IMG/VR virus record: IMGVR_UViG_3300050011_000164
Span: 20,730-84,729 of that record
Source: a virus
Reading direction: 5' to 3' (one strand)
Length of the DNA stretch: 64,000 nt
In this document: positions 1 through 64,000 of the stretch, piece by piece
Layout of the letters: each line of letters starts with the position of its first letter
Position numbering within the stretch: the first letter of the stretch is position 1
The notes under the pieces: model-generated
What the model was told of the DNA's origin: nothing
What the model saw: only the letters and a program-made list of their open reading frames with translations
Databases searched by the model: none
Position numbers and translations under genes: made by a program

Positions 1-338
1 TCGGTGACAATGTTCTTCATCTGACCGATATCGGCGGCGGTTTTGGCAGCAGCAGATTTCTGTGTCGGGGTAAGAGTTACGAACTTCCCATCGGCAGGAT
101 CGCCAATAACGGTGCTCATTCCATCCGTATTATAGTCGTCGAAGATCGCCCAATGCTCATCCCACCAATCGGCTTCGGGGGTGCCTGCTTCACGTCGGCA
201 GCCGAGGGTGTGGGTTTCGACAATGAAATCCCCGATTCTCTGGCTGATGCCACAGACTTGAGGATCGGTCTCATCTAACAGGTTTTGAGCCTGAAGAAGA
301 ACGTCCTTTGTATCAGGCTTTTGGAGAAGTGGGTTCAT
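1..338 (-). CDS. Hypothetical protein, N-terminal part only (runs off window); contains KSAAAKTAAD motif
   Basis: Manual translation from ATG 338: MNPLLQKPDTKDVLLQAQ...TQKSAAAKTAADIGQMKNIVT, open to window edge; late-type motif directly upstream. Confidence 0.7.
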   Translation of the reverse strand, partial: MNPLLQKPDTKDVLLQAQNLLDETDPQVCGISQRIGDFIVETHTLGCRREAGTPEADWWDEHWAIFDDYNTDGMSTVIGDPADGKFVTLTPTQKSAAAKTAADIGQMKNIVT

Positions 339-374
339 TCTACTTTAAGATACCAATAGTTTCAGTGTTTTTGG

Positions 375-773
375 TTAAAACAGGGTGTGACCTTTGTAGA
401 GAGCGTGCTTCCTGAAGATACCTTTGTCCGCAATATGTTGCCGCCACTGCTCGAACGCAGGACCGTGGTCGTCCTTCATGTTCGTGGCGAGATGAATCAT
501 CTCATGTGCCATGGAACTTAGGATGCTGACCCAATCAGCCTTCTCATCCAGAACGATCTCGAAATTGTGACGGCAGTTGGGGCAGTTCCTCTCGTTGTGG
601 GGCCAAGTGGGAGTGTTTGGTGCATCCGCCCAGCCGTGGAAGCCCGTTTCTATCTCTCGCTTCTCCTCCCCCTGTCTTGCGTATCGAAGGCACACCCATT
701 CGGGACATACGCCGTCGAAAAACCGCTTATTTATGTCCTTATACCAACGGCGAAGTGTGCGGTCAGACTGCAT
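375..773 (-). CDS. SprT-like zinc metallopeptidase
   Basis: HEMIH zincin motif followed by DHGPAF; INKRFFDG N-terminal segment typical of SprT-like proteins. Confidence 0.7.
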   Translation of the reverse strand: MQSDRTLRRWYKDINKRFFDGVCPEWVCLRYARQGEEKREIETGFHGWADAPNTPTWPHNERNCPNCRHNFEIVLDEKADWVSILSSMAHEMIHLATNMKDDHGPAFEQWRQHIADKGIFRKHALYKGHTLF

Positions 774-783
774 TTGACGGCTC

Positions 784-2256
784 CTAAATTTTCTTTGTTG
801 CCTCGGCTTTCAACTGTTGAGCAAGGGCTATAATCTCGCTACGATTTGGCAGAACCCATAACGTGCTGCTTGGCTTACCCGGAGCGAGTTTTGCCATGGC
901 TTCTTGGATGTAGCGCGTCTCATTCCCTGAGACACCTGCGGATTCCCACGCCTTGCGGTAGTTCGCGTCGTTCAGGTCGGTCTTTTCCCAACGAGCCTTC
1001 CTGAGCGTCTCCGTAGCTTTCACGTAGATTGACCACAGTGATGTCTTACTTCCAACAATAACTCTGACGGCTTTCTCGATGTCGCCCACAGTCAGGGAGG
1101 CGGTCTTTCCCATCGACCGAGCTTTGAGATTCGTCGCCAAAGCTGCGGCAATTTCAAACCGAAGGCTTTCATCCGTGCGGCCTTCGATGGCAAACTGAAG
1201 CTTTTCAAGCTCTCGTTCCCCTTCCTGCACCAACCTATTCAGGTTGCTCAGGGATTCCTTTTCTTCAGGCGTCAATTCGCCTTTTTCAGGCTTATAAAGC
1301 AGGTCATGGGTCACTTCAGCCCAAGCGTGCATCAGGACGGATGCGACCTGAATCTCGATCTGCGTATCGGCGTACCGAAGCTCCTTCTTGCGAAGCGTCT
1401 CGGGACGCAAGCGCACCAAATAGTGAGTCGCCGTGTAACCTAACGTGTCGCCTTCCTCGGGCTTGCTGGCTTCGGGGAAGCTCTTCGGGGGTCGCACGGG
1501 AACGAACAGCTTGTCAATGATCTGTCCAACTACCCCTCGGTCGGCGGGCATGTAGAGCGCCACACGGCAACCAGCCAGATCGATGATGTCGTCGTCGATG
1601 TCGCGGAACGTCTTGTACAGTCTTTTCTTGTCCCGCTTGTACAATTTTTTCCTTAGCCGATCTGGGGTTTTCGCACGAGAGCTAACCACCGCCTTGATCC
1701 CCGCGTCCTGAAGTGCCTGATCTAATTTGTCCTGTACGAGGTGAGCTACTTCATCGTAGAAATCCACCTCGTGCTTGTAGTTTTTCAGGAAGGCTTCGAT
1801 AACCGTATACTTCTCACCTGCGGCAACCTTACTCGCGGCGGCTTCCTTCTGCTTTTCCTTCACCGTGTCGAACAGATACTCAAAATCAACCTCGGAAATG
1901 TCGCCCAACAGGTCCTCGCCTGCCTGTCCCACGTATGCCTCTTCAGCCTCTTCTAGCGTACTGAACCCCAGCATGATTTTGTACTCATCGAACTCGCCCT
2001 TGTCATCTAATTGCTCAACAATGTAGGCATATTCAGCATCTTCGCTGGGACCTCGGTAGATGTCGAGCTTCTCGGCGTCCCCGGCAGCCGTTGTGTCAGG
2101 GATGTAGCCGTAATCGACTTTCATCTCTGTTTTGAATGGCGTACCGTCAGGCTTTTTGCCTACTCGCGTAGACCCTTTAGGCCATTCAATTATAACAGGA
2201 AGACCCCGAAATTCGGTAGAGTGTTCCTGCGGCAGCTTGTCAGCAACGATTTTCAC
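784..2256 (-). CDS. Fusion of inorganic pyrophosphatase-like (phage InPase) domain and RelA/SpoT small alarmone synthetase domain, plus C-terminal extra domain
   Basis: N-term IIEWPKGSTR...DYGYIPDT...DAEKLDIY...FDEYKIMLGF; middle SRAKT..RLRKK, DLAGCRV, GYTATHY, EIQVAS..MHAWAEVTHDLLYK (SYNTH motifs). Confidence 0.88.
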   Translation of the reverse strand: MKIVADKLPQEHSTEFRGLPVIIEWPKGSTRVGKKPDGTPFKTEMKVDYGYIPDTTAAGDAEKLDIYRGPSEDAEYAYIVEQLDDKGEFDEYKIMLGFSTLEEAEEAYVGQAGEDLLGDISEVDFEYLFDTVKEKQKEAAASKVAAGEKYTVIEAFLKNYKHEVDFYDEVAHLVQDKLDQALQDAGIKAVVSSRAKTPDRLRKKLYKRDKKRLYKTFRDIDDDIIDLAGCRVALYMPADRGVVGQIIDKLFVPVRPPKSFPEASKPEEGDTLGYTATHYLVRLRPETLRKKELRYADTQIEIQVASVLMHAWAEVTHDLLYKPEKGELTPEEKESLSNLNRLVQEGERELEKLQFAIEGRTDESLRFEIAAALATNLKARSMGKTASLTVGDIEKAVRVIVGSKTSLWSIYVKATETLRKARWEKTDLNDANYRKAWESAGVSGNETRYIQEAMAKLAPGKPSSTLWVLPNRSEIIALAQQLKAEATKKI

Positions 2257-2319
2257 GAAAATGTCCTAATTTCCTATGGTTTTGGGGGGTCTCCGGGTAA
2301 CCCGTCGATCCAGCATCCC

Positions 2320-2340
2320 TCACTAGAAGATACGGAAAGT
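2320..2340 (-). promoter_or_regulatory. Putative late promoter motif ACTTTCCGTATCTTCTAGTG
   Basis: Closely resembles the motif at 340-360 (ACTATTGGTATCTTAAAGTAG) and others upstream of structural genes. Confidence 0.45.
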
Positions 2341-2540
2341 GACTGAGTTTTTCCACGTTGGTTGGCGGAAAATTTTTCGGCACGAATTATGGTGGAACTT
2401 GGGTATTACAAAAATGTGGGAGACTGCACCCAAAACGCGGCAGGCCATTTCCTCCCATTGGCGCTGGCGCTGCGTTTGATAAAGGGCCACTTTAGCAACT
2501 ACACGTTGCATAGATGTGTCCCTTCTTGGAGGAAACATTC

Positions 2541-3776
2541 TTGGCTAAGAAAAAAGATTCAAAGAAAGTTTCAAAGCAAACCCTCATCGCTGAAGCCCAG
2601 CGTTTAGCAACTCAGACAGACGAACTCACACGTGATTTTTTCCGCAGCAAGAGCGAGTTCAAAGACGGATGGAACATCTACTGGCCAACCTTCCAAGCCT
2701 TTCTGGCCGAAGCGAAAGTGGTTTTCAAAGTTGCAAAACCATCGCCCGACAAGCAAGTTGAGCTTGAGATCGAGAAAGTCCGCGACCGCAAGACTAACTT
2801 GAAAGCTAAATACGACGCCGCTGTTCGTCGTGCAGAACGGGCTGAAGAAACTCTATCCGTATTACAAGACCTTCGCACTCGCACGTCGCAGCATCTAAGC
2901 ATCCTACCGAAAGCTGTCAGTGGCACCAGTGAGTCGGTCGCAGTGTGGGCCGCAAGCGATTGGCACATCGAAGAAAAAGTCGATTACGCCGATGTCGAAG
3001 GTCGCAACTATTTCGATTTGAGTGTCGCTCACCATCGCATTGAGATGTTCTGGCAGAATCAAATGCGCCTGACAGACATTATGCAGAAGGACACCAACAT
3101 TCCCGTTGTCTTTCTGGCCCTACTCGGTGACTTCATTACCAACACCATCCACCCTGACGTGGCCGAAAGCAATCAACTCGGCCCGGGCGATGCGATCTGG
3201 TGGGTGCAGGAGCATCTTGTCAGTGGCATGAAGTTCGCCCTCGACAACCTCAGTAAGAACACGGTTCTCAAGGTCGCCTGTCACACGGGCAACCATGGGC
3301 GCACTACAGTGAAACAGCGCCAGAAAACGGAACCTTCAAACTCGTGGGAGAGATTGATGTACCGCGAAATGAAGATGATCTTCGACGGCGATTCAAAGTA
3401 CGGCAATCGCGTCGAATGGTGCATTGCTGATGGATATCACAGCACGCACGACCTGTTCAATGGAGCCTTCAAGCTTCGTACTCATCACGGTCACGCTATC
3501 GGTTATGGCGGCGGTGTGGGCGGCATCACGATCCCCGTCAACAAGAAGATCGCCAACTGGAACATCAACAACCCGAGAACTCCGAACCTTGACTTGTTCG
3601 GTCACTTCCACCAGTACATCGACAGCGGGACGTTCGTTACGAACGGCAGCTTGATTGGGTACAACGCCTTTGCTAACACCATCGGCGCTGCATTTGAGAA
3701 GCCGACACAGGCATTCTTCCTCATCAACAAGAAGTTCAACTCAAAGACGATGGCAACGCCGATCTTCCTCGACTAA
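2541..3776 (+). CDS. Calcineurin-like metallophosphoesterase with N-terminal coiled coil
   Basis: Motifs SDWH, LGDF, GNHG, HHGH, GHFH in order; start moved to TTG 2541 after GGAGG. Confidence 0.8.
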   Translation: MAKKKDSKKVSKQTLIAEAQRLATQTDELTRDFFRSKSEFKDGWNIYWPTFQAFLAEAKVVFKVAKPSPDKQVELEIEKVRDRKTNLKAKYDAAVRRAERAEETLSVLQDLRTRTSQHLSILPKAVSGTSESVAVWAASDWHIEEKVDYADVEGRNYFDLSVAHHRIEMFWQNQMRLTDIMQKDTNIPVVFLALLGDFITNTIHPDVAESNQLGPGDAIWWVQEHLVSGMKFALDNLSKNTVLKVACHTGNHGRTTVKQRQKTEPSNSWERLMYREMKMIFDGDSKYGNRVEWCIADGYHSTHDLFNGAFKLRTHHGHAIGYGGGVGGITIPVNKKIANWNINNPRTPNLDLFGHFHQYIDSGTFVTNGSLIGYNAFANTIGAAFEKPTQAFFLINKKFNSKTMATPIFLD

Positions 3777-3777
3777 T

Positions 3778-3921
3778 ATGAAAGAAGCAATCAACGTTGG
3801 CTACTATCGCTTGGTAACCCCCTCCGCGAATGACAAAGCGGAGGTCAATAGAATTGTCGCCGAATTTACGGGACGGTTTGAAAAAGCGATTGACGAGGCG
3901 CTGCAATCTAAGAAACTTTAA
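3778..3921 (+). CDS. Small hypothetical protein (MKEAINVGYY...)
   Basis: ATG 1 nt after upstream stop. Confidence 0.5.
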   Translation: MKEAINVGYYRLVTPSANDKAEVNRIVAEFTGRFEKAIDEALQSKKL

Positions 3922-4138
3922 GCTTGCGGTTGTGACGAACCTCGATGGCAAGCATTTGGTGCTCGCCGCCCATCACGTCCTGAATCTCGTTGATCTCCAT
4001 GAAGCGGTTCCAGCACCGCATACGCTCCTCTTCGAGAGCGTCCATCTCGACGTTGTATCCATCATAGGTGCAAAGCAACTCTTCGTCGCTCAGTGATCTG
4101 ACTTTATTGCAGAACTCTTCGCTAGGCAGCTTCGTCAT
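3908..4138 (-). CDS. Hypothetical protein (MTKLPSEEF...)
   Basis: TAATG coupling with upstream ORF. Confidence 0.55.
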   Translation of the reverse strand: MTKLPSEEFCNKVRSLSDEELLCTYDGYNVEMDALEEERMRCWNRFMEINEIQDVMGGEHQMLAIEVRHNRKLKVS

Positions 4139-4341
4139 TAGAGTTCCACCCCGTCGTCCAGATACTTTTTCTCGCCGCAGAAGCACTCGACTGTGGCGCT
4201 GTCGCCGAGGCCGCTCGGGACAAAGATGATCTTGCAATGTGCGCCCGAGAAGTCGGGCACGACCTTACAAGTCTTCCGATGTTCCTCTTGCCAAGCGGAG
4301 TATTGCTCTACCTGTGTGTCGTTCAGTGTGAATGTTCTCAT
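4138..4341 (-). CDS. Small hypothetical protein, possible Zn-binding
   Basis: ORF with TGGTAAGAT extended -10 immediately upstream; Cys-rich. Confidence 0.6.
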   Translation of the reverse strand: MRTFTLNDTQVEQYSAWQEEHRKTCKVVPDFSGAHCKIIFVPSGLGDSATVECFCGEKKYLDDGVEL

Positions 4342-4350
4342 GAACCCATC

Positions 4351-4626
4351 TTACCACGGGTGCGAGGCAGTAGTCAAAAAGGTTCCCGTCACGTTCTCGC
4401 GCCCGCGCCAGCCGAGTGAGCGGGCCTTAGCGATGGTCTTACGGTAGGAGAGTTTGTCGGGTACGAACTGGAATGCGCGTTGATCCCTGATGGCGACTTT
4501 GTTCGTGCGGGCGTTGAACCCGAGCCAGCCTTCGAGGAGCCAGTAGCACATGTAGTAACACAGGTTCGGCTGCTTGACATCCGCCGTGCGCTTGCTTCCG
4601 CAGACTTGGCAACAGGGGATGGTCAT
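4351..4626 (-). CDS. Hypothetical protein (MTIPCCQVCG...)
   Basis: TAATG coupling to upstream ORF. Confidence 0.55.
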   Translation of the reverse strand: MTIPCCQVCGSKRTADVKQPNLCYYMCYWLLEGWLGFNARTNKVAIRDQRAFQFVPDKLSYRKTIAKARSLGWRGRENVTGTFLTTASHPW

Positions 4627-4940
4627 TACTTGCTCTCCACGTAGCCCGCGCCGTCTACCCAAACGCGGTGAACATGCTCGGTGGTGTTGTCTTTCGCACT
4701 GTAGCCGCTGGATTCATCCTTCGCCTGACCCTTGGTGAAATAAGGTCCGCAGAGCACGCCAACGACCTTTGGGTCAGCGGCGATGTCGCGTTCCCGCATC
4801 TGCTTAATCGTGCCACGCTCAGTCACGACTACGTACCAGTCCGTCGTGCCGAACATTTTCTTGTCCTGTGGGCTGATGCGGAACTCGGCGGCTGCTTTCT
4901 CGCGGGTCTCGTTGGCTTCCAGTTGGCGGTCAGTGTTCAT
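4626..4940 (-). CDS. Hypothetical protein, leaderless early-type
   Basis: ATG 6 nt downstream of TGGGTATAAT. Confidence 0.65.
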   Translation of the reverse strand: MNTDRQLEANETREKAAAEFRISPQDKKMFGTTDWYVVVTERGTIKQMRERDIAADPKVVGVLCGPYFTKGQAKDESSGYSAKDNTTEHVHRVWVDGAGYVESK

Positions 4941-5010
4941 ACCCCTATTATACCCAAAAAGATGTCAAAATCGATAGGATTTTAGGGGTTTATTGCCTTT
5001 GTTTTCAACT
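4941..5010 (-). promoter_or_regulatory. Conserved early-type promoter: GAAAACAAA..TCCTAT-N21-TATAAT-N6-ATG
   Basis: Similar copies at 60645-60715, 61802-61875 and 63398-63470; partial copies at 58441-58495 and 39005-39057 (+). Confidence 0.75.
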
Positions 5011-5941
5011 ACCTAGTGGGGGAGTTGACGTTGATTGTCATCGAACCGTCACCGCTGGTAAAGCTGGCGCTTTTATGGCCGAATTGTTTGTCAATGGCAC
5101 CCAAACAATCGTCACGAAAACAATCCTTCGTACTCGGCTTGTCGTAGTCGTGCTCGATCTTGGGCGGCGGCGAAGACTCCATTTGTCGCTGTGCTTCCCG
5201 AGGAATGCTCTGATACGCACGCCCAACCGTGGTCGTAGTTACCGCCTCTACTTCTCCATTTGAATCCGTCTCCACTACCTGTACGGGCTGAGCGGCGACG
5301 GCTGCAATCGGAGGGGGTAAAGCGGCTGCGGCTGGAGCGGGTAAAGCGGCTGCGGCTGGAGCGGGATCGGCGGGGATAACGGGTGCTGGTGCCGCAAACA
5401 GGCTGGCCGTTGCCATGTTGAACTCTTCGTTGCTGACCATAATCTGTTCCATCTGCTTGATCTGCTCTGCCTGTATCTCGATTGTGCGGATAGTGTTCTG
5501 CATCCTGATTTGGTCGAGGGTCGGTCCACGTTGGCTAAAGCTGAAAGCCATGACCCCCGCGAAGATCGCCGTCACCACTCCCACGAATTTGAAAAAGCCA
5601 AACTTTGTGGCGGTTTCCACCGCTTTCGCCGCTTCAACCACCTTGGGCTCAGTCTTCAACATCTTGTCGGCGAGCTTTTTCACATCCTCCCATTTGCCAT
5701 TGAACCATTGCTCGGCATCGGCTTCGCTCATGCCGTAATGCATCAAATGTCCCATGACATGTTTCCGCCACTCTTCACGGGCGGCGTCAGTGGACGACTT
5801 CGCCGTACCACTGCACGCTTGATGAAACTCTTTCCAAGTCCCTTCTACGTCGCCCTGTCCCCTTGATGCGGCTTCGGCGACTTTTTGAAAGGTCTGGAAA
5901 GCTTTCTTGTGGATGTTGATGACGGCTGATTCGAATGACAT
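5009..5941 (-). CDS. Membrane-anchored hypothetical protein with Pro/Ala-rich linker
   Basis: Single TM (FVGVVTAIFAGVMAFSF); PAPAAAAL tandem repeat. Confidence 0.65.
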   Translation of the reverse strand: MSFESAVINIHKKAFQTFQKVAEAASRGQGDVEGTWKEFHQACSGTAKSSTDAAREEWRKHVMGHLMHYGMSEADAEQWFNGKWEDVKKLADKMLKTEPKVVEAAKAVETATKFGFFKFVGVVTAIFAGVMAFSFSQRGPTLDQIRMQNTIRTIEIQAEQIKQMEQIMVSNEEFNMATASLFAAPAPVIPADPAPAAAALPAPAAAALPPPIAAVAAQPVQVVETDSNGEVEAVTTTTVGRAYQSIPREAQRQMESSPPPKIEHDYDKPSTKDCFRDDCLGAIDKQFGHKSASFTSGDGSMTINVNSPTR

Positions 5942-6222
5942 TAGGCTACCACCCGACGAGGCGGGAGATTCGCCGCCCAAACCGCCGCTATGGGGGCGAC
6001 GATAGACATTGCAAGACCACCCGCATCTACAACGCGGTTCATCTCAGCAAGAGTACCTGAATCAGGCATCAGGATGCGAATCGCGATGAATCCCAATACG
6101 ACGACAAATGAGAACGCTCCGAAAGCGTAGAAAAATGAGCGTAAACGTTGTGAGCTTTTGCGAATTCCATCAATCAAAAGCCAGAGACAAACGAGCATGA
6201 CGAGCAATGCGATGTATTCCAT
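5941..6222 (-). CDS. Small membrane protein (3 TM)
   Basis: Hydrophobic segments; TGGTATAAT just upstream of ATG. Confidence 0.6.
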   Translation of the reverse strand: MEYIALLVMLVCLWLLIDGIRKSSQRLRSFFYAFGAFSFVVVLGFIAIRILMPDSGTLAEMNRVVDAGGLAMSIVAPIAAVWAANLPPRRVVA

Positions 6223-6270
6223 AGCAATCATTATACCACGAGGGATTGAGTGGGGTATCCCACTAAAGTG

Positions 6271-6645
6271 CTACTCTTCGGTTCTGTCCAGACGCCGTAG
6301 CGTATGTTCGAGAAGAATGCGGCCTGTCTCGGTGTCGGGCACCAGATTGCCGTCAATGGCAAAGAACCCCCGCTCGTCAATTTCCACAACGGGCGGCTTG
6401 GGTAGTTCGACAACTACGGGCTCGAAGTCCCGCTTGAACATTCCAGCGGGCGGCTCGGGTAGCGGGCCGCAGGACTTCTCATACTCTTCCAGTCGTCTGA
6501 TGACCTCGGGATCGAGCGGCGGGGGTGGGATGAGTGTGTAGCCCTCGATCTCCCTCGGGTGGACAATCTTAAGTCCCTCTCTGCCGTCCTCATCAGTAAA
6601 GACGACAAGCACTTCATCCATATTTTCGATTCTGACAAGCCTCAT
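6271..6645 (-). CDS. Hypothetical protein, Pro-rich
   Basis: ATGA overlap with upstream ORF. Confidence 0.6.
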   Translation of the reverse strand: MRLVRIENMDEVLVVFTDEDGREGLKIVHPREIEGYTLIPPPPLDPEVIRRLEEYEKSCGPLPEPPAGMFKRDFEPVVVELPKPPVVEIDERGFFAIDGNLVPDTETGRILLEHTLRRLDRTEE

Positions 6646-6857
6646 CGTCTGCTCAATTCTCGGCTTCTTCGTCGCATCTCTGCGGGGTGGGCCGTTTCAT
6701 CCACGTCGAACGAGAGCCCCAGTTTCGTTTGATTTCCGTGGAAATAATCGCCGATTGCTTCTTTCATCGTTCTCCCGCGACCGACCACGGGGGAGCCGGG
6801 AACTGTTGGATCATCTACCACAAATTGAGCGCCGTCTTTGCTTATCTTCAGCTTCAT
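6642..6857 (-). CDS. Small hypothetical protein (HicB-like fold possible)
   Basis: VVGRGRTMKEAI pattern; TGGTAGAAT upstream. Confidence 0.5.
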   Translation of the reverse strand: MKLKISKDGAQFVVDDPTVPGSPVVGRGRTMKEAIGDYFHGNQTKLGLSFDVDETAHPAEMRRRSRELSRR

Positions 6858-6886
6858 AATCCCATTCTACCACAGGTCGTAGTCGA

Positions 6887-7105
6887 TCATAACTTAACGA
6901 GTTTCTCCAGTTCCAGCCGACCTACCAACTCGTCAATGGTGTGTTGAAGCGGGGCCTTGAGCCAGTCGGGGAATTTCGGCTTGGCAATCAATTCACGAGA
7001 AACAGCGAGATCGGTTTCTATCTCTTCGATAGATTGATTGGCGAGCTTGGCGAGGCGTTCTTCTCGCCAACGAGCACGGACGATATTGCATTGCTTTTTT
7101 GTCAT
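6887..7105 (-). CDS. Hypothetical protein
   Basis: ORF coupled to neighbours. Confidence 0.55.
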   Translation of the reverse strand: MTKKQCNIVRARWREERLAKLANQSIEEIETDLAVSRELIAKPKFPDWLKAPLQHTIDELVGRLELEKLVKL

Positions 7106-7365
7106 GACAACGGCTCAACGTGGCAGCCCCGCAAGAATTCTTGGTCATTCTTCTCGATTTTCCCCTTCTCGATCTCTTCGGCGATGGATGTCGGAATCAT
7201 TTTCTCAGGGTCGGCACAACGGACTGGAATCCCCAGTTTACCGACCCACTGCCACATGGCGGTGTACCTCGCAATACACTCGGGACATGCCCAGAGAGAA
7301 AGGTATTTTTCGAAGGCGGGTTTACCGCAGGGTTTGTTGCCCGGAACGTGATATCCACAGATCAT
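7102..7365 (-). CDS. Hypothetical Cys-containing protein
   Basis: ATGA overlap; CxxC. Confidence 0.5.
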   Translation of the reverse strand: MICGYHVPGNKPCGKPAFEKYLSLWACPECIARYTAMWQWVGKLGIPVRCADPEKMIPTSIAEEIEKGKIEKNDQEFLRGCHVEPLS

Positions 7366-7515
7366 TTCTTCCACACCAACCACGTGACGCTGTGCTTCGG
7401 TAGATGTGGTGGGGCGAAGATGGCCTGCGCCAGTAGGGCAACCGCCCAGAGCACACACCAAACCAGCACGGCGGAAAGAGCGAAGCCGATAACCGCAGCG
7501 GGGCGTCTCATGCCC

Positions 7516-7722
7516 TCATTGTACCACAATGAAAGTCTTGGATGATCCATCAGCGTACTCAACCGTGAAGTTCACGTCACACTGCAATTCCCTGAACCGC
7601 TGGATGATCTTCTTCCACGTCTCATCCTGATAGGCGGTGTTGTATGCCGCTTTGACCTTTTCCAGTTCTTCCGTGGGCAAGGTCTGGTAGAGGCAACCGG
7701 GATGTGGACGGGGGGTCATCAT
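7516..7722 (-). CDS. Hypothetical protein
   Basis: TGGTAGAAT immediately upstream. Confidence 0.55.
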   Translation of the reverse strand: MMTPRPHPGCLYQTLPTEELEKVKAAYNTAYQDETWKKIIQRFRELQCDVNFTVEYADGSSKTFIVVQ

Positions 7723-7901
7723 ACAGTCATTCTACCACAAACCACCAGACCATTGAACATTGGAGTGTGGGCAGTTGTCTCGATGCATTTCGGTATTGCA
7801 CTCAACGCAGATGGGTTGTTGATTTACGTGCAGGTCTAATAGGGTCTGTACACGAATACCACAACCGGGACATTCCCAGATGAAAAGTTCGGTTAATGCG
7901 C

Positions 7902-8486
7902 TCATTTCTTCTCAGCTTCTTTCTTCTTACCAAGTCCCAGTCGCTTTATGGCCTCTTTGGTCTTACCGCAGTCGGCACATGGTCTCGGACCACACTTACC
8001 ATCGCGGTATACATTTGGCTTGTAATCCCCGTAATTCTTGCGGACGTTCCGAGCCAATTGGACGAGAGCCGCGTCGAAGGTCGGTCCCCCACAGTCCAGC
8101 TTCCAGTCGTGATAATTCATCTCGCCTGTGGTGTCGTCCCAATCCTCGTTGGGCTGACCGTACAAATAGCCGTACTCGACTGGGCCGAATTCCAGCCAGC
8201 ATTCCACGTTGACATTCTTCTTTGGGTCATCCGTCACCTTGCGACCATCGGTCTTGGCATAGTGAATACTGAGATTCTCTTCAATGGCGGGGACGGTCAG
8301 ATGGCGCATGTATTGATAGCATTTGCCGCATTTGTCCCGCGAAACAAGGAATCCCTGCTTCTCTATCTTATCCGCCTCTTTGGGCGTGATCTCGTTTCGA
8401 ATCATTCGTTGGAGCTTGGGGTGGTAGTGGAGGAACCACCAAGCGTCGTAGGCGTTACTGATTTTGTGATAGCGTTTCTTTGTCAT
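7902..8486 (-). CDS. Hypothetical protein
   Basis: Long ORF, TAATG coupling. Confidence 0.65.
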   Translation of the reverse strand: MTKKRYHKISNAYDAWWFLHYHPKLQRMIRNEITPKEADKIEKQGFLVSRDKCGKCYQYMRHLTVPAIEENLSIHYAKTDGRKVTDDPKKNVNVECWLEFGPVEYGYLYGQPNEDWDDTTGEMNYHDWKLDCGGPTFDAALVQLARNVRKNYGDYKPNVYRDGKCGPRPCADCGKTKEAIKRLGLGKKKEAEKK

Positions 8487-8851
8487 TAGTGTTTTCCTTT
8501 GCGTGCGATCACCCAATCGAGATACTGAATGCCTCGCGAGTATTCTGCCTGTTTTGCGGCGTACTCAGCCCGCAGCTTACGAGCGAGCCTAAGCGATTCT
8601 GCCCGTGCTTCTTTCCGCGTCTTAGCCAAGAACCCGTTACAGGTATGAACCGCTCCCGACACAGCCTCAGGATCACTGGGATCGGTCTCTGGATGCTCCG
8701 CTGCGAACTTGGGGCTGTGGGCTGTGTAGCCGTCACCCTCGTCGCATTCTCCAGTGATTGTGATGACTTCGTAGTCCCAACTCCCGAAAATCCAATATGC
8801 CTTGTCGCCGACCTTAAGGTCGATCAACTGTCTTTGGTGCCATTGTGTCAT
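8486..8851 (-). CDS. Hypothetical protein
   Basis: ORF in operon-like run. Confidence 0.6.
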   Translation of the reverse strand: MTQWHQRQLIDLKVGDKAYWIFGSWDYEVITITGECDEGDGYTAHSPKFAAEHPETDPSDPEAVSGAVHTCNGFLAKTRKEARAESLRLARKLRAEYAAKQAEYSRGIQYLDWVIARKGKH

Positions 8852-9125
8852 TTTTAGCCTTAAATAGTTCGGGGTTTGTTCCCCTAAATTCTTCTAGTGC
8901 GTTCTCTAGGTCACTCGGATGTTTGCCCCATGGATCGGCGATCATGAGCCAGAACCTCAGGCCCAGTAGATAGAACTCAAACTCCCAGTCTTGGGAATGG
9001 TTATCGTACCCTGCCCCGATGTGAATGAGGTAGAACTCGGCCCAGCCGAATTCCTTGTGATGGGTGATCTCGTACCATTGGTTGGCGGAGAATCCCGCTG
9101 TCCAGTAATTGCTATAACCGAGCAT
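8814..9125 (-). CDS. Hypothetical protein
   Basis: GGAG RBS before MLGYSNYW. Confidence 0.55.
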   Translation of the reverse strand: MLGYSNYWTAGFSANQWYEITHHKEFGWAEFYLIHIGAGYDNHSQDWEFEFYLLGLRFWLMIADPWGKHPSDLENALEEFRGTNPELFKAKNDTMAPKTVDRP

Positions 9126-9199
9126 CTTGGTTTCTCCCTTGCCCTTCTTGGTCTTCTTCTTAATACCGCTCACATTACCCTTGCGGCTGCCTTTTGGGA

Positions 9200-9859
9200 C
9201 TAATCCCACAAGCTTTGGAAATGCTTTGCGAACAAAGCCAGTCCCTCCTCAAGAATAGCCTGATCCCGCGCTTCCAGAGCCCGTAGAGCGACGAAGTGGT
9301 CGTCCTTGACACTCTTCCATGCCTCGGGGCTGACGCCCTTAGGACGGCGACTAGGGTATGGGCCGAGTTCCTTCTCATAGAGGCAGTCATCTATGCGGTT
9401 GTGAGCCTCGAAGCCAGCGATCATCTTCATCATGATCTCGTCCCAGCGAGCTTCGGCGATCTTGAATGCCTCGTCGGTGGGGTTGCCAGTCTCGTCGATA
9501 TACTCGGGACCCTCGGGGAATACGTGCATGGGCACGCCGTGCTTGTGCTCCTTCAGGTAGCGGAGAGCCTGTGGTAGCCAGCCCGAGAGGTAGGAGGCGA
9601 GACCCCAAGTGTCACGGTTAGCCCAGCCTCGGGCTCCGCGCTGAATGAACCACTTGATGGCGTAGTAAGTGTTCTCGGGGAACTCACGGATGTGCTTGAT
9701 TCCACGGCGAATCGTCCAGTAAGTGGACGTGTACCATGGGTCGGGGGTGTCGTAGAAGAGGTCAGGGTCCCAAGGCACAGTACGGCAAATGTCAGTTGGG
9801 ACAGGGATAGGACGGTTACGGAGAAAGAAATCAATCTTCCGCCAGAGTGATATGGTCAT
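9200..9859 (-). CDS. Conserved phage hypothetical protein
   Basis: QRGARGW..RDTW and C-terminal EGLALFAKHFQSLWD, a pattern common in phage proteins; AAGGAG RBS. Confidence 0.7.
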   Translation of the reverse strand: MTISLWRKIDFFLRNRPIPVPTDICRTVPWDPDLFYDTPDPWYTSTYWTIRRGIKHIREFPENTYYAIKWFIQRGARGWANRDTWGLASYLSGWLPQALRYLKEHKHGVPMHVFPEGPEYIDETGNPTDEAFKIAEARWDEIMMKMIAGFEAHNRIDDCLYEKELGPYPSRRPKGVSPEAWKSVKDDHFVALRALEARDQAILEEGLALFAKHFQSLWD

Positions 9860-10022
9860 GTCAGGTGCTCCTTTAGTTGGTCTTCTAAAGCGTACTTGAC
9901 ATGGCTGTGCTCCTCGGGGGGTGATTGAATTTGAGAACGGCACCCGCGATACCGGACTTTGCAGGACTTACGCTCGCTCTCTAAACATAATACTGAAAGT
10001 CAGGAAAATTGGCAAGAAAATA

Positions 10023-10050
10023 GCGGAAGTGGAGCGAGGGCCACTTCCGC
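10023..10050 (-). terminator. Intrinsic terminator hairpin
   Basis: GCGGAAGTGG-N8-CCACTTCCGC followed by TATTTTCTT on minus strand. Confidence 0.65.
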
Positions 10051-10163
10051 CTAAGGAAAGGTAATCAGCATCTCGCTTGATGGCTGTCCGTGTCAATCGG
10101 TTCCACCCTGAAGGGGCAGCCCATTAGAGGCTACGGCAGCAAGGTATATCTAAGGTTTTGGAA

Positions 10164-11084
10164 TTACACCGACTGGGCGACGGACGTGGTGGTCGCCGAT
10201 CCCAATTTCACGTTAGGAGATACGCCGTGACCCTCATCCACCAGTTTCCGCATTCTGTCAGGCTTACCTTGAGCACCGTAGTACAGATTTGACAGGCTGT
10301 CATTCACCCCGGGCTGATCTTGACCCTCCCACATGCGTTCCTTCCAATGAACCTCGGTTGCTGTCCCCTGAGGTCCGATCTGTGGGTGCCAGACGTGCAA
10401 GACTTGTCCCGGCAGGGTCATGTGCAGCCCATACAGGGTGTCCATGGCACGCATGGCGGCATGATCTTCACCACCCCAGCCACGGAAACGTTGATCCCAG
10501 CCGCCTACAGTCTTAAATGCTTCACGGGACATGATCTGAACCATGGCTCCGTACCAATGTCCGACTTTCGTATCGGCTGTGCCGCCCAAGATGAACATGG
10601 ACGCCAATGGTTCTGGGAACGGGAACGGGCTCGCGGGATCGGATTGCAGAAGGCAGCGTGAGGCTTCCTCGGTCAGTCGATAGAACTGACGGTAAGGAAC
10701 GAACCAGAGTTTCTTGCCTCGCTTGCGAGCAGTACGAATCTCTTCGGCACAATAGAGAACGGAGTCAGCTTGCATGTAACCGTCAGCATCGATAATGACA
10801 AACACGTCACCCTTAGCCTTGGCTGCTGCATTGTTGACGGCGACCGACTTCGAGAATGGCTGACCTGTTGGATCATCCCCCATGACAATTTGCGCTCCCG
10901 GCAACTGGGTTACCCAGTACCGCTTAAGCCATTCGACATTCTTTACCCGAGGATTCGTTGAGTCGAGGCAGCGGAACGGAATTATGACACTGATGCCCCG
11001 TCCCTTACGAAATAGTCGAGATACGAGCCAACTCACAATGGTCATAACTATAACCCCCACTACCAAATCTACTGCCCCAATCAT
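10164..11084 (-). CDS. Glycosyltransferase, GT2/GT7-like
   Basis: ISVIIPF, FSKS.AVN, IDAD, GGWDQRFRGWGGED; N-terminal TM. Confidence 0.85.
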   Translation of the reverse strand: MIGAVDLVVGVIVMTIVSWLVSRLFRKGRGISVIIPFRCLDSTNPRVKNVEWLKRYWVTQLPGAQIVMGDDPTGQPFSKSVAVNNAAAKAKGDVFVIIDADGYMQADSVLYCAEEIRTARKRGKKLWFVPYRQFYRLTEEASRCLLQSDPASPFPFPEPLASMFILGGTADTKVGHWYGAMVQIMSREAFKTVGGWDQRFRGWGGEDHAAMRAMDTLYGLHMTLPGQVLHVWHPQIGPQGTATEVHWKERMWEGQDQPGVNDSLSNLYYGAQGKPDRMRKLVDEGHGVSPNVKLGSATTTSVAQSV

Positions 11085-11848
11085 TTTAGTGCCTTTCTCA
11101 GTGCACGATATGCATCGTAAACTGCGAACTTAACATCCTCCACACGGAACTGCGAAGGTTCCCCCATCTTGCCGGCTTCCCAATTCATTTGGATGCTTGC
11201 CGAATAATCACGAAATTTGAAGTCCCCGCCATCCCTCGCCAGTGCGGGACAAACCTCCACACGACGAGGAATACCGAATGCATCCGATACGATCATCCCA
11301 TGCAGCGATGAGGTCACTATTCGTCTGCAAGCCCCGATCTGTTTCAGTACCTCAATCGGATCATCGCTCGGGTTGATAGCTTTGATAACCGTGCCCGCAG
11401 GCATCAGGTTTGTAAACCGAGGAACCAGTTCCTTATCCATGAAGTGCGGCAAGATACCTAAATCCCACTGCTTCGGCTGATCGCCAACTAACTCGTCCGC
11501 CAGTATTCCGGGATCACCTAGAGCGTAACTCCCCACGATGCCGCGAGCCGACAGCGGGCCACGTAACGACAGGATCGTCGATGAGATTTTTCCCATCTGC
11601 ATAATTTGCAGCCGAGAATCTTCGTGCAACTTACCTGAGCCAAGAATGTAGCCATCCCATAGTGGCGGGATGTGTTCTAAAACCGATCCAATGGACGCGA
11701 TCTTTGAGTGCGAAATTGTGCCCCACTCCACCTCGATGTCGGCAAAGTGTTCAAGCAAATAAGGTGCTAACGCATCGCCAAAGTTCGGCACTTCCTTCCA
11801 CCAGTAGGCTTTAATTGGTTCGGCCCTGAAAAACTGTTTCAAATTCAC
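11081..11848 (-). CDS. Polysaccharide pyruvyl transferase family (ExoV-like)
   Basis: NFGDAL, IGSVL, LRGPLS, GDPG, IVTSSLHG.I.SDAFGIP. Confidence 0.85.
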   Translation of the reverse strand: MNLKQFFRAEPIKAYWWKEVPNFGDALAPYLLEHFADIEVEWGTISHSKIASIGSVLEHIPPLWDGYILGSGKLHEDSRLQIMQMGKISSTILSLRGPLSARGIVGSYALGDPGILADELVGDQPKQWDLGILPHFMDKELVPRFTNLMPAGTVIKAINPSDDPIEVLKQIGACRRIVTSSLHGMIVSDAFGIPRRVEVCPALARDGGDFKFRDYSASIQMNWEAGKMGEPSQFRVEDVKFAVYDAYRALRKALK

Positions 11849-11921
11849 TGTAGCTCCTACTTCAGAAATGAGAAGAAGAGAAATTCGACGCTAGTAATGA
11901 ATTAGGCGGTTTTCCAATAAA

Positions 11922-11947
11922 AAATGGGGCTCCGAAGAGCCCCATTA
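11922..11947 (-). terminator. Intrinsic terminator
   Basis: AATGGGGCTC-N4-GAGCCCCATT with a T-run on minus strand. Confidence 0.7.
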
Positions 11948-11968
11948 TAGGAATTTTTACAGTGTTAC

Positions 11969-12655
11969 CTAGATAGATTTTGTCCGTGTGTGCACGTCAC
12001 ACTCGGGGAGCGGATCACCTTGCAAATCTTCGATATCCTCCATGCTGTGCTTGTGCTCGGTCGGATCGTCGCAGTACGGGCAGCCCGCGTCGGCAGCGGT
12101 CGAACCATCAGCCTCGGCAACGTCGTATTGCTGTGGGTCGAGATTCTGTTGCTCCGCTAGCTCTGCCGTATCATCAGCTTCGACAGCCTCAGCATCACAG
12201 GGGATGTCTTCAATAGCAAGAGGAGCGGTTCCTTCGATGGCTGCTTGGGTGATCGGAACGGAAACGTGTGTCATCGGTCCAACCTGAATCGGCTGCATCG
12301 GAACTTCGTTCTTGATCGCCTCATACATGAACACAAACTCCGTGGCGTCCTCGGCCTTCTCCACACCTTCGGGAAGTTCCCACTTGATGAGAACGCGATG
12401 ATTCTCGAACTTGTCCATCGCCACCTTCGGGACCGTGACCTTGTTGCCTTGCGCTTCGATCAATGCGGCTGCCAATATTGACAGACGGCTATTCTGAGTG
12501 TACAACTCGCGAGCTTGATTGATGACCTGACCGAGAGTAGTGTTCGGATCGGTTTTCAGAGCTTCGAGTTGCTTTTCAAGCTCCTCGCAATACTTCTTCA
12601 ACCGAGGAAGATACAGCTTTGTGATGGCTTTGTTTCTCTTGTTGTTGCGTCCCAT
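11969..12655 (-). CDS. Hypothetical protein with acidic C-terminus
   Basis: AAGGAG RBS; long ORF. Confidence 0.7.
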   Translation of the reverse strand: MGRNNKRNKAITKLYLPRLKKYCEELEKQLEALKTDPNTTLGQVINQARELYTQNSRLSILAAALIEAQGNKVTVPKVAMDKFENHRVLIKWELPEGVEKAEDATEFVFMYEAIKNEVPMQPIQVGPMTHVSVPITQAAIEGTAPLAIEDIPCDAEAVEADDTAELAEQQNLDPQQYDVAEADGSTAADAGCPYCDDPTEHKHSMEDIEDLQGDPLPECDVHTRTKSI

Positions 12656-12827
12656 GGATTCTCCTTAAAAGTTTTCGGGAGCGTTGCCCGAAGCGGCCAC
12701 AATACTTCATTTTCAGGCGAAGGTGTGACTCAACCTGTCCGAGGTAACCGACGTAGCCTGAATTTTTCAGCCGCCAGCTACGTCAGAGGCTTTCGGCGTG
12801 CCCGGTTTATGTCAGGCGGCAATGCTT

Positions 12828-13250
12828 TTAGTCAACGCAGAGCTTGGTGTTGCCACATTTCGGGCACACTACCAAACCCTTTTGTCTTGCTTCTATATAA
12901 CTGTTCCACGTCCACCATCGCATGGTGCGGAATTTGCGGATCATGTAGATGAATCGTCGCCCCAGAAGCGACCATGAAAACTCTTGGTGCTCCCGCATAG
13001 TCTTTGGCAGCACTTCGCCCTCTTCACAGGCGACTTTGTACGGCCACGGCTTTTCGATCACGCGAACGAAAAACTTAGACAATTTGCCTTTGCTGGTGAA
13101 CTCGCGGTCGATGCCAACCCAGCGAGGACGGATGTAGTCCTTCACATAATCGATGAACGTTTCGATGGGGTTGTAGCTCCACGACCAAAAGTCGTCCTGT
13201 TCCCAATCGCATGAGCCGTGTGGCGTGCCGTGACAATGGACGAATGCCAT
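12828..13250 (-). CDS. Hypothetical protein with split Zn ribbon
   Basis: N-term HC..C and C-term CPKC. Confidence 0.6.
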   Translation of the reverse strand: MAFVHCHGTPHGSCDWEQDDFWSWSYNPIETFIDYVKDYIRPRWVGIDREFTSKGKLSKFFVRVIEKPWPYKVACEEGEVLPKTMREHQEFSWSLLGRRFIYMIRKFRTMRWWTWNSYIEARQKGLVVCPKCGNTKLCVD

Positions 13251-13429
13251 TAAAGTTCTTCCTTAGTGATCTTTGCGGCGATGCTGCGAATCTCATTGCT
13301 GAAGAGGTTCGGATCGTTCTCAGGATCGTAGGGTGCGGATGGGGCGAAATGTGCGGGATCGCATGATGGGCATATCCCACACACGCAGACCTGATCGCCA
13401 GCTTCCTTTTTGCACGTTGGACAAATCAT
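13250..13429 (-). CDS. Small Cys-rich protein
   Basis: MICPTC...CVCGICPSC. Confidence 0.5.
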   Translation of the reverse strand: MICPTCKKEAGDQVCVCGICPSCDPAHFAPSAPYDPENDPNLFSNEIRSIAAKITKEEL

Positions 13430-13430
13430 A

Positions 13431-13760
13431 TCACTTCTTTTTCGGAGTGGCAACCTTCTTCGCGGGTGGAGCGGACTTCGCCTTCTTGATCTTCTTGCCG
13501 AAGTTCGGGTTCTTGGTCTGCACGCGGGTTGCAGGGTCGGTGATGTAAGCTCGTGAGTCGATGACTGCACCCTTACCCTGCTTGACCGCTGCCTCAGCCA
13601 CGTTAGGGGAAATAGTGGTCATCTTGGCCTCACGGATCGGATCGAGATAGATTTCGAACCCCGCCGTATCTTCGTAGCTGATGTCCGTCGTCTTCTTGAA
13701 CGTCTCACCGTCGATGTAGAAATACTGACCCATCTTGATTGCTGAAAAAGTAGCGCCCAT
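13431..13760 (-). CDS. Hypothetical protein with Lys-rich tail
   Basis: GAGGAG RBS. Confidence 0.6.
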   Translation of the reverse strand: MGATFSAIKMGQYFYIDGETFKKTTDISYEDTAGFEIYLDPIREAKMTTISPNVAEAAVKQGKGAVIDSRAYITDPATRVQTKNPNFGKKIKKAKSAPPAKKVATPKKK

Positions 13761-13790
13761 GAGAAATCTCCTCTCCTCCATAATACTGCA

Positions 13791-14192
13791 TTATGTGGAT
13801 TTTTCTGCTAATTTCTTACGCTCAGCCCGAACCTTACGGGAGGCGGTAGTTTTACGTTTATGATGGGGCTTGCATAACGACCGCAGGTTGTTCGAATCGT
13901 GGAAGCATCCGCCGTCTGCAAGCTCAATGATGTGGTCTACGTCCTTGGCAGGCAACCCGCAGATAATCCCATCCTCCATCACCCACTGACATCTCCACTT
14001 GTCCCGGCGACGGACCTTGTTGCGGATGTAGTTCCAGTCGCAGCGAGAGCGAACTTCCAGAAGACACTCCTTCGAGCACCACGCTTGCTTACGGCCCGTC
14101 AAAACTTTCTTGCAATAACGGCAATGGTAGCCCGCCGCATCCTTACGGGCGGGGAAGTCATTCCACGTGAACTCCTGACCTTTACGTGCCAT
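13791..14192 (-). CDS. HNH endonuclease
   Basis: RRDKWRCQ...CG...DVDHIIELADGG...NLRSLCKPHH. Confidence 0.85.
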   Translation of the reverse strand: MARKGQEFTWNDFPARKDAAGYHCRYCKKVLTGRKQAWCSKECLLEVRSRCDWNYIRNKVRRRDKWRCQWVMEDGIICGLPAKDVDHIIELADGGCFHDSNNLRSLCKPHHKRKTTASRKVRAERKKLAEKST

Positions 14193-14958
14193 TGGTTTCT
14201 TTCTTCGCTACACCCCAAAGAGCCGTAAGCCCAAGCATTTCCAGTTGATATACGCCCTTCAATTTAATGCGATGATACTCAAGTGCTCCCTCAACCGATC
14301 CATGTTCTCCGCGAGCAATGCTCAGGGCGGCTCTCATCGCGTCCTGTACGCGAGTTAGCGATATACGCTGCTTATCGTCCTCGCGATATTCCTTCCGCAG
14401 ACGGTTGATGTGCTCGTAGCGGGTTTGATTGTCACGCCGACATGCCACGGCATGAATCAAGTCTCTCTGTTGTTCCGCAGTCGTTGTGCGAAGCGGGGGA
14501 CGAACGCGACTAATCATGCAGTCTCGTTTGTCGCTGTACTCCAGAAGTCCCCAATCCTTCGGTTTCTCGGTCTCCGCGATCAACCCAGCGGGAGCGGCAA
14601 TCCAGCACAAGTCGGCAGGCGCAGGCCATTCCCATTTATGATCGCCACGGAAATCGCTGCGGGAAGTCTTAACCTCCACCACCACGGTCATCATGCGGTT
14701 CAGGATGCTCGCTTCGAACTGCCAAGCGTCCTTCTCTTCCTGCGGTTTCTTCCATTTGGGCTTGCGGCGAATCAATTTCAGGTCTTGCAGTTCCGTCTCA
14801 GTGGGGCACGACACCCCCGCTATATCGGCGATCCAGCCGGATGCTATCGTGACCTCGGTCTCGACGGGCTTGATCCCACGTTCGTCGAGCCAGAAACAGG
14901 TCGCAGCGGTGATCTGTTTCGTGAGTTCTGTTTTGTTCTGGTCGTCAAAAAGACTCAT
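14182..14958 (-). CDS. PD-(D/E)XK nuclease-like, MmcB family
   Basis: IADIAG...VEVKTSRSDFRGDHKW...WGLL. Confidence 0.65.
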   Translation of the reverse strand: MSLFDDQNKTELTKQITAATCFWLDERGIKPVETEVTIASGWIADIAGVSCPTETELQDLKLIRRKPKWKKPQEEKDAWQFEASILNRMMTVVVEVKTSRSDFRGDHKWEWPAPADLCWIAAPAGLIAETEKPKDWGLLEYSDKRDCMISRVRPPLRTTTAEQQRDLIHAVACRRDNQTRYEHINRLRKEYREDDKQRISLTRVQDAMRAALSIARGEHGSVEGALEYHRIKLKGVYQLEMLGLTALWGVAKKETNGT

Positions 14959-15161
14959 TCTTTTTCCATTGCTTCGATGGCGGCGACTGCCCGCGTAAGG
15001 ATTTTGGTCGCACGTTCGAGCACGTGCTTGTGACCTTGCACGCCGTAACTGTTGGATTCGCAGGCTTCGAATACCCTGCGGACGGCCTTGCGGTCGTATC
15101 GATACAACCCGCTAATGCTGATTTCGAGAATCTTTTTCTGTTGAACTTGTGTCAGTTTCAT
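14955..15161 (-). CDS. Hypothetical protein
   Basis: Coupled ORF. Confidence 0.5.
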   Translation of the reverse strand: MKLTQVQQKKILEISISGLYRYDRKAVRRVFEACESNSYGVQGHKHVLERATKILTRAVAAIEAMEKE

Positions 15162-15472
15162 TGGACAACCCCGTCGATTTCTATCAGTTCCCAAGCGACA
15201 CGCTCGGCGTTTTCAAAACCAAAGTCGATCATAAACCGTAACCCTTGTTGCTCCAAATATTTAGCGAAGGCGACTTGCTCGGGCTTCGTTTCATAATCGG
15301 GGAAACGAGTTAAGAATTTCTCAATCTCTGTCATTTAGTCCTCATCAAATACTGGTTCGGTGGTTTCCCGCGTTCCACAACTTTCCCAGTAAGCAAGTCA
15401 CACAGGTCTTGGATATGACCTGACGGCTCACGGCGGACGATGGCTCGAAGTAGCCTGTGCAACTGATTCAGT

Positions 15473-15883
15473 TTATTCACTGGTTTTCGCTTTCCCAGCC
15501 AAATACTCTTCCGCCGCTGCGCGAAGTTTGCACAGATGACAATTCTCGCGAGGACCAAATGGTTTCGAGTGGTATTCCTCAACCAATTCAATGAACTGGG
15601 GTGCGATCTGATCCAGCAAGGCGATGGTTTGAATGATCTGCACGAAGAAAATACCCGCCTGCTCATCGTCATCGTTTGCCGCCGCGATCTGGTGGGCGAC
15701 TTTAGCAACAGCCTTATCACGGAGGGTTCGTTCGGCGAATGCTCTGTTGGGCGGAATATCCTCGCCGACGTACTCGTGACCACAATAGGTTTTCTTATCC
15801 TCTGGCACTCTTCCACTCCTTGTACTTCTCAGGTAAACATTTAGCGCAAGGACGGAACCCAGCGGCAATGGCTGTGGCTTCAT
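15473..15883 (-). CDS. Hypothetical protein (start uncertain, probably later)
   Basis: ORF in run; overlaps upstream gene. Confidence 0.45.
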   Translation of the reverse strand: MKPQPLPLGSVLALNVYLRSTRSGRVPEDKKTYCGHEYVGEDIPPNRAFAERTLRDKAVAKVAHQIAAANDDDEQAGIFFVQIIQTIALLDQIAPQFIELVEEYHSKPFGPRENCHLCKLRAAAEEYLAGKAKTSE

Positions 15884-16046
15884 CCTTGAAGAAAACTCTG
15901 TGTTTTACGTAGTGTCCTGCGGCGATGAAACGGAGAGCAGAAGGGCAGTCGAGCCTACCGTATATCTTGAGTTGCCTGTGTCCGCCCAACTTCCCGGGCG
16001 TCTTGCTTGCTCGAATCCAGCCGTCCGATCCCATCAACAGAAACAT
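15795..16046 (-). CDS. Ada metal-binding domain protein (stand-alone)
   Basis: KIYGRLDCPSA...RVFFKDEATAIAAGFRPCAKC; GGAGAGG RBS and TGGGTATTAT upstream. Confidence 0.85.
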   Translation of the reverse strand: MFLLMGSDGWIRASKTPGKLGGHRQLKIYGRLDCPSALRFIAAGHYVKHRVFFKDEATAIAAGFRPCAKCLPEKYKEWKSARG

Positions 16047-16336
16047 GAGGTCCTCTCCACATAATACCCATTGTGCGGAGAAATTTGGCGTCATCCATGG
16101 TTATTGTGCTGAGACGGGCGCACCGTTTGCACTGGCAACCGAATGCAAGCTCGTGGCGGGTGCGGGTGTAGAAGAGAGGTTCGTCCTCTTGACGAGAACG
16201 TGCGATGTCGGGGTCTGCCCCGTACCCCCGACAATACAAATCCCAGTAACGCGAATCGCCCCCACAGTTTGGGGGGCGATCCTCGGGTTCAAAGTGTTGG
16301 TGCATTCGTTCCCTCTTCAATGAAAAGGGAAGTCAG

Positions 16337-17038
16337 TTAAGCGGTGACGAGATCGGGCGCGACTTCGCTCGGCATCCGATCCTTGACTGGCACATCCTCA
16401 TACGGCTCGTAAGTCGTGAGGTCCACAACGAGAGACCCGTCACTGGGTGCATTCGTCCACCGCACATTACCGCTGCCGTCGCTCGTAAGTACGGTACCAG
16501 CGGCAGGCAAGCCGCTACCACATGGAGTAGCTTGGGTGCCAAGCGACATGTTATTACTGTTAATGAAAGTAAAGACTTCGCCATTGTTGGTGTTCGCCAA
16601 CGTGCAGGTCACCGTGGGGCTCTGGTAAGTGCCGTTGCTGGTGAGCAGGCTGCCGCCCTGAAAATTGCCGCCGTTAATGATGCCAGTATTCGGCGTGTTG
16701 TAGCCGACCCAATTAGGCTGAGTGGTGAACGTGTAGTTGGGAGTGTTGTAGTAATTCGGCCAAGACCAGACCCATTGTGGGTAGGTGTAGACGTAGCGGA
16801 CGTTCTGGGGCGGCTCCGTACCCTCCACGAGGGCTCTCAGGGATCGTTCGAGCATATCTAACCGAGCGGTCTCCTGCACGATCTCTTGGTGATTCTTGGT
16901 AGCCGTTGCCAAAGCTTTTTCGGCTCTGACGAGAGCTTTCTTCTTGTCGGCAAGCTCTTTTGAAGCTGCTTTCATCAATTTCGCGTATTTTGAAGTTTTA
17001 GTCTTGCTATTTGCTGCAATTCTTTTCTTGTTTGCCAC
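16337..17038 (-). CDS. Hypothetical protein with N-terminal coiled coil and Asn/Thr/Gly-rich tail
   Basis: GAGGT RBS; long ORF. Confidence 0.65.
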   Translation of the reverse strand: MANKKRIAANSKTKTSKYAKLMKAASKELADKKKALVRAEKALATATKNHQEIVQETARLDMLERSLRALVEGTEPPQNVRYVYTYPQWVWSWPNYYNTPNYTFTTQPNWVGYNTPNTGIINGGNFQGGSLLTSNGTYQSPTVTCTLANTNNGEVFTFINSNNMSLGTQATPCGSGLPAAGTVLTSDGSGNVRWTNAPSDGSLVVDLTTYEPYEDVPVKDRMPSEVAPDLVTA

Positions 17039-17140
17039 GTGGCACCTCTAAAAGTGTGAATTGATAGTCTGAAAACACCGAATTTACAAAATTCATTGTC
17101 GATTCTGAGTATCTAATACTGAGTTTTGAGGTACAAAAGC

Positions 17141-17170
17141 AAAAAGCCCTCGATTTTCATCGAGGACTTT
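17141..17170 (-). terminator. Probable terminator
   Basis: AAAGTCCTCGAT-GAAA-ATCGAGGGCTTTTT on minus strand. Confidence 0.6.
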
Positions 17171-17197
17171 CAGTTTTGAGGAGGGATTATAGCTCCT

Positions 17198-17734
17198 TTA
17201 GAAATATCTTACGTAAACACTTACCAGATTCGAACTGGCTTGAAATTGAAATTGCTGATTCGCCTGTGCGAACACCGAGGACGGCAGCACCAGAAACTCC
17301 GTGCCCGGGTGAAGTTCCGTGGCGACGGGTACAACGTAGTCGTCAACATCGGATGTACGGCCCGTGCAAGCATCAGGAGCCGATAAAAGTGTGATCGTGG
17401 AATCACCATCTGCATAAGCTCCCCAATAGATCGATGGGGGTGACAGGGATGGGGTCTGATTCAAGCTACCCGCAAGAGCGATGTAAGCCTGACCGCCAAT
17501 ATTGACCACCTGCCCAGCCGTGTAAACCGTCACGCTCGACCATGCGAGTGCTGTAGTAGCGGCAGCACAATAGAAGGTCACCAGATCACGACCCGTTGTC
17601 AAGAAGTAGTTACCGTTCACCGCGTCACAAACGGTATAAAGAGGGTTCAACCCCGTTCCCGTTCCCGTCGTCCCGAACGTGGCACTGAGTGTGATCGGCG
17701 CGTTGTTGACGACCATTGTTGGTTTCGTAAGCAT
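17198..17734 (-). CDS. Probable virion protein with CBM5/12-like carbohydrate-binding insert
   Basis: AWSSVTVYTAGQVVNIGGQAYIAL...NQTP...YW motif; Thr/Gly-rich beta composition. Confidence 0.55.
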   Translation of the reverse strand: MLTKPTMVVNNAPITLSATFGTTGTGTGLNPLYTVCDAVNGNYFLTTGRDLVTFYCAAATTALAWSSVTVYTAGQVVNIGGQAYIALAGSLNQTPSLSPPSIYWGAYADGDSTITLLSAPDACTGRTSDVDDYVVPVATELHPGTEFLVLPSSVFAQANQQFQFQASSNLVSVYVRYF

Positions 17735-17742
17735 GTGTCCCC

Positions 17743-17961
17743 TTACTTCTTTTTCTTATGAGTGGCTTTCCACTCTTTGAATTCTTTGTGTTCGGAGGCG
17801 GTGATGCGAACAGCTTTTTCCGCTTTCCGCCAAAGCTTGCTGCCGACCCAATCAAAAGCAGCTTTACCGAATGAACCAAGCAGTAAGCCTCCACTACCGA
17901 GAAAGTAGTGGATAAACCTATCGTCAAAGTCCATTCGGGCTTTTACCAGTTCGAACAACAT
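17743..17961 (-). CDS. Small membrane protein (holin-like)
   Basis: One TM, basic C-terminus. Confidence 0.45.
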   Translation of the reverse strand: MLFELVKARMDFDDRFIHYFLGSGGLLLGSFGKAAFDWVGSKLWRKAEKAVRITASEHKEFKEWKATHKKKK

Positions 17962-18236
17962 TACGCTGCCTTTGGTGCCGTTGGTGCTGGGTTTGCCTTG
18001 ACGTACAGATACGCCGCGAGGCCGCCGCTGGCAGCCGAGACCAGAATGAGCAGGTCAAGCTCGCTGCGTAGACCGTTGGTGACGTTGAACTTCGTCGAAT
18101 CGAGGATAGACGCACCCACAACAGACGACAGCCCAGACCATGCACCGTGCAGAGCCGCCATACCGACAGCCTTGATGTAGACAGCCCAACGTGAGCCTGC
18201 CGCTTCTTCTGCTTTCAACCAAGTGGAAATGGACAT
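17961..18236 (-). CDS. Two-TM membrane protein (holin-like)
   Basis: Hydrophobic segments; GGAGG RBS; late-type motif upstream. Confidence 0.5.
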   Translation of the reverse strand: MSISTWLKAEEAAGSRWAVYIKAVGMAALHGAWSGLSSVVGASILDSTKFNVTNGLRSELDLLILVSAASGGLAAYLYVKANPAPTAPKAA

Positions 18237-18273
18237 GATGATGCCCTCCTACAAAGGAGGGCGGTAGGCAGAT

Positions 18274-18615
18274 TTATTCGGAGAAACCAGCCGCCCATAG
18301 GTAGAGGCGAGTTTGCCAGATGAAGAGGCGTCTCAGGCGAGCGCATTGGCGATAGGTCAGATTGAGGTTACCGACAAGCCAGTATTCGGGCTGGCCCCAG
18401 AACACGTCTAGAATGATGAGGATGCGAGCGACTTCCTTCCTCCATCTTGGCCAAGGGAGCTTCTTTTTCTTGGAGTTACCCGTGTAGGCTTCAGATTGAT
18501 GGGCGAGATTGTAAGTGATGGCACGCCACAAGCGTTCGCCCAGCGGGGTGTACCAGCCGTAAGGCGGGCCGTTACCTTTGGTGCGCGGGAACCATATCCA
18601 CGAATAGGGTTGCAT
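18274..18615 (-). CDS. Hypothetical protein
   Basis: ORF with AGGA RBS. Confidence 0.5.
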   Translation of the reverse strand: MQPYSWIWFPRTKGNGPPYGWYTPLGERLWRAITYNLAHQSEAYTGNSKKKKLPWPRWRKEVARILIILDVFWGQPEYWLVGNLNLTYRQCARLRRLFIWQTRLYLWAAGFSE

Positions 18616-18628
18616 TTGTTTCCTGTGG

Positions 18629-19219
18629 CTAAGATCGCTTTGCGCCTTCGACCATAGGGATTAACTGCTCGTTCGTAAGTCCCACTTTATATCCTAGATC
18701 GGCAACCTGACCTGCGTCGAGACCGTCGAACCACTTCTGGAACATTGCAATCACGTCTTGCTTGGAGAGGTTCAGGTCTTTCACCAATCGGCTCGGGGTG
18801 ACCCAGCAACGACCCATGTGCCCATTCGGACAAGAGCAACCGAGATCACATGGGACTTCGCTCACCAGTTGTTTGAAGCCCAATATGCCCGTCAGCCGCA
18901 CGGTGTCCAGAACACCATCATCCGTATTGTAACCCGAGCCCCACTTGCCGATGACGAAGAAAGCTTTGGTTTGGTAGTAGTCGCCCGAGTTGAACTTGTT
19001 CATAATCTCAACGGGGTCAATATTCCACAGGCGGTCGCCTTCGCGGGGTTCGTCACTGTTCATAAGCCAAGGAGTGCCGGATTGAATGCCGAGACGATTC
19101 GGTCGGTCACACTGGTGCTCTTTGCCATCCTTGGTGACGATGATGACGTTGCCGTCCGAGATGTCACCTTCAATAAAGAATCCAGTACCGTTACGCCTTA
19201 TTGTTTTGGTTTCCAACAT
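18629..19219 (-). CDS. Hypothetical protein
   Basis: GGAGG RBS. Confidence 0.65.
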   Translation of the reverse strand: MLETKTIRRNGTGFFIEGDISDGNVIIVTKDGKEHQCDRPNRLGIQSGTPWLMNSDEPREGDRLWNIDPVEIMNKFNSGDYYQTKAFFVIGKWGSGYNTDDGVLDTVRLTGILGFKQLVSEVPCDLGCSCPNGHMGRCWVTPSRLVKDLNLSKQDVIAMFQKWFDGLDAGQVADLGYKVGLTNEQLIPMVEGAKRS

Positions 19220-19254
19220 GTGATCCTCCCGCTTTCAATGGTACCACGAGGAAA

Positions 19255-19345
19255 GAAAAAAGGCTAGTTCCAAGTCCGATTCGAACGGAACTCATTGGAA
19301 CTAGCCTACCATTTTAATCAGAATCGGGGGTCTTTCTCCCCCATG
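19255..19345 (-). ncRNA. Candidate small RNA with tRNA-like T-arm inside a terminal hairpin
   Basis: TGGTATTAT -10, GGGGG/CCCCC hairpin, 13-bp stem enclosing TCCG-TTCGAAT-CGGA, then a T-run. Confidence 0.4.
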
Positions 19346-19374
19346 CACTATAATAATACCATAGTCTGGAACTT

Positions 19375-20115
19375 TTAGGAACCACCCGCCAAAGTAAAAT
19401 TCACCTGAATCTGGGTTTGCACTTCAACGGGTGAGCCGTTGAGCAAATACGGTCTGTACCGCCATTGTTTAACCGCATCGACGGCAGCCTTCACGAGCAG
19501 CGGATGCCCACTGATAACCTTCAAGTCCTCAATAGTCCCGTTCGCAGAAATCACCGCTTCAAGCATTACAGAGCCCTGCACGCGGGCTTGACGCGCCAAC
19601 GGCGGGTAAGTCGGTGTCACCTTCCGAACCAGCATTCCAGCCGAAACACCTGACGATACTCGCACAATCTTGGGCGGTGCAAGTTGCGGTGCCGCCACTG
19701 GAACTGCACTGAGGATTGAGCCAATCACGCCGTTTGGTGTTCCTCCCGGAATTCCTCCGGGTACGCCACCCACTACGCCTTGAACTGCCACAGACGGTGG
19801 AGGTGCGTCTTCTATGATCTGTTGAATCTTCTTTGGGATGCGCGTGGGCGTGCGAAGCTGCCCATTCACGATGTCGGTCTGTACCTGCTTAACCACCCTA
19901 ACTGGTGCGGCTGCTGGAGGGGGTGGCGGTGGTGGAGGGGAAGGCGCAACCAGCATAGTGACCAATTGCGCTGCGGGTAGCTCATCAGTGATGAACAACG
20001 GGATTAGAAGCACAATACCGAGGATCGCCGCTTCAATCAGAAACGCGACCGACGTGTATCGCCCGCGTTTGTCCTTCAGCTTACCGCCAGATTCTAATAG
20101 ACTGTCTTCAAACAT
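19375..20115 (-). CDS. tonB: Energy transducer TonB family protein
   Basis: N-term MFEDSLLES + TM, poly-Pro and GGVPGG linker, C-term P.YPPLARQARVQGSV.L..VI...G.......V.SG.P.L..AA.DAVKQWRY.P. Confidence 0.92.
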   Translation of the reverse strand: MFEDSLLESGGKLKDKRGRYTSVAFLIEAAILGIVLLIPLFITDELPAAQLVTMLVAPSPPPPPPPPAAAPVRVVKQVQTDIVNGQLRTPTRIPKKIQQIIEDAPPPSVAVQGVVGGVPGGIPGGTPNGVIGSILSAVPVAAPQLAPPKIVRVSSGVSAGMLVRKVTPTYPPLARQARVQGSVMLEAVISANGTIEDLKVISGHPLLVKAAVDAVKQWRYRPYLLNGSPVEVQTQIQVNFTLAGGS

Positions 20116-20284
20116 GTATCCCCCGTACTATATTAGAACTCAAAGTCACGTATTTGTTGCACGTTAAACCTCTATGGGAACCAGATGTCGTCGTCACCCG
20201 GTTGGGCTTGTAGATGACCGATCCAAATGAGTCCACCAACTATAAGCACGAAGCAAAGGATGAAAGCAGCGATTTGCCAGAACA

Positions 20285-21340
20285 TTATACCACCTGTGAA
20301 ACCTTTCGCCGCCCGCGCTTGCGCTTGGATTCCCCCGTATCGTTATTCTGGAAGCACGCGGCCAATTCTTTCAGTCGCGTGCGCTGACGAGCGAAAAGAG
20401 TCTCACTGATACCCAAAGATTTGGCAGCCTCATGCTGGGACGATGCCTGTTGAATCGCATCCATCGCAAATACCAACTCGGGCTCTTTCGCTTCGACATA
20501 ACGGCGGAATTCATTGGCGAGCAAGTAGTTCTCGTACTGTTGTGCCGTGCGAGACGTGGCGGCACTCAGGTAGTCCGAGTGCACATGGCAGTAAGCATCA
20601 TCCACCACGTCGTACTCACCGTTCTCGTGGCTGGGATCGACATTCGTCACGATGGTGACGTTGCCAATCCGACAGATGGGATTCTTGTTGCGCTTCGAAT
20701 ACACGGTGTTGAACTTGTTCGTGAGGCACATGTTAACATACGAGCGGAAACGACGCTCACTCGCCCCATACTGACTGATCGGATTGAATGTTTCGATCAC
20801 ATCCGTGCAGCCATTTACTCGGCCATTAGCACCCAGCTTGCGGTGCTTGCTAGATTGCGGTAGGTATTTCATGTGAATGATGAGGTCCTGAGTCCAGTCT
20901 TGAACATCCCCGTCAACGATAAAGCGAGCAAGGCGCTTCTTAACCCAATTGCTGATGTAGAGGGGGTAGCGTTCGTAGAATTCGAGGAAGTCCTTTGGAA
21001 CACGGAAACCGTCGTCGCCGATGTAGTGCCCCGTGCGAGGATCATACTGAATCTTGTCGTATTGGCTATCGGGTTTGGCGGGTGCTGGCGTGGTGACTGG
21101 GATCAGGTCCATCGGCATTGTGCGTCGGACGTGCCACACGCCGTCGATTTCCTCACCGATGGCGATAAGGGTCTTGATGAGTTCGTATTGCCATTGGTCG
21201 CCACATTCGTTTGGCAAACGTTCCGTCGCGAGAGCGAACAGTTGATCGATGCGCTTAGGGCCTTGAAAGAGAGCTATAGCTAAGAGGTTGCCGAACTTGA
21301 GAGAAGAAAATGCGAATGCAGCGGTCTCTAACGGAACCAT
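20285..21340 (-). CDS. Sigma-factor-like / HTH transcription protein (start uncertain)
   Basis: DVQDWTQDLIIHM and FRSYVNMCL resemble region 2; C-term QHEAAKSLGISETLFARQRTRL HTH resembles region 4. Confidence 0.5.
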   Translation of the reverse strand: MVPLETAAFAFSSLKFGNLLAIALFQGPKRIDQLFALATERLPNECGDQWQYELIKTLIAIGEEIDGVWHVRRTMPMDLIPVTTPAPAKPDSQYDKIQYDPRTGHYIGDDGFRVPKDFLEFYERYPLYISNWVKKRLARFIVDGDVQDWTQDLIIHMKYLPQSSKHRKLGANGRVNGCTDVIETFNPISQYGASERRFRSYVNMCLTNKFNTVYSKRNKNPICRIGNVTIVTNVDPSHENGEYDVVDDAYCHVHSDYLSAATSRTAQQYENYLLANEFRRYVEAKEPELVFAMDAIQQASSQHEAAKSLGISETLFARQRTRLKELAACFQNNDTGESKRKRGRRKVSQVV

Positions 21341-21533
21341 TAGGTCTCCAACACTATCAAAATACTGAACTCCACGGGAATTCAGCGGGTGCCTTCCACT
21401 GTAGGCACGTTAACCCTTTAGTACACAGGGTCTATTTAGTTTATACATCAAGAGTTTGGTTTTATCAAGTGGAAAAAGGTACGAGCGTTTACTCATTCTT
21501 CCGTTGGATGCCATTCGGCTCAATGAGGATTCT

Positions 21534-21959
21534 TTAGTGCGCCAGCATCTTCCAGAGCATTCCGAGGAACATCAGTACGTTAAAACCAATGCTGATGGCA
21601 AGGTTTTTGTCGAAGTTGGACTGCTCTTTATCCGAGGTCTTGGCAGATTTGTCGCCCACGCCCTGCGAACGGCTCTCACGGAGTGAGATAACGTCCTTGG
21701 TCAGTTCCGACACATTGAGAGCGACCTGCTCAATGTCTCCACTCATCACCTTATTGATCTCGCTCTGGTTGTTTTCGGACTTGCTGTTAGCCTTTTCGGA
21801 GGCGGCGAAAGCGACCTGTGTCGTCTTCTCTTGGTTAGCCAAAGCTACCGTGATGGCGGTCTGAGCGAACACAGCTTGCTCGTCAACCTTCTTGCTGAGG
21901 TTGGCGATTCGTTCCGCCAGTACATCTACCGATAGTCCATTACCGTTGCGATTTGCCAT
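21534..21959 (-). CDS. Coiled-coil protein with C-terminal TM (possible lysis accessory)
   Basis: Heptad pattern; hydrophobic C-terminus; AAGGA RBS. Confidence 0.55.
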   Translation of the reverse strand: MANRNGNGLSVDVLAERIANLSKKVDEQAVFAQTAITVALANQEKTTQVAFAASEKANSKSENNQSEINKVMSGDIEQVALNVSELTKDVISLRESRSQGVGDKSAKTSDKEQSNFDKNLAISIGFNVLMFLGMLWKMLAH

Positions 21960-22011
21960 GATTTTTCCTTCTAACTGGGGTAAAATTGACCCTACCTATA
22001 GATTCGGAAGC

Positions 22012-24141
22012 TTAAAAACGGCGTCCCTTGCCTCGGGATACCCTGTGGCTTCCGCCGCCAAATTTGAACTTGCTCATCTGGTACGTGCGTTCCGCTTGCT
22101 TCAGGTCCATCATGCTCATAGCATCGATATTGAGGATCGGCTTATGCGGAAGTGCCTGCTGTCGCTGCATGATGAGGCTCTGCCCCGTAGGGTCCATTTT
22201 CAAGTGACCCTCATCGATTAGCCATTGCTGAACTTGCATGGCGACAAGCATGACCGCATCCACCATGTCGTCGTGGGCTCCCTTTTCCAGAGGAGCGTGA
22301 ACGCGGATACGGTACTTGGCAACCACGTCGGTCTCCACCATCTTGATTTCGTGGATGAACTTCGGCACGTACGGAAAATTAGCTGTGTGGTCATTGATGA
22401 ATGACCGTAAAGCGTAAGCCATCTCCGAGTTGATCGCGGGGGTGAGATTCACCAATTCCATGTTATGGACTTCATTTTGCTCCAACAAAGTGATAAGCTG
22501 ACGACCTGCGTGTTGATCGGTTGAGCCCTTAAAACAGGGAAGGATTTTGTTCATTTCCTTCAACCAGAGTAGGATGTCACCTACGGGTAAGAGTTGGAAA
22601 TCCTTGTACTTGATACCGTCAGGAGTTTGAATGACAACCCCCGGACCTTCGAATTGCTCGCCAGCAATCATACGGTCGATGTAGTCAAACACTAGGTGGA
22701 AACCGTGGGTTAATCCGGGTGTTGGATTAGCGGCTTGACGAACCTCAAGGTGCCCAATCGCCAATGCCGAAGCGTCGGGCCTAGTATTATCGGGATCAGT
22801 GACGTTCACACCGCCAAGATCAAGGCCCCAGAAGTAGTTAAAGCCCACTTGATCGCCATTGAATCGCGTGGTGTTTAGACGAACGCTCGCACTGGGTAAA
22901 GGTTTGCCCATGCTGTCCCACGCACCTTCAGGCTTACCATTCACCAAAACATCCGTGCAGGTTATGATATCGATGGATCGAACGAACGATTCCGTAGATT
23001 CCAAGAATTGTCCGCCGTACTCAGCCCTGAACGTGATGGGGTTCTTACGAGCTTTGTCACGCAAGAACCCTGCCTTCAATTTCGGGTTCATTTCTGCCGA
23101 TGAACAACTGAGGGCAAAGGTTGGGTTATCCTCGTTGATACCATCTTCCATCGCCATACGGTAGAGATCGTACATCATACCGACTTTCTTCAATGGCGAT
23201 GAGATGCTCAGAATCAATGAATCCTGAATTTCGACTTTACCATCCGTGCCTGCGGGTTCCACGTGGTGGAAATCGCCCGTCTGGTGAAAGTCGGCCTCGT
23301 CGATGATGGGGGCGGATTCATCGTGATGGAAGTCGCCAGCGGCAGGTGTAGCAGCATCGTACATATCTTCAGACGTAGAACCTATCTCGGAACGGAAGTG
23401 AGCGAACTCATCAAGAGCGAGGAAGAGAGATGACGGACCACGGACAGCGTTCGTAGTACAGGGTAACGACACGACTTGAACAGACGGCTTGGCAGCAACC
23501 TTGTGATGACGGTCAGCCTCGCAAGTGAACGTCAGGTTTTTGGCGTTGTTGTCCTTGATGTAGGTATGGAACCACGTTGCACGAGTGACGGCAGCCTGAA
23601 GCTTTTGGAACAAGCGACCTGCGCCCGTTTCGTCCTGAGCCAAGAAGGTGAAGTCTATCTTTGAGCCCTCAGCCAAACCGAAGAACTTCTGCGGCGAGTT
23701 GATGCACAGCGTTAGGTAGAGCTTGTAGGCGGCAATGGCCGCAACGGCTTCCGATTTACCGCCACGACGACCACAGAAGATAACCGCTTCGTTAAAACCT
23801 CTCTGTGGTATATCTCGCCAGTCTCCGACGTTGCAGCGTCCCTCTTCGTGGACGATATGGAGATACTCTTCTTCCGTGACCGTGCAGATCAGTTCATCGC
23901 GGAAGGGGTTCCACATCTCCACCATTCCCCAGTTTTCGATGGCGTCAGCCCACTTGGGACGATAATCAAACGGGACGGCGAAGAGTGCCTTGATGAGGAC
24001 TCGCTGAACGGGACGCAGGACGATACCCGTCCCTCCCGGTCCTTCAATGAAATCAATGGCATTGATCTTCCTTGTCGCATCAGGCAGGATGTTGTCTGCG
24101 ATCTTTGTCCAAGCTGTATTTTTGACTTTCTTATCAGCCAT
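22012..24141 (-). CDS. terL: Terminase large subunit
   Basis: Walker A CGRRGGKS, Walker B LALDEFAHF, ISSP coupling motif, nuclease GLDLG...HDDMVDA; start placed at MADKK. Confidence 0.88.
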   Translation of the reverse strand: MADKKVKNTAWTKIADNILPDATRKINAIDFIEGPGGTGIVLRPVQRVLIKALFAVPFDYRPKWADAIENWGMVEMWNPFRDELICTVTEEEYLHIVHEEGRCNVGDWRDIPQRGFNEAVIFCGRRGGKSEAVAAIAAYKLYLTLCINSPQKFFGLAEGSKIDFTFLAQDETGAGRLFQKLQAAVTRATWFHTYIKDNNAKNLTFTCEADRHHKVAAKPSVQVVSLPCTTNAVRGPSSLFLALDEFAHFRSEIGSTSEDMYDAATPAAGDFHHDESAPIIDEADFHQTGDFHHVEPAGTDGKVEIQDSLILSISSPLKKVGMMYDLYRMAMEDGINEDNPTFALSCSSAEMNPKLKAGFLRDKARKNPITFRAEYGGQFLESTESFVRSIDIITCTDVLVNGKPEGAWDSMGKPLPSASVRLNTTRFNGDQVGFNYFWGLDLGGVNVTDPDNTRPDASALAIGHLEVRQAANPTPGLTHGFHLVFDYIDRMIAGEQFEGPGVVIQTPDGIKYKDFQLLPVGDILLWLKEMNKILPCFKGSTDQHAGRQLITLLEQNEVHNMELVNLTPAINSEMAYALRSFINDHTANFPYVPKFIHEIKMVETDVVAKYRIRVHAPLEKGAHDDMVDAVMLVAMQVQQWLIDEGHLKMDPTGQSLIMQRQQALPHKPILNIDAMSMMDLKQAERTYQMSKFKFGGGSHRVSRGKGRRF

Positions 24142-24161
24142 ATATAAAAGGAATTGGTAGT
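24142..24161 (-). promoter_or_regulatory. Putative late promoter ACTACCAATTCCTTTTATAT directly before ATG
   Basis: Closely matches ACTACCAAAGTCTTTTATAG (39562) and ACTACCAAACGCTTCTCTCAG (38018-38039). Confidence 0.5.
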
Positions 24162-24178
24162 AGGAGGATTTGGGGAGG

Positions 24179-24352
24179 TTATTCGCCGCGTTCGTACTTG
24201 CAGCCTTCACAGTCGAGTGGACAGGGGGTGGGCACGTAGCAGGTATCACAGATGAAGTATTTGGTGAAATCTTCGCCGAAGAGTTCGGCCATAATCTTCA
24301 ACTTCTTTTCGAGGTCTTCGTCGAGAGGATTATCGCATTTTATACAGTTCAT
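24179..24352 (-). CDS. Small Cys-rich protein (57 aa, not in ORF track)
   Basis: Manual translation MNCIKCDNPL...ICDTC...CPLDCEGCKYERGE. Confidence 0.55.
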   Translation of the reverse strand: MNCIKCDNPLDEDLEKKLKIMAELFGEDFTKYFICDTCYVPTPCPLDCEGCKYERGE

Positions 24353-24354
24353 AA

Positions 24355-24394
24355 GAAAACCGGGGGCGGCTGCGTAGCGGAGAGAACCGCCCCC
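24355..24394 (-). terminator. Terminator downstream of tRNA
   Basis: GGGGGCGGTT...AGCCGCCCCC followed by GGTTTTCTT. Confidence 0.55.
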
Positions 24395-24426
24395 TCAACG
24401 GCACCCACACATGGTGGGGCCGCACT

Positions 24427-24501
24427 TGGAACCCGCGACGGGACTCACACCCGCAACTCCTTCGTTTAGAATGAAGTGCTCTGCAATTGAGCTACGCAGG
24501 T
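24427..24501 (-). tRNA. tRNA with CUA anticodon (amber suppressor-type), atypical D and T loops
   Basis: ACCTGCG TA GCTC-AATTGCA-GAGC A CTTCA-TTCTAAA-CGAAG GAGTT GCGGG-TGTGAGT-CCCGT CGCGGGT T CCA; 75-nt cloverleaf with encoded CCA. Confidence 0.8.
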
Positions 24502-24752
24502 AAACTTACTTCGTCACGACAATAGCTGATATATCGAGCCGCTGCGCCACATTTGTGCTCGTAACTACAGCCGCAATCACCATTTTCATCCTCTGGGTAT
24601 GTGATGACCCTGCCATGTTGCAGCAAGTCGAAGAACGTCATGCAATTGTCACAGAAGAACCCCCACGTGTCGAAGTCCCACGGAGTGGGGCTTGGATCAG
24701 CGGGCAGCGTTGTTAGGCGTCGGTAAGTCCGATGTCCTACTCCTCCGCACAT
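24492..24752 (-). CDS. Small Cys-rich hypothetical protein
   Basis: ORF whose TAG stop lies inside the tRNA 5' end. Confidence 0.45.
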   Translation of the reverse strand: MCGGVGHRTYRRLTTLPADPSPTPWDFDTWGFFCDNCMTFFDLLQHGRVITYPEDENGDCGCSYEHKCGAAARYISYCRDEVSLPA

Positions 24753-24924
24753 AATTCGCTCTCCATCGGCACTTCGTCTGGCGGATCGTTCAATGGATAC
24801 GTTTCAGGCCACTTCTTGCCGCAGCTTGCGTCCACGTTCATTGGCACACGGAGAGGCTTGCGGAATACTTCGTTGAACTGATCGTGCGTGAAGCACAATA
24901 AAATACCCGCAGAGTTGTCTGGCA

Positions 24925-25191
24925 TTAGGCTTGTCCCCCTTCGCTCATGGGTGTGCCCTGTTGTCCTGACCTGATTTCCAAGGTAGTTATGCCGCCAGTG
25001 GTCGCGATATGAGGCACTTCGACGTTCTTCATGAGCAGAGCCCACTGAGCGATGCGCCCCATCGTGAGGTAGGTTGGCTCCATCGGGTGGTAGTAGATGC
25101 CGTGAACTTCGCAGAACGCGAACGCTTCCTCTTGACTACCTGCGATTGCTTTGAGTGCTTCGTGTTGAAGGGTGGGCATTAGTCGTCCCAT
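24925..25191 (-). CDS. Hypothetical protein (start uncertain)
   Basis: ORF in minus-strand run. Confidence 0.5.
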   Translation of the reverse strand: MGRLMPTLQHEALKAIAGSQEEAFAFCEVHGIYYHPMEPTYLTMGRIAQWALLMKNVEVPHIATTGGITTLEIRSGQQGTPMSEGGQA

Positions 25192-25324
25192 CCTTCGCGA
25201 GTAATGCCGTCCCAGCCGTCGCGAGTGATTTCGCCTTGGGTGTCAGTGATGCCGCCTGTGGTTGCCATTGTTGGGTCTGTGCCTTCGATCTCGATTGGTA
25301 CTTTCTTTCCAAATGTAGTATCCA

Positions 25325-25537
25325 TTATCGTCCTCTCCTATGTAATACTGGATTTCTTAGGTCAGCCCGAACGAACCTTACTCGGCCCCGACCGCCACTT
25401 GCCTGTGCTGCGGGCTCTTCAAGCCAGTTATCCCACTCATCTTGGTCGCACTCAATGAGATCAATCGTGTCCTTCCAGTTATCCTTGGCGAGAACACGAC
25501 CTGATTTCGATGAGGTTTTGACCCCGATCTTAGCCAC
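25325..25537 (-). CDS. Small hypothetical protein
   Basis: GAGGGGAG RBS, GTG start. Confidence 0.55.
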   Translation of the reverse strand: MAKIGVKTSSKSGRVLAKDNWKDTIDLIECDQDEWDNWLEEPAAQASGGRGRVRFVRADLRNPVLHRRGR

Positions 25538-25585
25538 GGTTAATCTCCCCTCATGTATTCTAACACTCTAGTGACCTACGGGGGT

Positions 25586-28500
25586 TCATTCTTTCGTGCC
25601 GCATATAAAACTGTATGTCGCGATCAAGCTCTCGGTGTCGATGTCATCGATACGGACGAAGACTTCGTACACGTAGCCGCCCTCTTCACCTTCGTGCCAC
25701 ACCGCACCCTGAGCCGAGGAGCTATTGATAGCGTCCTTGATCTCGCTGTCGGTGAGCTTGTTCATCAGGTACTTCACGCGGCTCGCCTGATTGTAGATAT
25801 TGAAACTCGACAAACCTTGCGGCTGTTCGACCTGAGCCAGTTGGATTTCACCCTTGCCCGGGACTTGGTTCAACATCGGACGGTAGGTGACCTTGAACAG
25901 TGCCACTAGGGTAGCCGCAATCTCACCGCAGACGTACTGAAGGAAGATTGAGAACTGCTTGGCTTCGTCGGCACCTGCGACCTTGCCCAGCTTCAGGCTC
26001 TTCAGATAAGCTAGTGCGGAACCCGGACGTACAAACCCTGCGGCTTTGCCGCTTGCGAATGCTTTGCCCGGCACCCCCGTTTGCTGACCGTAAAACTCGT
26101 CCGTAAACATCATACCACGGATGTCATTCTCTTTGCGGAGTGGAGCACCTTCGAGCACTTCAGGCTTGCCATCACGACCGATGCCAGCAGCCGCAGCGGG
26201 GCTGGTGCTGACGTAGGCGATGATGGTGGTGTCAAGAGCACCTTCGAGAGCGGCTGCAAGAGCTATCTCCTCTGGAACTTCGTCCTTGTCACCAACGATG
26301 TCGGGATACTGCATCGGGGTGTTGGTCTGGTTTGGATAATCCACGAGTTCATGCTGAAGCTCGGGGGCGATTTCGCGAAGTACCTGACCCGGGAAGAAAA
26401 AGTTGAAGCCTGCTTCCTTTTCGATCTCTTCGGGAGTCTTAGCCGCACCTTCGCCCGCATGAACTGGGGGAAGTCCTGCCGCTTCTTCTTTGTTGTATTT
26501 GTCCACGGAATCAATTGCTCCTTGTTCGGAATCGCGGATTCCGATGAATTGCTTGCCCTGATTGACCTGCCAGCGAGTGGGGCTAACCTGATCGTATGTG
26601 TATGGTTCTGCTGCTGCTTTCTTCACGCCCTTACCTCCTGCCATATAGTCCTCGTCATCCCAGCGCAAACCGTGCTTAGCTAAGATTTGCAAAGCTTCTT
26701 CTTTGCTCGGCCCGCCCATGACACCCAGCATCGCTGGGTTCATCTTGAGGGAATCGATTGCGATGCGAAGCTGGTGCTTCTCAGGTACGCTCATGGCAGC
26801 CACTCTTTTCAATACTGCGGTTGCTGTCCTGAGGGATTCCATTTTGATGCCCATGTTGTCCAACATCTTGTCGTCCTGCTTATTCGTCTGTGGGTACTTG
26901 TCGGGGTTCTCCGCACGCTCGGATTCCATCTCCGCAGTGGCGATCTCTTCCCAGTTAACTTCATTTGAGGGCTGTTCCCAATCGCTCTGCCCACCCGCGT
27001 CGTACCACATGTTCGTGATACTATCGACGAAATCACGAGCCTTGTTGCCGCTCGGCGATTTCACCACGCCTTCGAGTTGCTCGCGTTCGTGCTTTCCACG
27101 CTCACCACGGGCATTCTCGGCGTTCTCCGCATAGAACTTCTTACTCTGCTCACCGAACTTCTTGAAGAGGCGGGCGAACTGACCTGCCAACTCCTTCGGG
27201 GTCATTTTCTTCTTCAAGGCATTACGAACCAAATTGTGGAGCGTCGTAAGCCCCGCCGAGTCGTTGTTAATCATCAGGGCAGTGTGACCTGTGATCCAAT
27301 CGTCGTAGCCGAAATGGTCCGCCGCCATCTTAGCCAAGCTCATCATGCTGGCTCCCTTAGAGGGCTCCCACTTTACAGTGCAACCTGCGGGACAATCCAC
27401 TGGGTCCTGTAGCCGACCTTCATACGTCCCATCCGCAGCATACGCCACTGGAACCATCGGTGGCTGGGGCTTCGGCGGTACGGGCGACGGTGGTTGACCC
27501 TTCATCTGGCGGCTACGGTTCTGCGAGATGATCTGGTTACGCTCCTGTACCAACTTCTGGTACTCGGCGTATGACGTTGCTGCCAGTTTTGCGGAGGCGT
27601 GCTGCGTCATGTACCGCTTGTAATCGTTCGGTCCCTTTTCCTTACCACCCCAGTATGCGTCGGCATCCGCCAACTCTTCGGAACGCTGGCGGCGAAGTGC
27701 GGGACTGTTGGGGTCCTGTTTCGTCTCAGACGGCGGATGCTGAATGGTCTGCTTCTGATACGGCTGCATCTTCCACAGGTACTTTTCAACAAGCTTGTTG
27801 ACTGCCGCTTCAGGTTTGGGGATCGCAGCGTACTCCTTACGGAAACTGTCCGCATCCGTCCCACGAAGAACGTACTCACGTCCATTCATGGTCAGCAGCA
27901 TGTGGAACCCCTGCTCATCCTGACCCTGTGCCACGTTAATTGCGGCGGTACGAACCATGTGCAGATATTCCTGCCCAGCCTGCTTGAGGTTTGCCTCATT
28001 GAACAAACTTGCGTTCTTAAGAAATGCCGCCTTGAGTTCGTGGTATGTGGCGATCTTTCCCTTGCCGTATTTCCCGCTCAGGATGTCGTCAAGCTGCTGT
28101 TCGGTAATCTTGAAATAATCCATGCAAGACTGACGGCCCATGCCCGAAGTGTACTGACCGCGAACCCGAGCAACTGTGTCGGGACTGGGGGCAGCGCCTT
28201 CGAACAGGCTTTTGTGGCCTGCGTAACCTTCTTGCGGACGCTCTGCGTGCTTTTCCATATTCGGGGTTGCTGACAAGCTCGTACCTCCAAACATACCGTT
28301 AGCTGAAGTGTTTTCCCTCGGGTGCTGCTTCTCACCACCGATAGGTTGTTCTTTCTTACCTGCCTCGATCCCACGACGCGCATACTCTGGTTCACGTGCA
28401 GGAGGAGCCGCTGGCGGCATACTGGATACGGCTTCGGAGCCACATGCAGCGCATTGTCCCCTTACACTGAGTTCTCCCTCGTTGCCGCAATTGAGACATT

Positions 28501-28927
28501 GCCATTTTTCCCGAGGCACTTCGGATGCGATGTTGATGATGATTTGAGTCCCGGGTTTAGCGGTGACTTCTTGTGCGGCGGCGTTGTCCTTGACTTCTTT
28601 GTCTCCATAAGGACCATCGCCCCTAGTCGCCATCTCATCTTCTTTCTCTTCGATGGTTTTACCGATCTCCATCTCGGCCTGAGCTTCGATGGCATCTCGG
28701 ACAGCGGAAACATTCTGGCGTTCAGGCGAACGAATTTCGCCGTCGAGTACGCCTACGCCGCTTTCGTCGTGGGAATTACCCACCAACTCATCGTTACTCG
28801 GCCCAGCTTCCGCCGTAGCTTCGGGGGTTGCTGGTTCGAGCTTCTGAGACAGATCATCGTCGCTGTGCATTAAGTCCGCCCCAACCCTGCGGGCGGCTTC
28901 ACGCAACCTATCGATACTAATTGGCAT
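25586..28927 (-). CDS. Large multi-segment (polyprotein-like) probable virion protein with repeated KxA motifs
   Basis: GGAGCAGGAAG RBS before MPISID; KHAE, KIAT, KNAS, KQAG, RTAA, KLAA, KGAS, KMAA, RVAA, KKAA, KEAG, KAAG, KVAG separate short segments. Confidence 0.75.
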   Translation of the reverse strand: MPISIDRLREAARRVGADLMHSDDDLSQKLEPATPEATAEAGPSNDELVGNSHDESGVGVLDGEIRSPERQNVSAVRDAIEAQAEMEIGKTIEEKEDEMATRGDGPYGDKEVKDNAAAQEVTAKPGTQIIINIASEVPREKWQCLNCGNEGELSVRGQCAACGSEAVSSMPPAAPPAREPEYARRGIEAGKKEQPIGGEKQHPRENTSANGMFGGTSLSATPNMEKHAERPQEGYAGHKSLFEGAAPSPDTVARVRGQYTSGMGRQSCMDYFKITEQQLDDILSGKYGKGKIATYHELKAAFLKNASLFNEANLKQAGQEYLHMVRTAAINVAQGQDEQGFHMLLTMNGREYVLRGTDADSFRKEYAAIPKPEAAVNKLVEKYLWKMQPYQKQTIQHPPSETKQDPNSPALRRQRSEELADADAYWGGKEKGPNDYKRYMTQHASAKLAATSYAEYQKLVQERNQIISQNRSRQMKGQPPSPVPPKPQPPMVPVAYAADGTYEGRLQDPVDCPAGCTVKWEPSKGASMMSLAKMAADHFGYDDWITGHTALMINNDSAGLTTLHNLVRNALKKKMTPKELAGQFARLFKKFGEQSKKFYAENAENARGERGKHEREQLEGVVKSPSGNKARDFVDSITNMWYDAGGQSDWEQPSNEVNWEEIATAEMESERAENPDKYPQTNKQDDKMLDNMGIKMESLRTATAVLKRVAAMSVPEKHQLRIAIDSLKMNPAMLGVMGGPSKEEALQILAKHGLRWDDEDYMAGGKGVKKAAAEPYTYDQVSPTRWQVNQGKQFIGIRDSEQGAIDSVDKYNKEEAAGLPPVHAGEGAAKTPEEIEKEAGFNFFFPGQVLREIAPELQHELVDYPNQTNTPMQYPDIVGDKDEVPEEIALAAALEGALDTTIIAYVSTSPAAAAGIGRDGKPEVLEGAPLRKENDIRGMMFTDEFYGQQTGVPGKAFASGKAAGFVRPGSALAYLKSLKLGKVAGADEAKQFSIFLQYVCGEIAATLVALFKVTYRPMLNQVPGKGEIQLAQVEQPQGLSSFNIYNQASRVKYLMNKLTDSEIKDAINSSSAQGAVWHEGEEGGYVYEVFVRIDDIDTESLIATYSFICGTKE

Positions 28928-31900
28928 CTTCCTGCTCCACAACTAAGTCCGCCAGATCACCGATACCGAGATCGATTGGACGTTCCTCGTCTTCTTCGTC
29001 GCCATAGCCTGCACACGCTGTGTGTGCATTCAGTGCGTCGGTGCCGAGTTCCGCGACAATCTCCAGAGTGTTCTGAAGTTCATCCACGTTATCGCCCTCT
29101 TCGTAAAGCTCACCATCTACGAATACTTGGTAGCCGTCTGTGAAGGTCAGGACTTCGACGCGGCTGTCGTTGAGCATGAAATGCCCCGGCTCGCCATCGT
29201 CACTCCAACCCATACCCACCAGCGTCTCGACATACGGGAATTCCCCGACTTCGGCTGGCATTCCTGCGGCTGCTTCTTTCGTGTCGTCCGCCGCGTCCTC
29301 GTGTGGTGGTTGTGGCTTCTGTGGTTCCACAGGAGCGTCACCGCGTAGTTCTGGTTTCGTCTCCAAAGGCGTATCATTGCCTTTTAACTGATCGTCTTGT
29401 GATTCAGGCTTCGTCGCCAGAGGCTTGCCCTTTGACTGATTGCCCTGTGGCGCAGCCAAGTCACCCTGTTGACGATTGTCGCTGTCAACGCCCGGAGAAA
29501 CGGCATCCGCTGCCTGTTCAGGGTTGCGCGGAGTTCCACGTCCACCCCCGCCGCCTCCACCGCCGCCAGAGCCTTCGCCCGTGCCGCCAGTTCCATCAGA
29601 ACCCGGTCCATCGCCGCCCGGACCCGAACCGCTGTCCGTATCGACGGTAGATGCACCGCCCGTGCCGCCGTTGTAGATGATGATGGTGGGGGTTTTAGGT
29701 TGCACTCCACCAGCAGGTTGACCAGCGGCTTGTACACTGCCGTCTTCACCGCCGCCTTCGTCACCACCCGCTGAGTTTGTGCTCGTTGGTGCAATGCTCA
29801 CAGTTCCACCCGTGCCAGCCCCGCCTGTTCCCGTGCTGGTCGCCGCACCACCCGTGCCAGCCCCGCCCGTACCTGCACCACCCATGCCGCTACCTACGCC
29901 GCCAGTTGATGCACCGCCCGGACTTGAACCGCCAGTTTCGGTTGATGTTTCGTTGCCAGAAGTTTCCGAGGTTCCATTACCACCCGCACCCGCTGGTGCT
30001 GCTACGGCTGCTGGTGCTGGTGCTGCTGGAACCGCTGCTGGTGCTGCTGCTGGTGCTGCCGCTGGAGCTTCAGCCTTCGCGGGAGGAGTAACGGCGGGCT
30101 TATTCTTGCCCTTCGTCTCATCAGGCTTGGCTGCTGGTTCATCTTCAGCTTCGGGTTTCTCGTCAGCTTCAACTTCAGGCTTCTCGTCATCTGCCTCAAC
30201 GGGTTCTTCCTCATCCGCCGAGAAATGCTCAGGGTTGACCGTCTTGGTCGCACGTGAGTCATTCGCCAAATCTTTCTTGGCTCCATGGTCGAGTTCCGAC
30301 TTGGCTTCGGAGATATCCCCCGAGATGTCCGCCGAGTTCATTGTCATACGGTCTGTTTCAGCAATGTCCTGTGCGTAAGCATTATCGGCTTCGCGCTGAG
30401 CTTGAACATACGCTTCTGTTGCAGCTTCCGCTTCTGCCGCAAACTCAGGGTAGACCTGACCCGATACTGGGTCGATGTGCTCTTCACAGTCTTCCGCTGG
30501 TATCTGGCAGATTGCACAGAAGTCTTGTGCGCCTGCTGGCGGTTCATCGTTACGGCTGATGGCGGTCTTCTGAGAAGAACGCTTACCAGCCTCGCCTACG
30601 GACTCCGTGGGCTGCTTGATGTCCTTGTCAACGGTGTCTGGGTTGACTACTTCGGACTTCGCTTCCGAGATGTCCCCCGAAATGTCAGCCGCGTTACGAC
30701 GTGTCAGTTCACGAGCATCGCGTTGACGCTGCGCTTCCAGACGTTTCGCACGCTCTTCATTGGTTTCTTCCGCCACATCACCCTCTACCTTGAACATCGG
30801 CTCTTCTTCCTTCGACCACGTAGCCAACGGGTTCTGGTAGGTGCCGTCGTTCGGGTAAACCGCAGCTTCAGTTGGGTCGAAATGACCAATCAGATGCTCG
30901 TTGTGCCCGCCGGGTTCCATGCTCTTGAGCAAAGCTTCCATATATCGTGCGAGGTTCGCATCATTTGGCTTACCTGCACCACGCTGTTGTCCGTAACCCT
31001 TCACGTCCCACGCAGCATCGGTCGAGCCCGGAATACGAATGACGTACTTCGGTGTAATGGTACGGCCAGCGGTCTTGCTGATATCAGCGTCCGTCTTCGG
31101 AAGGATGGCACCGTCGCCATCAGCTTCGTTTGCAGGATTGTCGGCGGTGTCCGCCGTCTTTCCCTCACCGAAGTAAGATGCGAAGTCATCCTCGGCGTAA
31201 TTTGCCGTCTTTTCGCTCGACGCCAGAATCGCGTCGTCAAAGTTGGGCTCCATCTGCTCTTCCAGAGTGATGTACTGAGTGTTCTCTCCGAAAGGAACGT
31301 CGCTCTCTTCGAAGTGACCATTCTTATCGCGACAATCGCCATTCCAACCGAGTCCGAGTTTCTCGGAGGTCGTCAAGGATGGGTGTACGCCGCCGCAGGC
31401 ACCGCACTCGTAGAATACTGCGGGTGCCGTTGCTTGAGCTTCTTCCATCTGATCCAATGCCGCGCCATTTTCGTCAGCGAGGATGGAATCGAGTCCAGCG
31501 AAATGCTCATCGTCTTCGTCGTAACCGTTATCGAACGAAGGCTCCGCAGAGCAGCATGGATCATCCTCGTTCACGGTGCTGCCGCATTCGAAGCACTTAC
31601 GCTGCTTTACCCAACCCTGTTGGTCGGCGTCCCAGCGAGAATTCTGGTTGGGGCAACCTGTTTCGTGAGTCGCAACACCGTTGATGCTCAACATCTCGCA
31701 CTGGTCGCAACGAACACGCTGTCTGGGGCGAGCATTAGGTGCAGCCGTCTTGGAGTCTTCTTCCTTTGGCTCTTCCTTCTCTTCCTTTGGCTCGTCCTTC
31801 TTCTCGGACTTACTCTTGCCACGGTTCTTCGCCCATTCGGATTTAGAACCACCCTCGGACTTTGTTTCTTTCGAGTCCGCCGATGCTCCGTCGTCGCCCG

Positions 31901-34571
31901 TGCTGGGCTCGTCCTCTTCGGACTTGGTGGTATCGTTCTCAAGAGCCTCTTCCACCTTTACGGTCGGCTCTTCCTGATCGCCCTTGACCTGCTCGGGAAC
32001 GTCGCTCTTCGAGTCCGCACTCATCTCTGGAGCTTCGATCTCGTGCTGCCCTGTGGTGGACTTTTCGTTGTCCTTACTCTCGCCCGGAAGTCTAATCTCG
32101 GGTGCAGGCCCCATGTCTTCCATCGTCTCGGACCAAATGTCGTCGATATCCTGAGGAACATCGGCGAATTTCTTACGCTGAGACGAATACTTGCGGGCCA
32201 TCTCTTCTTCACGCTTCTTAGCCGCCGTGACGGAGTGCTGCGAGCGAGCATCGTAATCCTCGCCGCCAAACCCGCCGCCAATCAAACTGGCAATGTAGGA
32301 TGCGTCGTTTTGCGAAGCCGTCTTCTTGGACGCCTTCTTGGAGGAGATCACGGGTGGAACCTGCCCACCCTTCTGATCCTGTCCGTGGTCGCGTTCGCCA
32401 GCGTCTTCTGCTCCGAACTGATAGATCATGTCATCGTCACCGACGTAAATGTCCACGTTACCCCAAGCCTTGGAAGCCTCGGTCAAGCCATCGCCCGTTG
32501 TCGGGTAATCGCCATCCCAATAGCCCGCTCCGTGACCGCAGCGGGTGAGCCAGAAATCATGACCCTGACGGAAGTCGTCCTGACCATCCTGTTCGGATGC
32601 CGCAGCCAAAAGCTCGGCATTCTCCGCTTGGAACTTAGCGCAATCTTCGGTCATCGCCTGCAAGCAGGAGGGAGCGAGATCGCGGATATCGTAATTCTGA
32701 TCCAATGGCTGTCCACCGCTTGGATCGGACTCGTCATTCGAAGACCACAGAGCGGTCTCGATGTAGCCACGAGTGAAGTTGTCGAATTCAGCGGCGACCT
32801 TCTTGGCAGTGCCCACCCACAAGGAGGAAGCCTGCTTCTTGCCTAGCCCGCCCCACTTGGCGGCGTCGAAAGATGCGTGATGATCCTTCAGAGCATCTTT
32901 GCCCTGACGAGCCTGACTCACGTTCTTCTTCAAGTGCTCACTGATGGCTTCGGGATCGTCCTCTGCACCCTTCTTCGAAGACGAGATCGACAAAGGAGTC
33001 GGCCCATGCTTCCCTGCGGCGATCTCCTTCTTGTGATCGGCTACCGCGTGATGAGCCTGATTATCCTGACTCATGCTGGCGGCGTATTCCTTCATCTTGT
33101 CGGCATGTTTTTCGAGAGCCTCTTTAGCCTCTTTACCGCCTTTGCGGACTCCATCCAGTACCGCACTAGCGGATGCGCTCAAATCGCCAGCCTGAGTTTG
33201 TGCCGCGAGACGTTCAACATCCCCCGTACAGGTCAGACCCTCAACACGCTTCGCCTGCTTGTCAGCGGCCCTCTTGTCGTACTGAGCCTTGACTTCGCCA
33301 GCCCATGGACCCGGATTCTTTTCCTCGTACTTCTGGATCGCTTCCTTTATGTTGCTCGCCCATGTCGTGCTTGCAACATATTTGCCGCTAACGAAGATAT
33401 CGATCTTCGGGAAATCGCGACGGTCGCCGTAAGCGGCGGACTTTCCCTTACGCTCTTCTTCTGGACGGCGAGGTACGCCAGTCTCATCGAGAGCGATGCC
33501 AATTGGTGCGCTGTTGATGACGGCCTTCGGCGTGTCCTTCTCGTCCTTGTAACCTTCGGTGCGCTGGTTAGCTTCGTCGTGAGCTTCGGTGCCGGGGCCA
33601 ACGTTCGTAATCGGGGTCTCGAATACCGCAGTGGCGGAACCCTTCTTGACGCCCTTGTTGCAGAACTTGCAGCCATCGCCTTCGCACTTGTCGCATTCCT
33701 GAGCCGCAATACGGGGAACCATTTCGCCCTTTGTCGGAGCTTTACCTTCGGAAGCGTTTTCAACGCCCTTGGTGCCGCTTGGCATGATGCTGTTGCGGAG
33801 AGCCGTGTCCAAAGATTCGAACACGTCCATCTCCTGAGGTTCTAAGACAGCTTTGGTAACTTCGTCGGCGGTCTTGATGGTCAAACCGAGGCGGGTTCTC
33901 TTCTTCGACCCTTCCTTGGTGAGGAGCGGGTATTCCTTCAACGGATTCTCAGCCAAAGCGGGGAAGTTCATCTTCGGCGTGATGTCCGTGACATCGAACT
34001 TCGAGGTCTCCACATCGGTCATCATGGCATCGAATGCCGAGGACAGACGGGGGTCGAAGTACGAACTGAAGACCAAATGACGGGTCAGGTTTGCAAGCTG
34101 GTTATCGTCTTTCGGGAATTGGAAACCGATGTACTCACGCTTGTTAACCCAGTTAGGAGCGAACAGGATGAGGGCGGCGAACTTACCATCTTCGGAGCCG
34201 AACAACTCTTCCTTAATCGACGCATAGGACGCCTGAGAATATTCATCCCATTCGGTATCACCGATTTTGTGGGAGATCATGTCGCCAATTTCCTCACCAC
34301 CAAAGGTGCGAACAAGACAACCATAGAGCAGTGCGGTCGGGAAGTCCTGCCCCTTCTTGTCAGCAACCGAGGGAGGGACGATGTAGATACGACCGATGGC
34401 AATGTTCTGACGAAAGCCCTTGTAAAAAATTTCAAAGCTTTGGACGTTGCCCGAACTACGGGCTTCCTTCTCGCCAGCCTTAATAGCTTCGACAGTTTTG
34501 CTAAGCAACCCATCATTGACCATGAAGGACTGGAAAGACTTTAATGCGACTGTGTTTCCGCTCTGAGCCAT
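28917..34571 (-). CDS. 1884-aa multi-segment (polyprotein-like) probable virion protein with repeated KxA motifs
   Basis: KTAD, KSAA, KRAA, KQAK, KHAD, KQAS, KVAA, KTAS, KFAD, KTAA, KTAN, KTAG, KTAI; internal repeat ADISGDISEAKSE; Gly/Thr/Ala low-complexity tract. Confidence 0.8.
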   Translation of the reverse strand: MAQSGNTVALKSFQSFMVNDGLLSKTVEAIKAGEKEARSSGNVQSFEIFYKGFRQNIAIGRIYIVPPSVADKKGQDFPTALLYGCLVRTFGGEEIGDMISHKIGDTEWDEYSQASYASIKEELFGSEDGKFAALILFAPNWVNKREYIGFQFPKDDNQLANLTRHLVFSSYFDPRLSSAFDAMMTDVETSKFDVTDITPKMNFPALAENPLKEYPLLTKEGSKKRTRLGLTIKTADEVTKAVLEPQEMDVFESLDTALRNSIMPSGTKGVENASEGKAPTKGEMVPRIAAQECDKCEGDGCKFCNKGVKKGSATAVFETPITNVGPGTEAHDEANQRTEGYKDEKDTPKAVINSAPIGIALDETGVPRRPEEERKGKSAAYGDRRDFPKIDIFVSGKYVASTTWASNIKEAIQKYEEKNPGPWAGEVKAQYDKRAADKQAKRVEGLTCTGDVERLAAQTQAGDLSASASAVLDGVRKGGKEAKEALEKHADKMKEYAASMSQDNQAHHAVADHKKEIAAGKHGPTPLSISSSKKGAEDDPEAISEHLKKNVSQARQGKDALKDHHASFDAAKWGGLGKKQASSLWVGTAKKVAAEFDNFTRGYIETALWSSNDESDPSGGQPLDQNYDIRDLAPSCLQAMTEDCAKFQAENAELLAAASEQDGQDDFRQGHDFWLTRCGHGAGYWDGDYPTTGDGLTEASKAWGNVDIYVGDDDMIYQFGAEDAGERDHGQDQKGGQVPPVISSKKASKKTASQNDASYIASLIGGGFGGEDYDARSQHSVTAAKKREEEMARKYSSQRKKFADVPQDIDDIWSETMEDMGPAPEIRLPGESKDNEKSTTGQHEIEAPEMSADSKSDVPEQVKGDQEEPTVKVEEALENDTTKSEEDEPSTGDDGASADSKETKSEGGSKSEWAKNRGKSKSEKKDEPKEEKEEPKEEDSKTAAPNARPRQRVRCDQCEMLSINGVATHETGCPNQNSRWDADQQGWVKQRKCFECGSTVNEDDPCCSAEPSFDNGYDEDDEHFAGLDSILADENGAALDQMEEAQATAPAVFYECGACGGVHPSLTTSEKLGLGWNGDCRDKNGHFEESDVPFGENTQYITLEEQMEPNFDDAILASSEKTANYAEDDFASYFGEGKTADTADNPANEADGDGAILPKTDADISKTAGRTITPKYVIRIPGSTDAAWDVKGYGQQRGAGKPNDANLARYMEALLKSMEPGGHNEHLIGHFDPTEAAVYPNDGTYQNPLATWSKEEEPMFKVEGDVAEETNEERAKRLEAQRQRDARELTRRNAADISGDISEAKSEVVNPDTVDKDIKQPTESVGEAGKRSSQKTAISRNDEPPAGAQDFCAICQIPAEDCEEHIDPVSGQVYPEFAAEAEAATEAYVQAQREADNAYAQDIAETDRMTMNSADISGDISEAKSELDHGAKKDLANDSRATKTVNPEHFSADEEEPVEADDEKPEVEADEKPEAEDEPAAKPDETKGKNKPAVTPPAKAEAPAAAPAAAPAAVPAAPAPAAVAAPAGAGGNGTSETSGNETSTETGGSSPGGASTGGVGSGMGGAGTGGAGTGGAATSTGTGGAGTGGTVSIAPTSTNSAGGDEGGGEDGSVQAAGQPAGGVQPKTPTIIIYNGGTGGASTVDTDSGSGPGGDGPGSDGTGGTGEGSGGGGGGGGGRGTPRNPEQAADAVSPGVDSDNRQQGDLAAPQGNQSKGKPLATKPESQDDQLKGNDTPLETKPELRGDAPVEPQKPQPPHEDAADDTKEAAAGMPAEVGEFPYVETLVGMGWSDDGEPGHFMLNDSRVEVLTFTDGYQVFVDGELYEEGDNVDELQNTLEIVAELGTDALNAHTACAGYGDEEDEERPIDLGIGDLADLVVEQEDAN
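30296..30690 (-). repeat. Intragenic direct repeat encoding ADISGDISEAKSE (2 copies, about 30296-30333 and 30652-30690)
   Basis: Seen in translation and nucleotide sequence. Confidence 0.8.
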
Positions 34572-34586
34572 GCTCGTTCCCCTTCG

Positions 34587-35129
34587 TTACTTCTGTTTGT
34601 TTGTGCCGATGTTTTCCGCTTCGCGACGAATGCGGAGTTCGTTCATTTCGATTTGGCTACGGAATTGCTTGACGTAGCTGGTAACCGTGTGCTCGTCCCA
34701 GCCCATGGAGCGGAGAGCTTCAACGCCCATCTGCAACCACTGGCCAGCGACGAACTGGAACTTCTCGCCATCGAAGTTGATGAAGTCACGCTTCGCTTGA
34801 TTGTCCATCTCAATGATTTGGCGACCAAGTTCACGGACGCCCTTCAGTTGCTCGCTGAGACTCTTGATGGCGAGATTGGCATCCATACCTTTAATACCCG
34901 AGGTTGGATTGTCCAGATGTTCGTTCATGCCGTCCAAAATCGACGCCATTTCGAGGGCGATGAGTTTGCTGAGTTCCGCCTGACTGATATTCGTGTCTTC
35001 GATCTTCGTCCGAATCTCATTCAGTTTGGAGCTAAGCTCACGCTTGCCCGGTTTCTTGACTTCCGCCGCCGCGTTGTACTTTCCTTCCAGATTGATCACC
35101 AGTTCTGTACGCTCGGTTTCGTTGCTCAT
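34587..35129 (-). CDS. Helical hypothetical protein in the late operon (terminase small subunit possible)
   Basis: TAATG coupling; all-helical character; function unverified. Confidence 0.6.
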   Translation of the reverse strand: MSNETERTELVINLEGKYNAAAEVKKPGKRELSSKLNEIRTKIEDTNISQAELSKLIALEMASILDGMNEHLDNPTSGIKGMDANLAIKSLSEQLKGVRELGRQIIEMDNQAKRDFINFDGEKFQFVAGQWLQMGVEALRSMGWDEHTVTSYVKQFRSQIEMNELRIRREAENIGTNKQK

Positions 35130-37060
35130 TACTCTATGTCTCCCATCTCAAAATGATTCCCCATCCGGGTATCATCAGCCCTGTCCTTGTTCATCTCAAT
35201 GTCGGCCATCTTCGTGTCGCCCGGACGCCCTGAATTCGGCATCAGATCAAACTCCGCAAGAATTGTACGCCCATCCTCTGGCGCACCTTCCCCAACCTTG
35301 TGATTGGATGATGTTTTGTCCATACCGGGGAAGCTCAATAGAGTCCCACCCGTGAGACCACAATGCATCCCCTTGCGATACGTGCAAGAACCGCATTTGT
35401 GTGCTCCAATAATTGGATTGTGATCGGCGAGCTTGTTCTTGAGGAACGTGCAGTCGATCTGACTCAACGCAACCTTGATCGGCTTGCGCTTCAGACTGGC
35501 GATGAATTCCTTCACGGCCTTGCTTGCCTGAGCGGTGCCAAACTTGGACGCTGCCTGCTTGTAAATCTTTTGTAACGAGTGCCCCTTCTTATGATACCGT
35601 TCGATGACGCTGGCATCGAGTTCAGGCTTGCTCGCACGATGTTCGTGACGCACCTGATCTGGGTTGCTCTCGTGGAATCCAGCGTGCGGAACACGGGAAA
35701 CATAATCAGCGGACGCTGCTGACTTGTGCTTCGCCATTACCGCCGAATGTGTCACACAGGATGCACACTTTGCACCCGCCACGAAATTCTGGTTGTGCAT
35801 CCCGGACTTTGCGAGAAATTCCGCATCGACCTTTGCGAGAACAACCTGTCCGTTGACATTTGGTTTCAGGCTACCGATGAACTCACGCAATGCCTTGCCT
35901 GCCGCATGTGCACCGAACCGCTTATCAGCCGCACGGAAGATAGCCTTCAGTGAGTGGCCCTTTACGTGCAACGACGCGATGTGCGAAGAGTCGAAGTCCG
36001 TTGCAATCACGCGGCCTACACGCTTCGCCTGCGCTTCCACGCTGCCGAGGCTCGGGTGACGAGAAACGGATGAGCTTGTCTTCGGGGCGATAGGCATGGA
36101 GCTTACTCTCGTGCCTGAATTGTCGTTGGCGATGTTCACCAACGCCGCCCGTTTCTGGTTGTTAGGCGTGCCCGGTGTGAGCTTATTCACAATGGGCGTA
36201 AGCTCAGCCGTGTTCGCTACAACGGGTAAGTGATAGAGATCACAGGTCTTAGAGCTACCGTTCTTCGAGAAATACTGACATCCTTCACATGCACTGATCT
36301 GCTTTACGGATGCAGCCCGTGGTGTGACGCCTGCTTTCTTCCACTGCTCGTGCTGGCGGACGCATTCGTTACTCGTACTGCCGTGCTTCTCTCGTTCATA
36401 AGTCGGGGAGTTCTTGTCCATGTAGGTATTCGGCTCAAGGAACGCCATGCCAACCAACCCAGCGTTTTCTTGCAGGTATTGAGTCGCCATCTGGTGATTG
36501 AACAATTCGATCTCAGCCAGCTTCTTGAGCTTCGCAGCGATCTTCGACGGTGCCATACCCTGATTGAGCAAGCTGTGGACGTACTTCTGAACCTGTGCAT
36601 CTGACACGTTCTTCTTCTCGACCTTGCCAGACGAAGCCGCTGATTCCAGCGTTTCCGTAACTTCGGCGAACAATGAGTCGTCATCGCCCAGCTTCGTGCT
36701 GTAGTCTTCTGGGTGCTGGGTTGCCTGCACACGCCAGTTCTGGTTGGAGCCCGCCACACCGCTGATGTGCTGATCCTTAGCCGCCATGCGATCCATGTGG
36801 GTGCCACGTGCACGTTCAAGACGGTCTTGTTGAGCGTTCTTTTCAGCGGAGCCCGTGCGACCCGGCCATAGCGGAGTATGTCTGCTGGCACTCTCAGCTA
36901 TTTCATCCATGAACTCTTCATCGACGAACTGGTGGGAGCGATCTAACTGTTCTTCACCTGAGCCTTGTGCATCTTTCAAGCCGAGGTCCTTCCAATCGGG
37001 CTCGCGGTCGTCCAAGAATGCGTCAACGATGCTGGTGTACGGTTTCTTTTCTTCTGCCAT
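35129..37060 (-). CDS. Late protein with internal tandem repeats and CxxC motifs
   Basis: Start at MAEEKK; two repeats of H.KGHSL..I...A..FG...A.KA..EFI.SLK...GA.KC.SC. Confidence 0.75.
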   Translation of the reverse strand: MAEEKKPYTSIVDAFLDDREPDWKDLGLKDAQGSGEEQLDRSHQFVDEEFMDEIAESASRHTPLWPGRTGSAEKNAQQDRLERARGTHMDRMAAKDQHISGVAGSNQNWRVQATQHPEDYSTKLGDDDSLFAEVTETLESAASSGKVEKKNVSDAQVQKYVHSLLNQGMAPSKIAAKLKKLAEIELFNHQMATQYLQENAGLVGMAFLEPNTYMDKNSPTYEREKHGSTSNECVRQHEQWKKAGVTPRAASVKQISACEGCQYFSKNGSSKTCDLYHLPVVANTAELTPIVNKLTPGTPNNQKRAALVNIANDNSGTRVSSMPIAPKTSSSVSRHPSLGSVEAQAKRVGRVIATDFDSSHIASLHVKGHSLKAIFRAADKRFGAHAAGKALREFIGSLKPNVNGQVVLAKVDAEFLAKSGMHNQNFVAGAKCASCVTHSAVMAKHKSAASADYVSRVPHAGFHESNPDQVRHEHRASKPELDASVIERYHKKGHSLQKIYKQAASKFGTAQASKAVKEFIASLKRKPIKVALSQIDCTFLKNKLADHNPIIGAHKCGSCTYRKGMHCGLTGGTLLSFPGMDKTSSNHKVGEGAPEDGRTILAEFDLMPNSGRPGDTKMADIEMNKDRADDTRMGNHFEMGDIE

Positions 37061-37064
37061 AGGT

Positions 37065-37685
37065 TTATGCCGCAGCCGAAGCTGCTTTCCCCTTCTTTGC
37101 ATTTGAAATCGCCATCTTCCATTCCGTAGATAATGCTCCACGTTTTCCAACACGAAGACGATTCCGATTTGCTATCCGCTGTGCTTGTGCTGCCCTACGT
37201 TCGGGAGTCCATGCAGCCCGCATCGCTGCTTTCATTGCGGCTTCCACTTCTTCGGCGGGTTTAACCGCAACTATTTTTTCGGTCGATGATGCCCAAGAGC
37301 TAGGTTTTTCAACTGTTGCGCTGTGACAGGTCTTCCTTTACGCTGCTCACTCCAAAGCTGTCTTGTTCTTTCCGAAATAATCCGGCCCACAGTTCCCTCA
37401 CCGCCCAGCGTCATGTTGTAGCCGTTCTCAACTTTATGACTTTGATGGAGAACGATGAAAAAGGTCTCCATCTTGGAGAGTTCATCAGCGGTCTTGGCAC
37501 GATAAATCACTTCGGACCTTGAAGGCATCCGAGCCGTACTTGCGAATAGTGCGGCATAGGTAACGATCCCCACCCCGTCTCGCTTCGCGAACGTGCTGTT
37601 GAAAACGAGCGTCTGCCTCATCTCCGACATATTTGCCGATGTAGACCCCACCGTTGATTCGATTTGTGAGCTTGTAAATCAGCAT
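37065..37685 (-). pseudogene. GIY-YIG homing endonuclease split by two frameshifts
   Basis: MLIYKLTNRINGGVYIG (frame A), shift near 37515 to EVIY...GYNMTLGG (frame B), shift near 37275 back to a NUMOD-like tail AWTPERR (frame A). Confidence 0.7.
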
Positions 37686-37686
37686 G

Positions 37687-38004
37687 TTAGAACTCGATAT
37701 CGTCAAAAGCACCCATAAAACCCATAGGGTCGTTTTTAGGGGCGGCGGCGATTGACTCTCCATTGTCTACCTCATCGCCAACTAGCTTTATGATACTGTT
37801 TCCTTTTACTTTCCAAAAATCCCGAGTGCTCGGTGATTCATATATATTGCCAGCTACTCGTTCCAGTCCCATGCTGGCGATCTTTTGCTTGAGGGCGGGA
37901 GGTATGGGGGTGCTGGAAATGAAGTGGTTGACCGTGAAAACGCTGGAATCAGCGGACTTTTGAGCCCCCAACCCAAAACTTGACACCGCACGAAGCTTGC
38001 CCAT
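37687..38004 (-). CDS. Hypothetical late protein (first gene of large late operon)
   Basis: GAGGT RBS; KSAD, KIAS and RVAG motifs; late-type motif upstream. Confidence 0.7.
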   Translation of the reverse strand: MGKLRAVSSFGLGAQKSADSSVFTVNHFISSTPIPPALKQKIASMGLERVAGNIYESPSTRDFWKVKGNSIIKLVGDEVDNGESIAAAPKNDPMGFMGAFDDIEF

Positions 38005-38017
38005 AGTGATAGACCTC

Positions 38018-38100
38018 TCTGAGAGAAGCGTTTGGTAGTTGAAAAATGGGGAAGAAAACGGCTTTTCTGATATTCACTGACTTTCAGGTGTCTTAGATAG
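38018..38100. promoter_or_regulatory. Divergent pair of putative late promoters
   Basis: ACTACCAAACGCTTCTCTCAG (-) and ACTTTCAGGTGTCTTAGATAG (+). Confidence 0.5.
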
Positions 38101-38110
38101 GAGCGCCAAA

Positions 38111-38989
38111 ATGCAAACCGTAAATAATCTCATCCTCAACACGAATGTCGCCGCAGCAGACGGGGCGTGGCGTAACGTTTCGAACTTCGTGGCATCCTCA
38201 ATTCAAATCATCGCACGGGACTCCTCGGGCATTTCGACCGCGTTGACAGGCACTATCACCATCGAAGTCAGCAACGATCCCAACGTCAACATCGACAACC
38301 TTGCCACTCAAATTGCCGCTCCTTCGGCTCCAGTTCTAACCGCATTTACCCCCACGAGTGCTGGACACGCGCAATCCCCTAACGCTGGCGGCGGCGATCA
38401 GCCATTCACCTACCCCGCAGCCACTTATGGAGTGAAGCTGACCTACGTCACCCTTCAGGGTGAGACGGTCGGCAGCGCAGCTACTTCGCTTGCGGTCGCC
38501 GCAGGTAAAACCATTTCGGTCGCAGGTCCGGGTCCCGATGGGGCGGGGTCACCACCTACTCCTTCTTATGCCATAGGCTACAACGTGTACGTCAGCGTCA
38601 ACGGCGGACCATATATCCTTCAGAATCCACCATTTAACTCTGGTCAGACATTCGGCAACCTCGCCGTAGCCAATGGCCCTATCAGTGTTAATCAGGCGTT
38701 CATACTGTACGCATGGCAGAACAATTTGATTCAACCCCCAGTCGCCAACACCACGGGCACCCCGAACATCGGGGCAAACATCAGCGGGAACCTCAACGCG
38801 GCTGCGGTCGCGGGGGTAGACAACGAAGCGGCGGTCAGCTACGACACCGCCACTGGGTTATGGTCGGCGGCTGCCACGATGGTAATGTGGTCACCGTCTT
38901 GTCTATATTTTAATTGGGTGCGTGCTCGCGTGAGTGGTCAGACAGCGGGGCACGTCCTACAAGCTTACCTTTTTGGTCAAAATGGATAG
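38111..38989 (+). CDS. Probable virion structural/decoration protein
   Basis: Thr/Gly/Ala/Asn-rich; TYVT..GET and GYNVYVS motifs typical of phage structural beta proteins; GGAG RBS. Confidence 0.65.
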   Translation: MQTVNNLILNTNVAAADGAWRNVSNFVASSIQIIARDSSGISTALTGTITIEVSNDPNVNIDNLATQIAAPSAPVLTAFTPTSAGHAQSPNAGGGDQPFTYPAATYGVKLTYVTLQGETVGSAATSLAVAAGKTISVAGPGPDGAGSPPTPSYAIGYNVYVSVNGGPYILQNPPFNSGQTFGNLAVANGPISVNQAFILYAWQNNLIQPPVANTTGTPNIGANISGNLNAAAVAGVDNEAAVSYDTATGLWSAAATMVMWSPSCLYFNWVRARVSGQTAGHVLQAYLFGQNG

Positions 38990-39055
38990 CCTATCTCCTA
39001 AATAACTGAAAATAAAGAAGTTGTTCCTATACAAAACGTCATTCTCATTGGTATA

Positions 39056-39556
39056 ATGGGAATGCATCCAATTACCTACGAGGGGCGTCTAAATCCCATG
39101 GACAAAGAACCCGATGAGAAACAGCTTCTAGCCAACATCGCCAAGGCTGCTCAAGAGCGACAGTTGAAGAGGGTTGCTGGTGCGCCTGAGGTGGGCATTT
39201 TTTGGGTTGTGAATGACAAACCTGTGATTGATGGTATGCCGCTGAACGAGGCGGAAGATTACGGAGGGTTCAAAACCCATGGTCGAAGCCACGATCAAAT
39301 GTGGCCCGTATTCCAGCGAAATGATATCGTTCCGCGTGATGTGGAATATGACGAGGTTCCGCGTGGGCGGGTGGTTTACAGTACCAAGACTCGCAGCTTT
39401 ACTTTCTTTGCCGACCGCTGCATTCTGAAAAATAAATCCCTGACCAACAGAATCAAAGAAAGTATGCACCTGCCGAACACGGTGAAGAACCTCACGGACT
39501 CCCATTACCGCTGCTCTGGGTGCATTGATGCCGCCCTATTCGGCGACGAAGAATAA
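39056..39556 (+). CDS. Hypothetical protein (true start probably slightly downstream)
   Basis: Early-type promoter upstream; KRVAG precedes a VGIFW...PRGRVVY...D.HY domain. Confidence 0.65.
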   Translation: MGMHPITYEGRLNPMDKEPDEKQLLANIAKAAQERQLKRVAGAPEVGIFWVVNDKPVIDGMPLNEAEDYGGFKTHGRSHDQMWPVFQRNDIVPRDVEYDEVPRGRVVYSTKTRSFTFFADRCILKNKSLTNRIKESMHLPNTVKNLTDSHYRCSGCIDAALFGDEE

Positions 39557-39581
39557 CCCAGACTACCAAAGTCTTTTATAG

Positions 39582-39704
39582 TTCCCGCCGCCTATGTAAC
39601 CCGGCTCTTGCTGGGTTTGCGGGCATGGCCGCTCGCTGGGACTGTCATGACAGTTTTGGCACCTTGCACGGGCTGCGGCTGGCGGGCATTAAGTCGCAGC
39701 CTTT
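39582..39704 (+). ncRNA. Candidate structured RNA behind a late-type promoter
   Basis: Hairpins AACCCGGC/GCTGGGTT and GCGGGC/GCTCGC, palindrome ACTGTCATGACAGT, terminal GGCTGCGGCT/AGTCGCAGCC + TTTT. Confidence 0.4.
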
Positions 39705-40441
39705 TATCCTCTGATTGAGTCGTTATAGTCGTTCACCGCTTTCAGTATGTTCGCTTCGGGGTTCTCGCTGATGACGGCTCGCAAATCCTTCGGTAAACAC
39801 TTGCCCCCGAAGCCGCGCTCCTCAGTTACCATGGTATGGCTACGCCCGATACGCTTGTCCAACAACCATAGTTCTCGCAATTCATTGTAATCCACACCGT
39901 AGCGGAGAGCTATGTCATGAAACTGATTGCAGAATGCTACTTTGGTGGAAAGGTAGCAGTTGAGCATGTACTTGGACAACTCGGCTGTTGTGGGGTCGGT
40001 GGTCATATACTTGGTGTTTGCCCCCAGTACCGTTTGAAACACGCTGATGACCAATTGGCAGACAGTGAATTCCCCACCCACAATTACAAAATCATTCTCA
40101 AACTTATCCCACGTAGTTTCCCGCAGGTGTTCAGGGCAGAATGCTAAGCGCGGTTGCTTCGAGGACAGCTTGTGGGTTGTGCCCGGCGGTACCGTGGAGC
40201 GAATGCAAGTAGGTGCGGTGATCCAACTCACGCACTCCTCTACCGCCGAGGTATCGCAGGAATAGCCATCGGTACCAGTCGGGGTGCTCACTGATATGAA
40301 CGCCAAATCGCAGCCATTGATGGAGGCTTTGGTGTTGCATTCCTGAAATTTATCGTAGACCAAGATTTCAAACTTCGGGCTGAACAGCTTCTTCATCGAC
40401 TGCCCCACAACTCCGAGACCAACTATGCCTATCTTCATCAT
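39704..40441 (-). CDS. UDP-glucose/GDP-mannose dehydrogenase family, short form
   Basis: GIVGLGVVG, SVSTP, IRSTVPPG, PEHLRE, AELSKY..N, GFGGKCLPKD. Confidence 0.85.
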   Translation of the reverse strand: MMKIGIVGLGVVGQSMKKLFSPKFEILVYDKFQECNTKASINGCDLAFISVSTPTGTDGYSCDTSAVEECVSWITAPTCIRSTVPPGTTHKLSSKQPRLAFCPEHLRETTWDKFENDFVIVGGEFTVCQLVISVFQTVLGANTKYMTTDPTTAELSKYMLNCYLSTKVAFCNQFHDIALRYGVDYNELRELWLLDKRIGRSHTMVTEERGFGGKCLPKDLRAVISENPEANILKAVNDYNDSIRG

Positions 40442-40455
40442 GCCATCCCCTTTGT

Positions 40456-42741
40456 TTATCCTATCTTTCTTCGATTGTCCGCGTTCCTATTGCGATACAA
40501 GGCCCCCTGACTTGGTTTCACATGCCCCGTAAGAGCCTTCGAAGCCGCCGTCTGTATCTGTGGGTTCGGTTGAGGGGGAGGAGTGGGGGCTTGTTGCGAC
40601 GAAGATGCGCGTATATCGGAGCCGATGTGGGCTGGACCTGAGGTTTCAGATTGTCGAAACTGCCAGCCATGTGCGATGCATACACTACAAGCCGAGACGT
40701 TGTGACGATTACACCGCGCCACTTTTGGATCAGGCAGAGGTTGTGGTTGCGGAGGTTGTAGTGGAAGCGGTGGAGAAGGTTCGGTTGGCAAATTAAGGAC
40801 TGGCGCTATCAACTTATGCCAGATAAGAACAGCTTGAGTGGATGGTAGTGCTGTTATGACAGTAAAGTCAGTCCCGGACGGCACACGGAATGGGTGCCAA
40901 TAAAAATCAGGCAGTATCGTGCGGAGGATGCCCGCATCCGCCATGACCTGACCAACCCAACGGTCGTCCGCGAAATCGTTGTTCAACGGAGTATCCACAA
41001 GTATCTGTATTGCTTTCTTCGAGAACCAAACCGCACCGCCTGTGATGTAGTGATGCGGCCATGTTCCTTTCTTGTAGTGGGGGAACCCCAAATCAGGTCT
41101 ACCCCAGTCATTCGCATCACAGTGATTTCCCGCGTAATCAGCGTCCACGTGATGGATATGACTCACTTGAATGTAGGTGTCATCGTCAACCTTGAGCATC
41201 TCATCATACTGATGCTCTTGAGCCCACTTAAAGATAGCTTTGGCTTTGAGTGGAAGATGAATATAGTCGTCAGGAACCCCCAGACGTTCCCCATCAAAGA
41301 ACTCAACATCGTACCCAGCCGCCTGAGCGAGGGGAACCCATGTATCGCGGAGAGCCTGTTGACGGGCGGCGTACTTCTTACACGTGACGATGGCTATGAG
41401 AACCCTCGGTAAGCTCGTAAAAAATTCTGGCGGAATTTCATTTAAGCTCGTTTCGGGAATATCCTTGGTTCCCATAGCGGAAGATGAAGTGCAGGTATTC
41501 TTGTTGTGCGCTCGAATAACCATGAGCTTTTCAGCGTTTACTCCTACGAGTTGTCCCACTCTAGACGCCCCATAGCCCAAGTTGGTGTCTTCCCCAACCA
41601 TAATGTCGTCAAACTTATGGCTCTCCCACCATGTTTTGCGGTAGCAAAACGTTGCCCCATGAGGAGAGACACAGTAAACTGGATGATAGCGATAAATCTT
41701 GTGAGTAGACATGTTCCAGTACAGCATATTGTGGTATGTCATCACTTGCTTCCCGCTGCGCTCTAGTTTAGAGACTTGATCCGTGATTCGACTCGGTGCT
41801 GACCAATCGTCGTCATCAAAATGAATGATAAACTCTCCCTGAGCCTGTTCACAGCAAATATTACGTTTCGCCCCCGTTGTTCGTCTGGGTCCTTCTAGAC
41901 GAATGTATCTAATCCGGGGATTGTATGGAATGAGGTCCGCTACGTTGTCTGTGCCGTCGTCAAGAATTATCAGTTCTGAATCCGTGAACGTTTGCGATAG
42001 GAAGCACGCGATCATTGACGGCAGGTAGCGCCTGCGGTTATATGTTGGGCAAATGACAGTTACCTTCACCTTCAGCGGTAGTGGCAGGCTCAAAGGAAAC
42101 TCGGCGGGAAGTTCCCGCAGGTCCACCTGTGGAATACCCACAGTTCCCATAGACAGGGCGGTAACGCAATGGTTACTGCTGTGCGCTCTGACGACCATGA
42201 ATTTCTCAGCGTCTACGCCCACGTACTGTTCCGCCCTTTCCGCTGCATAACCAAACTCGGTATCTTCAAGGCAATTATCGTCAAATTTGTGCTGCGCCCA
42301 CCACGCTTTCCGATAACAAAACGATGCACCGTGAGGAGTTCCCCTAAAGGTGGGGTGGAAGAGGTAAAGTCGGCGGGTATCGACATTCCAATACAAAATG
42401 TTGTAGTAAGTCAACACCTGCTTCTGGGTGCGTTCTAACTCTGAAATCTGATGTGCGATTCGACCCGGTGCTGACCAGTCGTCATCGTCAAAATGAACTA
42501 TAAACTCCCCTTGAGCATGTTCACAACAAATGTTACGTTTTACGCCTGTGGACAATCCCGGTCCTTCGAGTCTGATGTATTTAATCCGAGGATTGTCAGG
42601 GATGAGGTCTACTATGCTATCGGTACCATCGTCAAGGATTATCAGTTCTGAATCCGTAAACGTCTGAGACAGAAAGCTCGCAATCGTTTGGGGGATGTAC
42701 TGCCTGCGGTTGTGTGTTGGGCAAATGACGGTCACTTTCAC
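40456..42741 (-). CDS. Three-domain glycosyltransferase: two GT2 domains plus a GT31/fringe-like domain
   Basis: [11 protein letters not shown]...ILDDG...HFDDDDWS twice; third domain RDTW...DDY..LPLK...KVDDDTYI...GG...DDRWVG. Confidence 0.88.
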   Translation of the reverse strand: MKVTVICPTHNRRQYIPQTIASFLSQTFTDSELIILDDGTDSIVDLIPDNPRIKYIRLEGPGLSTGVKRNICCEHAQGEFIVHFDDDDWSAPGRIAHQISELERTQKQVLTYYNILYWNVDTRRLYLFHPTFRGTPHGASFCYRKAWWAQHKFDDNCLEDTEFGYAAERAEQYVGVDAEKFMVVRAHSSNHCVTALSMGTVGIPQVDLRELPAEFPLSLPLPLKVKVTVICPTYNRRRYLPSMIACFLSQTFTDSELIILDDGTDNVADLIPYNPRIRYIRLEGPRRTTGAKRNICCEQAQGEFIIHFDDDDWSAPSRITDQVSKLERSGKQVMTYHNMLYWNMSTHKIYRYHPVYCVSPHGATFCYRKTWWESHKFDDIMVGEDTNLGYGASRVGQLVGVNAEKLMVIRAHNKNTCTSSSAMGTKDIPETSLNEIPPEFFTSLPRVLIAIVTCKKYAARQQALRDTWVPLAQAAGYDVEFFDGERLGVPDDYIHLPLKAKAIFKWAQEHQYDEMLKVDDDTYIQVSHIHHVDADYAGNHCDANDWGRPDLGFPHYKKGTWPHHYITGGAVWFSKKAIQILVDTPLNNDFADDRWVGQVMADAGILRTILPDFYWHPFRVPSGTDFTVITALPSTQAVLIWHKLIAPVLNLPTEPSPPLPLQPPQPQPLPDPKVARCNRHNVSACSVCIAHGWQFRQSETSGPAHIGSDIRASSSQQAPTPPPQPNPQIQTAASKALTGHVKPSQGALYRNRNADNRRKIG

Positions 42742-43589
42742 AAGTTTTCCTCGATGATCTTCCCCAGTGGATTCGGTTGACAATAAGTAGCGATTGTGCG
42801 ATTGAAGTTGTCATCGATTGCCGCAGCCTTCTCCTGATACGTGTCGGGAGTGATGGACTGCAATACTCGAATAAGGTCGTCATAGGTTTCGAACCGAAGA
42901 ACCCCATCCATATTGAAGTATTCTTCTAAGTTCGGACATCCCCAATAGATCGGGATCGTTTTGCTTATGAAGCAGTCGAATACCTTTTCGGTCATCCAGT
43001 TGTTATACTGGCAGTTTTCCACAGCGATGTGGTACCTGAAATCCGTGAAAAAATGCCCTCTCGCATCTTCGTCTATCCGTGGCGGTGAGCGATGTTTATG
43101 GATAGGCAATAATCCAACAGACTCGGGGAGTCGGGAAAATATCTCTTGCCTCAACATGTGTCCTGAGAGCGCGTTCATGTGGCTAGTTAAGAACGAGGCC
43201 GAAAACACTTTTGCCGAGTTCAGAGGGCAGACGTAACGCGGTTCGGGCGTAGTATACCATCCCACGTGCGAAGGTATCACAAAATCATTGCCCAGAATGC
43301 TGAGGTACGGTCCCGAGTGCAAATACTTAACGGCGTTGGGACACGCTTGGAGGATGCTCTCCCTCCACGTTAGGATCAAATCATAGAATTTATGGTTGTC
43401 GATAACCTTTTGAACCAAATCTTGGTCCGTTGGATAAGGCTCGTGGTCGTGGAATACCCGATAAGGCGAACGGTCTTCCAAGTCCACATCAGATCGGATG
43501 GATATCCCTTCTTTGCCGCCGATAGAGTGCAATATCATTGGGGGTCCATATCCTGTGTTAACCTCGGAGTTTTGATTTGTCCATGTCAT
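42738..43589 (-). CDS. GT10-like (alpha-1,3/4-fucosyltransferase family) glycosyltransferase
   Basis: FRYHIAVEN....[10 protein letters not shown]...TIPIYWG. Confidence 0.8.
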
Positions 43590-44553
43590 TGCAGGTCTCC
43601 CCCGCCCCTACAGTCTGAAGATCATAGTCAACCATCATCTCTACCAGTTCCTTAAACCTAGTCTTTGCTTCCCACCCGAGAACACGCTTAGCCTTTGAAG
43701 CGTCTCCGAGGAGAATGTCCACCTCAGTTGGTCGGTAGTATTTGGGGTCTACCCTGACATACTTTGTCCAGTCCATTTCAAGGCGGCCAAATGCTACATC
43801 CAGAAGCTCACGTATGGTGTGAGTCTCACCCGTAGCGATTACGAAATCGTCTGGTTCTGGCTGTTGCACCATGAGCCACATCGCCTCTACATATTCCTTG
43901 GCGTACCCCCAATCTCGCTTGGCGTCCAGATTTCCGAGCAGCAACTCATTTTGTTGCCCTAGCTTGATCTTTGCTGCCGCCATGGTGACTTTGCGCGACA
44001 CAAAGGTTTCACCTCTACGGGGGGATTCATGGTTAAACAGTATGCCGTTACAGGCGAATGTGCCCATCTCGCGATAGTTCACTGTCGTCCAGAATGCGAA
44101 CTGTTTAGCCACACCGTAGGGACTTCGAGGATAAAACGGTGTATCCTCGTTTTGTGGAATCTCCTGCACTTTCCCGAAAAGCTCACTAGACGATGCTTGG
44201 TAAAACTTTGCCTCTGGGCATTGTGCTTTGATCGCTTCGAGAAGCCTGAGAGTCCCGATGGCATCTACATCAGCCGTATATTCAGGAACTTCAAAGCTAA
44301 CGCGCACATGGCTCTGCGCTCCCAAATTGTAAACTTCGTCTGGTTTTACTTCTCCTATGATACGGCTTAGGGAGCTTCCATCTGTCAGGTCACTGTAGAA
44401 GAAATGCATTCTATCGATGATATGGTCTATCCTCCCCGTGTTAAAACTGCTGGACCTTCGAATGGTTCCGTACACATCGTATCCCTTGTCCAAAAGCAGT
44501 TCAGCGAGATAGGAGCCATCCTGACCCGTGACCCCCGTTATGAGTGCTTTCAT
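43558..44553 (-). CDS. gmd: GDP-mannose 4,6-dehydratase
   Basis: [57 protein letters not shown]. Confidence 0.97.
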
Positions 44554-45731
44554 CTCGATGCCCCTTCGAAGTAGCTGGCAAAAACGTCTGTAACAAATCT
44601 CATATCCTCATGCGTGAGTCCTTGGTGCATACCGATGAAGAACCCTTGCTTCTCAAGCAAGCAGGCCACGGGGTACTCCAAATACAAATTCGGAAACAGC
44701 TTATGGTACACGGGCTGGCTGAGGAGCGGAAACATGTAGCGTGTCTCGATGCCGTTTTTCTCCAGATGCAGCAGTAAAGCCTCTCTATCCACCCCGGGTT
44801 TGGCAACCATGGGGTACATCATAAAAGAGTGATCGTATCCCGTGGGAATAACTGGAAATTGTAAGTAATTCTCAAATTTTGAAAGCATGATCGTCAACGC
44901 AGCGGCGTTGTTTCTACGGTTCGCTAAATTGCCTTCCCAACGTTCTAATTCCGATAAAGCAATCGCCGCTTCGATCTCTGTGCAGCGGTATGAGTATCCC
45001 ACACGGTCGAAGCTGTATCGACGTTTGATTAGGCGCTCCAATTCTTTGTCGCCCACGTTATCGTCGTCGTCGATGCTGAGATAGATGTTGTCCCGACCGT
45101 GCGCCAAAAGACTGCGGCACATTTCGGCATTTTCGGGATCGTTCGTAATGACCAACCCCCCAACACCGCCAACAATAAGGTGTGCCACATACGTAGAGAA
45201 GCACGCCATGTCACCGAAGCTGCCGACTGATTTTCCTTCAATTCCAGCAAACATCGTTTCGCAGGAATCTTCAATCACTTGAAGGTTGTGGTCCTGCGCT
45301 ATTTCCATGATCGCTGGCATCTCCGCTGGGAGACCGAAAAGGTGAACTGGAATGATTGCTCGCGTTTTGCTTGTAATTTTTCCTAGAATCTCTTCGGGGT
45401 TCATGTTGAACGTGTTTGGATCGACATCCACGAACACGGGCTTTAGGTTGTTCTGGATCACGATGTTGGACGTGGCAATAAAGGTGATCGCTGGAACCAA
45501 AACCTCATCTCCGTCTTGGTACTTGTAGCGTTCCTTAAGGGTGGCGAGGGCGATCTGAAGGGCGCTGGTACCGCTGTTGCAGAACACACCGTGTTTGGCT
45601 CCATGAAGTTCGGAAAACTGCCTTTCAAGTTGCGCTGTGTACTTCCCCCGAGAGAGACGATTGTTGTCCAAACAGTCGTTGACGTACTTCTTGCCCTGTT
45701 CGCTGATCTGTAAATGCCCCAGTGCTACCAT
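44550..45731 (-). CDS. DegT/DnrJ/EryC1/StrS PLP-dependent sugar enzyme; His replaces the usual Lys (STYVAH), as in ColD/E1-type dehydrases
   Basis: [36 protein letters not shown]. Confidence 0.85.
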
Positions 45732-46282
45732 TTCTCCCCCATGTAAATCGCCACGGTCTTTGCATTGCGGTCACGCTCCGATAAAAGCGGGTCTTTTATT
45801 GGCCAATCCACACCCACATCTGGGTCGTCCCAGCGCACACCGTCATCTCCCTTGGCGTCGAAATACCCCGTGCATTTGTATCGCACTTCCGTATTGTCCG
45901 AGAGAGCACAAAAGCCACGGGCAAACATAGCGGGTGCCCACACCTGCACTCGGTTATCCGCAGAAGCCTCTACACTCACCCATTGCAGGAATGTGGGAGA
46001 ATCAGGGCGAAAATCAACGGTTACCAGAAGCGCCGTTCCCGACGTGACCCTCATCAGTTTGCCCATAGGCGGGTCAATCTGAAAATGCAGGCCCCGAATG
46101 ACATTTTTTGCCGAACGGGAATGGTTGTCTTGCACGAATTCGGTGGGCAACCCCAAACTCTGAAAGTCATCCTTGCGAAATTCTATGGAGAAGAATCCCC
46201 TATCGTCAGCGAATGTTTTAGCGGGCGATATCACCTTCACCTCTCCACCGAAATGCTCCGCGTCTATTTTGAACATGTTCAT
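45725..46282 (-). CDS. rmlC: dTDP-4-dehydrorhamnose 3,5-epimerase
   Basis: DDRGFF, VQDNHSRS...IRGLHFQ, FARGF, YKC...WDDP. Confidence 0.92.
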   Translation of the reverse strand: MNMFKIDAEHFGGEVKVISPAKTFADDRGFFSIEFRKDDFQSLGLPTEFVQDNHSRSAKNVIRGLHFQIDPPMGKLMRVTSGTALLVTVDFRPDSPTFLQWVSVEASADNRVQVWAPAMFARGFCALSDNTEVRYKCTGYFDAKGDDGVRWDDPDVGVDWPIKDPLLSERDRNAKTVAIYMGEKW

Positions 46283-47337
46283 TGCAGGTCTACCCCGTAT
46301 TTCCAGTTGAATTCCTCGCGATGCAATTCACGTCGGTATAAATCGCGTTGCCAATCAACGGTGCGTTTGAGCCCATCTTCAAGGCTTACATAGTCGTTCT
46401 TCCCAAATTCGGTCTCTATGCGAGACATATCCAAGCACAGGGTTTCTGGGGCACCAACCATCTCCTCAGCTACGGGGGATGTGACTTCAGTCCCCGTAAT
46501 CCTACCTATGCATTCAGCCATGTCCACGGTTCGGACAAGCTGCGTGGCCCCCACGTTATACACGGGTTGAGTGCCGTACAGAGCCACTTGCCACAGCATT
46601 CTCACTGCGTCTCGAATGTAGCAGTAGGTGCGAGACTCTTTACCAGCAAATTCCATTTCAATCTTGCCCAACGTCAGGGCCTTCTCTATGAGAGTGTTCA
46701 TCGCTCGTTTGTCGTGCTTACGTGTGCCCGGGCCGTAGGCCAGAGAAAGTCTAGCGGAAACAGCATGGACTCCAGTTTTGCGGTACGCATCGGTGATCGC
46801 CTCTCCACACCGTTTGCCCTCTATGTAACAAGCTCGTGGATGATAGGGCGTTGTCGTCCCGATGTCGGTTTCCTGCGCCGTGGTCTTCTTAAGGCCGCTA
46901 TATACTTCACTAGAACTCACAAACAAGAATTTCCCTCCGGGCCAAAGGGTTCTCAGTAACTCTTGAGTGACCACTGTGTTTAGCCTTATGGTTTCCGCAG
47001 GGTTGGATGTAAACCGAGAGGGCTGAGCGTACCCGGCAGCGTGGATCACGACATCCGCACCCTTGGGAATTTCATTCAGAAGCAGAATGTTACCCCGTCG
47101 CGCAATATCCAAAGTGTGTTCGGCGGGGGTCGAATGGTGTTCGGCAAAAACACCAATGTGCATCCCCTTTTCTTTCAGCAAGCAGAGAGAGGCGAGAAAG
47201 TGCGTGCCCACTAATCCCGTAGCGCCTGTGATAAACACCGTTGCCCCCTCCAACGGGGAGAAGTCAACGGCCCCTATGACTCTAGCGGCGTCGTCGAAAA
47301 TGATCTCTGAATTATTTCTCACTGTAAGCGTCTCCAT
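46279..47337 (-). CDS. NAD-dependent epimerase/dehydratase (extended SDR)
   Basis: TGATGLVG, HAAG, SSSEVY, YIEGK (YxxxK). Confidence 0.88.
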   Translation of the reverse strand: METLTVRNNSEIIFDDAARVIGAVDFSPLEGATVFITGATGLVGTHFLASLCLLKEKGMHIGVFAEHHSTPAEHTLDIARRGNILLLNEIPKGADVVIHAAGYAQPSRFTSNPAETIRLNTVVTQELLRTLWPGGKFLFVSSSEVYSGLKKTTAQETDIGTTTPYHPRACYIEGKRCGEAITDAYRKTGVHAVSARLSLAYGPGTRKHDKRAMNTLIEKALTLGKIEMEFAGKESRTYCYIRDAVRMLWQVALYGTQPVYNVGATQLVRTVDMAECIGRITGTEVTSPVAEEMVGAPETLCLDMSRIETEFGKNDYVSLEDGLKRTVDWQRDLYRRELHREEFNWKYGVDLQ

Positions 47338-47851
47338 ACTCTACGACAATTGTGCTCTTGCCGTCTGTTCTTTCCAGCGCCTTCTTGTACGCTGGAAATA
47401 TGTCCTCGGGCTCTTCTAATCTGATTACCTCTATGTTTTCGCACATGAGTCGAAAAGCTTCTGTGAAATCCCCGAGGTGCTGGCATTGAGGACTCAGCGG
47501 GCGTTCGGACCCGATGCCCACACGAATGATGACCTTGGGCTGATAGCCCCCGTTGGACATCTTCTTCAGCTTATCCAGATGGTTTACCACCTGATTTACC
47601 GCCAGCAAGAGGAAGTTCCACCGAGGGTACACGGTAACAGGGATAGCGCCGTTTAACGCCAGTCCAACGGTCATCCCCATCTGCATTTCTTCGGTAACAG
47701 GAAGCTCAATCCGTCTGTTGAGGTCAATATTTTGCAGTGTTGTGGTCATAGAAGTGCCTTTTACGGCGACGGCTTGTCCTAGAAAAACCACACGTTCATC
47801 CTGAGCTAAGTATTCCATTGAACGACACAACTCATCAAAATAGCGACCCAT
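47312..47851 (-). CDS. Transketolase/E1-beta pyrimidine-binding subunit
   Basis: VFLGQAV, IELPVTEEMQMG...GLAL.G, NQVVN, QH.GDF. Confidence 0.82.
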   Translation of the reverse strand: MGRYFDELCRSMEYLAQDERVVFLGQAVAVKGTSMTTTLQNIDLNRRIELPVTEEMQMGMTVGLALNGAIPVTVYPRWNFLLLAVNQVVNHLDKLKKMSNGGYQPKVIIRVGIGSERPLSPQCQHLGDFTEAFRLMCENIEVIRLEEPEDIFPAYKKALERTDGKSTIVVEYGDAYSEK

Positions 47852-48462
47852 TAGAACTGTATCCTCTCTCCAGAGCCCGCGTGCGGGTATTTCCCCGTCA
47901 CGTACTTAGAAAACTCGATGTTTTTTCCGCCAGCCTCGAATGTCAAAACGTTGTTTCCCCAAGTCGCACGAGTGTCCGTGCAGACCGACAACCCGTTGTC
48001 CTCAATGTGAAACGTTATCGGCAAGTCGAAATTCTGAGAATATTTTATGCACTCATGGGCAATGCCAGTTTCCGATGTCATGTCCCCCATGAAGCAGTGC
48101 ACACGATTAGTTCCTCCGCTACGTTTAATCCCAAGGGCGACCCCCAACGCTATAGAAACAATCCCGCCGACGATGCCCGAAGACACGATTCGATGCTTCG
48201 GAAAGCACAGCGCGATGGAACGACCCGCCAAAATCTCGGTCTTCAATTCGTCCTTGGGCACTCCCTTCAGAAGGCACTGGTAGTGACTGCGCCAAGAGCA
48301 CATGACCCAATCTTCGGGGTTGACGCCTTTGAACACCTCCAGCATGTGTTCTTCGCCGCCACTGTATAGGTGGATAACCGCCCTGATCTGCTTTGCCTTA
48401 AACAACTCGGCGATTTCCGTTTCGAACTGAATTAAATCTTGTGCTGTTAAACCCGTATTCAT
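47851..48462 (-). CDS. TPP-dependent dehydrogenase E1-alpha-like subunit
   Basis: HLYSGGE, WRSHY, GIVGG, GD...ETG..HE...EDN TPP motif. Confidence 0.85.
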   Translation of the reverse strand: MNTGLTAQDLIQFETEIAELFKAKQIRAVIHLYSGGEEHMLEVFKGVNPEDWVMCSWRSHYQCLLKGVPKDELKTEILAGRSIALCFPKHRIVSSGIVGGIVSIALGVALGIKRSGGTNRVHCFMGDMTSETGIAHECIKYSQNFDLPITFHIEDNGLSVCTDTRATWGNNVLTFEAGGKNIEFSKYVTGKYPHAGSGERIQF

Positions 48463-49262
48463 ATTCTAATCCACCTCGTAGGGGTAATGTCGGATTGCGC
48501 GGGGTCCCATTTTATGTGCCTTATATCCGCGAACCAACGGTACGGGGATATTACCACCTTGCCACGAAAATCCCCCAGCCAAGCACCCCACCAACTGAAA
48601 GAACTATTTGCGATCACAGCCTGTTTGCATATACTCATCAAAAATAAGTCTTCATGCGCTCGTCCTCCCTTATTGTGGTCTATAACTCTACACCCTTGGA
48701 AGTTTTGACGGCACCAATCGGGATCATCCGAAAAAATGAAGAAAGTAACATCCGACATTCTCTCACGTATACACTCTATGGCTTTTTTGTAGTAGTCCAG
48801 CGTTAGATTGCCTATCCACGGGGCTATATCAGGCAGCAGATAATCCCCTCGGCGGACATGAACAAATGCGCTGTTTGACGTTGCCAATATCTCATCAGCT
48901 ACACGTTGTGTCTGCTCACTCACCGCGTCTCGCAGAGATAGTTCCTCATGAATAATTTTCGGTTCAAAGTAGTATTTTTCAGTTTGCCAGTACCCAGAAA
49001 AATGTGGGTTGGCTGGGGCCGTATACACCATCTCGTCATAGGCGAAGATGCGCTCCTCATACTGTGGGTGACCACCTACATCTGCGGCAAATGTCACGTT
49101 GGTTTTGAATGCGTCAAGAGAGTATGGAAATCGAGACACCCCATCGACCATATCCGACCGTTTTTCAAAAAAGAGTTCTTCATTTCGCGCTTTGGACACG
49201 GAACGACCGAAGGCATACTGGAACATTTGGTTGCCCACACCCCCTTGGAGTCGAACAATCAT
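48459..49262 (-). CDS. GT11 alpha-1,2-fucosyltransferase family
   Basis: GGVGNQMFQYA, GYWQTEKYF, VHVRRGDY, FSDD..WC, NSSFSWWGAWL. Confidence 0.92.
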   Translation of the reverse strand: MIVRLQGGVGNQMFQYAFGRSVSKARNEELFFEKRSDMVDGVSRFPYSLDAFKTNVTFAADVGGHPQYEERIFAYDEMVYTAPANPHFSGYWQTEKYYFEPKIIHEELSLRDAVSEQTQRVADEILATSNSAFVHVRRGDYLLPDIAPWIGNLTLDYYKKAIECIRERMSDVTFFIFSDDPDWCRQNFQGCRVIDHNKGGRAHEDLFLMSICKQAVIANSSFSWWGAWLGDFRGKVVISPYRWFADIRHIKWDPAQSDITPTRWIRI

Positions 49263-49936
49263 ACGCACTCACTCGCGCAAGCGCGTAGCATTTCTGGACT
49301 GCACGGGTGGAGAGCGATAAATTTCGGGTTTCGAGGCATTGCGCTTACTCCCACAAACTTGTTATCTACGCTGACATATCGTTCATCGTGCTTTGGCATG
49401 ATTCCAGCATTGCGGAGCACCGATCCTACCCAGTGATCCTCTAAATCGTTGTTCGGACGTGCATTGGCGACCAACCCAGCGGCTTTGGCACTCAGCCAGT
49501 ATCCGAGGCCAGTGGCGTATTGTGCGTGCGGTTTACTGGCATTGACACAACCCACATAATCACACCTTTCAAATTCGCTACTCAACAAATTGTTCACCCA
49601 GACAAACGTATCATCATCGACCTTGAAAATGAAGTCGTAACGCCCGCCCGCCCACGCACACATGCCTTTCGTCTTATACGGCAAGCTTCTATAATCATCC
49701 GCAACATCCAAAAACACCTCATCAGGTAGAGGTTGACGGTTGGCACCTCGTCCGTAAAAGAATCTAACATCAACGCTGGGATATGCCGCCAAATCTTTCA
49801 CCCAAGTCTCTCGACACGCAGCAACCTGTGCATCTACTGGAATGGAACGGTGTTTCTCCTTATTCGTCCAATCCCAGCCCCTACCCTGCACTGGAACGTA
49901 CCTATGACAAACGAGAAGAGCTACTAAAATTTTCAT
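49259..49936 (-). CDS. GT31/fringe-like glycosyltransferase
   Basis: RETW, DDYRSLPYK, KVDDDTFV, G.GYWLS, EDHWVG. Confidence 0.8.
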   Translation of the reverse strand: MKILVALLVCHRYVPVQGRGWDWTNKEKHRSIPVDAQVAACRETWVKDLAAYPSVDVRFFYGRGANRQPLPDEVFLDVADDYRSLPYKTKGMCAWAGGRYDFIFKVDDDTFVWVNNLLSSEFERCDYVGCVNASKPHAQYATGLGYWLSAKAAGLVANARPNNDLEDHWVGSVLRNAGIMPKHDERYVSVDNKFVGVSAMPRNPKFIALHPCSPEMLRACASECV

Positions 49937-50646
49937 GCATTCCTCGGGTCTGGTGGTTGGACTCCATTGACGGCGGGGCGATTCGGAGCACCGGGTTTGG
50001 GAACACGAAACACCTTGGTGCTAGGTTTCCTGTTCCAAGCATTGTAGTCTTCCCCGAGTTCCATGGCGGGGGGATGGTCATATAGATATTTATTGAGCAC
50101 GCTTTCGTCGTGCCAAATGGGGACAAAATTGTTCTTGGTGTCGATGTCCACAATCGTAGCGCACTCGCGGCACAACGCGAGGAAAGCTTTAGATGTTCCA
50201 CCGTAGGACATTCCCGTGTACATCTTGCGGATGTCTTTCTTGCTCAAGCAAGCTGCGGATCGCGGGTTCTCCTCGGGAGTGCAGTACGCCCCTTTGCTCA
50301 GGATGAACGATGTGTGAATCGTGGCCGTGATGCCATCACTCAAAATCTCTTCACCCACTGGAGCCACAATCTCGCTGTCAACATCCATATACCAGATGAA
50401 ATCGTGTTGAGATAGCCAAGTCTCTTCGCCCAAGAACGTGTGGAACCTACGCCACGTGACGTTGGGCCAGCCGAGATGAGGCGACTTGACTTGTTTCGCA
50501 ACGTCATATTGTCGCTCGCTATCCGTGAACAATAGGATGTCCGTCTGCTGTGGTAGGAAATACTTCTTCGCGCTGGCAACTACGGGCTCAATATATTTGT
50601 GGTATCCTGCCCCCGTGCAGATAAACATCAAGGCAAATTTAGACAT
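49933..50646 (-). CDS. GT6 (ABO-type alpha-1,3-Gal/GalNAc transferase family)
   Basis: ICTG.Y, FTD, W....RRF, YMDVD, YGG, WHDESVLNKY. Confidence 0.85.
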   Translation of the reverse strand: MSKFALMFICTGAGYHKYIEPVVASAKKYFLPQQTDILLFTDSERQYDVAKQVKSPHLGWPNVTWRRFHTFLGEETWLSQHDFIWYMDVDSEIVAPVGEEILSDGITATIHTSFILSKGAYCTPEENPRSAACLSKKDIRKMYTGMSYGGTSKAFLALCRECATIVDIDTKNNFVPIWHDESVLNKYLYDHPPAMELGEDYNAWNRKPSTKVFRVPKPGAPNRPAVNGVQPPDPRNA

Positions 50647-51277
50647 GCAAGTCCTCCGAAATGTTCCCCACACAGGACACACACGTGGGATCAACTTTAC
50701 CCCGTGCAACATGCCATCGAGTGTGCCGCCCTTTGTCCCCCACCAGACGTAGGTGCCCGTTCTCGGCATTTATTAAGCCTTGTCTGTGGCCATTTTCCTC
50801 AGCCATGTTCGGGTACAACTCACGGACACGCTTCCCACCTAACCTCCCGCCTTTTGGTCCACCTAGCTTCCCAGCTTTGCTGGAATTTAAGAAAGCTTGT
50901 TCGGGGTTTGCTTTTCTCCATCGAGCACGTCCGGCCCTCGAAGCCACCCTAGTAGCTGCGGCACGGTCTTCGTAAGCATACGGTCCTCCCATCACTTGCT
51001 TCAGGGGGCTGGCTTGATTTTTGCCGTTAGACCACCAAGTGTCCATTCTCGCAATCCACATGGTTTCTTTGGCGGCTCTAATATAGTGGGCTTGCTCCTT
51101 GTCATGAAATTGCATCGTCCCTTCCCACAAGATGCGATGCTCATGCTTTGCGGGGTCAAACCATTTGTACGCACGATATCCGTAGCGCCGTACCTTCAGG
51201 GATTGATTGGTGCTACCCACCATGAGGCATTTTTCACCCTCGAAAACCCCGTAAATGATGAAGTGGTAATCTATCAC
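50639..51277 (-). CDS. GIY-YIG-like homing endonuclease
   Basis: IIYG...MVGST...R, ETMWI, N; GG-rich basic tail ending HTRWH...CVSC. Confidence 0.6.
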   Translation of the reverse strand: MIDYHFIIYGVFEGEKCLMVGSTNQSLKVRRYGYRAYKWFDPAKHEHRILWEGTMQFHDKEQAHYIRAAKETMWIARMDTWWSNGKNQASPLKQVMGGPYAYEDRAAATRVASRAGRARWRKANPEQAFLNSSKAGKLGGPKGGRLGGKRVRELYPNMAEENGHRQGLINAENGHLRLVGDKGRHTRWHVARGKVDPTCVSCVGNISEDLHV

Positions 51278-51705
51278 AGTCCCTCACTAATCGGTTTGAG
51301 ATACTGAATGGCTTTTGCGAGCAACTCGGGGGAGATTTTTAGTCTCTTCAAACCCTCCATGCAGTCGGCACAGAGTAATCCCCACACCCGCCCATCGCGG
51401 AAATCCACTAAAGTCTTCCTGTTATACAATACCAACGCCGAGTCGCAGATGCGGCACTTTTTATCCTGATGCCGCCAAAGTTCGAGGTACTGTCCGGGTT
51501 TCATCAGGTATTCGCGTTCGAGGAAGGCATCGTAGGTGTGGACCTTCGCCCAGAAAGTACCACAATAAGTGTTGTGACAGGTGCGGCAATAGTAGGAGCG
51601 ACCGCTGGCGGTGCGTTTGTTAAAGCCAAAAGCATCCAGTATGAGCCATTTTTCGCACTTTTTACACCATTTCTCCTTGTCGTTGAATAGCCGCTTGCGC
51701 CCCAC
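51274..51705 (-). CDS. Endonuclease VII-like Zn-finger protein (catalytic residues appear degenerate)
   Basis: CKKC...CRTC; Q..KCRIC...VD...VWGLLCADC...L.KAIQYL. Confidence 0.7.
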   Translation of the reverse strand: MGRKRLFNDKEKWCKKCEKWLILDAFGFNKRTASGRSYYCRTCHNTYCGTFWAKVHTYDAFLEREYLMKPGQYLELWRHQDKKCRICDSALVLYNRKTLVDFRDGRVWGLLCADCMEGLKRLKISPELLAKAIQYLKPISEGL

Positions 51706-51726
51706 AAATCCTCCTATTATTGACTC

Positions 51727-51785
51727 CTAAATAGAGAGTTCGCTAGTTAACAGATTTTATTCGCTACCAAACCCATCTTATGTAG
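51727..51785. promoter_or_regulatory. Divergent pair of putative late promoters
   Basis: ACTAGCGAACTCTCTATTTAG (-) and GCTACCAAACCCATCTTATGTAG (+). Confidence 0.45.
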
Positions 51786-51811
51786 AGGATACTTTCCTCC
51801 GAGGAATCACC

Positions 51812-54334
51812 ATGGGCGTACCAACAATCGGTCCTGTTTTCGTGTTGACTCAGGTTTCCAACGCAGTTTTCCCATATCTGGGGTCACCAACTGGCAGCAC
51901 AACCTACACGGGAACCGTCACTGGCGGGGCAGCATCGGCAACGCAGCCGAACGGAGCCTACGCTGGTCAGGCTTTCATCATCACTGGCTTTACCAGTCCC
52001 AGCAACAACGGCACATTCAGATGCGTGTTCTCCTCCGCGACAACCCTCGTCCTCAGCAATCGTAATGGCACGGCTGTAGTTGCCGCTGGACAAGCCCAAT
52101 TGGTTATAGGGCACGGCACTCCTTTGCAGTATGCTTCAAAAATTTCAAACCTCGCGTCAAATGACCAAGGCGATAACGTCTATGTGAGCCCCTTGGCTGG
52201 TGACACGCTTGTTGCCATCGCATTCGGCCTCAAGAGCCTCGATCCATTCGATCAGCTTCACGGCGCATCCACCCATTTCGGCTACCTACAAGGCTTGAAC
52301 GACTTCATGCCCAATGCTCCGACAATCTCGGACAACTCGACATTTACTCCCGAGTCCCCACTTGCTGTGAGACTTGGCACGGCTGCTAACTATGCCCTGC
52401 TCGCCTACAGCGGCATTACGAACACGGGCGCATCGGTCATCAGTGGTGGAAACATCGGTTCAGCACCGACAACTGGAACGGAAAGCGGATTTACCTTCGT
52501 TTCTCCAGCCGCGATTGACAACGCCAACGCAGCGGCGGCTCGCACCGCAGGCAACACTGCCTTTACGTACTACTCAGGGCTGGCTCAGACGATGGCACTC
52601 ACGACCGCCGACATTGGTTCATCGGGCACTCAGCACAGTCCCGGTGCTCCAAACGGCACTTACTATGCTGGCGTGTACGTCAGCGGAAGCTCTATTGCGA
52701 TCACCACAGCGGTCACTCTTGACGCCCAAAACAACCCGAACGCGCTTTTCGTGTTCTACGCCACAGCCAGCACCATCACACAGGCTATTGCTGGAACGAT
52801 CACTCTAATCAACGGCGCGACCCCCGATATGGTCGTCTGGGTTGTCGGAAGCTCTTGGACTACCACTGGTCCGGGCGCTGTTACGGTCGGTAACATTCTG
52901 GCTTACACGAGCATCACGCTCGGTGGTGGCTCCCTCAACGGTCGCGCTCTGGCGGTTGGCGGCGGCAATGGCGCTGTAACTATCGCGGCGGCTACGGCGG
53001 TCACAGTGCCTTCCCTTGGCGGTAGCGCCAACAACTGGGTTCTCGTGGCGAACATCAACCTCGCAGACGCGGATTACAGCGGATACTCCATTCCGCCACT
53101 TGCTAACACTTCGTGGCCCGCAGCGGATTGGAGCATTGACGGTTACTACCCAAGTCTATACATTTGGGTTTGCGCTTCTGCAAATGCAGGAAGCTACAAT
53201 GTCAACCTCAACTCCGTTTACCAGAACGGCATCTCAGCCCCACTTGATCTGGCGGCTGGCAAGCCGATCTTCGACGGCGGCATCAACTTCCAAGTCATTG
53301 ACTGGACGGGCATGACGGGTGCAACAATAGAAATCGGCGGCTCCCCAGCTTCGGATTCGCAGGTGGCGATCACGGCTGCTAACCCCGCTGTCACCGCTCC
53401 AATCGTTACATCTGGCGGCGGCAGCCCGCCTGTGGGTGATCTTGTCATCGTAGTAGGTCTCCAGAAGAACGCCAACGGTCTCGGCCTTGGTACGGATTCC
53501 ACGATGTCAACCTACAGTTCATCTGTCAATGCTGAATTGGGCACGGCAGCTAACTATGCTTTGCTGGCCTACAGCGGAATCACAAACGCCTCGGCCTCGA
53601 CCTCGGTAACGGGCGGCGTCATTGGCTCGGCTCCGACGATGACTGAGACAGGCTTCAACCCCCCAGTGGTAACAATCGACAACGCCGATGCAGCAGCGGC
53701 TCGTCTTGCAGGTAACGCAGCGTTCGGCTATTACAGCGGATTGACCGCTACGCAGTCGGGTCTCGCAGACCTCAGCGCCAACGACGGTGGCGGGGGAGCG
53801 GGTGTCTACTACGCTGGCGTATTCAAGGGCGGTGCATTCCTAATGCCGACTGGCATTACGCTCGATGCTCAGGGCAACTCGAATGCGGTCTTCGTGTTCG
53901 TCGCATCTTCAACCGTCAACCTTGCAAGCGGTCAGTCCGTGACCTTGGTCAACGGTGCTCAGGCATCAAACGTGATCTGGGTGGTCGGAAGCTCCTTCAC
54001 GTCGGTTGCCAACAGCAACATGGTTGGCGACATCTTGGCCTACACCTCGATCACTCTTGGTGGCGGCACCCTCGTTGGGCGTGCACTCGCCGTAGGTGGG
54101 GGCAACGGTGCTGTCAGCATCAGTGCTACGACCGTCATCACGGTTCCTAGTGGAAGTAGCGTCGTGACCAACGGCGGCTACAACATGGTCAGCAGCGGGA
54201 AACTGGTTGGCTCTGAAGCTCACTACCTTGTGGAGTGGGGCGTTCAGGGTGCACCGGGTTCTTGGACACCGCAATTCGCGAATCCACTCGGCTATGAGAC
54301 TCTCATCGCTGCGGTTGCGATTAGCCATAGCTAA
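51812..54334 (+). CDS. Probable virion protein with two DUF3494 ice-binding-like domains
   Basis: Twice LGTAANYALLAYSGITN...AGV...LDAQ.N.NA.FVF...L.NGA....V.WVVGSS...G.ILAYTSITLGGG.L.GRALA....GAV; no signal peptide; GAGGA RBS. Confidence 0.88.
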   Translation: MGVPTIGPVFVLTQVSNAVFPYLGSPTGSTTYTGTVTGGAASATQPNGAYAGQAFIITGFTSPSNNGTFRCVFSSATTLVLSNRNGTAVVAAGQAQLVIGHGTPLQYASKISNLASNDQGDNVYVSPLAGDTLVAIAFGLKSLDPFDQLHGASTHFGYLQGLNDFMPNAPTISDNSTFTPESPLAVRLGTAANYALLAYSGITNTGASVISGGNIGSAPTTGTESGFTFVSPAAIDNANAAAARTAGNTAFTYYSGLAQTMALTTADIGSSGTQHSPGAPNGTYYAGVYVSGSSIAITTAVTLDAQNNPNALFVFYATASTITQAIAGTITLINGATPDMVVWVVGSSWTTTGPGAVTVGNILAYTSITLGGGSLNGRALAVGGGNGAVTIAAATAVTVPSLGGSANNWVLVANINLADADYSGYSIPPLANTSWPAADWSIDGYYPSLYIWVCASANAGSYNVNLNSVYQNGISAPLDLAAGKPIFDGGINFQVIDWTGMTGATIEIGGSPASDSQVAITAANPAVTAPIVTSGGGSPPVGDLVIVVGLQKNANGLGLGTDSTMSTYSSSVNAELGTAANYALLAYSGITNASASTSVTGGVIGSAPTMTETGFNPPVVTIDNADAAAARLAGNAAFGYYSGLTATQSGLADLSANDGGGGAGVYYAGVFKGGAFLMPTGITLDAQGNSNAVFVFVASSTVNLASGQSVTLVNGAQASNVIWVVGSSFTSVANSNMVGDILAYTSITLGGGTLVGRALAVGGGNGAVSISATTVITVPSGSSVVTNGGYNMVSSGKLVGSEAHYLVEWGVQGAPGSWTPQFANPLGYETLIAAVAISHS

Positions 54335-54385
54335 CTTTCGGCGTTGGCGGGTGGGCAACCACCCGCTTAACGTGGAGTCACAGCT

Positions 54386-55351
54386 ATGAGCTACAACAGT
54401 CAGCTTGGCAATACAACCACATCCGTCTTCGGTCTCATCCTATCTCTGTACGACGATCAGGAACACCGTGAGTACAACTACAACTGGCAGATACTCAACG
54501 CCAGTGTAAACGGCGGACTCCTATTCAACGGTGTTGCTCCCATCTCTGGACAGGTGCTTACGGCGGAATTCGTAGGATCACCCCCTGTTTTACAGGCAAG
54601 CTGGCAAACTCCTTCGGGTGGCGGCGGTGGGGTCACTTCCGTATTCGGCAGTGTGGGCGTCATCACGACGCTCAACAATCCAGTGTTCACTGGCACAGTC
54701 ACCGCAAATGCCATCAGCGGTTCGAGCGGCACCTTCACAATTGGCGCGAATGGCGCGAGTATCTCAATCATCAACACTGGAAGGATCACGGTCACTCCTG
54801 CTGGTGGGACGGAAGTCGCTCTCGGCAACACGGCTCTGACAAGTGCGTTGCATGACGGCACGGATGCCACTGGTACGGCAGGTCAGTTGCTCAGTTCGAC
54901 AGGTGGTGGCACCCCTACAACGTTATGGATCACTCCTAGCTACGCACCATTAGCTTCCCCCGGGTTCTCGGGCGTACCAACTGCTCCCACGGCGGCACCG
55001 CTAACGAATGACACCCAGATCGCAACCACGGCCTACGTTGACGCTGCCACTGGCGCTTCCAAGACACAGACCGTGCGCCTTACCGTTGGCACCGTAGCCA
55101 CGGGGTCTGTGCAAGGACCATACGCGCTCAATTTCACCACGCCGTTCGCGGACAACAACTACACGGTTCAGGCATCGGTAGTAGGACTTGAAGTAGCTCC
55201 GGGAACCTTAAGTGTCAGCGCGAACTACCCGCCCCTCGCTATTGCTTACGTGGCATATCAGGCGGCGGGTGCGGGCGTGAACGTGTGGATCGCTAATCAC
55301 GACTCAATTGTTCACACGGCATACATTCAAATCACCGCGATCCACGATTAG
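54386..55351 (+). CDS. Tail fibre-like protein
   Basis: SPGFSGVPTAPTAA..TNDTQIATTAYV tail-fibre repeat; GTAGQLLSSTG; C-term FTTPFADNNYTV. Confidence 0.75.
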   Translation: MSYNSQLGNTTTSVFGLILSLYDDQEHREYNYNWQILNASVNGGLLFNGVAPISGQVLTAEFVGSPPVLQASWQTPSGGGGGVTSVFGSVGVITTLNNPVFTGTVTANAISGSSGTFTIGANGASISIINTGRITVTPAGGTEVALGNTALTSALHDGTDATGTAGQLLSSTGGGTPTTLWITPSYAPLASPGFSGVPTAPTAAPLTNDTQIATTAYVDAATGASKTQTVRLTVGTVATGSVQGPYALNFTTPFADNNYTVQASVVGLEVAPGTLSVSANYPPLAIAYVAYQAAGAGVNVWIANHDSIVHTAYIQITAIHD

Positions 55352-55437
55352 TAAACTTTGATGTGGTATTTGCTGGGAATCCTGTAACGTCTATGCGCGG
55401 CAACGAAATCGGCTCCCTTCTTCATTCGACCGCAGGC

Positions 55438-55470
55438 AACGGACACCCGAAAGTGCCCGTTTTTATTTTG
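55438..55470 (+). terminator. Probable terminator
   Basis: ACGGACAC-CCGAAA-GTGCCCGT followed by a T-run. Confidence 0.55.
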
Positions 55471-55512
55471 GAAAAACCCCTAAAAATGGGTTAAAGTTTA
55501 GTATTATGCATC

Positions 55513-56121
55513 ATGGTTGGGATTTATTGCTGGGTAAATGTTGAAAACGGGAAGATTTATGTTGGCTCGGCAACCGATGTAGCTCGCCGAAAATATCACC
55601 ACACCAGTCTTTTGAAAATCCAAAAACACCCCAATACGCACCTTCAAGCTGCTTGGCTCATGTACGGTGCCCACGCTTTTGAGTTTGAACTTCTGGAACA
55701 GGTGGACGACTTGCTTTGGCTCCGTGCCCGAGAACAAGCTTGGATTGCTCGACTTCAAGCGTGCAATCGTGAGTTCGGCTACAACGTCACCAGCGATGCA
55801 TGGGCACCCGTAACCTCGCCTGAGACCATTGCCAAGCTGAAGAAGGCTTGGGTAGCACGGAAGGCACGAGGGGACTATTACAAATTCACAACTGCGGACA
55901 CCGTGAAGGGTGTGACGGCTGCTGGCAAGAAGAACAAGGCTCGTTGGGAAGACCCTAAAATCCGAACTGAGATGCAAGAAGCACAGAAGGCGGGTTGGAC
56001 ACCTGAAGTTCGAGCAGGTCAAGCCAAGAGATTAGAACAGCAAAAGTTAAAGGACCCTACAATGTTCAGCCGTGGTGGTAGGAAAGGCTCGGCTGTTCGC
56101 TGGGCAAAGGAGTTACAATGA
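55513..56121 (+). CDS. GIY-YIG homing endonuclease
   Basis: GIYCW.N..NGKIYVGSA...R..H...L...H.N.HLQ.AW..YG...FEF..LE...REQ.WI...GYN. Confidence 0.9.
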   Translation: MVGIYCWVNVENGKIYVGSATDVARRKYHHTSLLKIQKHPNTHLQAAWLMYGAHAFEFELLEQVDDLLWLRAREQAWIARLQACNREFGYNVTSDAWAPVTSPETIAKLKKAWVARKARGDYYKFTTADTVKGVTAAGKKNKARWEDPKIRTEMQEAQKAGWTPEVRAGQAKRLEQQKLKDPTMFSRGGRKGSAVRWAKELQ

Positions 56122-56864
56122 GCGCAGAGTGTACTCCATATTTTGATTCCATTACCGCTGCCCGTGCAATGCTCCTAACCGAAGAAGAGGCCCTCGAAGG
56201 GCAAACACTCCTCAGCGCAGAGTCCGACCCAAAGAAGAAAGAGGATCAAAAAATCCTCACTTACATTCAGGAGAATTTCCCAATGTTCCTGAAAATTTTG
56301 CGTCTCCTGAAGAAGGAGGATCAGGAACTTTTGCTGAGCTACTACCTGTTGAGTAAGACCCAGAACACGCTGGCGATCATACACCGCAGCACGCAGACAG
56401 TGTGCTCCTTCCGCATCCGCATGGCGGTCAAAGTGTTGTGCGCTTTCATCCTGTATGGAAAAGAGTTCACCGAAGAGAAGATGCGGGCCGTGTTAGTTCA
56501 GGCAAAGCTTGAGAACAGTATCAAGAGCGTGCCCCTTAGCACGATCATCGACCTGTACATCAAAACTCGGAGCTTTCAGCGGGTCGCCGAGATTCACAAG
56601 CTCCACCGCCCCGACATCCGCCGTGCGATGAGTCGGTCGAGCAAGCAACTACTGGAATCCAAGGACCCTGAAGAGAAAGCATTGGGGGCGTTCATCCACA
56701 GTCTGATCGACAAGGCTAACCCTAGCGGTACGGGGTTTTCGAAGCGGAAGGTTCAGAAGTTGGGGAATATTTACAGAACCGATCCCGCGATACTAGGCAA
56801 CTTTCGAGTCAAGATCACTGACCCCGACTTCGATCACATGTTTGTCAGTCGAGCGAATCGGTAG
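56118..56864 (+). CDS. Sigma-70 region 4-like double HTH protein (candidate phage sigma or late regulator)
   Basis: LKKEDQELLLSYY...KTQNTLA.....TQ..CSFRI; second HTH SFQRVAEIHKLHRPDIRR. Confidence 0.5.
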   Translation: MSAECTPYFDSITAARAMLLTEEEALEGQTLLSAESDPKKKEDQKILTYIQENFPMFLKILRLLKKEDQELLLSYYLLSKTQNTLAIIHRSTQTVCSFRIRMAVKVLCAFILYGKEFTEEKMRAVLVQAKLENSIKSVPLSTIIDLYIKTRSFQRVAEIHKLHRPDIRRAMSRSSKQLLESKDPEEKALGAFIHSLIDKANPSGTGFSKRKVQKLGNIYRTDPAILGNFRVKITDPDFDHMFVSRANR

Positions 56865-56876
56865 TATACTTGGGGA

Positions 56877-57032
56877 ATGGCAAACCGAGTGTGGCACACA
56901 GCCGAGGCTAAGGACAACGAACTGGAGAGCTTGCTCAACCTCTTTCAAGGCCGAGGTTACACAATCTTTTCGATCATGAAGATGTCACGCGGCGGGTTCA
57001 GCGAGTATTTCATGATCGTCTACTACGAATAG
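56877..57032 (+). CDS. Small hypothetical protein (MANRVWH..., not in ORF track)
   Basis: Manual translation; TATACT -10 just upstream; in frame with the upstream gene across TAG. Confidence 0.55.
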   Translation: MANRVWHTAEAKDNELESLLNLFQGRGYTIFSIMKMSRGGFSEYFMIVYYE

Positions 57033-57039
57033 GAGCAGT

Positions 57040-57312
57040 ATGCCTACCAACATAGCCTTTGATATCAACTGGGACTTGCAAAGCACCAAAGCCGTAAGCT
57101 TCAACCTGCGGGTGAACAACCGTAACTGGCATCTCACCCTCGCATGGTCTGACTACCGCAAGGGCAAGCGTTACCCGTTCCCTGTTCGCGTCACCCCGTA
57201 CTTCTCCTACCAGCCCGACCTGAACGCCATCGAAAGCGATTGTGAGAACCACCACAAGGATTGCTGCGGATGGACGCCGACGAGTCACTGTGGGCGGTTT
57301 GAAGGGGCTTAG
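57040..57312 (+). CDS. Hypothetical protein
   Basis: AGGAG RBS. Confidence 0.55.
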   Translation: MPTNIAFDINWDLQSTKAVSFNLRVNNRNWHLTLAWSDYRKGKRYPFPVRVTPYFSYQPDLNAIESDCENHHKDCCGWTPTSHCGRFEGA

Positions 57313-58127
57313 AACCCGCGAGCCGCTGTGCGGGAGAGCGCCGTGCTTGTGCCTGTGGTATCGGATTCCCAACGATTATTCCTACTGTGCCAGCGGATCG
57401 CTTCCCGTGGAATGCGGTGAACCGTCTGATTGAACAGGGTGATGGTGACTTCCTGAGGGAACGTCTTGGTGACGGCACTGACCACAGCGATGCCCACATT
57501 CTTGATGCACAGGCGCTCGCCAACTTCTGGATCATCTTCTGCACGGTCATCCTTGAACGAGTAAATCCGTTGGATGTAGTTCTTGAGGAAATCAATCCCC
57601 TGAGCCGAGTAGCCAAAGTCTTTCACCCACAGCGGAACTTTTTGAACGTCTGGTAAGGGCTTGTTGTTTACCATCACGAAGATATCGACGTTGTAAGCGA
57701 TGAGAGCTTCCATTCTCTCTTCGGTGTCTTTCATACCCACGGTGAGCATGTTGGGTGGAACGCAGAAAAACTTCGGGTAGGCATACTGAGCGCGGTATCC
57801 CAATCGGCATTCTTCAATCGTCCCCCACAGAGCGACTTCCCCATGAATGCCGTAGCCGCCGTAGCCAATTTCAATCAAGTGCTTCCAGTGCTTCGCCGCA
57901 TAAATACCGCACGTGCAGGACTCGTTGGGCACGGGATGAAGGTAGCTGTAGTCAATTTTTGAGGGCAAAGTGGGAAACCCACCATCACGGCCACGATTGC
58001 ACTTGGCGACGTGCGCTTCACCTGACTTCCACGCCGTATCATTCAGTGAGCGAATGCCAAAGCCGAAAGGCTCCCAATGCCACGTGCGGTACGCCGTAAA
58101 CGGCGAGATGTAATCGGGGGATTGCAT
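57309..58127 (-). CDS. Conserved hypothetical protein
   Basis: AYRTW...W....A.C...H.VP...CTCGIYA...GEVALWG...GYRAQYA motif. Confidence 0.7.
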   Translation of the reverse strand: MQSPDYISPFTAYRTWHWEPFGFGIRSLNDTAWKSGEAHVAKCNRGRDGGFPTLPSKIDYSYLHPVPNESCTCGIYAAKHWKHLIEIGYGGYGIHGEVALWGTIEECRLGYRAQYAYPKFFCVPPNMLTVGMKDTEERMEALIAYNVDIFVMVNNKPLPDVQKVPLWVKDFGYSAQGIDFLKNYIQRIYSFKDDRAEDDPEVGERLCIKNVGIAVVSAVTKTFPQEVTITLFNQTVHRIPREAIRWHSRNNRWESDTTGTSTALSRTAARGF

Positions 58128-58357
58128 TAGCTCTTAGCGATGAATTCAACCGTGGTGAGCCCACTTTGCGGATCGTAGCATTCATCACACACTGGACGCC
58201 CCTCAATTTCAGTTACCGAAGGACGGTCGCCGCAACGGATGCAGAACACGGGCTCAGCGTATGACGGCTCAATCTGGGGCTCTTGTCCGGGAAGTGGGGC
58301 TGGGACTTGGATGGGATCAACTACGACGGTGCGGACGTGCTCACCAATATTGCACAT
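58127..58357 (-). CDS. Small Zn-finger protein
   Basis: CIRC...VCDEC; AGGAG RBS. Confidence 0.55.
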   Translation of the reverse strand: MCNIGEHVRTVVVDPIQVPAPLPGQEPQIEPSYAEPVFCIRCGDRPSVTEIEGRPVCDECYDPQSGLTTVEFIAKS

Positions 58358-58533
58358 GAGGGGCTCCTAAAGAGGAAGTAGGGTGCGGCTCTAGGCTCGC
58401 ACCCCGATACTGATTATTCTGCGCTATCAGCAAACGCCATACCCCCATTATACCAGCCGAGGGTCCAATTCAGCTAGGATTCTAGGAATTATTTTCAGGT
58501 CGCCTTCCTCGGCGATAAGCTCTTCCAGCGTGC

Positions 58534-58857
58534 TCACGTTCGTGCCTTCCATGCCGCGACAGCCTGCTCGCGGGTGAAGCCGAACTTCACTACCAACTTG
58601 TTTACGGCGAAGGCGGCGAGCTTCGGATAACGGATGCCTTTGATGAACTTGTTGATCTCTTTGGCAGTCGGCGGCTTCACCTTCTTGGGGAAGTCGTCAG
58701 GATGATAGCCGTAGGTGCCCTGAACCTGCACGTGCGTGTTGCTCACACAGCCGTACAGGTTCAAGCCCCACGGTTTGGAATCCTCGCGGCGGATCATGCC
58801 TATCTTGCCGCCGCATTTCGGACATTCTCGGTTCCTGAAATTAGGTCTCTTAGCCAT
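58534..58857 (-). CDS. Hypothetical protein with Zn ribbon
   Basis: CPKCGG; GAGGGG RBS. Confidence 0.6.
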   Translation of the reverse strand: MAKRPNFRNRECPKCGGKIGMIRREDSKPWGLNLYGCVSNTHVQVQGTYGYHPDDFPKKVKPPTAKEINKFIKGIRYPKLAAFAVNKLVVKFGFTREQAVAAWKART

Positions 58858-59194
58858 TATCCCCTCGGGCGTAACCGCTTCGCCTGTTCCTCTCGACTCC
58901 AGAAAATATCACGTAGGTAGGTCGGCCCAACGATGCGTTCATAGACGTACAGCGCCGTGATCGCGATCACGACCACCCCACTTAGACAAAGGAAAACTTC
59001 ACTCATCGGGTCCATGGTTACTCCTCATGCTTCAAACGATATTTTACCACGTCCTGAGCAACCTTGAATTCGTCCTTGTCGAAAACCTCTGCCAACACGT
59101 GCACCGAGGCGTATCCCCGCATTTCCTCCGCGTCCATGATTCGCGGCTCGTCATTCAGAGCAATATACGCCACGCCTTTGCGGTAGGACGCCAT

Positions 59195-59860
59195 TTAGAT
59201 CAACTTCTTCGGCTTGTAGCCGCCCATCACGTCATCTTCATCCTTAGGCGTGAACCATACGCCCTCTTCCCGATTCACGTTCCGCATCGCGATGCCCCAA
59301 GCTTCCGAGGCGTAAGTCACGAATTCGTGCATGTTGATGAAGCGGTGACCCGCCTGCTTGAGCAACTCGACAGCCCGCTTCTTAGTCGCGGCACACACGT
59401 AGAACCGACCATCGAAATCACTGTAGTCGCCACGAATGTTCCAAATCTTGAAATTGTGCAGGGTGATGACGGGGAAACTCCAGCCCTTCGACATCGACTC
59501 GTTCCAACCCACAGCTTTACCGTTTGCCAATTCCCACCAGCAGTGAACGTCCTTCTGTGATCCGGGCCACGGTCTGTAATCTGCGCCATCGGTCACACGG
59601 CTGTACTCACGCACGACCCACTCATCGAGCAACAGGGCGGCGGGAGACGGCTTTTCCTTACCGACACCAGCCCAACGCGGCGAGCATACTGCCATGTGCT
59701 CAATGAAGAATTCCTTCGGCAGTTCGTTCCTAAGGCTGCGAACCGAGGCTTGGTACGAGCAGCGGGGACACCACAGTCCCTTGCTGTGATACCCAACGAT
59801 CTCGGAATCCTCTTTGAAGTTCGCCGTGCACTTCGAGCATGAGTAGGTGGTGAGTGGCAT
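59195..59860 (-). CDS. Hypothetical protein
   Basis: Start MPLTTY by TAATG coupling; WELANGKAVGWNE...GWSFP motif. Confidence 0.65.
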   Translation of the reverse strand: MPLTTYSCSKCTANFKEDSEIVGYHSKGLWCPRCSYQASVRSLRNELPKEFFIEHMAVCSPRWAGVGKEKPSPAALLLDEWVVREYSRVTDGADYRPWPGSQKDVHCWWELANGKAVGWNESMSKGWSFPVITLHNFKIWNIRGDYSDFDGRFYVCAATKKRAVELLKQAGHRFINMHEFVTYASEAWGIAMRNVNREEGVWFTPKDEDDVMGGYKPKKLI

Positions 59861-60126
59861 TAGAGTAGCGCCTCCAAAAACTTCTTGACCTGTTGCGCTT
59901 CGGCACAGGTGATGCAACCATCCTGTGCTTCGTTGAACATGTCTAGTTCGTGCTCTGCTTGTGCCCTCAAGTCGGAGATCGTTTTGGGGTGATCGAGCCC
60001 GCCGAACACACAAGCTGGCAGGGCCTTGAGAGCCTCTTCAAAGGTCTTAGGTTTCTTTATTAGATCGCCCTTGAGTGCGGTCACTCGGCTGGCTTCTTTC
60101 CACATTCTGTCTGTGCGTCGGCTCAT
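59860..60126 (-). CDS. Hypothetical protein
   Basis: Coupled ORF. Confidence 0.55.
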   Translation of the reverse strand: MSRRTDRMWKEASRVTALKGDLIKKPKTFEEALKALPACVFGGLDHPKTISDLRAQAEHELDMFNEAQDGCITCAEAQQVKKFLEALL

Positions 60127-60644
60127 TAGGAGTTGTCCTCTTCAACGCGGGGACCGTCACACACGTGCTTCGGGTTCACCTTGCCGTAGGCTCCGCAGCA
60201 GGAGAACAGGACGATGCTATTTGGCGAGGACGGAATCAGTTCGCTGCGAGACGACATAACAGCGGCGAGTTCCGCACGCTTCGCGGCAATTTTCTGTTCG
60301 AGTTCGGCGATCTCTTCCTCGATCCGCATCGCACGATTGTTGCTGTGAGCCTGCTCCGCGTCACGCTGAATCATCGGCGTGCTCTGGATGTACTCATTCA
60401 CGGCTTTGACCCACGAGGCGACGATCACCTTGCGCTGCGCCTCGGTAGCCTTGCTGGAATAAAAAGAGTGGTGAGAGGAACGGGGGTTGTCCTGATCGCG
60501 GGCGGGCTCGAAGCCCTTGCCGTGAGCGCATTTCTGTCCGTTGATGTAGATGTGGTTGTATTCGGTGATGGCGAGTTCAACGACGCCCGTGTCGGTTTTA
60601 ATCAGGATGTGGTCGGGATAGTCTTGATAGTCTCGGTCGCTCAT
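60126..60644 (-). CDS. Hypothetical protein, leaderless early-type
   Basis: ATG 6 nt after TGGGTATAAT. Confidence 0.65.
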   Translation of the reverse strand: MSDRDYQDYPDHILIKTDTGVVELAITEYNHIYINGQKCAHGKGFEPARDQDNPRSSHHSFYSSKATEAQRKVIVASWVKAVNEYIQSTPMIQRDAEQAHSNNRAMRIEEEIAELEQKIAAKRAELAAVMSSRSELIPSSPNSIVLFSCCGAYGKVNPKHVCDGPRVEEDNS

Positions 60645-60715
60645 GTCCCTATTATACCCAAAAAATGCCCAAATCGCTAGGATTTGGGCATTATATTTGC
60701 TTTGTTTTCAGTGGT
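60645..60715 (-). promoter_or_regulatory. Early-type promoter copy containing a 12-bp inverted repeat
   Basis: AATGCCCAAATC-GCTAG-GATTTGGGCATT overlapping the TCCTAG box. Confidence 0.7.
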
Positions 60716-61801
60716 TTATGCGATGCAGACTAACGCGCAATCGTAGGGGGCTTCTAAGCCCGTCATCTTAGGATACATGATGAGGAAGCCCACCATCACG
60801 GCCACGACAACCACCGTGCTCAGCCTGACCCCGAAAATCTTGGGGTTGCTGCGGAGGGCGACGGGAACCAGTAGAGTCAGCATCGTAAAGGCAATCGCAT
60901 AGTAGTAGTAATAACTAAACGTCCTGCCGATGATTGCCCACTGCAACAAGCTGCTGGCGAAGAGTGCCACAACCACCCCGTCAACAAACATCTTCCCCTT
61001 GATAAAGCTAACCACGCAGAACACAAGAGCCAAAACCCCGCACACCGCCATCGCTGGGTTGGCAACCAAATAGTCCATTGCCCGCTCGGGGTTGGTGCGT
61101 GTGATCCAAGTGAACCACAGTGAGTTGATGGCTGGATTGCCTGTCGCGTGTTGGTGAAAGTGCAGAATGAACTTTGATGCGGTGATGGGGTTGCGACCAC
61201 CGAAAGACGCACAGTAGGTAACAACCGCTGTCAGGATCATCTTCGCCGCACCCTTCAAATACCAGCGGTGATACACAGCCATCAAACCTATCACCGTAAC
61301 GAATACGACAAGGGCAGACCACTTGGTCGCTATTGCACAACCGAAGAGGAACCCCGCAAGCACCCATTGCCCCTGCTTCCATGCCGCCAAACCCCAGATC
61401 AAAAAGCAGATGATGAAAATTTCCAGCATAGCCACTCTCGCAAGAACGAAAGTGAAATTGTTGAAGGTCATGAGCAATGCAGCCAACACGCCAGCTTCAA
61501 AGCGGCTTGTCAGTATGCAAATCAGAACGAAAGCACCTGCAACGCTGAACGCGCCAGCAACCGCCGAGGCGATGCGCCAGCCAAACGGGTTATCGCCAAA
61601 GGCAGTAATGCCGAGACCGATCAACAGCTTGCCCATGGGCGGGTGCTCGGGGTTTGCATCAGGCAGACCGTGCATCAAAGCCTTGGCTCCCGCGACGTAA
61701 CAAGGTTCATCAAAGATGGGGCTGCTGGGCTGACCGAGGCGGAAGGTGAACAGTGCCAAACTTGCCGTAAAGATCAGAGCGGCTGTGATTGCTTTGTTCA
61801 T
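60716..61801 (-). CDS. GT-C membrane glycosyltransferase (PMT/ArnT-like)
   Basis: FDE..YV, NPEHPPMGK, FGWR, AR.AMLE, KWS; many TM helices. Confidence 0.85.
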   Translation of the reverse strand: MNKAITAALIFTASLALFTFRLGQPSSPIFDEPCYVAGAKALMHGLPDANPEHPPMGKLLIGLGITAFGDNPFGWRIASAVAGAFSVAGAFVLICILTSRFEAGVLAALLMTFNNFTFVLARVAMLEIFIICFLIWGLAAWKQGQWVLAGFLFGCAIATKWSALVVFVTVIGLMAVYHRWYLKGAAKMILTAVVTYCASFGGRNPITASKFILHFHQHATGNPAINSLWFTWITRTNPERAMDYLVANPAMAVCGVLALVFCVVSFIKGKMFVDGVVVALFASSLLQWAIIGRTFSYYYYYAIAFTMLTLLVPVALRSNPKIFGVRLSTVVVVAVMVGFLIMYPKMTGLEAPYDCALVCIA

Positions 61802-61875
61802 GTCTCTATTATACCCAAAAAGAGACTAGAATCGATAGGAATTTTGGACTATATTTGCTTTGTTTTCAATAAGTT
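61802..61875 (-). promoter_or_regulatory. Early-type promoter copy
   Basis: GAAAACAAAGCAAATATAG...TTCCTAT-N21-TATAAT-N6-ATG. Confidence 0.75.
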
Positions 61876-61964
61876 ACCGTAGCGGGTTCTTAGCTTTCGC
61901 TCCCCCGCTACGGGCCGAAGGACGGCTTACCGCGTCCCGTTGGTGCGAGTCATCCTCGCGGGCG

Positions 61965-62417
61965 TTAGATGTTCACTTCCTCAACTCGAATTAGTTTGTC
62001 ATGCTCGAAGTAATGAATCCGCTTGATGTTTTGCTGCGGAATATCGGATGCAATTCTTTGAGCGGTGCATTCAACGTCCACGTCCCAAAAAACCAGTTCG
62101 ACATCGGGCTCATACGAACCAACCAACGCAAATTCGATAATGGCGTATTGACCATTCAACGTGGGTTCCTCTCCGACTTCTTCCGTGGATTGCAATGGCG
62201 TCTGGTCAAGATAATCACGACCGTGTTCTCTAGCCTGTGAAAACGCCCCGTAACACCAGACGTATTTTTTATCATTTTCGTTGTCGATGAAGAAGCTGCT
62301 TTTGCGAGCCCACAGTCCAGTTTCTTTAATTTTGTTCGCACGAAACCACGAAGTTGAGTGGTATTTGACCCCCGCCGCTTCGTTGCGTTTTGCCTGTCCC
62401 ATTGGTTTAGACCCCAT
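61965..62417 (-). CDS. Hypothetical protein (start 62402 or 62417)
   Basis: KYHSTS...IKETGL...VW pattern loosely resembles ADP-ribosyltransferase-like proteins; unverified. Confidence 0.55.
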   Translation of the reverse strand: MGSKPMGQAKRNEAAGVKYHSTSWFRANKIKETGLWARKSSFFIDNENDKKYVWCYGAFSQAREHGRDYLDQTPLQSTEEVGEEPTLNGQYAIIEFALVGSYEPDVELVFWDVDVECTAQRIASDIPQQNIKRIHYFEHDKLIRVEEVNI

Positions 62418-62559
62418 CCATTGCTTCGGCGATGGTCAGGACGAGGTTCGTTGGTGTCAACGCTCTCCTCGGTGAACTGTGACCCCGTGGTGAGGCTATA
62501 TTTGCTCTGGACTGCCTCGGCGATCTTGGTCGCCAGTAAAATCTTCTCTGCGGTGTTCA

Positions 62560-63153
62560 TCATACGGTGCTCCCTTCCAGTTTGTGTAATGCGGCGGCGA
62601 GAACTTCCGGCTTGGGTCTTACGCTACTCGGTGCCCAATTCGGTCCACCGATCTTTCGGATTTGAAACACCCGCTCCACCCGCGTGCGGCGGTGCGGGGA
62701 CTTGCGGAGGAATACGGGCTCCTCTGTGTGGCTGTCGCAGAATCGCCGACCGTAGACGGCGACGTAATGCCCCGTGACGCCTATAATGCAGGCGTGCTCT
62801 TGAAAGTCTTCGCGGAATTGGCGGCAGTAACGTGCCAGCGTGGGGCGATCCTTGGAGGGGATAAACTGAGTGGTGAAACCCCCTTTGATGACGATGCTCG
62901 CACTAATACGCTCTTCGCCGCCCTCGACCCGCTGGTAATCGAATTTTTGGATAGTGCGGGCTTCCCACCCCAACATGGCTAAAGTGCGCTGTAGCAACCC
63001 GTAAGGCACACCCTTGATCGTTTTACAACCGCTCAGGTCCCGCATGATGCCCATGATCTTGCTGACTGGCTCCCCTGTCACGGCAGATATGGCGGCAGGC
63101 CCACACCACAGTTTGGTCGTAACGTCGTTTTTGATCGCCCGTAGCTTATCCAC
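62560..63153 (-). CDS. Papain-like/C39-type peptidase-fold protein (tentative)
   Basis: WCGPAAISAVTG...GHYVAV....CDS Cys-His-Asp arrangement. Confidence 0.55.
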   Translation of the reverse strand: MDKLRAIKNDVTTKLWCGPAAISAVTGEPVSKIMGIMRDLSGCKTIKGVPYGLLQRTLAMLGWEARTIQKFDYQRVEGGEERISASIVIKGGFTTQFIPSKDRPTLARYCRQFREDFQEHACIIGVTGHYVAVYGRRFCDSHTEEPVFLRKSPHRRTRVERVFQIRKIGGPNWAPSSVRPKPEVLAAALHKLEGSTV

Positions 63154-63397
63154 GCGATGCCTCCGCTTTTTCCGCAGCGTCCCTGAGGGTCTTGAACTGT
63201 TCCTCAGTGATGGTCTCGGCGGTCGGTGCGTTGAAACGAGTGTAGCCGATGAGGGCGCATCGCTGATCCACGTCGATGCCTACCGCTTGCAGGCGAGTGG
63301 CGAGTTCGAACATTTCCGCAAACTTGGCGATGCCCGAGCGCACTTCGACGATCTGTTTCTCTTGGCGCTTAGTGGGTTTGCCCTTGGGAAGTTCCAT
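63146..63397 (-). CDS. Hypothetical protein, leaderless early-type
   Basis: Start MELPKG 6 nt after TGGGTATAAT. Confidence 0.6.
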   Translation of the reverse strand: MELPKGKPTKRQEKQIVEVRSGIAKFAEMFELATRLQAVGIDVDQRCALIGYTRFNAPTAETITEEQFKTLRDAAEKAEASRG

Positions 63398-63470
63398 ACC
63401 CCTATTATACCCAAAAATGGGACGGAAACTATAGGAATTTTTGACTATATTTGGTTTGTTTTCACTCACT
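63398..63470 (-). promoter_or_regulatory. Early-type promoter copy
   Basis: GAAAACAAACCAAATATAG...TTCCTAT-N21-TATAAT-N6-ATG. Confidence 0.75.
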
Positions 63471-63496
63471 TACTGGTGGTGGCGACCAGTTTCTCG

Positions 63497-64000
63497 TCAG
63501 AAATTGCCCTTCCACACGCACTCAGTCCGCCTGCTCCCGTTGGCGCTGGCGAGGTTTGTGACACTCTTTGTGTGGAATGGTTCACCGAAGGCTTTCACGT
63601 AGAAATCCTGCCGGTATTCAGTCAGCATCCACTTGAAGCGGGCACGCTTGAGCATGTCAACCATCCTCAGGTGTTCTTCCAGCGGCCAGCTTTTGTAAGC
63701 ACGCACGTCGCATTCAAAATACGGGGGATCAAGGAACACGAAATCATCCGGCGTTAGCTGATCCAGAGGGAGGCTTTTCCAATCCTTGGCCGTGATTTTT
63801 ACGGAGTTGTTCTGCATTAGCCGCTGGCGAAAGCGGAGTCTTTCTCGATAAGTTTCAGGGAGCACGGCGATCTGCGTGGCGGGACCGCCCTTTGCGTAAC
63901 CGCCGCGTGGACTCAGGAACGGCTCTAACAGGACGCTGGCGATTGTTGGCTTACGGTCGGCCCTTTTACGAGCGAGGAAATAACTGTACTGAAGACGCAT
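63497..64000 (-). CDS. DNA adenine methyltransferase (Dam/D12-like), C-terminal part
   Basis: DDFVFLDPPY motif IV, KWMLT.Y, RTECVW.; 5' end probably outside the window. Confidence 0.8.
   Translation of the reverse strand: MRLQYSYFLARKRADRKPTIASVLLEPFLSPRGGYAKGGPATQIAVLPETYRERLRFRQRLMQNNSVKITAKDWKSLPLDQLTPDDFVFLDPPYFECDVRAYKSWPLEEHLRMVDMLKRARFKWMLTEYRQDFYVKAFGEPFHTKSVTNLASANGSRRTECVWKGNF

Follow-up and report, generated by a model that had tools for sequence, protein, structure and literature searches.

A gene of a giant peat-soil or peat-permafrost jumbo phage was found to encode a protein of 490 amino acids, in which an InPase domain is fused to a RelA/SpoT synthetase (SYNTH) domain and a helical C-terminal tail. 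The gene is located at positions 784 to 2,256 on the minus strand of the window, by which we mean the whole stretch of 64,000 nucleotides that was analyzed, and its reading frame is open throughout. The fusion is a variant of the kind of effector described by Iyer et al. (2017; PMC5512222), who predicted for phage polyvalent proteins that their InPase and RelA/SpoT domains are packaged and then injected. We consider it a probable virion-borne enzyme directed against the host. We infer its packaging, cleavage, timing, and product, and we tentatively favor, with somewhat less than even confidence, the joint reading in which this polyvalent-type effector undergoes packaging and cleavage in its linkers, is delivered together with the DNA, and then makes a (p)ppGpp-type alarmone.

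The window belongs to a jumbo-phage fragment of 84.7 kb, with an estimated completeness of 26%. At least half of the words were present in 3 metagenomes, all from peat or permafrost, and one of these could be the source itself; no RNA data set was among the 22 runs listed. The host is probably an Acidobacteriota bacterium, and the protein family goes back to a single origin beside Acidobacteriaceae genes. Translation starts at a GTG codon at position 2,256, with an in-frame TAG codon 12 nucleotides upstream and an AGGA ribosome-binding site at 2,264 to 2,267 (minus strand), 7 nucleotides 5' of the start, and it ends at a TAG codon at 784 to 786. Relatives covered 99% to 100% of the 490 amino acids and had the same N-terminus. 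No nucleotide match was identified in the phage collection, while a protein search of the phage records gave 406 matches, none of which covered 80% of the query. The family is large, with both domains carried by 111 of the 120 homologs listed in a separate search.

The initial annotation had proposed a pyrophosphatase-like domain fused to an alarmone synthetase, and both PF18823 and PF04607 scored above the Pfam cut-offs and far beyond chance. The InPase domain, a family I pyrophosphatase-like OB fold, is encoded at 1,876 to 2,223 (minus strand; amino acids 12 to 127), and matched positions 12 to 129 of the 135 in the PF18823 profile with an E-value of 8.2e-30 and a score of 103.9 bits (cut-off 26.8). 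The model of the domain had pLDDT values of mostly 75 to 94, and a structure comparison with solved family I pyrophosphatases gave Z-scores of 6.5 to 7.3. Among 56 relatives, the acidic residues E44, D60, D65, D90, and E91 were conserved in 50, 48, 56, 52, and 56 sequences, respectively, and K93, Y49, and G50 in all 56. We take the acidic residues to map onto the catalytic positions of the E. coli pyrophosphatase. The synthetase reaction of RSH enzymes gives off AMP and not PPi, so that it offers no obvious task to a pyrophosphatase partner, which speaks against the reading we favor. The InPase domains of polyvalent proteins have been described as having 4 conserved acidic metal-binding residues and as lacking the β-hairpin insert of the cellular family I enzymes (Iyer et al. 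2017; PMC5512222).

The InPase domain also matched the C-terminal region of the portal protein of Pa193 (E-value 1.9e-15), a region for which there is no density in the virion map (PMC11456595), as well as PHROGs with the names minor head protein and virion structural protein. Portal and polyvalent proteins in BFVD were matched too, and the genes matched in the phage records carry minor head or portal protein annotations. No viral model in BFVD spanned both InPase and SYNTH (TMq at most 0.29).

The SYNTH domain is encoded at 1,180 to 1,803 (minus strand; amino acids 152 to 359), and its match to RelA_SpoT (PF04607) in Pfam covered amino acids 193 to 324 with an E-value of 9.7e-11 and a score of 42.4 bits, compared with a cut-off of 27. 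Synthetases bind ATP, Mg2+, and the acceptor by the motifs R-x-K, D-x-x-G-x-R, G-Y-x-x-x-H, E-x-Q, and H...Y-K. All of the motifs listed in the initial annotation were found intact in the translation, namely R194-A-K196, D226-L-A-G229-C-R231, G273-Y274...H278-Y, E301-I-Q303, and HAWAE..H317-D..Y321-K322. All 56 aligned relatives have kept R194, K196, D226, G229, R231, G273, Y274, H278, E301, Q303, H317, Y321, and K322. Under the name of "five syn motifs," such elements are referred to for synthetases in PMC12226406.

In the structural model, the SYNTH domain is RelQ/RelP-like in fold, that is, like a small alarmone synthetase. The closest chains were those of RelQ and RelP, with Z-scores of 16.4 to 18.3 and rmsd values of 2.7 to 3.1 over 179 to 196 aligned residues (model residues 148 to 369), whereas likeness was lower for the long Rel (Z 13.8), CapRel (12.6), an exported SAS (11.8), Tas1 (10.2), and FaRel/FaRel2 (7.2 to 7.4). 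The match to RelQ and RelP extended over the whole chain, with the flanking helices included (PMC5794853; PDB 5dec, 6ewz, 2be3), and the G-loop tyrosine and the catalytic Asp and Glu described for these enzymes were conserved (PMC5794853). A profile of 44 sequences retrieved 8 matches among the PDB sequences at an E-value of at most 1, all of which were of the RelQ/RelP type. In NCBIfam, only sub-threshold matches were obtained, to a YjbM-type family (21.2 bits; cut-off 320) and to spoT_relA (19.9 bits; cut-off 499). Unlike RelQ and RelP, to which it is only 18% to 21% identical, the domain is phage-encoded, is joined in one chain with InPase and a helical tail, and is placed in a separate clade, where its nearest relatives are uncharacterized bacterial proteins of about 430 amino acids and not RelQ/RelP themselves. 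For this bacterial family, a cluster look-up and the Atlas gave only the generic name "RelA/SpoT domain-containing protein."

The domain was predicted to form a homotetramer with a score of 0.77, compared with 0.00 for the best of 3 controls, a pass that the solved RelQ/RelP tetramers may explain. In the calibration, which used 2 copies and not 4, 20 of the 30 proteins with a solved pair attained the mark for this score, compared with 1 of the 23 that were solved as single chains. At least 95% of the contacts agreed between the tetramer model runs, and the partner pLDDT was at least 79. The acceptor substrate is not fixed by likeness in fold, and the product is not predicted by the motifs, since motif swaps failed to turn a (p)ppApp synthetase into a (p)ppGpp synthetase (PMC12226406). 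In the portions of the literature on acceptor specificity that were consulted, no sequence rule that separates G, A, or tRNA was found.

Head-associated RelA/SpoT toxins are known from phages (PMC12226406, PMC12691689), including MuF-Apk2, which produces only (p)ppApp according to both sources. Furthermore, the SYNTH domain matched PDC-S33, a candidate defense family in PADLOC, with an E-value of 7.2e-8, its nearest bacterial relatives are encoded by single genes with varied neighbors in at least 570 species genomes, and the partner domains seen in its relatives comprise, among others, those of RNA-end enzymes (PolyA_pol head domain, 2H, and PNKP phosphatase). These observations speak for a toxin-type RSH, either a (p)ppApp synthetase similar to Tas1 and MuF-Apk2 or a pyrophosphokinase of tRNA CCA ends similar to FaRel2, PhRel2, and CapRel, by which the host would be rapidly shut off or rival phages excluded. 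We regard this as unlikely, considering that the fold is much nearer to RelQ/RelP than to CapRel, Tas1, or FaRel2, that the sequence profile retrieved chains of the RelQ/RelP type only, and that depletion of ATP or blockade of tRNA would also harm the replication of the phage itself. Nor was the gene followed by an immunity or antitoxin gene, the next gene being one for a zincin, and a search for HD_4 found nothing on the 84.7-kb fragment, which represents some 26% of the genome and lacks the other 74%, in agreement with the earlier remark that no obvious HD hydrolase or antitoxin is adjacent.

Like the MuF-Apk2 toxins (PMC12226406), the protein has a RelA/SpoT-type pyrophosphokinase behind a head-associated N-terminal module and is encoded by a phage. 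It differs from them in that the N-terminal module is InPase and not MuF (InPase and RelA_SpoT were the only Pfam families above cut-off), that the carrier is a jumbo phage, that a zincin gene rather than an iapK/aph1-like immunity gene comes directly after the gene, with no HD_4 match on the fragment, and that its fold is nearer to RelQ/RelP than to Tas1. With the toxSAS enzymes FaRel, FaRel2, PhRel2, and CapRel (PMC7229694), some of which are phage-encoded, it shares the involvement of SYNTH in phage-host conflict, but no bicistronic antitoxin partner was recognized, no small partner gene being present, and its structural similarity to them is lower (Z 12.6 for CapRel and 7.2 to 7.4 for FaRel/FaRel2). 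The toxSAS modules are characterized by a conserved operon of 2 or 3 genes that includes an antitoxin, or by a fused antitoxin domain, and the C-terminal tail of the present protein has no recognizable fold, so a fused regulator is possible.

The tail is encoded at 787 to 1,092 (minus strand; amino acids 389 to 490) and belongs to no known family. It was modeled as all-helical with a mean pLDDT of 70.6, and had no match in Pfam and no structural match at a Z-score of 5 among 48,161 chains (best Z 4.8). Many relatives lack it or have another sequence in its place, and it is missing from those of 374 to 456 amino acids. The further domain that had been proposed to follow GKTASL was thus recovered as a helical region at about amino acids 389 to 490, without a match to a Pfam family.

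Two candidate cleavage sites flank the SYNTH domain, SKVAAG at 1,816 to 1,833 (site 1; minus strand; amino acids 142 to 147) and the weaker candidate GKTASL at 1,093 to 1,110 (site 2; minus strand; amino acids 383 to 388). Both fall in linkers that are predicted to be flexible, with modeled pLDDT values below 50 at amino acids 143 to 148 for site 1 and at 378 to 381 and 383 to 394 for site 2. Of 72 parsed relatives, 50 had a K-x-A motif 7 to 13 residues ahead of the SYNTH helix, compared with a mean of 8.0 (maximum 15) in 500 linker shuffles, whereas at site 2 K-x-A-[ASG] was shared by 24 of the 56 relatives that were aligned, the 15 closest ones among them. The proposal of flanking KxA sites was in this way supported by a conserved position at site 1 and only in part at site 2. 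In the 490-amino acid protein alone, K-x-A was found 4 times, which is no excess over the 4.7 expected, and K-x-A-[AS] 3 times compared with 0.72 expected, a count reached in 62 of 2,000 shuffles. Over the 69 ORFs of the contig, K-x-A-[AS] was found 58 times compared with 19.0 expected, and was concentrated in the polyvalent protein and in 3 large ORFs beside terL. In Tunturi_5, a cultured phage with a TerL protein that is 40% identical, gp272 has K-T-A-A after the InPase domain. The fusion would represent a compact 2-site substrate for the proposed K-x-A cleavage code of the phage lineage.

The gene is the first in a conserved block, in which it is followed by a gene for a putative SprT-like zincin and then by a gene for a polyvalent protein of 4,132 amino acids. 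The zincin of 132 amino acids is encoded at 375 to 773 (minus strand) and contains a HEMIH motif; its match to PF10263 was sub-threshold (E-value 1.1e-4, 22.5 bits, cut-off 25.6). The AGGAG site of the zincin gene overlaps the TAG stop codon of the InPase-SYNTH gene, and 4 of the 13 related loci have a homolog of the zincin in the corresponding position. The N-terminus of the polyvalent protein is encoded at 1 to 338 (ORF 3 to 338, minus strand), from where the gene, which spans contig positions 8,669 to 21,067, leaves the window. The protein matched SprT-like, 2H/Acb1-like, ART-PolyVal, PARP/Tpt1-like, and NUDIX domains. Its SprT-like stretch, located at the N-terminus, scored 24.5 bits and had no pairwise similarity to the 132-amino acid zincin (E-value 53). 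The KTAA motif previously noted in the downstream ORF is present in ORF 3 to 338, and K-x-A-[AS] was counted 20 times in the 4,132-amino acid protein compared with 3.7 expected, a number reached by 0 of 2,000 shuffles, which together with the contig-wide excess bears out the association of the gene with neighbors punctuated by K-x-A.

Homologs of the polyvalent protein were encoded directly downstream of the fusion in all 13 related viral loci, 3 of which look like copies of one phage, and in Tunturi_5 the same slot contains InPase-GP88, followed by a polyvalent protein. On the other side, a divergently oriented gene at 2,514 to 3,776 (plus strand) encodes an exonuclease-like protein of 420 amino acids (phrog_284, E-value 4.1e-35). 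An exonuclease-like gene occupied the same divergent position in 7 of the 13 related loci and in Tunturi_5, and marks a conserved boundary of the block. Between the 2 genes, a promoter-like string is located at 2,321 to 2,341 (minus strand). It was unique within the window at up to 3 mismatches, and is an imperfect copy of the motif that precedes other genes on the contig. The string that the initial annotation called a late-type promoter motif is present, as a putative promoter only. The strict form of the motif was found 3 times on the contig, compared with a shuffle mean of 1.2 (maximum 5), and was not significant in that form.

Roughly 20 kb separate the gene from terL, and Peptidase_S78 and Phage_capsid had no match on the 84.7-kb fragment; this distance and the lack of a capsid or head-protease family on the fragment count against a packaged effector. 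Peptidase_S77 had no match on the fragment either, but it had none in any of the control genomes, which makes this result uninformative.

A rather doubtful alternative is that the protein is not a part of the virion, and that it is an intact protein with 2 enzymes, expressed after infection, whose task during replication is to adjust host nucleotide pools or the stringent response; the K-x-A linkers would then be mere flexible joints. This would agree with the absence of an adjacent structural gene, with an exonuclease-like replication or repair gene as the neighbor on the other side, with the weak K-x-A count in the protein alone, with the imperfect copy of the promoter motif, and with the occurrence of nested InPase/SYNTH variants among the relatives. 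It is at odds with the polyvalent proteins that come after the gene in 13 of 13 loci, with the repeated occurrence of InPase on portal and minor-head proteins, and with the preservation of site 1 within an otherwise divergent linker. The role of a pre-made effector, as in the reading we favor, fits because the gene is at the head of the polyvalent cluster, because InPase is found on portal and minor-head proteins, and because of the predictions by Iyer et al. (2017).

Polyvalent proteins contain disparate effector domains in one polypeptide, and a zincin peptidase has been proposed to process them (Iyer, Burroughs, Anand, de Souza, and Aravind 2017, J Bacteriol, PMC5512222). Similarly, 2 unrelated effector domains, InPase and SYNTH, are combined in one polypeptide on a virus contig, and, with only the small zincin gene in between, the gene precedes that of a bona fide polyvalent protein (ART-PolyVal, 2H, NUDIX). 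Unlike polyvalent proteins, the fusion is small (490 amino acids) and has 2 enzymes only, its linkers contain the lineage-specific K-x-A motif, and the zincin is encoded by a separate gene (132 amino acids). A direct fusion of InPase to RelA/SpoT is not mentioned in the text of Iyer et al. (2017; PMC5512222) that was consulted.

According to the packaged-effector reading, the protein would be made along with the other K-x-A proteins and then loaded into the head, and its linkers would be cleaved by a phage protease, either the head-maturation protease or the neighboring zincin. The cleaved effector would go into the cell with the phage DNA, where the synthetase, probably as a tetramer, would move pyrophosphate from ATP onto the 3'-OH of GDP or GTP, and the resulting (p)ppGpp-type alarmone would stop host growth functions ahead of phage gene expression. 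InPase may be the constant "handle" of the gene slot and could act as an accessory phosphohydrolase, as a head-associated carrier, or as both. Such a tetramer must unfold or dissociate to pass through the tail, which counts against this reading, as do the weak motif count in the protein alone and the presence of site 2 in 24 of 56 relatives. Provided that the virion contains the protein in an active form, a lytic-type jumbo phage would bring its own alarmone synthetase, and the stringent response of the host would be switched on or hijacked at entry. The benefit to the phage of head-associated RelA/SpoT enzymes is still open even for the MuF-Apk2 toxins (PMC12226406). With a large family and with Tunturi_5 as a cultured relative for genetics, the question is testable.

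In 3 of 123 relatives, the SYNTH domain was inserted inside the InPase fold. These nested relatives argue for physical coupling rather than simple separation, and they fit a coupled action better than a packaged effector that is cut apart. InPase has been suggested to target infection-response nucleotides (Iyer et al. 2017; PMC5512222), 2H/Acb1-like and NUDIX domains are present on the neighboring giant protein, and one relative unites RelA_SpoT, a PNKP-type phosphatase, and InPase. Together with the joint action implied by the nested architectures, this is consistent with a 3'-end counter-defense pair, in which InPase strips the 3'-pyrophosphates added by toxSAS from tRNA or degrades alarmone-type immune signals, and SYNTH pyrophosphorylates and thereby disables host signaling nucleotides. 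We consider such a pair very improbable, as the active site of SYNTH resembles that of an ordinary alarmone synthetase, and family I pyrophosphatases are not known to act on tRNA ends, which also counts against it.

Also improbable is a zymogen-like 2-step 3'-end enzyme that would be made late in an inactive form, cut at K-x-A in the head, and delivered as a RelQ/RelP-like tetramer, with InPase trimming the 3'-pyrophosphate installed by SYNTH. The product may in that case be either a non-canonical nucleotide, for example the 3'-monophosphates ppGp and pGp, or an RNA end with a 3'-phosphate, which host alarmone hydrolases could not reverse, and the nested relatives may represent the fused extreme of the coupling between InPase and SYNTH. 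Among the longer proteins, 1 of the 28 found, with a length of 1,422 amino acids, joins InPase with the same type of SYNTH domain.

The gene encoding the predicted fusion protein was located at positions 784-2256 on the minus strand of the window and was open over 490 codons. The source contig of 84,729 bases, of which the window covers positions 20730-84729, had an estimated completeness of only 26%, and is therefore a fragment of a jumbo phage genome of roughly 300 kb. An AGGA sequence was located seven bases, and an in-frame TAG codon twelve bases, upstream of the GTG start codon at 2256, and the N-terminus was common to the aligned relatives. An InPase domain (PF18823, residues 12-127, E 8.2e-30) and a RelA/SpoT domain (PF04607, residues 193-324, E 9.7e-11), here called SYNTH, were both identified above the curated Pfam cut-offs, which confirmed the fusion of a pyrophosphatase-like domain to an alarmone synthetase proposed in the initial annotation. 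The gene ended with a TAG codon (784-786, minus strand), and read-through would extend the protein by only six residues up to a TGA codon, without fusion to the adjacent putative zincin gene. A tRNA of the amber-suppressor type with anticodon CUA, classified as tRNA-Pyl by ARAGORN, was located near terL (24427-24501, minus strand).

All synthetase motifs that had been named from the sequence were found in the translation, and residues R194, K196, D226, G229, R231, G273, Y274, H278, E301, Q303, H317, Y321, and K322 were invariant in 56 aligned relatives. The nearest solved structures to the SYNTH domain were RelQ and RelP (Z 16.4-18.3), with 179-196 residues aligned including the flanking helices, followed by long Rel (Z 13.8), CapRel (Z 12.6), the exported Streptomyces synthetase (Z 11.8), Tas1 (Z 10.2), and FaRel/FaRel2 (Z 7.2-7.4). 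Foldseek ordered the solved synthetases in the same way, and a profile of 44 family members searched against the PDB retrieved only eight sequences at E <= 1, and each belonged to the RelQ/RelP type. A four-copy assembly of the domain was predicted with a score of 0.77, as compared to 0.00 for the best of 3 controls, with a contact agreement between runs of at least 95% and partner pLDDT values of at least 79; in calibration, 20 of the 30 proteins with a solved pair structure and 1 of the 23 with a solved single-chain structure attained the mark used for this score. Since RelQ/RelP tetramers have already been solved, this result indicates likeness rather than binding. The acceptor substrate is not fixed by the motifs, the fold or the predicted tetramer, and the accessible part of one study reports that a (p)ppApp synthetase could not be made to synthesize (p)ppGpp by motif swaps (PMC12226406).

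Conserved residues of the InPase domain in the 56 aligned relatives included D60, D65, D90, E91, K93, and the Y49-G50 pair, which fits the four conserved acidic residues described for the InPase clade in the available portion of Iyer et al. (PMC5512222). The domain matched solved family I pyrophosphatases with Z scores of 6.5-7.3. In the Pseudomonas phage Pa193 portal protein, its sequence also aligned to residues 638-746 (E 1.9e-15); the C-terminal residues 529-765 of this portal are described as being without density in the virion map in the available part of the report on it (PMC11456595). The PHROG families matched by the domain were minor head protein, virion structural protein, and DarB-like antirestriction, and its BFVD matches were to portal and polyvalent proteins; in the 406 phage records with a match, the genes were mostly annotated as minor head or portal proteins.

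Both domains were present in 111 of the best 120 homologs listed. According to the order of motifs in 123 proteins, InPase preceded SYNTH in 102 and SYNTH was nested inside the InPase fold in 3, while 15 contained only SYNTH, 2 contained only InPase and 1 was unclear. In the nested relatives (P0092-P0094, about 374-573 amino acids; L016:10001-11125, plus strand), SYNTH was inserted in a loop just after the conserved Y-G-Y, so that the InPase fold is split around the synthetase, and a K-K-A-S motif was located at the return junction. An exhaustive search identified 14,510 proteins at E <= 0.001, and the commonest kind among the best 150 listed was a stand-alone protein from bacteria, about 420-440 amino acids long, with 44-50% identity to residues 152-380 of the phage protein. 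This family was found in at least 570 species genomes from many phyla, its two best matches being from Acidobacteriota, and its members were single genes with varied neighbors (L046-L125). It is uncharacterized (P0126-P0253), with SYNTH at the N-terminus and a C-terminal consensus ending in R-x-x-R-N-x-x-V-H-G, reminiscent of an R-x4-H nuclease motif. A quick maximum-likelihood tree was computed from 88 selected SYNTH domains. The 23 fused domains formed a single clade (SH-aLRT 100), and under a provisional midpoint rooting, its sister group was 2 Acidobacteriaceae proteins (SH-aLRT 92). The origin is most simply read as a single capture of a host-type gene that was then fused to InPase.

The K-x-A motifs reported to flank the synthetase were recovered as SKVAAG at residues 142-147 and GKTASL at residues 383-388. 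Within this protein alone the signal was weak, with 4 K-x-A motifs against 4.7 expected and 3 K-x-A-[AS] motifs against 0.72 expected, a number reached in 62 of 2000 shuffles. The giant protein encoded nearby contained 20 K-x-A-[AS] motifs (3.7 expected; 0 of 2000 shuffles), and the 69 ORFs of the contig contained 58 against 19.0 expected. This excess was concentrated in the giant protein, its 577-amino acid continuation and 3 large minus-strand ORFs beside terL at 25586-28942 (6 versus 1.5), 28917-34571 (9 versus 2.8), and 35129-37153 (5 versus 1.1), the 2 of which that were searched had no PHROG match. Among relatives, which share ancestry and are thus not independent events, a K-x-A motif was located 7-13 residues before the SYNTH helix in 50 of 72 proteins (mean 8.0 and maximum 15 in 500 linker shuffles; 13 of 72 in a control window 14-20 residues upstream) and in 38 of the 55 with identities of at most 64%. 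At the second site, K-x-A-[ASG] was present in 24 of 56 relatives, likewise of shared ancestry, and most others had K-G-x-A. The linker around the first site was otherwise highly variable, and this conserved placement indicates that the K-x-A sites are real, position-specific features of flexible joints.

In an AlphaFold2 model built from an alignment of 56 sequences (mean pLDDT 78.7), the InPase domain was beta-rich (residues 12-124), and the SYNTH domain (residues 152-359) and the terminal helices (residues 447-489) were confident. Helix confidence dropped exactly at residues 143-148, and residues 378-445, including GKTASL, formed a low-confidence stretch, so that both K-x-A sites are placed in predicted flexible joints, where a protease may cut. 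The C-terminal tail, modeled separately, was all-helical, and its fold had no match among 48,161 solved chains (best Z 4.8).

The 132-amino acid putative zincin gene (375-773, minus strand) was located ten bases downstream of the fusion gene on the same strand, and its AGGAG site overlapped the TAG stop codon. Its product contained a HEMIH motif and a SprT-like match below threshold. Another thirty-six bases downstream began the 4132-amino acid ORF, which extended beyond the window and matched SprT-like, 2H/Acb1-like, ART-PolyVal, PARP/Tpt1-like, and NUDIX domains, and with this set it is a textbook polyvalent protein. Beyond the other end of the fusion gene was a divergently transcribed exonuclease-like gene. 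Of 41 related viral loci, 13 contained the InPase-SYNTH fusion, on contigs of 55-463 kb, with 3 of the 13 resembling copies of one phage, and the fusion was followed directly by a giant-protein homolog in all 13, flanked by the divergent exonuclease in 7 and by a small zincin in 4. The nearest cultured phage was Tunturiibacter phage Tunturi_5 (308.7 kb; soil, Finland), with a TerL protein 40% identical over 94% of its length. Its gene arrangement was the same, but the InPase protein in this slot, gp272 (L004:8926-10263, plus strand), ended in GP88 (PF17338) rather than SYNTH. A K-T-A-A motif followed its InPase domain, and its gene was flanked by genes for a JAB-domain protein upstream and a 1489-amino acid NUDIX/ART-PolyVal/GNAT protein downstream. 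In other relatives, InPase was joined to GGACT, PolyA_pol head domain, 2H, GNAT, ART-like or PNKP-phosphatase modules, which makes InPase the constant part of the slot and the effector the variable one. One viral protein of 1442 amino acids (L035:8162-12490, plus strand) combined a Hint/intein region with InPase and PolyA_pol, a nucleotidyltransferase head.

The protein is real and probably an active two-enzyme effector. The likeliest mechanism, to which we would give slightly less than an even chance, is that it would be packaged in the virion, cleaved at the K-x-A linkers and delivered with the phage DNA, whereupon a RelQ/RelP-like SYNTH tetramer would make a (p)ppGpp-type alarmone. Packaging, injection, alarmone-like host shut-down, and zincin processing are predicted in the available text of Iyer et al., which contains no mention of a direct InPase-RelA/SpoT fusion (PMC5512222). 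Experimentally known head-associated RelA/SpoT enzymes are, in the accessible portions of two reports, the MuF-Apk2 (p)ppApp synthetases, which have immunity genes (PMC12226406, PMC12691689). Our literature search found no paper on either an InPase-synthetase fusion or a (p)ppGpp synthetase delivered in the virion by a jumbo phage, and the word InPase was absent from a 2021 jumbo-phage survey. InPase-SYNTH is a variant, new in architecture, of the polyvalent or head-associated RelA/SpoT effectors. As noted in the initial annotation, no HD hydrolase or antitoxin was obvious beside the gene: HD_4 was absent from the contig fragment, about a quarter of the genome, and no small partner gene followed at the locus.

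The promoter motif proposed upstream of the gene was present as a string at 2321-2341 (minus strand) that was unique in the window, but it was an imperfect copy of a motif of roughly ACTACC, five bases, CTT, three bases, and TA, the strict pattern of which was not enriched (3 versus 1.2), and nothing supports dating it as late. This motif stood immediately next to the initiation codons of several genes, among them the giant gene and probably also terL. In the terL ORF (22012-24249, minus strand), the motif at 24143-24161 was located inside the 5' end and abutted an ATG codon, and the listed start is probably too early. The position of the motif directly at the ATG codons of terL and the giant gene (338, minus strand) suggests very short or absent leaders. 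Glycosyltransferase- and aminotransferase-like genes were also identified on the phage fragment at 10164-11084, 40456-42783, and 44550-45731, all on the minus strand.

Follow-up and report, generated by a model that had tools for sequence, protein, structure and literature searches.

A conserved amber-anticodon tRNA with a remodelled elbow next to the terminase gene of standard-code soil jumbo phages

Suppressor tRNAs of phages are usually treated as instruments of stop-codon recoding. A tRNA gene with the amber anticodon CUA, an unusual elbow and a position upstream of the terminase gene raises the question of which use such a molecule has in a phage with TAG as a regular stop. The window analysed here is a 64,000-nt stretch of the 84,729-bp contig G000, an IMG/VR virus record with a CheckV completeness of 26% and thus a fragment of a genome of about 300 kb. 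ARAGORN, one of the checks suggested with the original prediction, called a single tRNA in the window, at 24427–24501 on the minus strand (75 nt, anticodon cta), and no further tRNA on the whole contig. The Rfam model RF00005 matched 24430–24501 on the same strand with 51.4 bits (E-value 4.1e-08 in the 64-kb window), above the gathering score of 29.

In a positional parse, the acceptor stem ACCUGCG/CGCGGGU has seven pairs, one of them U4·G69. Positions 8 and 9 are U8 and A9. The D stem GCUC/GAGC closes the D loop AAUUGCA (24482–24488, minus strand) from which GG is absent; U stands in place of G18, and G19 is present, in a numbering taken from the homolog L295b (AAUGGCA). The anticodon stem CUUCA/CGAAG has an unpaired A31·C39 and carries the loop UUCUAAA with U33, A37 and A38. 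The anticodon CUA (24467–24469, minus strand; TAG on the plus strand) is invariant in all seven distinct variants of this tRNA. The variable loop has 5 nt. The T stem GCGGG/CCCGU closes the T loop UGUGAGU (24443–24449, minus strand; parse and Rfam), with U54 G55 U56 G57 A58, which differs from the canonical U-U-C at positions 55 and 56. The 3' end is U73, followed by a genome-encoded CCA. These are the features of a class I cloverleaf: stems of 7, 4, 5 and 5 bp, a 7-nt anticodon loop, U33, a purine at position 37 and a 3' CCA, with A31·C39 as the one mismatch. As expected for an amber suppressor, CUA lies in a normal 7-nt loop. The canonical elbow (G18 G19; U54-U55-C56-R57-A58) is missing, and U54, R57 and A58 of it are kept. 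Together with identical or nearly identical copies in relatives, the parse identifies a genuine, conserved phage-encoded tRNA gene that is predicted to read UAG.

The conserved downstream neighbour of the tRNA is the gene of the large terminase subunit (22012–24141, minus strand; PHROG phrog_2, E-value 3.7e-11), its start placed by alignment and translation. Between the two genes lie, all on the minus strand, two hairpins and a small gene. A 26-nt hairpin with the core CCCAC-CAUGU-GUGGG (24398–24423), seen in sequence and folding, follows directly 3' of the CCA end. It also follows the tRNA in L001–L004 and L006; the L006 copy (L006:3825–3850) is kept even at 64% terminase identity. The next element, a G+C-rich hairpin followed by the U tract GGUUUUCUU (24353–24394), folds like an intrinsic terminator, and one search gave only a partial match. 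The 82-nt stretch with both hairpins has a folding energy of -39.7 kcal/mol (z -3.2 against shuffles). A Cys-rich ORF of 57 aa (24179–24352) has homologous small ORFs in G003 and G004. The original prediction had described a complete CUA cloverleaf with a 7-bp acceptor stem, U73, CCA and an A31-C39 mismatch, a non-canonical elbow (AATTGCA; TGTGAGT), a position upstream of the terminase and a terminator after the tRNA. All of this was found, on the minus strand, and the parse and the phrog_2 match bear it out.

Other genes of the window give a picture of the phage. A 490-aa protein (784–2256, minus strand) carries an InPase domain (PF18823, 104 bits) joined to a nucleotidyltransferase domain of the RelA/SpoT type (42–44 bits). 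It is the gene called SAS in the original prediction, which suggested that the altered elbow might let the tRNA evade host nucleases or this protein; no connection between the gene and the tRNA was found. The region 40456–50769 (minus strand) is a large cluster of nucleotide-sugar and glycosyltransferase genes, which encode GT2, GT10, GT11, a GDP-mannose dehydratase, a DegT aminotransferase and epimerases. An 840-aa ice-binding-like protein (51812–54334, plus strand) and, among the scanned ORFs, a TonB_C protein are also encoded. An ORF of 4132 aa spans window positions 1–338 and upstream DNA (genome 8669–21067, minus strand); its counterpart in G005 is three adjacent genes.

The tRNA is found in a clade of jumbo phages from peat and permafrost that have large tRNA sets. 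Among isolates, only the Tunturiibacter phage Tunturi_5 has a clearly related terminase (40% identity); it was described as a myovirus of 309 kb with an Acidobacteriota host from tundra soil (PMC11924767). It has no suppressor tRNA. The relative G005, which contains locus L006, has 455,708 bp and is rated 100% complete. The GC content of the phage is about 53%. A 5-kb stretch around the tRNA, used as query, matched metagenomes from peat and permafrost in several studies; no RNA run was listed as containing it. Among contigs from four DNA runs, X3 and X4, each from a further peat run of another study, have identical copies of the tRNA; X2 and X5 do not reach it.

Six IMG/VR contigs encode a related terminase (88, 88, 88, 88, 84 and 64% identity). 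In five of them, ARAGORN called the same CUA tRNA immediately before the terminase. The sixth, L006 with 64% identity, has a 106-nt form in the same place (Rfam match of 103 nt, 46.8 bits). The tRNA is almost invariant in the alignment of the relatives, and the flanks of L005 cannot be aligned. A scan of metagenome contigs with a terminase profile gave 10 loci (L175–L184), of which L177 and L179 are the already counted G003 and G005 records and L176 has no upstream DNA. ARAGORN found the CUA tRNA in five of the ten (L177, L178, L180, L181 and L182), and L183 and L184 have a 104-nt form (Rfam, 48.9 bits). L175, with a 91% identical terminase, is without the tRNA but still carries the 3' half of the terminator-like hairpin; in this region (L175:1900–2520), a different small Cys-rich ORF abuts the remnant. 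L175 thus lost the tRNA, which is dispensable at least there.

Covariation was studied in seven distinct variants, six from loci adjacent to the terminase and L295b from a tRNA array of a related phage. Pairs were counted by an explicit positional parse; MAFFT alignments of short and long forms mis-register the 3' half of the anticodon stem. A covariance model also matched ordinary tRNAs, and its alignment was excluded from the counts. Standard pairs fill 142 of 147 stem cells, and the five non-pairs are four A31·C39 and one G27·A43. Two-sided compensatory changes occurred in 12 of 21 stem pairs; eight pairs are invariant. All five anticodon-stem pairs change, with CUA and A37 kept in 7/7 and U33 in 6/7 variants. 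The discriminator differs between orthologous variants, U73 or G73. Judged by these substitutions, the tRNA is under selection for its structure and its anticodon. The compensatory stem changes and the invariant anticodon argue that it is not a relic, and the homologs show such changes in place of random decay.

The elbow follows a similar pattern. In L295b and L006 the loops are canonical, AAUGGCA or AAUCAGGCA in the D arm with UUCCAAU or UUCAACU in the T arm. In comparison with L295b, the window tRNA has U in place of G18, G in place of U55 and U in place of C56. Positions 18 and 19 of the 7-nt D loop are our own assignment, derived from L295b. With this numbering, the pair 18:55 is G:U in L006 and L295b, U:G in the window tRNA, L001, L181 and L178, and C:G in L183, and 19:56 is G-C or G·U across the variants. 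The contact between D loop and T loop therefore appears to be rebuilt by co-varying pairs and not lost. Non-canonical elbows also occur among the other tRNAs, in 6 of 11 in G003, 7 of 61 in G005 and 3 of 42 in Tunturi_5; in this sub-lineage they are thus a lineage trait and nothing special to the suppressor. Two features count against a working suppressor: G55 cannot become pseudouridine, and G18 is missing. Handling by the ribosome, RNase P or EF-Tu could be impaired.

The mismatch A31·C39 is also retained. L181 has it although the pairs 27-43, 28-42 and 29-41 are all exchanged, and it occurs with the same loop in a G005 paralog and in L295b. A scan of IMG/VR by a pattern of D arm and loop gave at least 118 stretches and 113 new loci. 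Among the matches listed, these loci contained 104 CUA tRNAs with the pattern, 85 of them distinct. A non-pair at 31:39 was present in 23 of 102 distinct CUA tRNAs and in 22 of 419 other tRNAs of the same contigs, counted among the matches listed together with G003, G005 and Tunturi_5. This corresponds to an odds ratio of 5.3 among the matches listed (Fisher p = 6e-7), a p-value that is only indicative, given the relatedness of the sequences and the choice of the CUA set by pattern. When IMG/VR was scanned for exact patterns of the anticodon arm and of the T arm, only the five known relatives matched inside a tRNA; the other 25 and 35 loci were unrelated hairpins. Mismatch and elbow had been taken as possible signs of decay. 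Their retention in L181, the recurrence of the mismatch in phage CUA tRNAs and the covariation of 18:55 and 19:56 speak against this view.

Genes were called with our own, crude caller (codon log-odds and interval scheduling). Under code 11, 91% of G000 is coding, and the relatives have fractions of 0.86–0.92. The 91 genes of G000 end with TAA (51), TGA (23) and TAG (17). TAG terminates 14–19% of the genes in suppressor-carrying genomes of the clade versus 27% in the suppressor-free Tunturi_5. Code 11 scored highest in G000, G003, G004 and G005 when compared with TAG-, TGA- and TAA-sense codes. Coding density was highest under code 11 in G000 and G004 and was exceeded by 0.001–0.002 in G003 (TGA-sense) and G005 (TAG-sense). 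In G005, 0.858 under code 11 compares with 0.860 under TAG-sense, and code 11 has the clearly better score. Pfam domains lie at full length within code-11 ORFs. A wholesale recoding of TAG was rejected because code 11 was best in four genomes, including the complete G005. This agrees with the original prediction, in which TAG was a normal stop. The standard code and the use of TAG to end 14–19% of the genes indicate that the tRNA is not part of a code change.

Individual sites of read-through were sought in several ways. In-frame extensions past TAG were no longer than those past TAA or TGA. Cross-genome tblastn alignments contained in-frame stops (6 TAG, 10 TAA and 3 TGA), and none of the inspected TAG cases was convincing. 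A TAG near the SAS gene (2266–2268), aligned to Gln, was rejected: it precedes the GTG start by 9 nt and is part of the leader, and 18 codons before it stands a TGA. Another in a giant gene of G005 (353,429) falls on a gene junction with repeats and is unconvincing. A TAG of G004 (138974) is located in the middle of an alignment, an HSP with 33% identity that also contains a TAA, and a further one falls in a 50-aa ORF of G003. Alignments that span a stop with at least 12 residues on each side, in G000, G003, G004 and G005, were found for 9 of 83 TAG, 86 of 324 TAA and 18 of 150 TGA stops. Genes ending with TAA often precede an ORF in the same frame, for example 34587–35129 followed by 28917–34571 in the window, probably an effect of tight same-frame spacing. 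Among orthologs aligned up to the C-terminus, TAG was the least conserved stop. None of six TAG stops of G000 was TAG in the G005 ortholog (five TAA, one TGA), in a comparison that covers 15–87 ortholog pairs per genome pair. There was no clear excess of nearby second stops after TAG. An A followed TAG in 26 of 171 cases versus 145 of 561 for TAA; this context was given no weight, since the genomes share orthologs. The material compared contains neither wholesale recoding nor a conserved read-through site.

Accessory genes for decoding were also sought. No RF-1-domain gene was found in G000–G004, with G000 at 26% completeness, and no RF2 in any record including G005. G005 encodes a truncated RF1-type protein of 218 aa with PPT and GGQ motifs that scores 190 bits with the prfA model, below its cut-off. 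Such a protein would favour UAG termination and not weaken it. The gene and an ORF with a KYDG ligase-like motif that directly follows it (L185:1219–2486, G005 133,757–135,024) are situated within a tRNA array. Catalytic domains of the GlnRS/GluRS, class IIb, TrpRS/TyrRS and PylS/PheRS-alpha types were absent from the five records searched for each, including the complete G005, and the scanned window ORFs contained no translation factor or aminoacyl-tRNA synthetase of the families searched. Of the phage synthetases and release factors that the original prediction proposed to look for, the truncated RF1-type protein of G005 was thus the only one found. With none of the four catalytic families in the phage records, charging would have to rely on a host enzyme.

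A parent isoacceptor did not stand out. Among 114 other tRNAs of G003, G005 and Tunturi_5, none was decisively nearest, and Lys(UUU), Thr(CGU) and Met were similar. The G73 variants have A1-U72 and G73 in common with Trp and Gln tRNAs of these phages. By comparison with known amber suppressors (10.1101/2021.08.26.457843), glutamine is most likely the amino acid charged, with lysine or tryptophan as possibilities. With U73 or G73 as the discriminator of orthologous variants, this assignment is tentative.

Some relatives carry more than one CUA tRNA: G005 has two in an array besides the one adjacent to the terminase, and L295 has three. The array pair of G005 lies at 25,800–26,350 (L057, minus strand); one has A73 and A31·C39, the other A1-U72 and G73. 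In the same cluster are a tRNA whose anticodon loop has 8 nt (gcaa) and one with the loop UAUUUAA, and mini-helices of about 50 nt that end in ACCA sit between its tRNAs. ARAGORN found no tRNA-Trp(CCA) in the complete G005. Extra arms or insertions of 10–34 nt, unusual for class I, occur in Arg, Thr, Gln and Pro tRNAs of the lineage and in the long CUA forms (G003 45,230–47,588 and 77,926–78,013; L183:904–1007; L006:3698–3803). A conserved element of about 70 nt adjoins tRNA arrays in unrelated phage contigs of IMG/VR (L121, L126, L128, L132, L138, L142 and L143). It ends in the hairpin GCGGGUGUAAGUCCCG and was not called a tRNA by ARAGORN.

These observations are best explained by a functional phage-encoded amber suppressor, tRNA-Sup(CUA), that is charged by a host enzyme in a soil jumbo phage with the standard code. 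We give this reading, which is drawn from sequence comparison, a probability of about two in three. The tRNA, with its own terminator at the head of a block of packaging and structural genes, would be processed to a 75-nt molecule with the encoded CCA and would fold into the L-shape. U18·G55 and G19·U56 would hold the elbow in place of G18·U55 and G19-C56. A host aminoacyl-tRNA synthetase would charge the tRNA, which could then compete with release factor 1 at UAG and cause partial read-through. Its role would most likely be a general, possibly late-timed, lowering of UAG termination. Possible uses are host takeover, the buffering of amber mutations or a stage before recoding. Some findings count against this reading. 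An efficient suppressor should be costly with TAG at the end of 17 of 91 genes. TAG stops are evolutionarily labile but not avoided outright. Conditional amber read-through, one of the suggestions of the original prediction, is still the most plausible activity, but no TAG that needs suppression was found.

Other readings make different use of the same data. A stage-specific recoding would place in-frame TAGs in late genes, possibly in the missing 74% of the genome, with the tRNA as the switch. The contig is only 26% complete, G005 and L295 have several CUA tRNAs, and the TAG share of 14–19% is below the 27% of Tunturi_5, all of which would fit. The position directly upstream of the terminase, wherever the tRNA is present, recalls the ‘code change module’ described in 10.1101/2021.08.26.457843. 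Recoding is nevertheless unlikely, as the complete G005 scores better under code 11 at densities equal within 0.002 and the ORFs of the late block that follows the tRNA in the window are intact. In-frame TAGs in tblastn were only six, against ten TAA and three TGA, with unconvincing cases among those inspected; stop-spanning alignments were rarer for TAG (9/83) than for TAA (86/324), and extensions after TAG were not longer. A programmed read-through of a single TAG, giving a C-terminally extended protein like the coat extensions of RNA phages, has two candidates in the window with open extensions and a mildly positive coding score: 6271–6645 (minus strand, +109 codons) and 56118–56864 (plus strand, +55 codons). 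G003 and G004 share the TAG of the second candidate, but the ortholog of this gene in G005 ends with TGA, and 0/6 TAG stops of G000 are TAG there. The extensions fall on the following gene or overlap a gene in another frame, and identity in spanning alignments is generally lower downstream of TAG than upstream. With 15–87 comparable ortholog pairs per genome pair, we regard a programmed site as very improbable.

The RNA might also be tRNA-like without a part in translation, as a processing or stabilising element of the terminase transcript or as a decoy for an enzyme that acts on tRNA. Such a role would suit the unusual elbow, the fixed position beside the terminase, the conserved extra hairpin after CCA, the variants with a 34-nt extra arm and the small ACCA-ended hairpins between the array tRNAs of G005. 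Some members of the RelA/SpoT family modify tRNA 3' ends, and an enzyme of this type is encoded on the contig. A processing signal or a generic decoy would not need an invariant CUA, A37 in 7/7 and U33 in 6/7 variants. The terminator separates the tRNA from the terminase gene, and close homologs sit inside ordinary tRNA arrays (L295, G005), so this role is improbable. A decaying relic, as considered in the original prediction, or a neutral one could stem from a former suppressor or from a sense tRNA with a mutated anticodon. The mismatch in the anticodon stem, the non-canonical D and T loops, the loss in L175 and the lack of target codons among the genes inspected would be in line with decay. 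Near-invariance beside diverged flanks, identical copies in X3 and X4, compensatory change in 12/21 pairs and 142/147 paired cells are not, and mismatch and elbow changes are themselves conserved or co-varying. A relic is accordingly highly improbable. The ARAGORN label ‘tRNA-Pyl’ stems from the CUA anticodon alone. Pyrrolysine tRNAs have one nucleotide between acceptor and D stems, a 3-nt variable loop, a 6-bp anticodon stem, a small D loop and the synthetase PylS. The window tRNA resembles them in CUA and in the absence of G18G19 and T-Psi-C. It has a 2-nt linker, a 5-nt variable loop, an anticodon stem of five positions and a 7-nt D loop, and PF01409 (PylS/PheRS-alpha type) matched in 0/5 records including the complete G005; the chance of a pyrrolysine tRNA is negligible.

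The conservation of a suppressor across a standard-code clade implies a selectable use that is independent of recoded genes. A crude look at IMG/VR suggests that the carriage of suppressors by standard-code phages is common among the matches listed. In a more speculative and rather doubtful version of the suppressor reading, the clade keeps several remodelled amber suppressors, the one beside the terminase and two or three in the tRNA array, as a weapon or timer and not as decoders of its own genes. A late lowering of UAG termination would then harm the host proteome and TAG-reliant competitors more than a phage that prefers TAA. Alternatively, the tRNAs might provide a translational repair of C-to-U damage (CAG to UAG). 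If this version were true, natural phage suppressors would share the weak 31:39 pair as a general feature of their design. The findings of most note are the conservation without recoding, the co-varying elbow, an apparently selected 31:39 mismatch, the variants with extra arms, and several suppressors together with an RF1-like gene in a complete relative. The swapped 18:55 pair, the G19·U56 wobble, A31·C39 and the extra-arm forms are natural variants for the engineering of amber suppressors that are orthogonal or more efficient. With them, one can test concretely how far the bacterial translation apparatus tolerates changes at the elbow.

The amber suppressors used in laboratories with E. coli and phage T4 (supE, su7, psu) stem from single mutations in sense tRNAs and are, to our knowledge, not maintained in nature. 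The window tRNA shares with them CUA with A37 and A38, the probable charging by anticodon-sensitive GlnRS, LysRS or TrpRS and the presumed competition with RF1. It differs from them in being naturally conserved and in having no clearly identifiable sense-codon sibling. Pyrrolysine tRNAs and some mitochondrial tRNAs lack G18G19 and T-Psi-C. Unlike these, the window tRNA is otherwise a standard class I tRNA whose elbow is apparently rebuilt by swapped and wobble pairs.

Closer counterparts are found in phages. Translation genes of huge phages were described by Al-Shayeb et al. (PMC7162821), and phage suppressor tRNAs, likely charged by the host GlnRS, by Borges et al. (2021; 10.1101/2021.08.26.457843). 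TAG-recoded crAss-like, Lak and other gut phages, as described there and in PMC13037316, are large and rich in tRNAs and have a CUA tRNA just ahead of late genes and no dedicated synthetase, so that host charging is presumed; in these points they are like the window phage. Unlike them, the window phage and its relatives use the standard code with TAG as a regular stop, have a GC content of about 53%, which is not low, live in peat and permafrost and have a remodelled elbow. No RF2 was found in the clade, and one relative has an RF1-like gene. One standard-code phage of the Agate clade acquired a TGA suppressor, which was read as a possible step before recoding (10.1101/2021.08.26.457843). It parallels the present case as a suppressor tRNA in a code-11 genome. 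The Agate-clade phage is, in that account, a single close relative of recoded phages, whereas the tRNA described here is found throughout a clade whose terminases are as little as 64% identical and in which no recoded member was seen. Around similar CUA tRNAs of IMG/VR, only 4 of 82 loci look recoded in a crude local test among the matches listed. The phage CUA suppressor is of a kind already known (10.1101/2021.08.26.457843; PMC13037316), and its setting in a standard-code clade is the less usual part.

Follow-up and report, generated by a model that had tools for sequence, protein, structure and literature searches.

Lys-x-Ala sites at module borders of large jumbo-phage head proteins as candidate recognition sites of a head-maturation protease

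Three large proteins encoded beside terL in a jumbo-phage fragment share a Lys-x-Ala motif that is enriched, restricted to head proteins, conserved and positioned at module borders, and the modules themselves are shuffled among relatives. Judging from these patterns, we give a probability of roughly 0.6 to the reading that K-x-A is the recognition site of a head-maturation protease and that the three proteins would be cut at their module borders in the prohead.

A gene block beside terL

The window, i.e., the whole stretch of 64,000 nucleotides analyzed here, belongs to an 84.7-kb record that sequence comparison identifies as a fragment of a jumbo phage akin to Tunturiibacter phage Tunturi_5. 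All three ORFs in question are present on the minus strand (1884, 1118, and 674 aa), within the following predicted genes:

22012–24249, minus strand: large terminase (TerL), the synteny anchor; 40% identity to Tunturi_5 TerL over 94% of length
25586–28927, minus strand: 1113-aa ORF starting at ATG 28927, the C-terminal portion of the gp350-like protein; 13 sites
28917–34571, minus strand: 1884-aa ORF, N-terminal part of the gp350-like head protein; 20 [KR]xA[ASDG] sites; stop TAG
34587–35129, minus strand: 180-aa protein, Tunturi_5 gp349 orthologue (29% identity, E 9e-20)
35129–37060, minus strand: 643-aa protein, Tunturi_5 gp348 orthologue; 11 sites; internal repeat
37687–38004, minus strand: 105-aa protein, Tunturi_5 gp347 orthologue; 3 sites vs. 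0.4 expected

TerL also matched phrog_2 (E 3.7e-11). By homology, the other five genes are the local copy of the conserved Tunturi_5 block gp347–gp350, which in a clade of 300–460-kb soil phages closes the virion-gene block directly ahead of terL. Alignment further identifies the 1884- and 1118-aa ORFs as the split form of a single gene, Tunturi_5 gp350: residues 3–262 of the former match gp350 residues 1–262 (39% identity), and residues 842–1117 of the latter match gp350 residues 835–1078 (45% identity). Among relatives, the gene is single in some and often split in two. The second ORF comprises 1118 aa from a TTG start at 28942 (25586–28942) or 1113 aa from the ATG, in which case it overlaps the stop of the upstream ORF by 11 nt in a different frame. 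An upstream GTG yields 674 aa for the third ORF (35129–37153), and the Met aligned with the start in relatives yields 643 aa. This protein had been taken for a string of captured domains, but it is instead a conserved gp348 orthologue with an internal repeat.

Motif excess in the window and in relatives

The sequence-only reading had described the three ORFs as rich in K/R-x-A-(A/S/D/G), and comparison with shuffled sequences bore this out. The motif occurs 20 times in the 1884-aa ORF (8.7 ± 2.8 in shuffles; none of 2000 reached 20), 13 times in the 1118-aa ORF (4.6 ± 2.0; P 0.0005), and 11 times in the 674-aa ORF (3.2 ± 1.7; none of 2000 reached 11). The remaining 85 ORFs of the contig showed no excess, neither of [KR]xA[ASDG] (50 vs. 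42.4 expected) nor of KTA (2 vs. 4.8), and TerL showed a mild one (5 vs. 2.0). The per-ORF motif table covers ORFs that are 200 aa or longer or carry three or more sites; the 180-aa protein, in which K-x-A-[ASDG] is absent, is not among its rows. When all tripeptides and gapped motifs occurring five times or more were scanned without bias, KxAA came second in the three proteins (14 vs. 3.5), behind the spacer-linked, low-complexity GxGG, and first when a 4132-aa protein of the same contig was added (28 vs. 5.8, Poisson 3e-11). L/I-x-E did not reach the top 15 of this ranking. Within the window, taken by itself, KxAA (1.8e-5) fails full multiple-test correction across roughly 10^4 motifs, so the evidential weight lies in replication in relatives.

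Replication was assessed in orthologues from 12 distant loci (30 proteins). K.A was found 583 times (290 expected) and KTA 99 times (14.6 expected), and all four extended forms were in excess (KxAA, 113 vs. 30; KxAD, 87 vs. 20; KxAS, 72 vs. 19.5; KxAG, 67 vs. 24), although these counts are not independent, since the relatives are mutual homologues. Across 37,868 aa of family proteins, K.A reached 1.98 times expectation, whereas controls of order and spacing (A.K, 1.15; KA, 0.92; K..A, 1.17) and of residue identity (R.A, 1.09; K.G, 1.01; E.A, 1.01) stayed nearly flat. The proposed K/R at the first position thus stood for Lys, but not for Arg: RxAA was unenriched in relatives (22 vs. 15), which makes the motif Lys-specific. 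K.A pairs were also the best conserved of 15 control patterns in BLAST HSPs (125 of 309, i.e., 0.40, against 0.11–0.34). Since only 40% are conserved and some sit within conserved, probably helical segments of the 643-aa protein, the sites cannot all be functional.

Modules and their borders

Alignments divide the gp350 family into two conserved ends, an N-terminal domain of ~230 aa and a C-terminal region, and a hypervariable middle. The middle is composed of small modules that are shuffled, pieces resembling zinc ribbons, and spacers of low complexity. The following elements were recognized, the first eight in the 1884-aa ORF and the others in its downstream partner:

33876–34571, minus strand: conserved N-terminal domain, aa 1–232, from an alignment of 15 orthologues
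33864–33875, minus strand: KTAD site after this domain, aa 233–236, conserved in most orthologues
33702–33713, minus strand: conserved P-R-x-A-[AS] site, aa 287–290, downstream of KTAD and a conserved helix
33456–33626, minus strand: linear element of ~55 aa, a TNVGPGTEA word and then a PIGI..DE.GVP word (regex)
32421–32792, minus strand: phrog_1915-like module, aa 594–717, directly behind a KVA site (PHROG E 2.3e-24)
31482–31742, minus strand: Cys-rich (zinc-ribbon-like) module behind a KTA site, aa 944–1030, from HSPs
29292–30224, minus strand: Pro/Ala-rich and Gly/Thr/Ser-rich low-complexity spacer, aa about 1450–1760, read off the translation
28920–29270, minus strand: C-terminal module, aa 1768–1884, behind a KEA site, from an HSP
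26615–26797, minus strand: mini-domain behind an RVA site, aa 716–776, with stand-alone homologues
26408–26419, minus strand: K-E-A-G site, aa 842–845, from the alignment
25985–26410, minus strand: highly conserved segment, aa 845–986, unstructured in the AF2 model
25973–25984, minus strand: second conserved K-x-A-[GAS] site, aa 987–990, in 14 of 15 orthologues (in L017 the Lys is missing)
25589–25975, minus strand: folded alpha/beta C-terminal domain, aa 990–1118 (AF2, pLDDT 65–84)

Module starts, defined as clusters of BLAST-HSP starts against distant relatives, coincided with motif sites (−4 to +10 residues) in 16 of 31 cases, compared with 4.7 ± 1.9 by random placement (none of 5000 placements reached 16). 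HSP positions also revealed that the modules are shuffled among relatives. The claim that the motif precedes self-contained segments was therefore upheld, and all six motif-plus-fragment examples quoted for it were found in place. Stand-alone homologues bounded at the motif were found for two of these six fragments, with N-termini within 3 residues, but searches with the other four found none. The first is the phrog_1915-like module, matched by 3736 library proteins at E ≤ 1e-10 and present in 316 phage records; many of the matches are stand-alone (127–141 aa), their N-termini aligning at most 3 residues from the site. The second is the mini-domain, with stand-alone homologues of 51–52 aa (P0177–P0179; 64–71% identity) and copies embedded in larger ORFs at seven IMG/VR loci examined.

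Only these two modules have homologues outside, and only one belongs to a catalogued family. The Cys-rich module recurs at other coordinates in five relatives (L013, L015, L009, L014, and L017), but tblastn against 50,697 phage records gave no match. [quoted passage not shown] At the default threshold of 0.001, all ten other fragments, from the middle region, lacked a match to any family of PHROG or Pfam, and three marginal matches (E 0.017–0.049) were set aside. The idea that the segments are small effectors was not sustained: effector function could be assigned to no module, and none is a recognized enzyme.

Conservation is concentrated toward the two ends. The N-terminal domain has a mean column identity of 66% (alignment A2), and its AF2 model is of low confidence (mean pLDDT 50). 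The linear element varies in position among relatives, with its TNVGPGTEA word in the protein itself and 10 relatives and its PIGI..DE.GVP word in the protein itself and 9 relatives (regex); we regard it as a candidate docking signal. K-[EK]-A-[GA] is present in 15 of 15 orthologues exactly where the conserved C-terminal region starts, upstream of which the sequences are unalignable; K1, A3, and G4 are invariant in alignment A1 (14 rows). The segment behind it, with pLDDT < 50 across residues 1–150 of the model, is a candidate binding or anchoring segment. The folded domain is the most conserved part of the family, and neither a fold search against 48,161 chains (best Z 3.0, rmsd 5.1 Å over 80 residues) nor BFVD (E ≤ 0.001) gave a match.

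Cleavage at the motif might also merely clear the head, with the N-terminal domain and the middle acting as propeptide or scaffold-like filler, the middle delivering no effector and only the conserved C-terminal region staying behind. In SPN3US, several cuts are made in propeptides of 111–254 residues, and the authors connect this with their easier removal from the capsid (PMC10052503, PMC5694885). Conservation at only the two ends, the about 300 aa of low-complexity sequence in the middle, the ten fragments lacking a family, and a scaffold-like protein of the same motif density would all fit such filler. Yet the middle holds independently folding, widespread modules (the phrog_1915-like module and the 51–52-aa mini-domain), relatives keep and shuffle modules without decay, and K-T-A sites also punctuate the 4132-aa protein (9 vs. 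1.6 expected), so that we consider disposal of the pieces rather unlikely.

The motif in head proteins and the candidate protease

In Tunturi_5 and a complete 300-kb relative, the motif is confined to head-module proteins. In Tunturi_5, it is in excess in the 'ejection protein' gp328 (14 vs. 2.8 expected), gp350 (12 vs. 2.8), scaffold-like gp332 (9 vs. 2.3), gp348 (8 vs. 2.5), the portal (5 vs. 1.7), the capsid protein (2 vs. 0.4, both in residues 19–29), and the protease (2 vs. 0.5, residues 33 and 265). TerL and three tail proteins (929–1381 aa), by contrast, have no site, the 1423-aa polymerase has one, and a fourth tail protein of 1186 aa has two (0.7 expected). The gp350 orthologue tops the ranking in the complete relative (G005, 316 ORFs) with 14 vs. 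3.0, and once the top 20 ORFs are removed, 77 sites are observed vs. 78.0 expected. The two sites within the first 30 residues of the capsid protein are invariant in six of six genomes, and K-x-A-[AS] sites flank the conserved core of the head protease on both sides.

The sequence-only reading had expected a prohead protease elsewhere in the genome. Blastp (1e-3) found no protease, capsid, or portal gene on the contig, and the enzyme is therefore deduced from relatives; it is encoded in five of five related records, one of them a contig with a 94%-identical orthologue of the C-terminal domain of the 1118-aa ORF. It matches phrog_18299, 'head maturation protease' (E 6e-15), and its nearest named ESM Atlas clusters (Peptidase_S78, S77, or S80; scores 0.90–0.93) are leads only. 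Pfam gave no match for the Tunturi_5 protein, a PDB sequence search gave none for the protease, and S80 is not assignable by sequence.

This distribution bears on whether the motif is cut at all. K-x-A could instead be a conserved word that links segments or caps helices, could mediate binding or docking (to the capsid interior, scaffold, or DNA), could be where lysine is modified, or could be a joint from the recombination behind module shuffling. Some sites do lie inside probably helical segments, the motif moves together with modules, so that inheritance raises its counts, and the same proteins carry other conserved short linear words. Against this, the motif recurs in unrelated head proteins without common modules (capsid, protease, scaffold-like, portal, and ejection-type), sits at the places of T4-type cuts, i.e., the capsid N-terminus and both protease ends (PMC5694885), and is lacking from large multi-domain tail and replication proteins, while the spacing and order controls are flat; a role free of cleavage thus appears improbable. 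Cutting by a host protease or by a peptidase embedded in a polyvalent protein, perhaps after injection rather than in the prohead, is very improbable: Iyer et al. (2017) propose that embedded zincin-like MPTase domains process polyvalent proteins (PMC5512222) and the 4132-aa protein has two HExxH words, but the 1884-, 1118-, and 643-aa proteins have neither HExxH nor a Pfam peptidase match, and sites at the N-terminus of the capsid protein and on either side of the head-protease core point to a morphogenetic enzyme.

Comparison with known systems and proposed mechanism

Cleavage by a head-maturation protease has precedents. In T4, phiKZ, 201phi2-1, and SPN3US, the prohead protease acts on the capsid, scaffold, and ejection proteins and also on itself, at a three-residue motif and often several times per propeptide; the T4 and jumbo-phage motifs described there are cut after Glu, not Ala (PMC5694885, PMC10052503). 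In T4 (protease gp21; internal proteins IPI-III and Alt with a capsid-targeting sequence), one such motif serves for cutting the capsid N-terminus, dicing scaffold and core proteins, trimming the protease itself, and processing proteins that are packed and injected (PMC5694885). The conserved word here is Lys-x-Ala plus a small residue. A T4-like 10-residue targeting leader was not identified, the gp350 family opening with its 230-aa conserved domain, and the substrates are many-module chains of 1100–1900 aa instead of single small proteins.

In phiKZ, the motif is S/A/G-x-E. The inner-body and ejection proteins of phiKZ, 201phi2-1, and SPN3US, with their S80 protease (gp175, gp245), resemble the present case in that many head proteins of jumbo phages are concerned. 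Long propeptides there are cut at several copies of a short motif, the protease sheds a C-terminal propeptide of its own, and the host receives the products by ejection (PMC10052503, PMC5694885). The motif in question is A-x-E, unlike Lys-x-Ala. These phages form another clade, with no phiKZ-like record among the TerL matches; here, moreover, the protease is not assignable to S80, the middle consists of shuffled modules, and the gene frequently occurs in two pieces.

Polyvalent proteins of phages and conjugative elements (Iyer, Burroughs, Anand, de Souza, Aravind 2017) are also very large, fast-evolving, and adjacent to virion genes. They combine unrelated domains, each known from solo proteins too, and their proposed fate is co-delivery with DNA and processing into units (PMC5512222). 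Whereas an embedded MPTase is proposed there, none is detectable here, where the sites suggest a head protease that acts in trans; the present proteins contain a single catalogued-family module and no recognized enzyme. The Dar proteins of P1 include DarB, a large head-associated protein among late genes, defined by a DNA adenine methylase and an SF2 helicase, and are proteolytically processed and packaged (as cited in PMC5512222). The GenBank label of Tunturi_5 gp350, 'DarB-like antirestriction protein', stems from Phold and was rejected as lacking a sequence basis: neither gp350 nor the window proteins had a Pfam match, peptidase or other. The herpesvirus assemblin consensus is (V/L/I)-x-A followed by Ser, alike in the Ala ahead of the scissile bond and the small residue behind it, but with an aliphatic residue in place of Lys at the third position back. 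The fold of the herpesvirus protease is common to phage prohead proteases (PMC5694885) and is a putative one for the protease here.

The main text of the Tunturi paper contains neither 'mass spectrometry' nor 'protease', and we infer the cut, the residue it follows, the enzyme, the packaging, and the fate of the pieces. In the head-protease reading, the word Lys-x-Ala with Ala, Ser, Asp, or Gly behind it, frequently in the form Ser-x-Lys-Thr-Ala, would be recognized by the head-maturation protease of the clade, encoded elsewhere in the genome and acting in trans within the prohead. It would cut the gp350-like and gp348-like proteins at the borders between modules, and at the same site the capsid protein N-terminus would be trimmed, the scaffold-like protein diced, and the protease itself trimmed. 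Since the Lys-x-Ala tag also marks the capsid protein and the capsid protease of this clade, the protease probably cuts the chains apart in the head.

The gene block beside terL

The three motif-rich proteins are encoded in a block next to the large terminase gene (terL), and all six sequence examples quoted in the sequence-only reading were found there at their places. The block comprises the following features:

38004 down to 25586, minus strand: ORFs of 105, 126, 674, 180, 1884, and 1118 aa, in that order
674-aa ORF, minus strand: 643 aa when counted from the Met that is aligned with relatives
1118-aa ORF, minus strand: 1113 aa if started at ATG 28927
Beyond the 1118-aa ORF: a pair of small ORFs, a tRNA (anticodon CUA), and, at 22012–24249, the large terminase

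TerL could be aligned over 94% of its length, at 40% identity, with TerL of Tunturi_5, a phage of Tunturiibacter. This phage is a myovirus of 309 kb that was isolated from Arctic soil (PMC11924767). The order gp347-gp348-gp349-gp350-terL in Tunturi_5 corresponds to the 105-, 643-, and 180-aa proteins, the 1884 + 1113-aa pair, and terL in the window. The block thus adjoins terL and is syntenic with the end of the Tunturi_5 structural block, a neighborhood typical of polyvalent proteins. The 105- and 643-aa genes are separated by the 126-aa ORF (37271–37651, minus strand), which gave weak homing-endonuclease matches (phrog_314, E 3e-6; phrog_7168, E 3e-5), whereas gp347 and gp348 adjoin in Tunturi_5 with nothing in between. 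A search with Tunturi_5 proteins revealed no homologues of capsid, portal, or protease on the 84.7-kb contig. In IMG/VR, contigs with close relatives reach 186 kb, and those with more distant ones measure 300–463 kb; the contig is therefore best regarded as one piece of a jumbo-phage genome. At the nucleotide level, a 15-kb stretch had no megablast match among 50,697 phage records.

Several neighboring features were recorded as well. The tRNA (24427–24501, minus strand, anticodon CUA) lies just upstream of terL and was labelled Pyl by ARAGORN. A 246-aa protein (19375–20115, minus strand) carries a TonB C-terminal domain (PF03544, E 6e-22), and a 351-aa protein (20285–21340, minus strand) shares 33% identity with gp3 of Tunturi_5, for which the annotation is RNA polymerase sigma factor. 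The promoter-like word ACTWCC-N5-CTT-N3-TAK, with at most one mismatch, matched five times against 0.49 expected (window 10146, 12868, 24142, 39562, and 48265), and none of these five matches lies upstream of the studied gene block.

The 1080-aa gp350 matches the start of the 1884-aa ORF with its N-terminus and the end of the 1118-aa ORF with its C-terminus. Among 17 related loci, the gp350-type gene consists of two ORFs in most, and is a single ORF in L011/L012 (2249 aa), L016 (1276 aa), and Tunturi_5. Its total length ranges from 1080 to about 3600 aa across loci L003–L019 and Tunturi_5, and the junction of the split gene varies among relatives, with overlapping, abutting, or gapped ORFs. 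A frameshift joining the 1884- and 1118-aa ORFs was rejected, as the frames differ and a purine-rich leader of its own precedes the downstream ATG. Fusion by read-through of the TAG at 28917–28919 was rejected as well: a second TAG two codons later would prevent fusion of the large ORFs. Judging from these sequences, we read the pair as a genuine gene fission and not as a frameshift.

Enrichment of Lys-x-Ala and its restriction to head proteins

The proposed studding with [KR]-x-A-[ASDG] was borne out: the 1884-, 1118-, and 674-aa ORFs contain 20, 13, and 11 motifs against 8.7, 4.6, and 3.2 in residue shuffles (0/2000, P 0.0005, and 0/2000, respectively). In a scan of all tripeptides and gapped motifs in the three proteins, KxAA ranked second (14 against 3.5) behind the low-complexity word GxGG, and it ranked first (28 against 5.8) when the 4132-aa protein of the contig was added. 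The other 85 contig ORFs showed no excess (50 motifs against 42.4 expected; KTA 2 against 4.8). Controls for order and spacing yielded a 1.98-fold enrichment for K.A, and values of 0.92–1.17 for A.K, KA, K..A, R.A, K.G, and E.A. Around K-T-A, Ser was enriched 4.5-fold two residues and 2.8-fold one residue before Lys, and the residues following Ala are D, A, G, and S.

The 4132-aa ORF itself (genome 8669–21067, minus strand) reaches into the window with its last 338 bases (window 1–338). It contains nine KTA against 1.6 expected and 14 KxAA against 2.4, many of them preceding recognizable module starts, as well as two HExxH words.

Across 12 distant loci, 30 orthologous proteins, which are homologous to one another and hence do not give independent counts, contained 583 K.A against 290 and 99 KTA against 14.6; the totals exclude five rows of L003 and L007, both of them close relatives. 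In the same set, KxAA (113 against 30), KxAD (87 against 20), KxAS (72 against 19.5), and KxAG (67 against 24) were all increased, and RxAA was not (22 against 15).

In Tunturi_5, gp331 is a head maturation protease, gp332 an acidic, scaffold-like protein, and gp334 a capsid protein of 319 aa. Motifs were counted in 34 of its proteins, taken from 119 of 309 kb. The highest count was obtained for the ‘ejection protein’ gp328 (14 against 2.8), and increased counts were also found for gp350 (12 against 2.8), gp332 (9 against 2.3), gp348 (8 against 2.5), and the portal (5 against 1.7). The capsid protein has two sites against 0.4, both within residues 19–29, and the protease two against 0.5, at residues 33 and 265. 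No site is present in TerL or in three tail proteins (929–1381 aa); a fourth tail protein of 1186 aa has two against 0.7, and the DNA polymerase has one. In G005, a complete relative of 299,875 bp, the gp350 orthologue came first of 316 ORFs (14 against 3.0), the top 20 also included ejection-type, scaffold-like, gp348-type, portal, and capsid proteins, and the ORFs outside the top 20 contained 77 motifs against 78.0 expected. In the 186-kb record G001, an ORF of 1968 residues contains 14 motifs against 4.1. Restriction of the motif to head proteins was thus observed for the contig ORFs, Tunturi_5, and G005.

Homologues of the protease (61–64% identity) and of the capsid protein (72–74%) were present in all five related records searched. 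These include G001, in which the orthologue of the C-terminal domain of the 1118-aa protein is 94% identical to that of the window. PHROG matches were phrog_18299, ‘head maturation protease’ (E 6e-15), for the clade protease and phrog_2522 for the capsid protein. Pfam gave no match for the protease, nor did a PDB sequence search with the single sequence or a five-sequence profile; its ESM Atlas neighbors carry Peptidase_S78, S77, or S80 at 0.90–0.93, which we treat only as leads toward the assemblin-fold serine prohead proteases (MEROPS S77, S78, S80). Both N-terminal sites of the capsid protein are kept in six of six genomes, K-x-A-[AS] flanks the invariant protease core on both sides in most of the six, and the scaffold-like protein showed 9 against 2.3, 13 against 4.4, and 6 against 2.3. 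One and the same motif is thus found near the N-terminus of the capsid protein, where it would mark a propeptide, in the scaffold-like protein, and toward the ends of the protease. Besides its main capsid protein, the 456-kb record G002 (the record of L008) encodes a second paralogue at 273765–274649 (46% identity, E 5e-58).

Modules between the sites and conserved ends of the chain

The segments behind the sites had been taken for captured mini-domains. This held for two of the six quoted fragments, for which stand-alone homologues were identified; limited searches found none for the other four. The first one, aa 594–717 of the 1884-aa protein, directly follows K-V-A and matches phrog_1915 (E 2e-24). 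In a library of 1.84 billion proteins, HMMER returned 3736 proteins for this module at E ≤ 1e-10. Among the matches listed, many are stand-alone proteins of 127–141 aa that align from their residue 2–5, and in the three stand-alone proteins examined the initiator Met falls within three residues of the K-V-A site. The domain also occurs in 316 GenBank phage records, as small hypothetical proteins. The second fragment, aa 716–776 of the 1118-aa protein, follows R-V-A and has stand-alone homologues of 51–52 aa that start within two residues of the site; at the seven IMG/VR loci examined, this mini-domain is embedded in larger ORFs.

For aa 1169–1265 of the 1884-aa protein, a limited word-indexed search of proteins of 53–170 aa yielded no stand-alone homologue, and limited tblastn searches of the phage collection gave no match for aa 944–1030 and 380–436 of the same protein or for aa 541–715 of the 1118-aa protein. 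The 150 matches listed for a HMMER search with aa 280–1300 are dominated by the phrog_1915-like domain and say little on other modules, and a search for shorter homologues of the 1118-aa protein mostly returned fragments on short contigs. For the three whole proteins, Pfam gave nothing at E ≤ 0.1, and PHROGs gave only phrog_1915 and phrog_20867, both on one module. Of ten other fragments split at the sites, none had a PHROG or Pfam match at the default of 0.001; two marginal PHROG hits (E 0.02 and 0.017) and one Pfam hit (E 0.049, below the Pfam cut-off) were disregarded. Nor is the 643-aa protein a string of modules, being instead a conserved orthologue with an internal repeat. Modules do change place: in relatives, the Cys-rich module at aa 944–1030 and several others occupy different positions, some of these in the partner ORF.

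Module starts were defined by clustering the HSP starts obtained with distant relatives, and they coincide with sites more often than by chance: 16 of 31 starts lie at a site (−4 to +10 residues) against 4.7 ± 1.9 at random, and none of 5000 randomizations reached 16. Of 15 two-residue patterns compared in BLAST alignments, K.A was the best conserved (125/309, 0.40, against 0.11–0.34).

Sites also mark the conserved ends of the gp350-type chain. K-[EK]-A-[GA] is present in 15 of 15 orthologues exactly at the start of the conserved C-terminal region, upstream of which the sequences cannot be aligned, and a second site, K-x-A-[GAS], precedes the last subdomain of this region in 14 of 15. In most orthologues, the conserved N-terminal domain is followed by KTAD, a conserved helix, and P-R-x-A-[AS]. 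For the last 125 residues of the C-terminal region, a fold was predicted with moderate confidence (pLDDT 65–84). Between the two conserved C-terminal sites lies a stretch of 145 residues with high conservation but a prediction of no structure, which suits a candidate binding segment. The AF2 models were weak (mean pLDDT 48.7 for the C-terminal region and 50.3 for the N-terminal domain), and the following results therefore carry no weight on fold novelty: 48,161 PDB representatives gave no clear match (best Z 3.0, rmsd 5.1 Å over 80 residues), and BFVD gave none at E ≤ 0.001 for either model. Paralogous targeting domains were rejected, as blastp of both conserved ends against all contig ORFs, 40 kb of G001, all of G005, and 34 Tunturi_5 proteins matched orthologues only. 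Two further words were noted. The pair TNVGPGTEA and, about 30 residues on, PIGI..DE.GVP (window 33456–33626, minus strand) spans 55 aa and occurs once per orthologue (L003–L019) at variable positions from 310 to 568. The word FGGKQAPPFG was seen in four relatives and also in one ejection-type G001 protein. Both may be docking signals.

Putative processing by the head protease

Comparable motif distributions are described for T4, phiKZ, 201phi2-1, and SPN3US, each with its own motif and all ending in Glu (PMC5694885, PMC10052503). The present motif resembles theirs in marking head proteins, but it is Lys-x-Ala and does not end in Glu. T4-type internal proteins have a short N-terminal leader ending at hydrophobic-x-Glu, whereas the N-terminus is here a conserved domain of 230 aa, and L/I-x-E is missing from the 15 most enriched motifs of the three proteins. 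Word searches of the open-access literature returned papers on Glu-type motifs or on unrelated subjects and no Lys-x-Ala prohead-protease rule, and nothing on capsid processing in phage G; both are weak evidence of absence.

The concept of polyvalent proteins precedes this case (PMC5512222). Such proteins combine at least two distinct effector-type domains; the present chain has one catalogued module (phrog_1915) and one mini-domain with solo forms. An embedded zincin-like MPTase is common in them, though not universal; the three proteins here have neither HExxH nor a Pfam match. In P1 DarB, an N6-adenine DNA methylase is fused to an SF2 helicase, and no Pfam family was detected in the three proteins (E ≤ 0.1) or in gp350 (E ≤ 0.01). 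The label ‘DarB-like’ attached to gp350 thus finds no backing in the sequence. What sets the present case apart from T4/phiKZ-type and polyvalent systems is the putative rule, the clade, a module-shuffled and often split carrier, and the lack of an embedded peptidase.

We assign a probability of about 0.65 to the reading that the head protease cuts its substrates at K-x-A and that the three proteins are such substrates. This figure takes the best explanation, which is only slightly less probable by itself, together with an alternative in which the pieces are cut as well, allowing for overlap. The protease, postulated from relatives and probably encoded elsewhere in the genome, would cut at K-x-A, with Lys as the third residue before the cut, Ala as the last, and a small residue behind it. 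Given cleavage, we have no preference between two fates of the pieces: they may be kept in the head and pass into the host, or they may be cleared as propeptide fragments, as the alternative has it. The widespread solo modules favor the former, and the low-complexity spacers in the chain and the precedent of SPN3US the latter. As an explanation by itself, the alternative is rated well below the best one. Readings in which K-x-A is not a cleavage site at all are less probable still, and cutting by another protease is very improbable.

Beyond processing as such, we tentatively propose, as a possibility with the odds against it, a wider role of the site in the whole clade of 300–460-kb soil phages. 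The head protease would cut after Ala in Lys-x-Ala, and the site would be reused as a plug-in joint: any small module placed behind K-x-A in a gp350-type carrier would be loaded into the head via the conserved ends, and the separate small protein set free by cutting would be delivered along with the DNA. Modules would move between carrier genes and solo genes, and the carrier gene would be free to split or fuse because the chain is cut anyway. Such a cut site would be herpesvirus-like and differ from the Glu rule of the studied T4-type and phiKZ-type phages.

Processing of packaged proteins by a prohead protease at a short motif is already textbook knowledge for T4 and phiKZ-like phages, and the gain is therefore a new variant and not a new kind. 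If the protease does cut by a K-x-A rule, this would add a second specificity class of phage head proteases beside the Glu rule, and the head-internal, and probably injected, proteome of this large and little-studied group of soil jumbo phages could be listed from sequence alone. A relative in culture is Tunturi 5, grown on Tunturiibacter psychrotolerans X4BP1. Such a rule would also account for the giant, fast-shuffling proteins near terL, which are built from small parts and tolerate gene fission.
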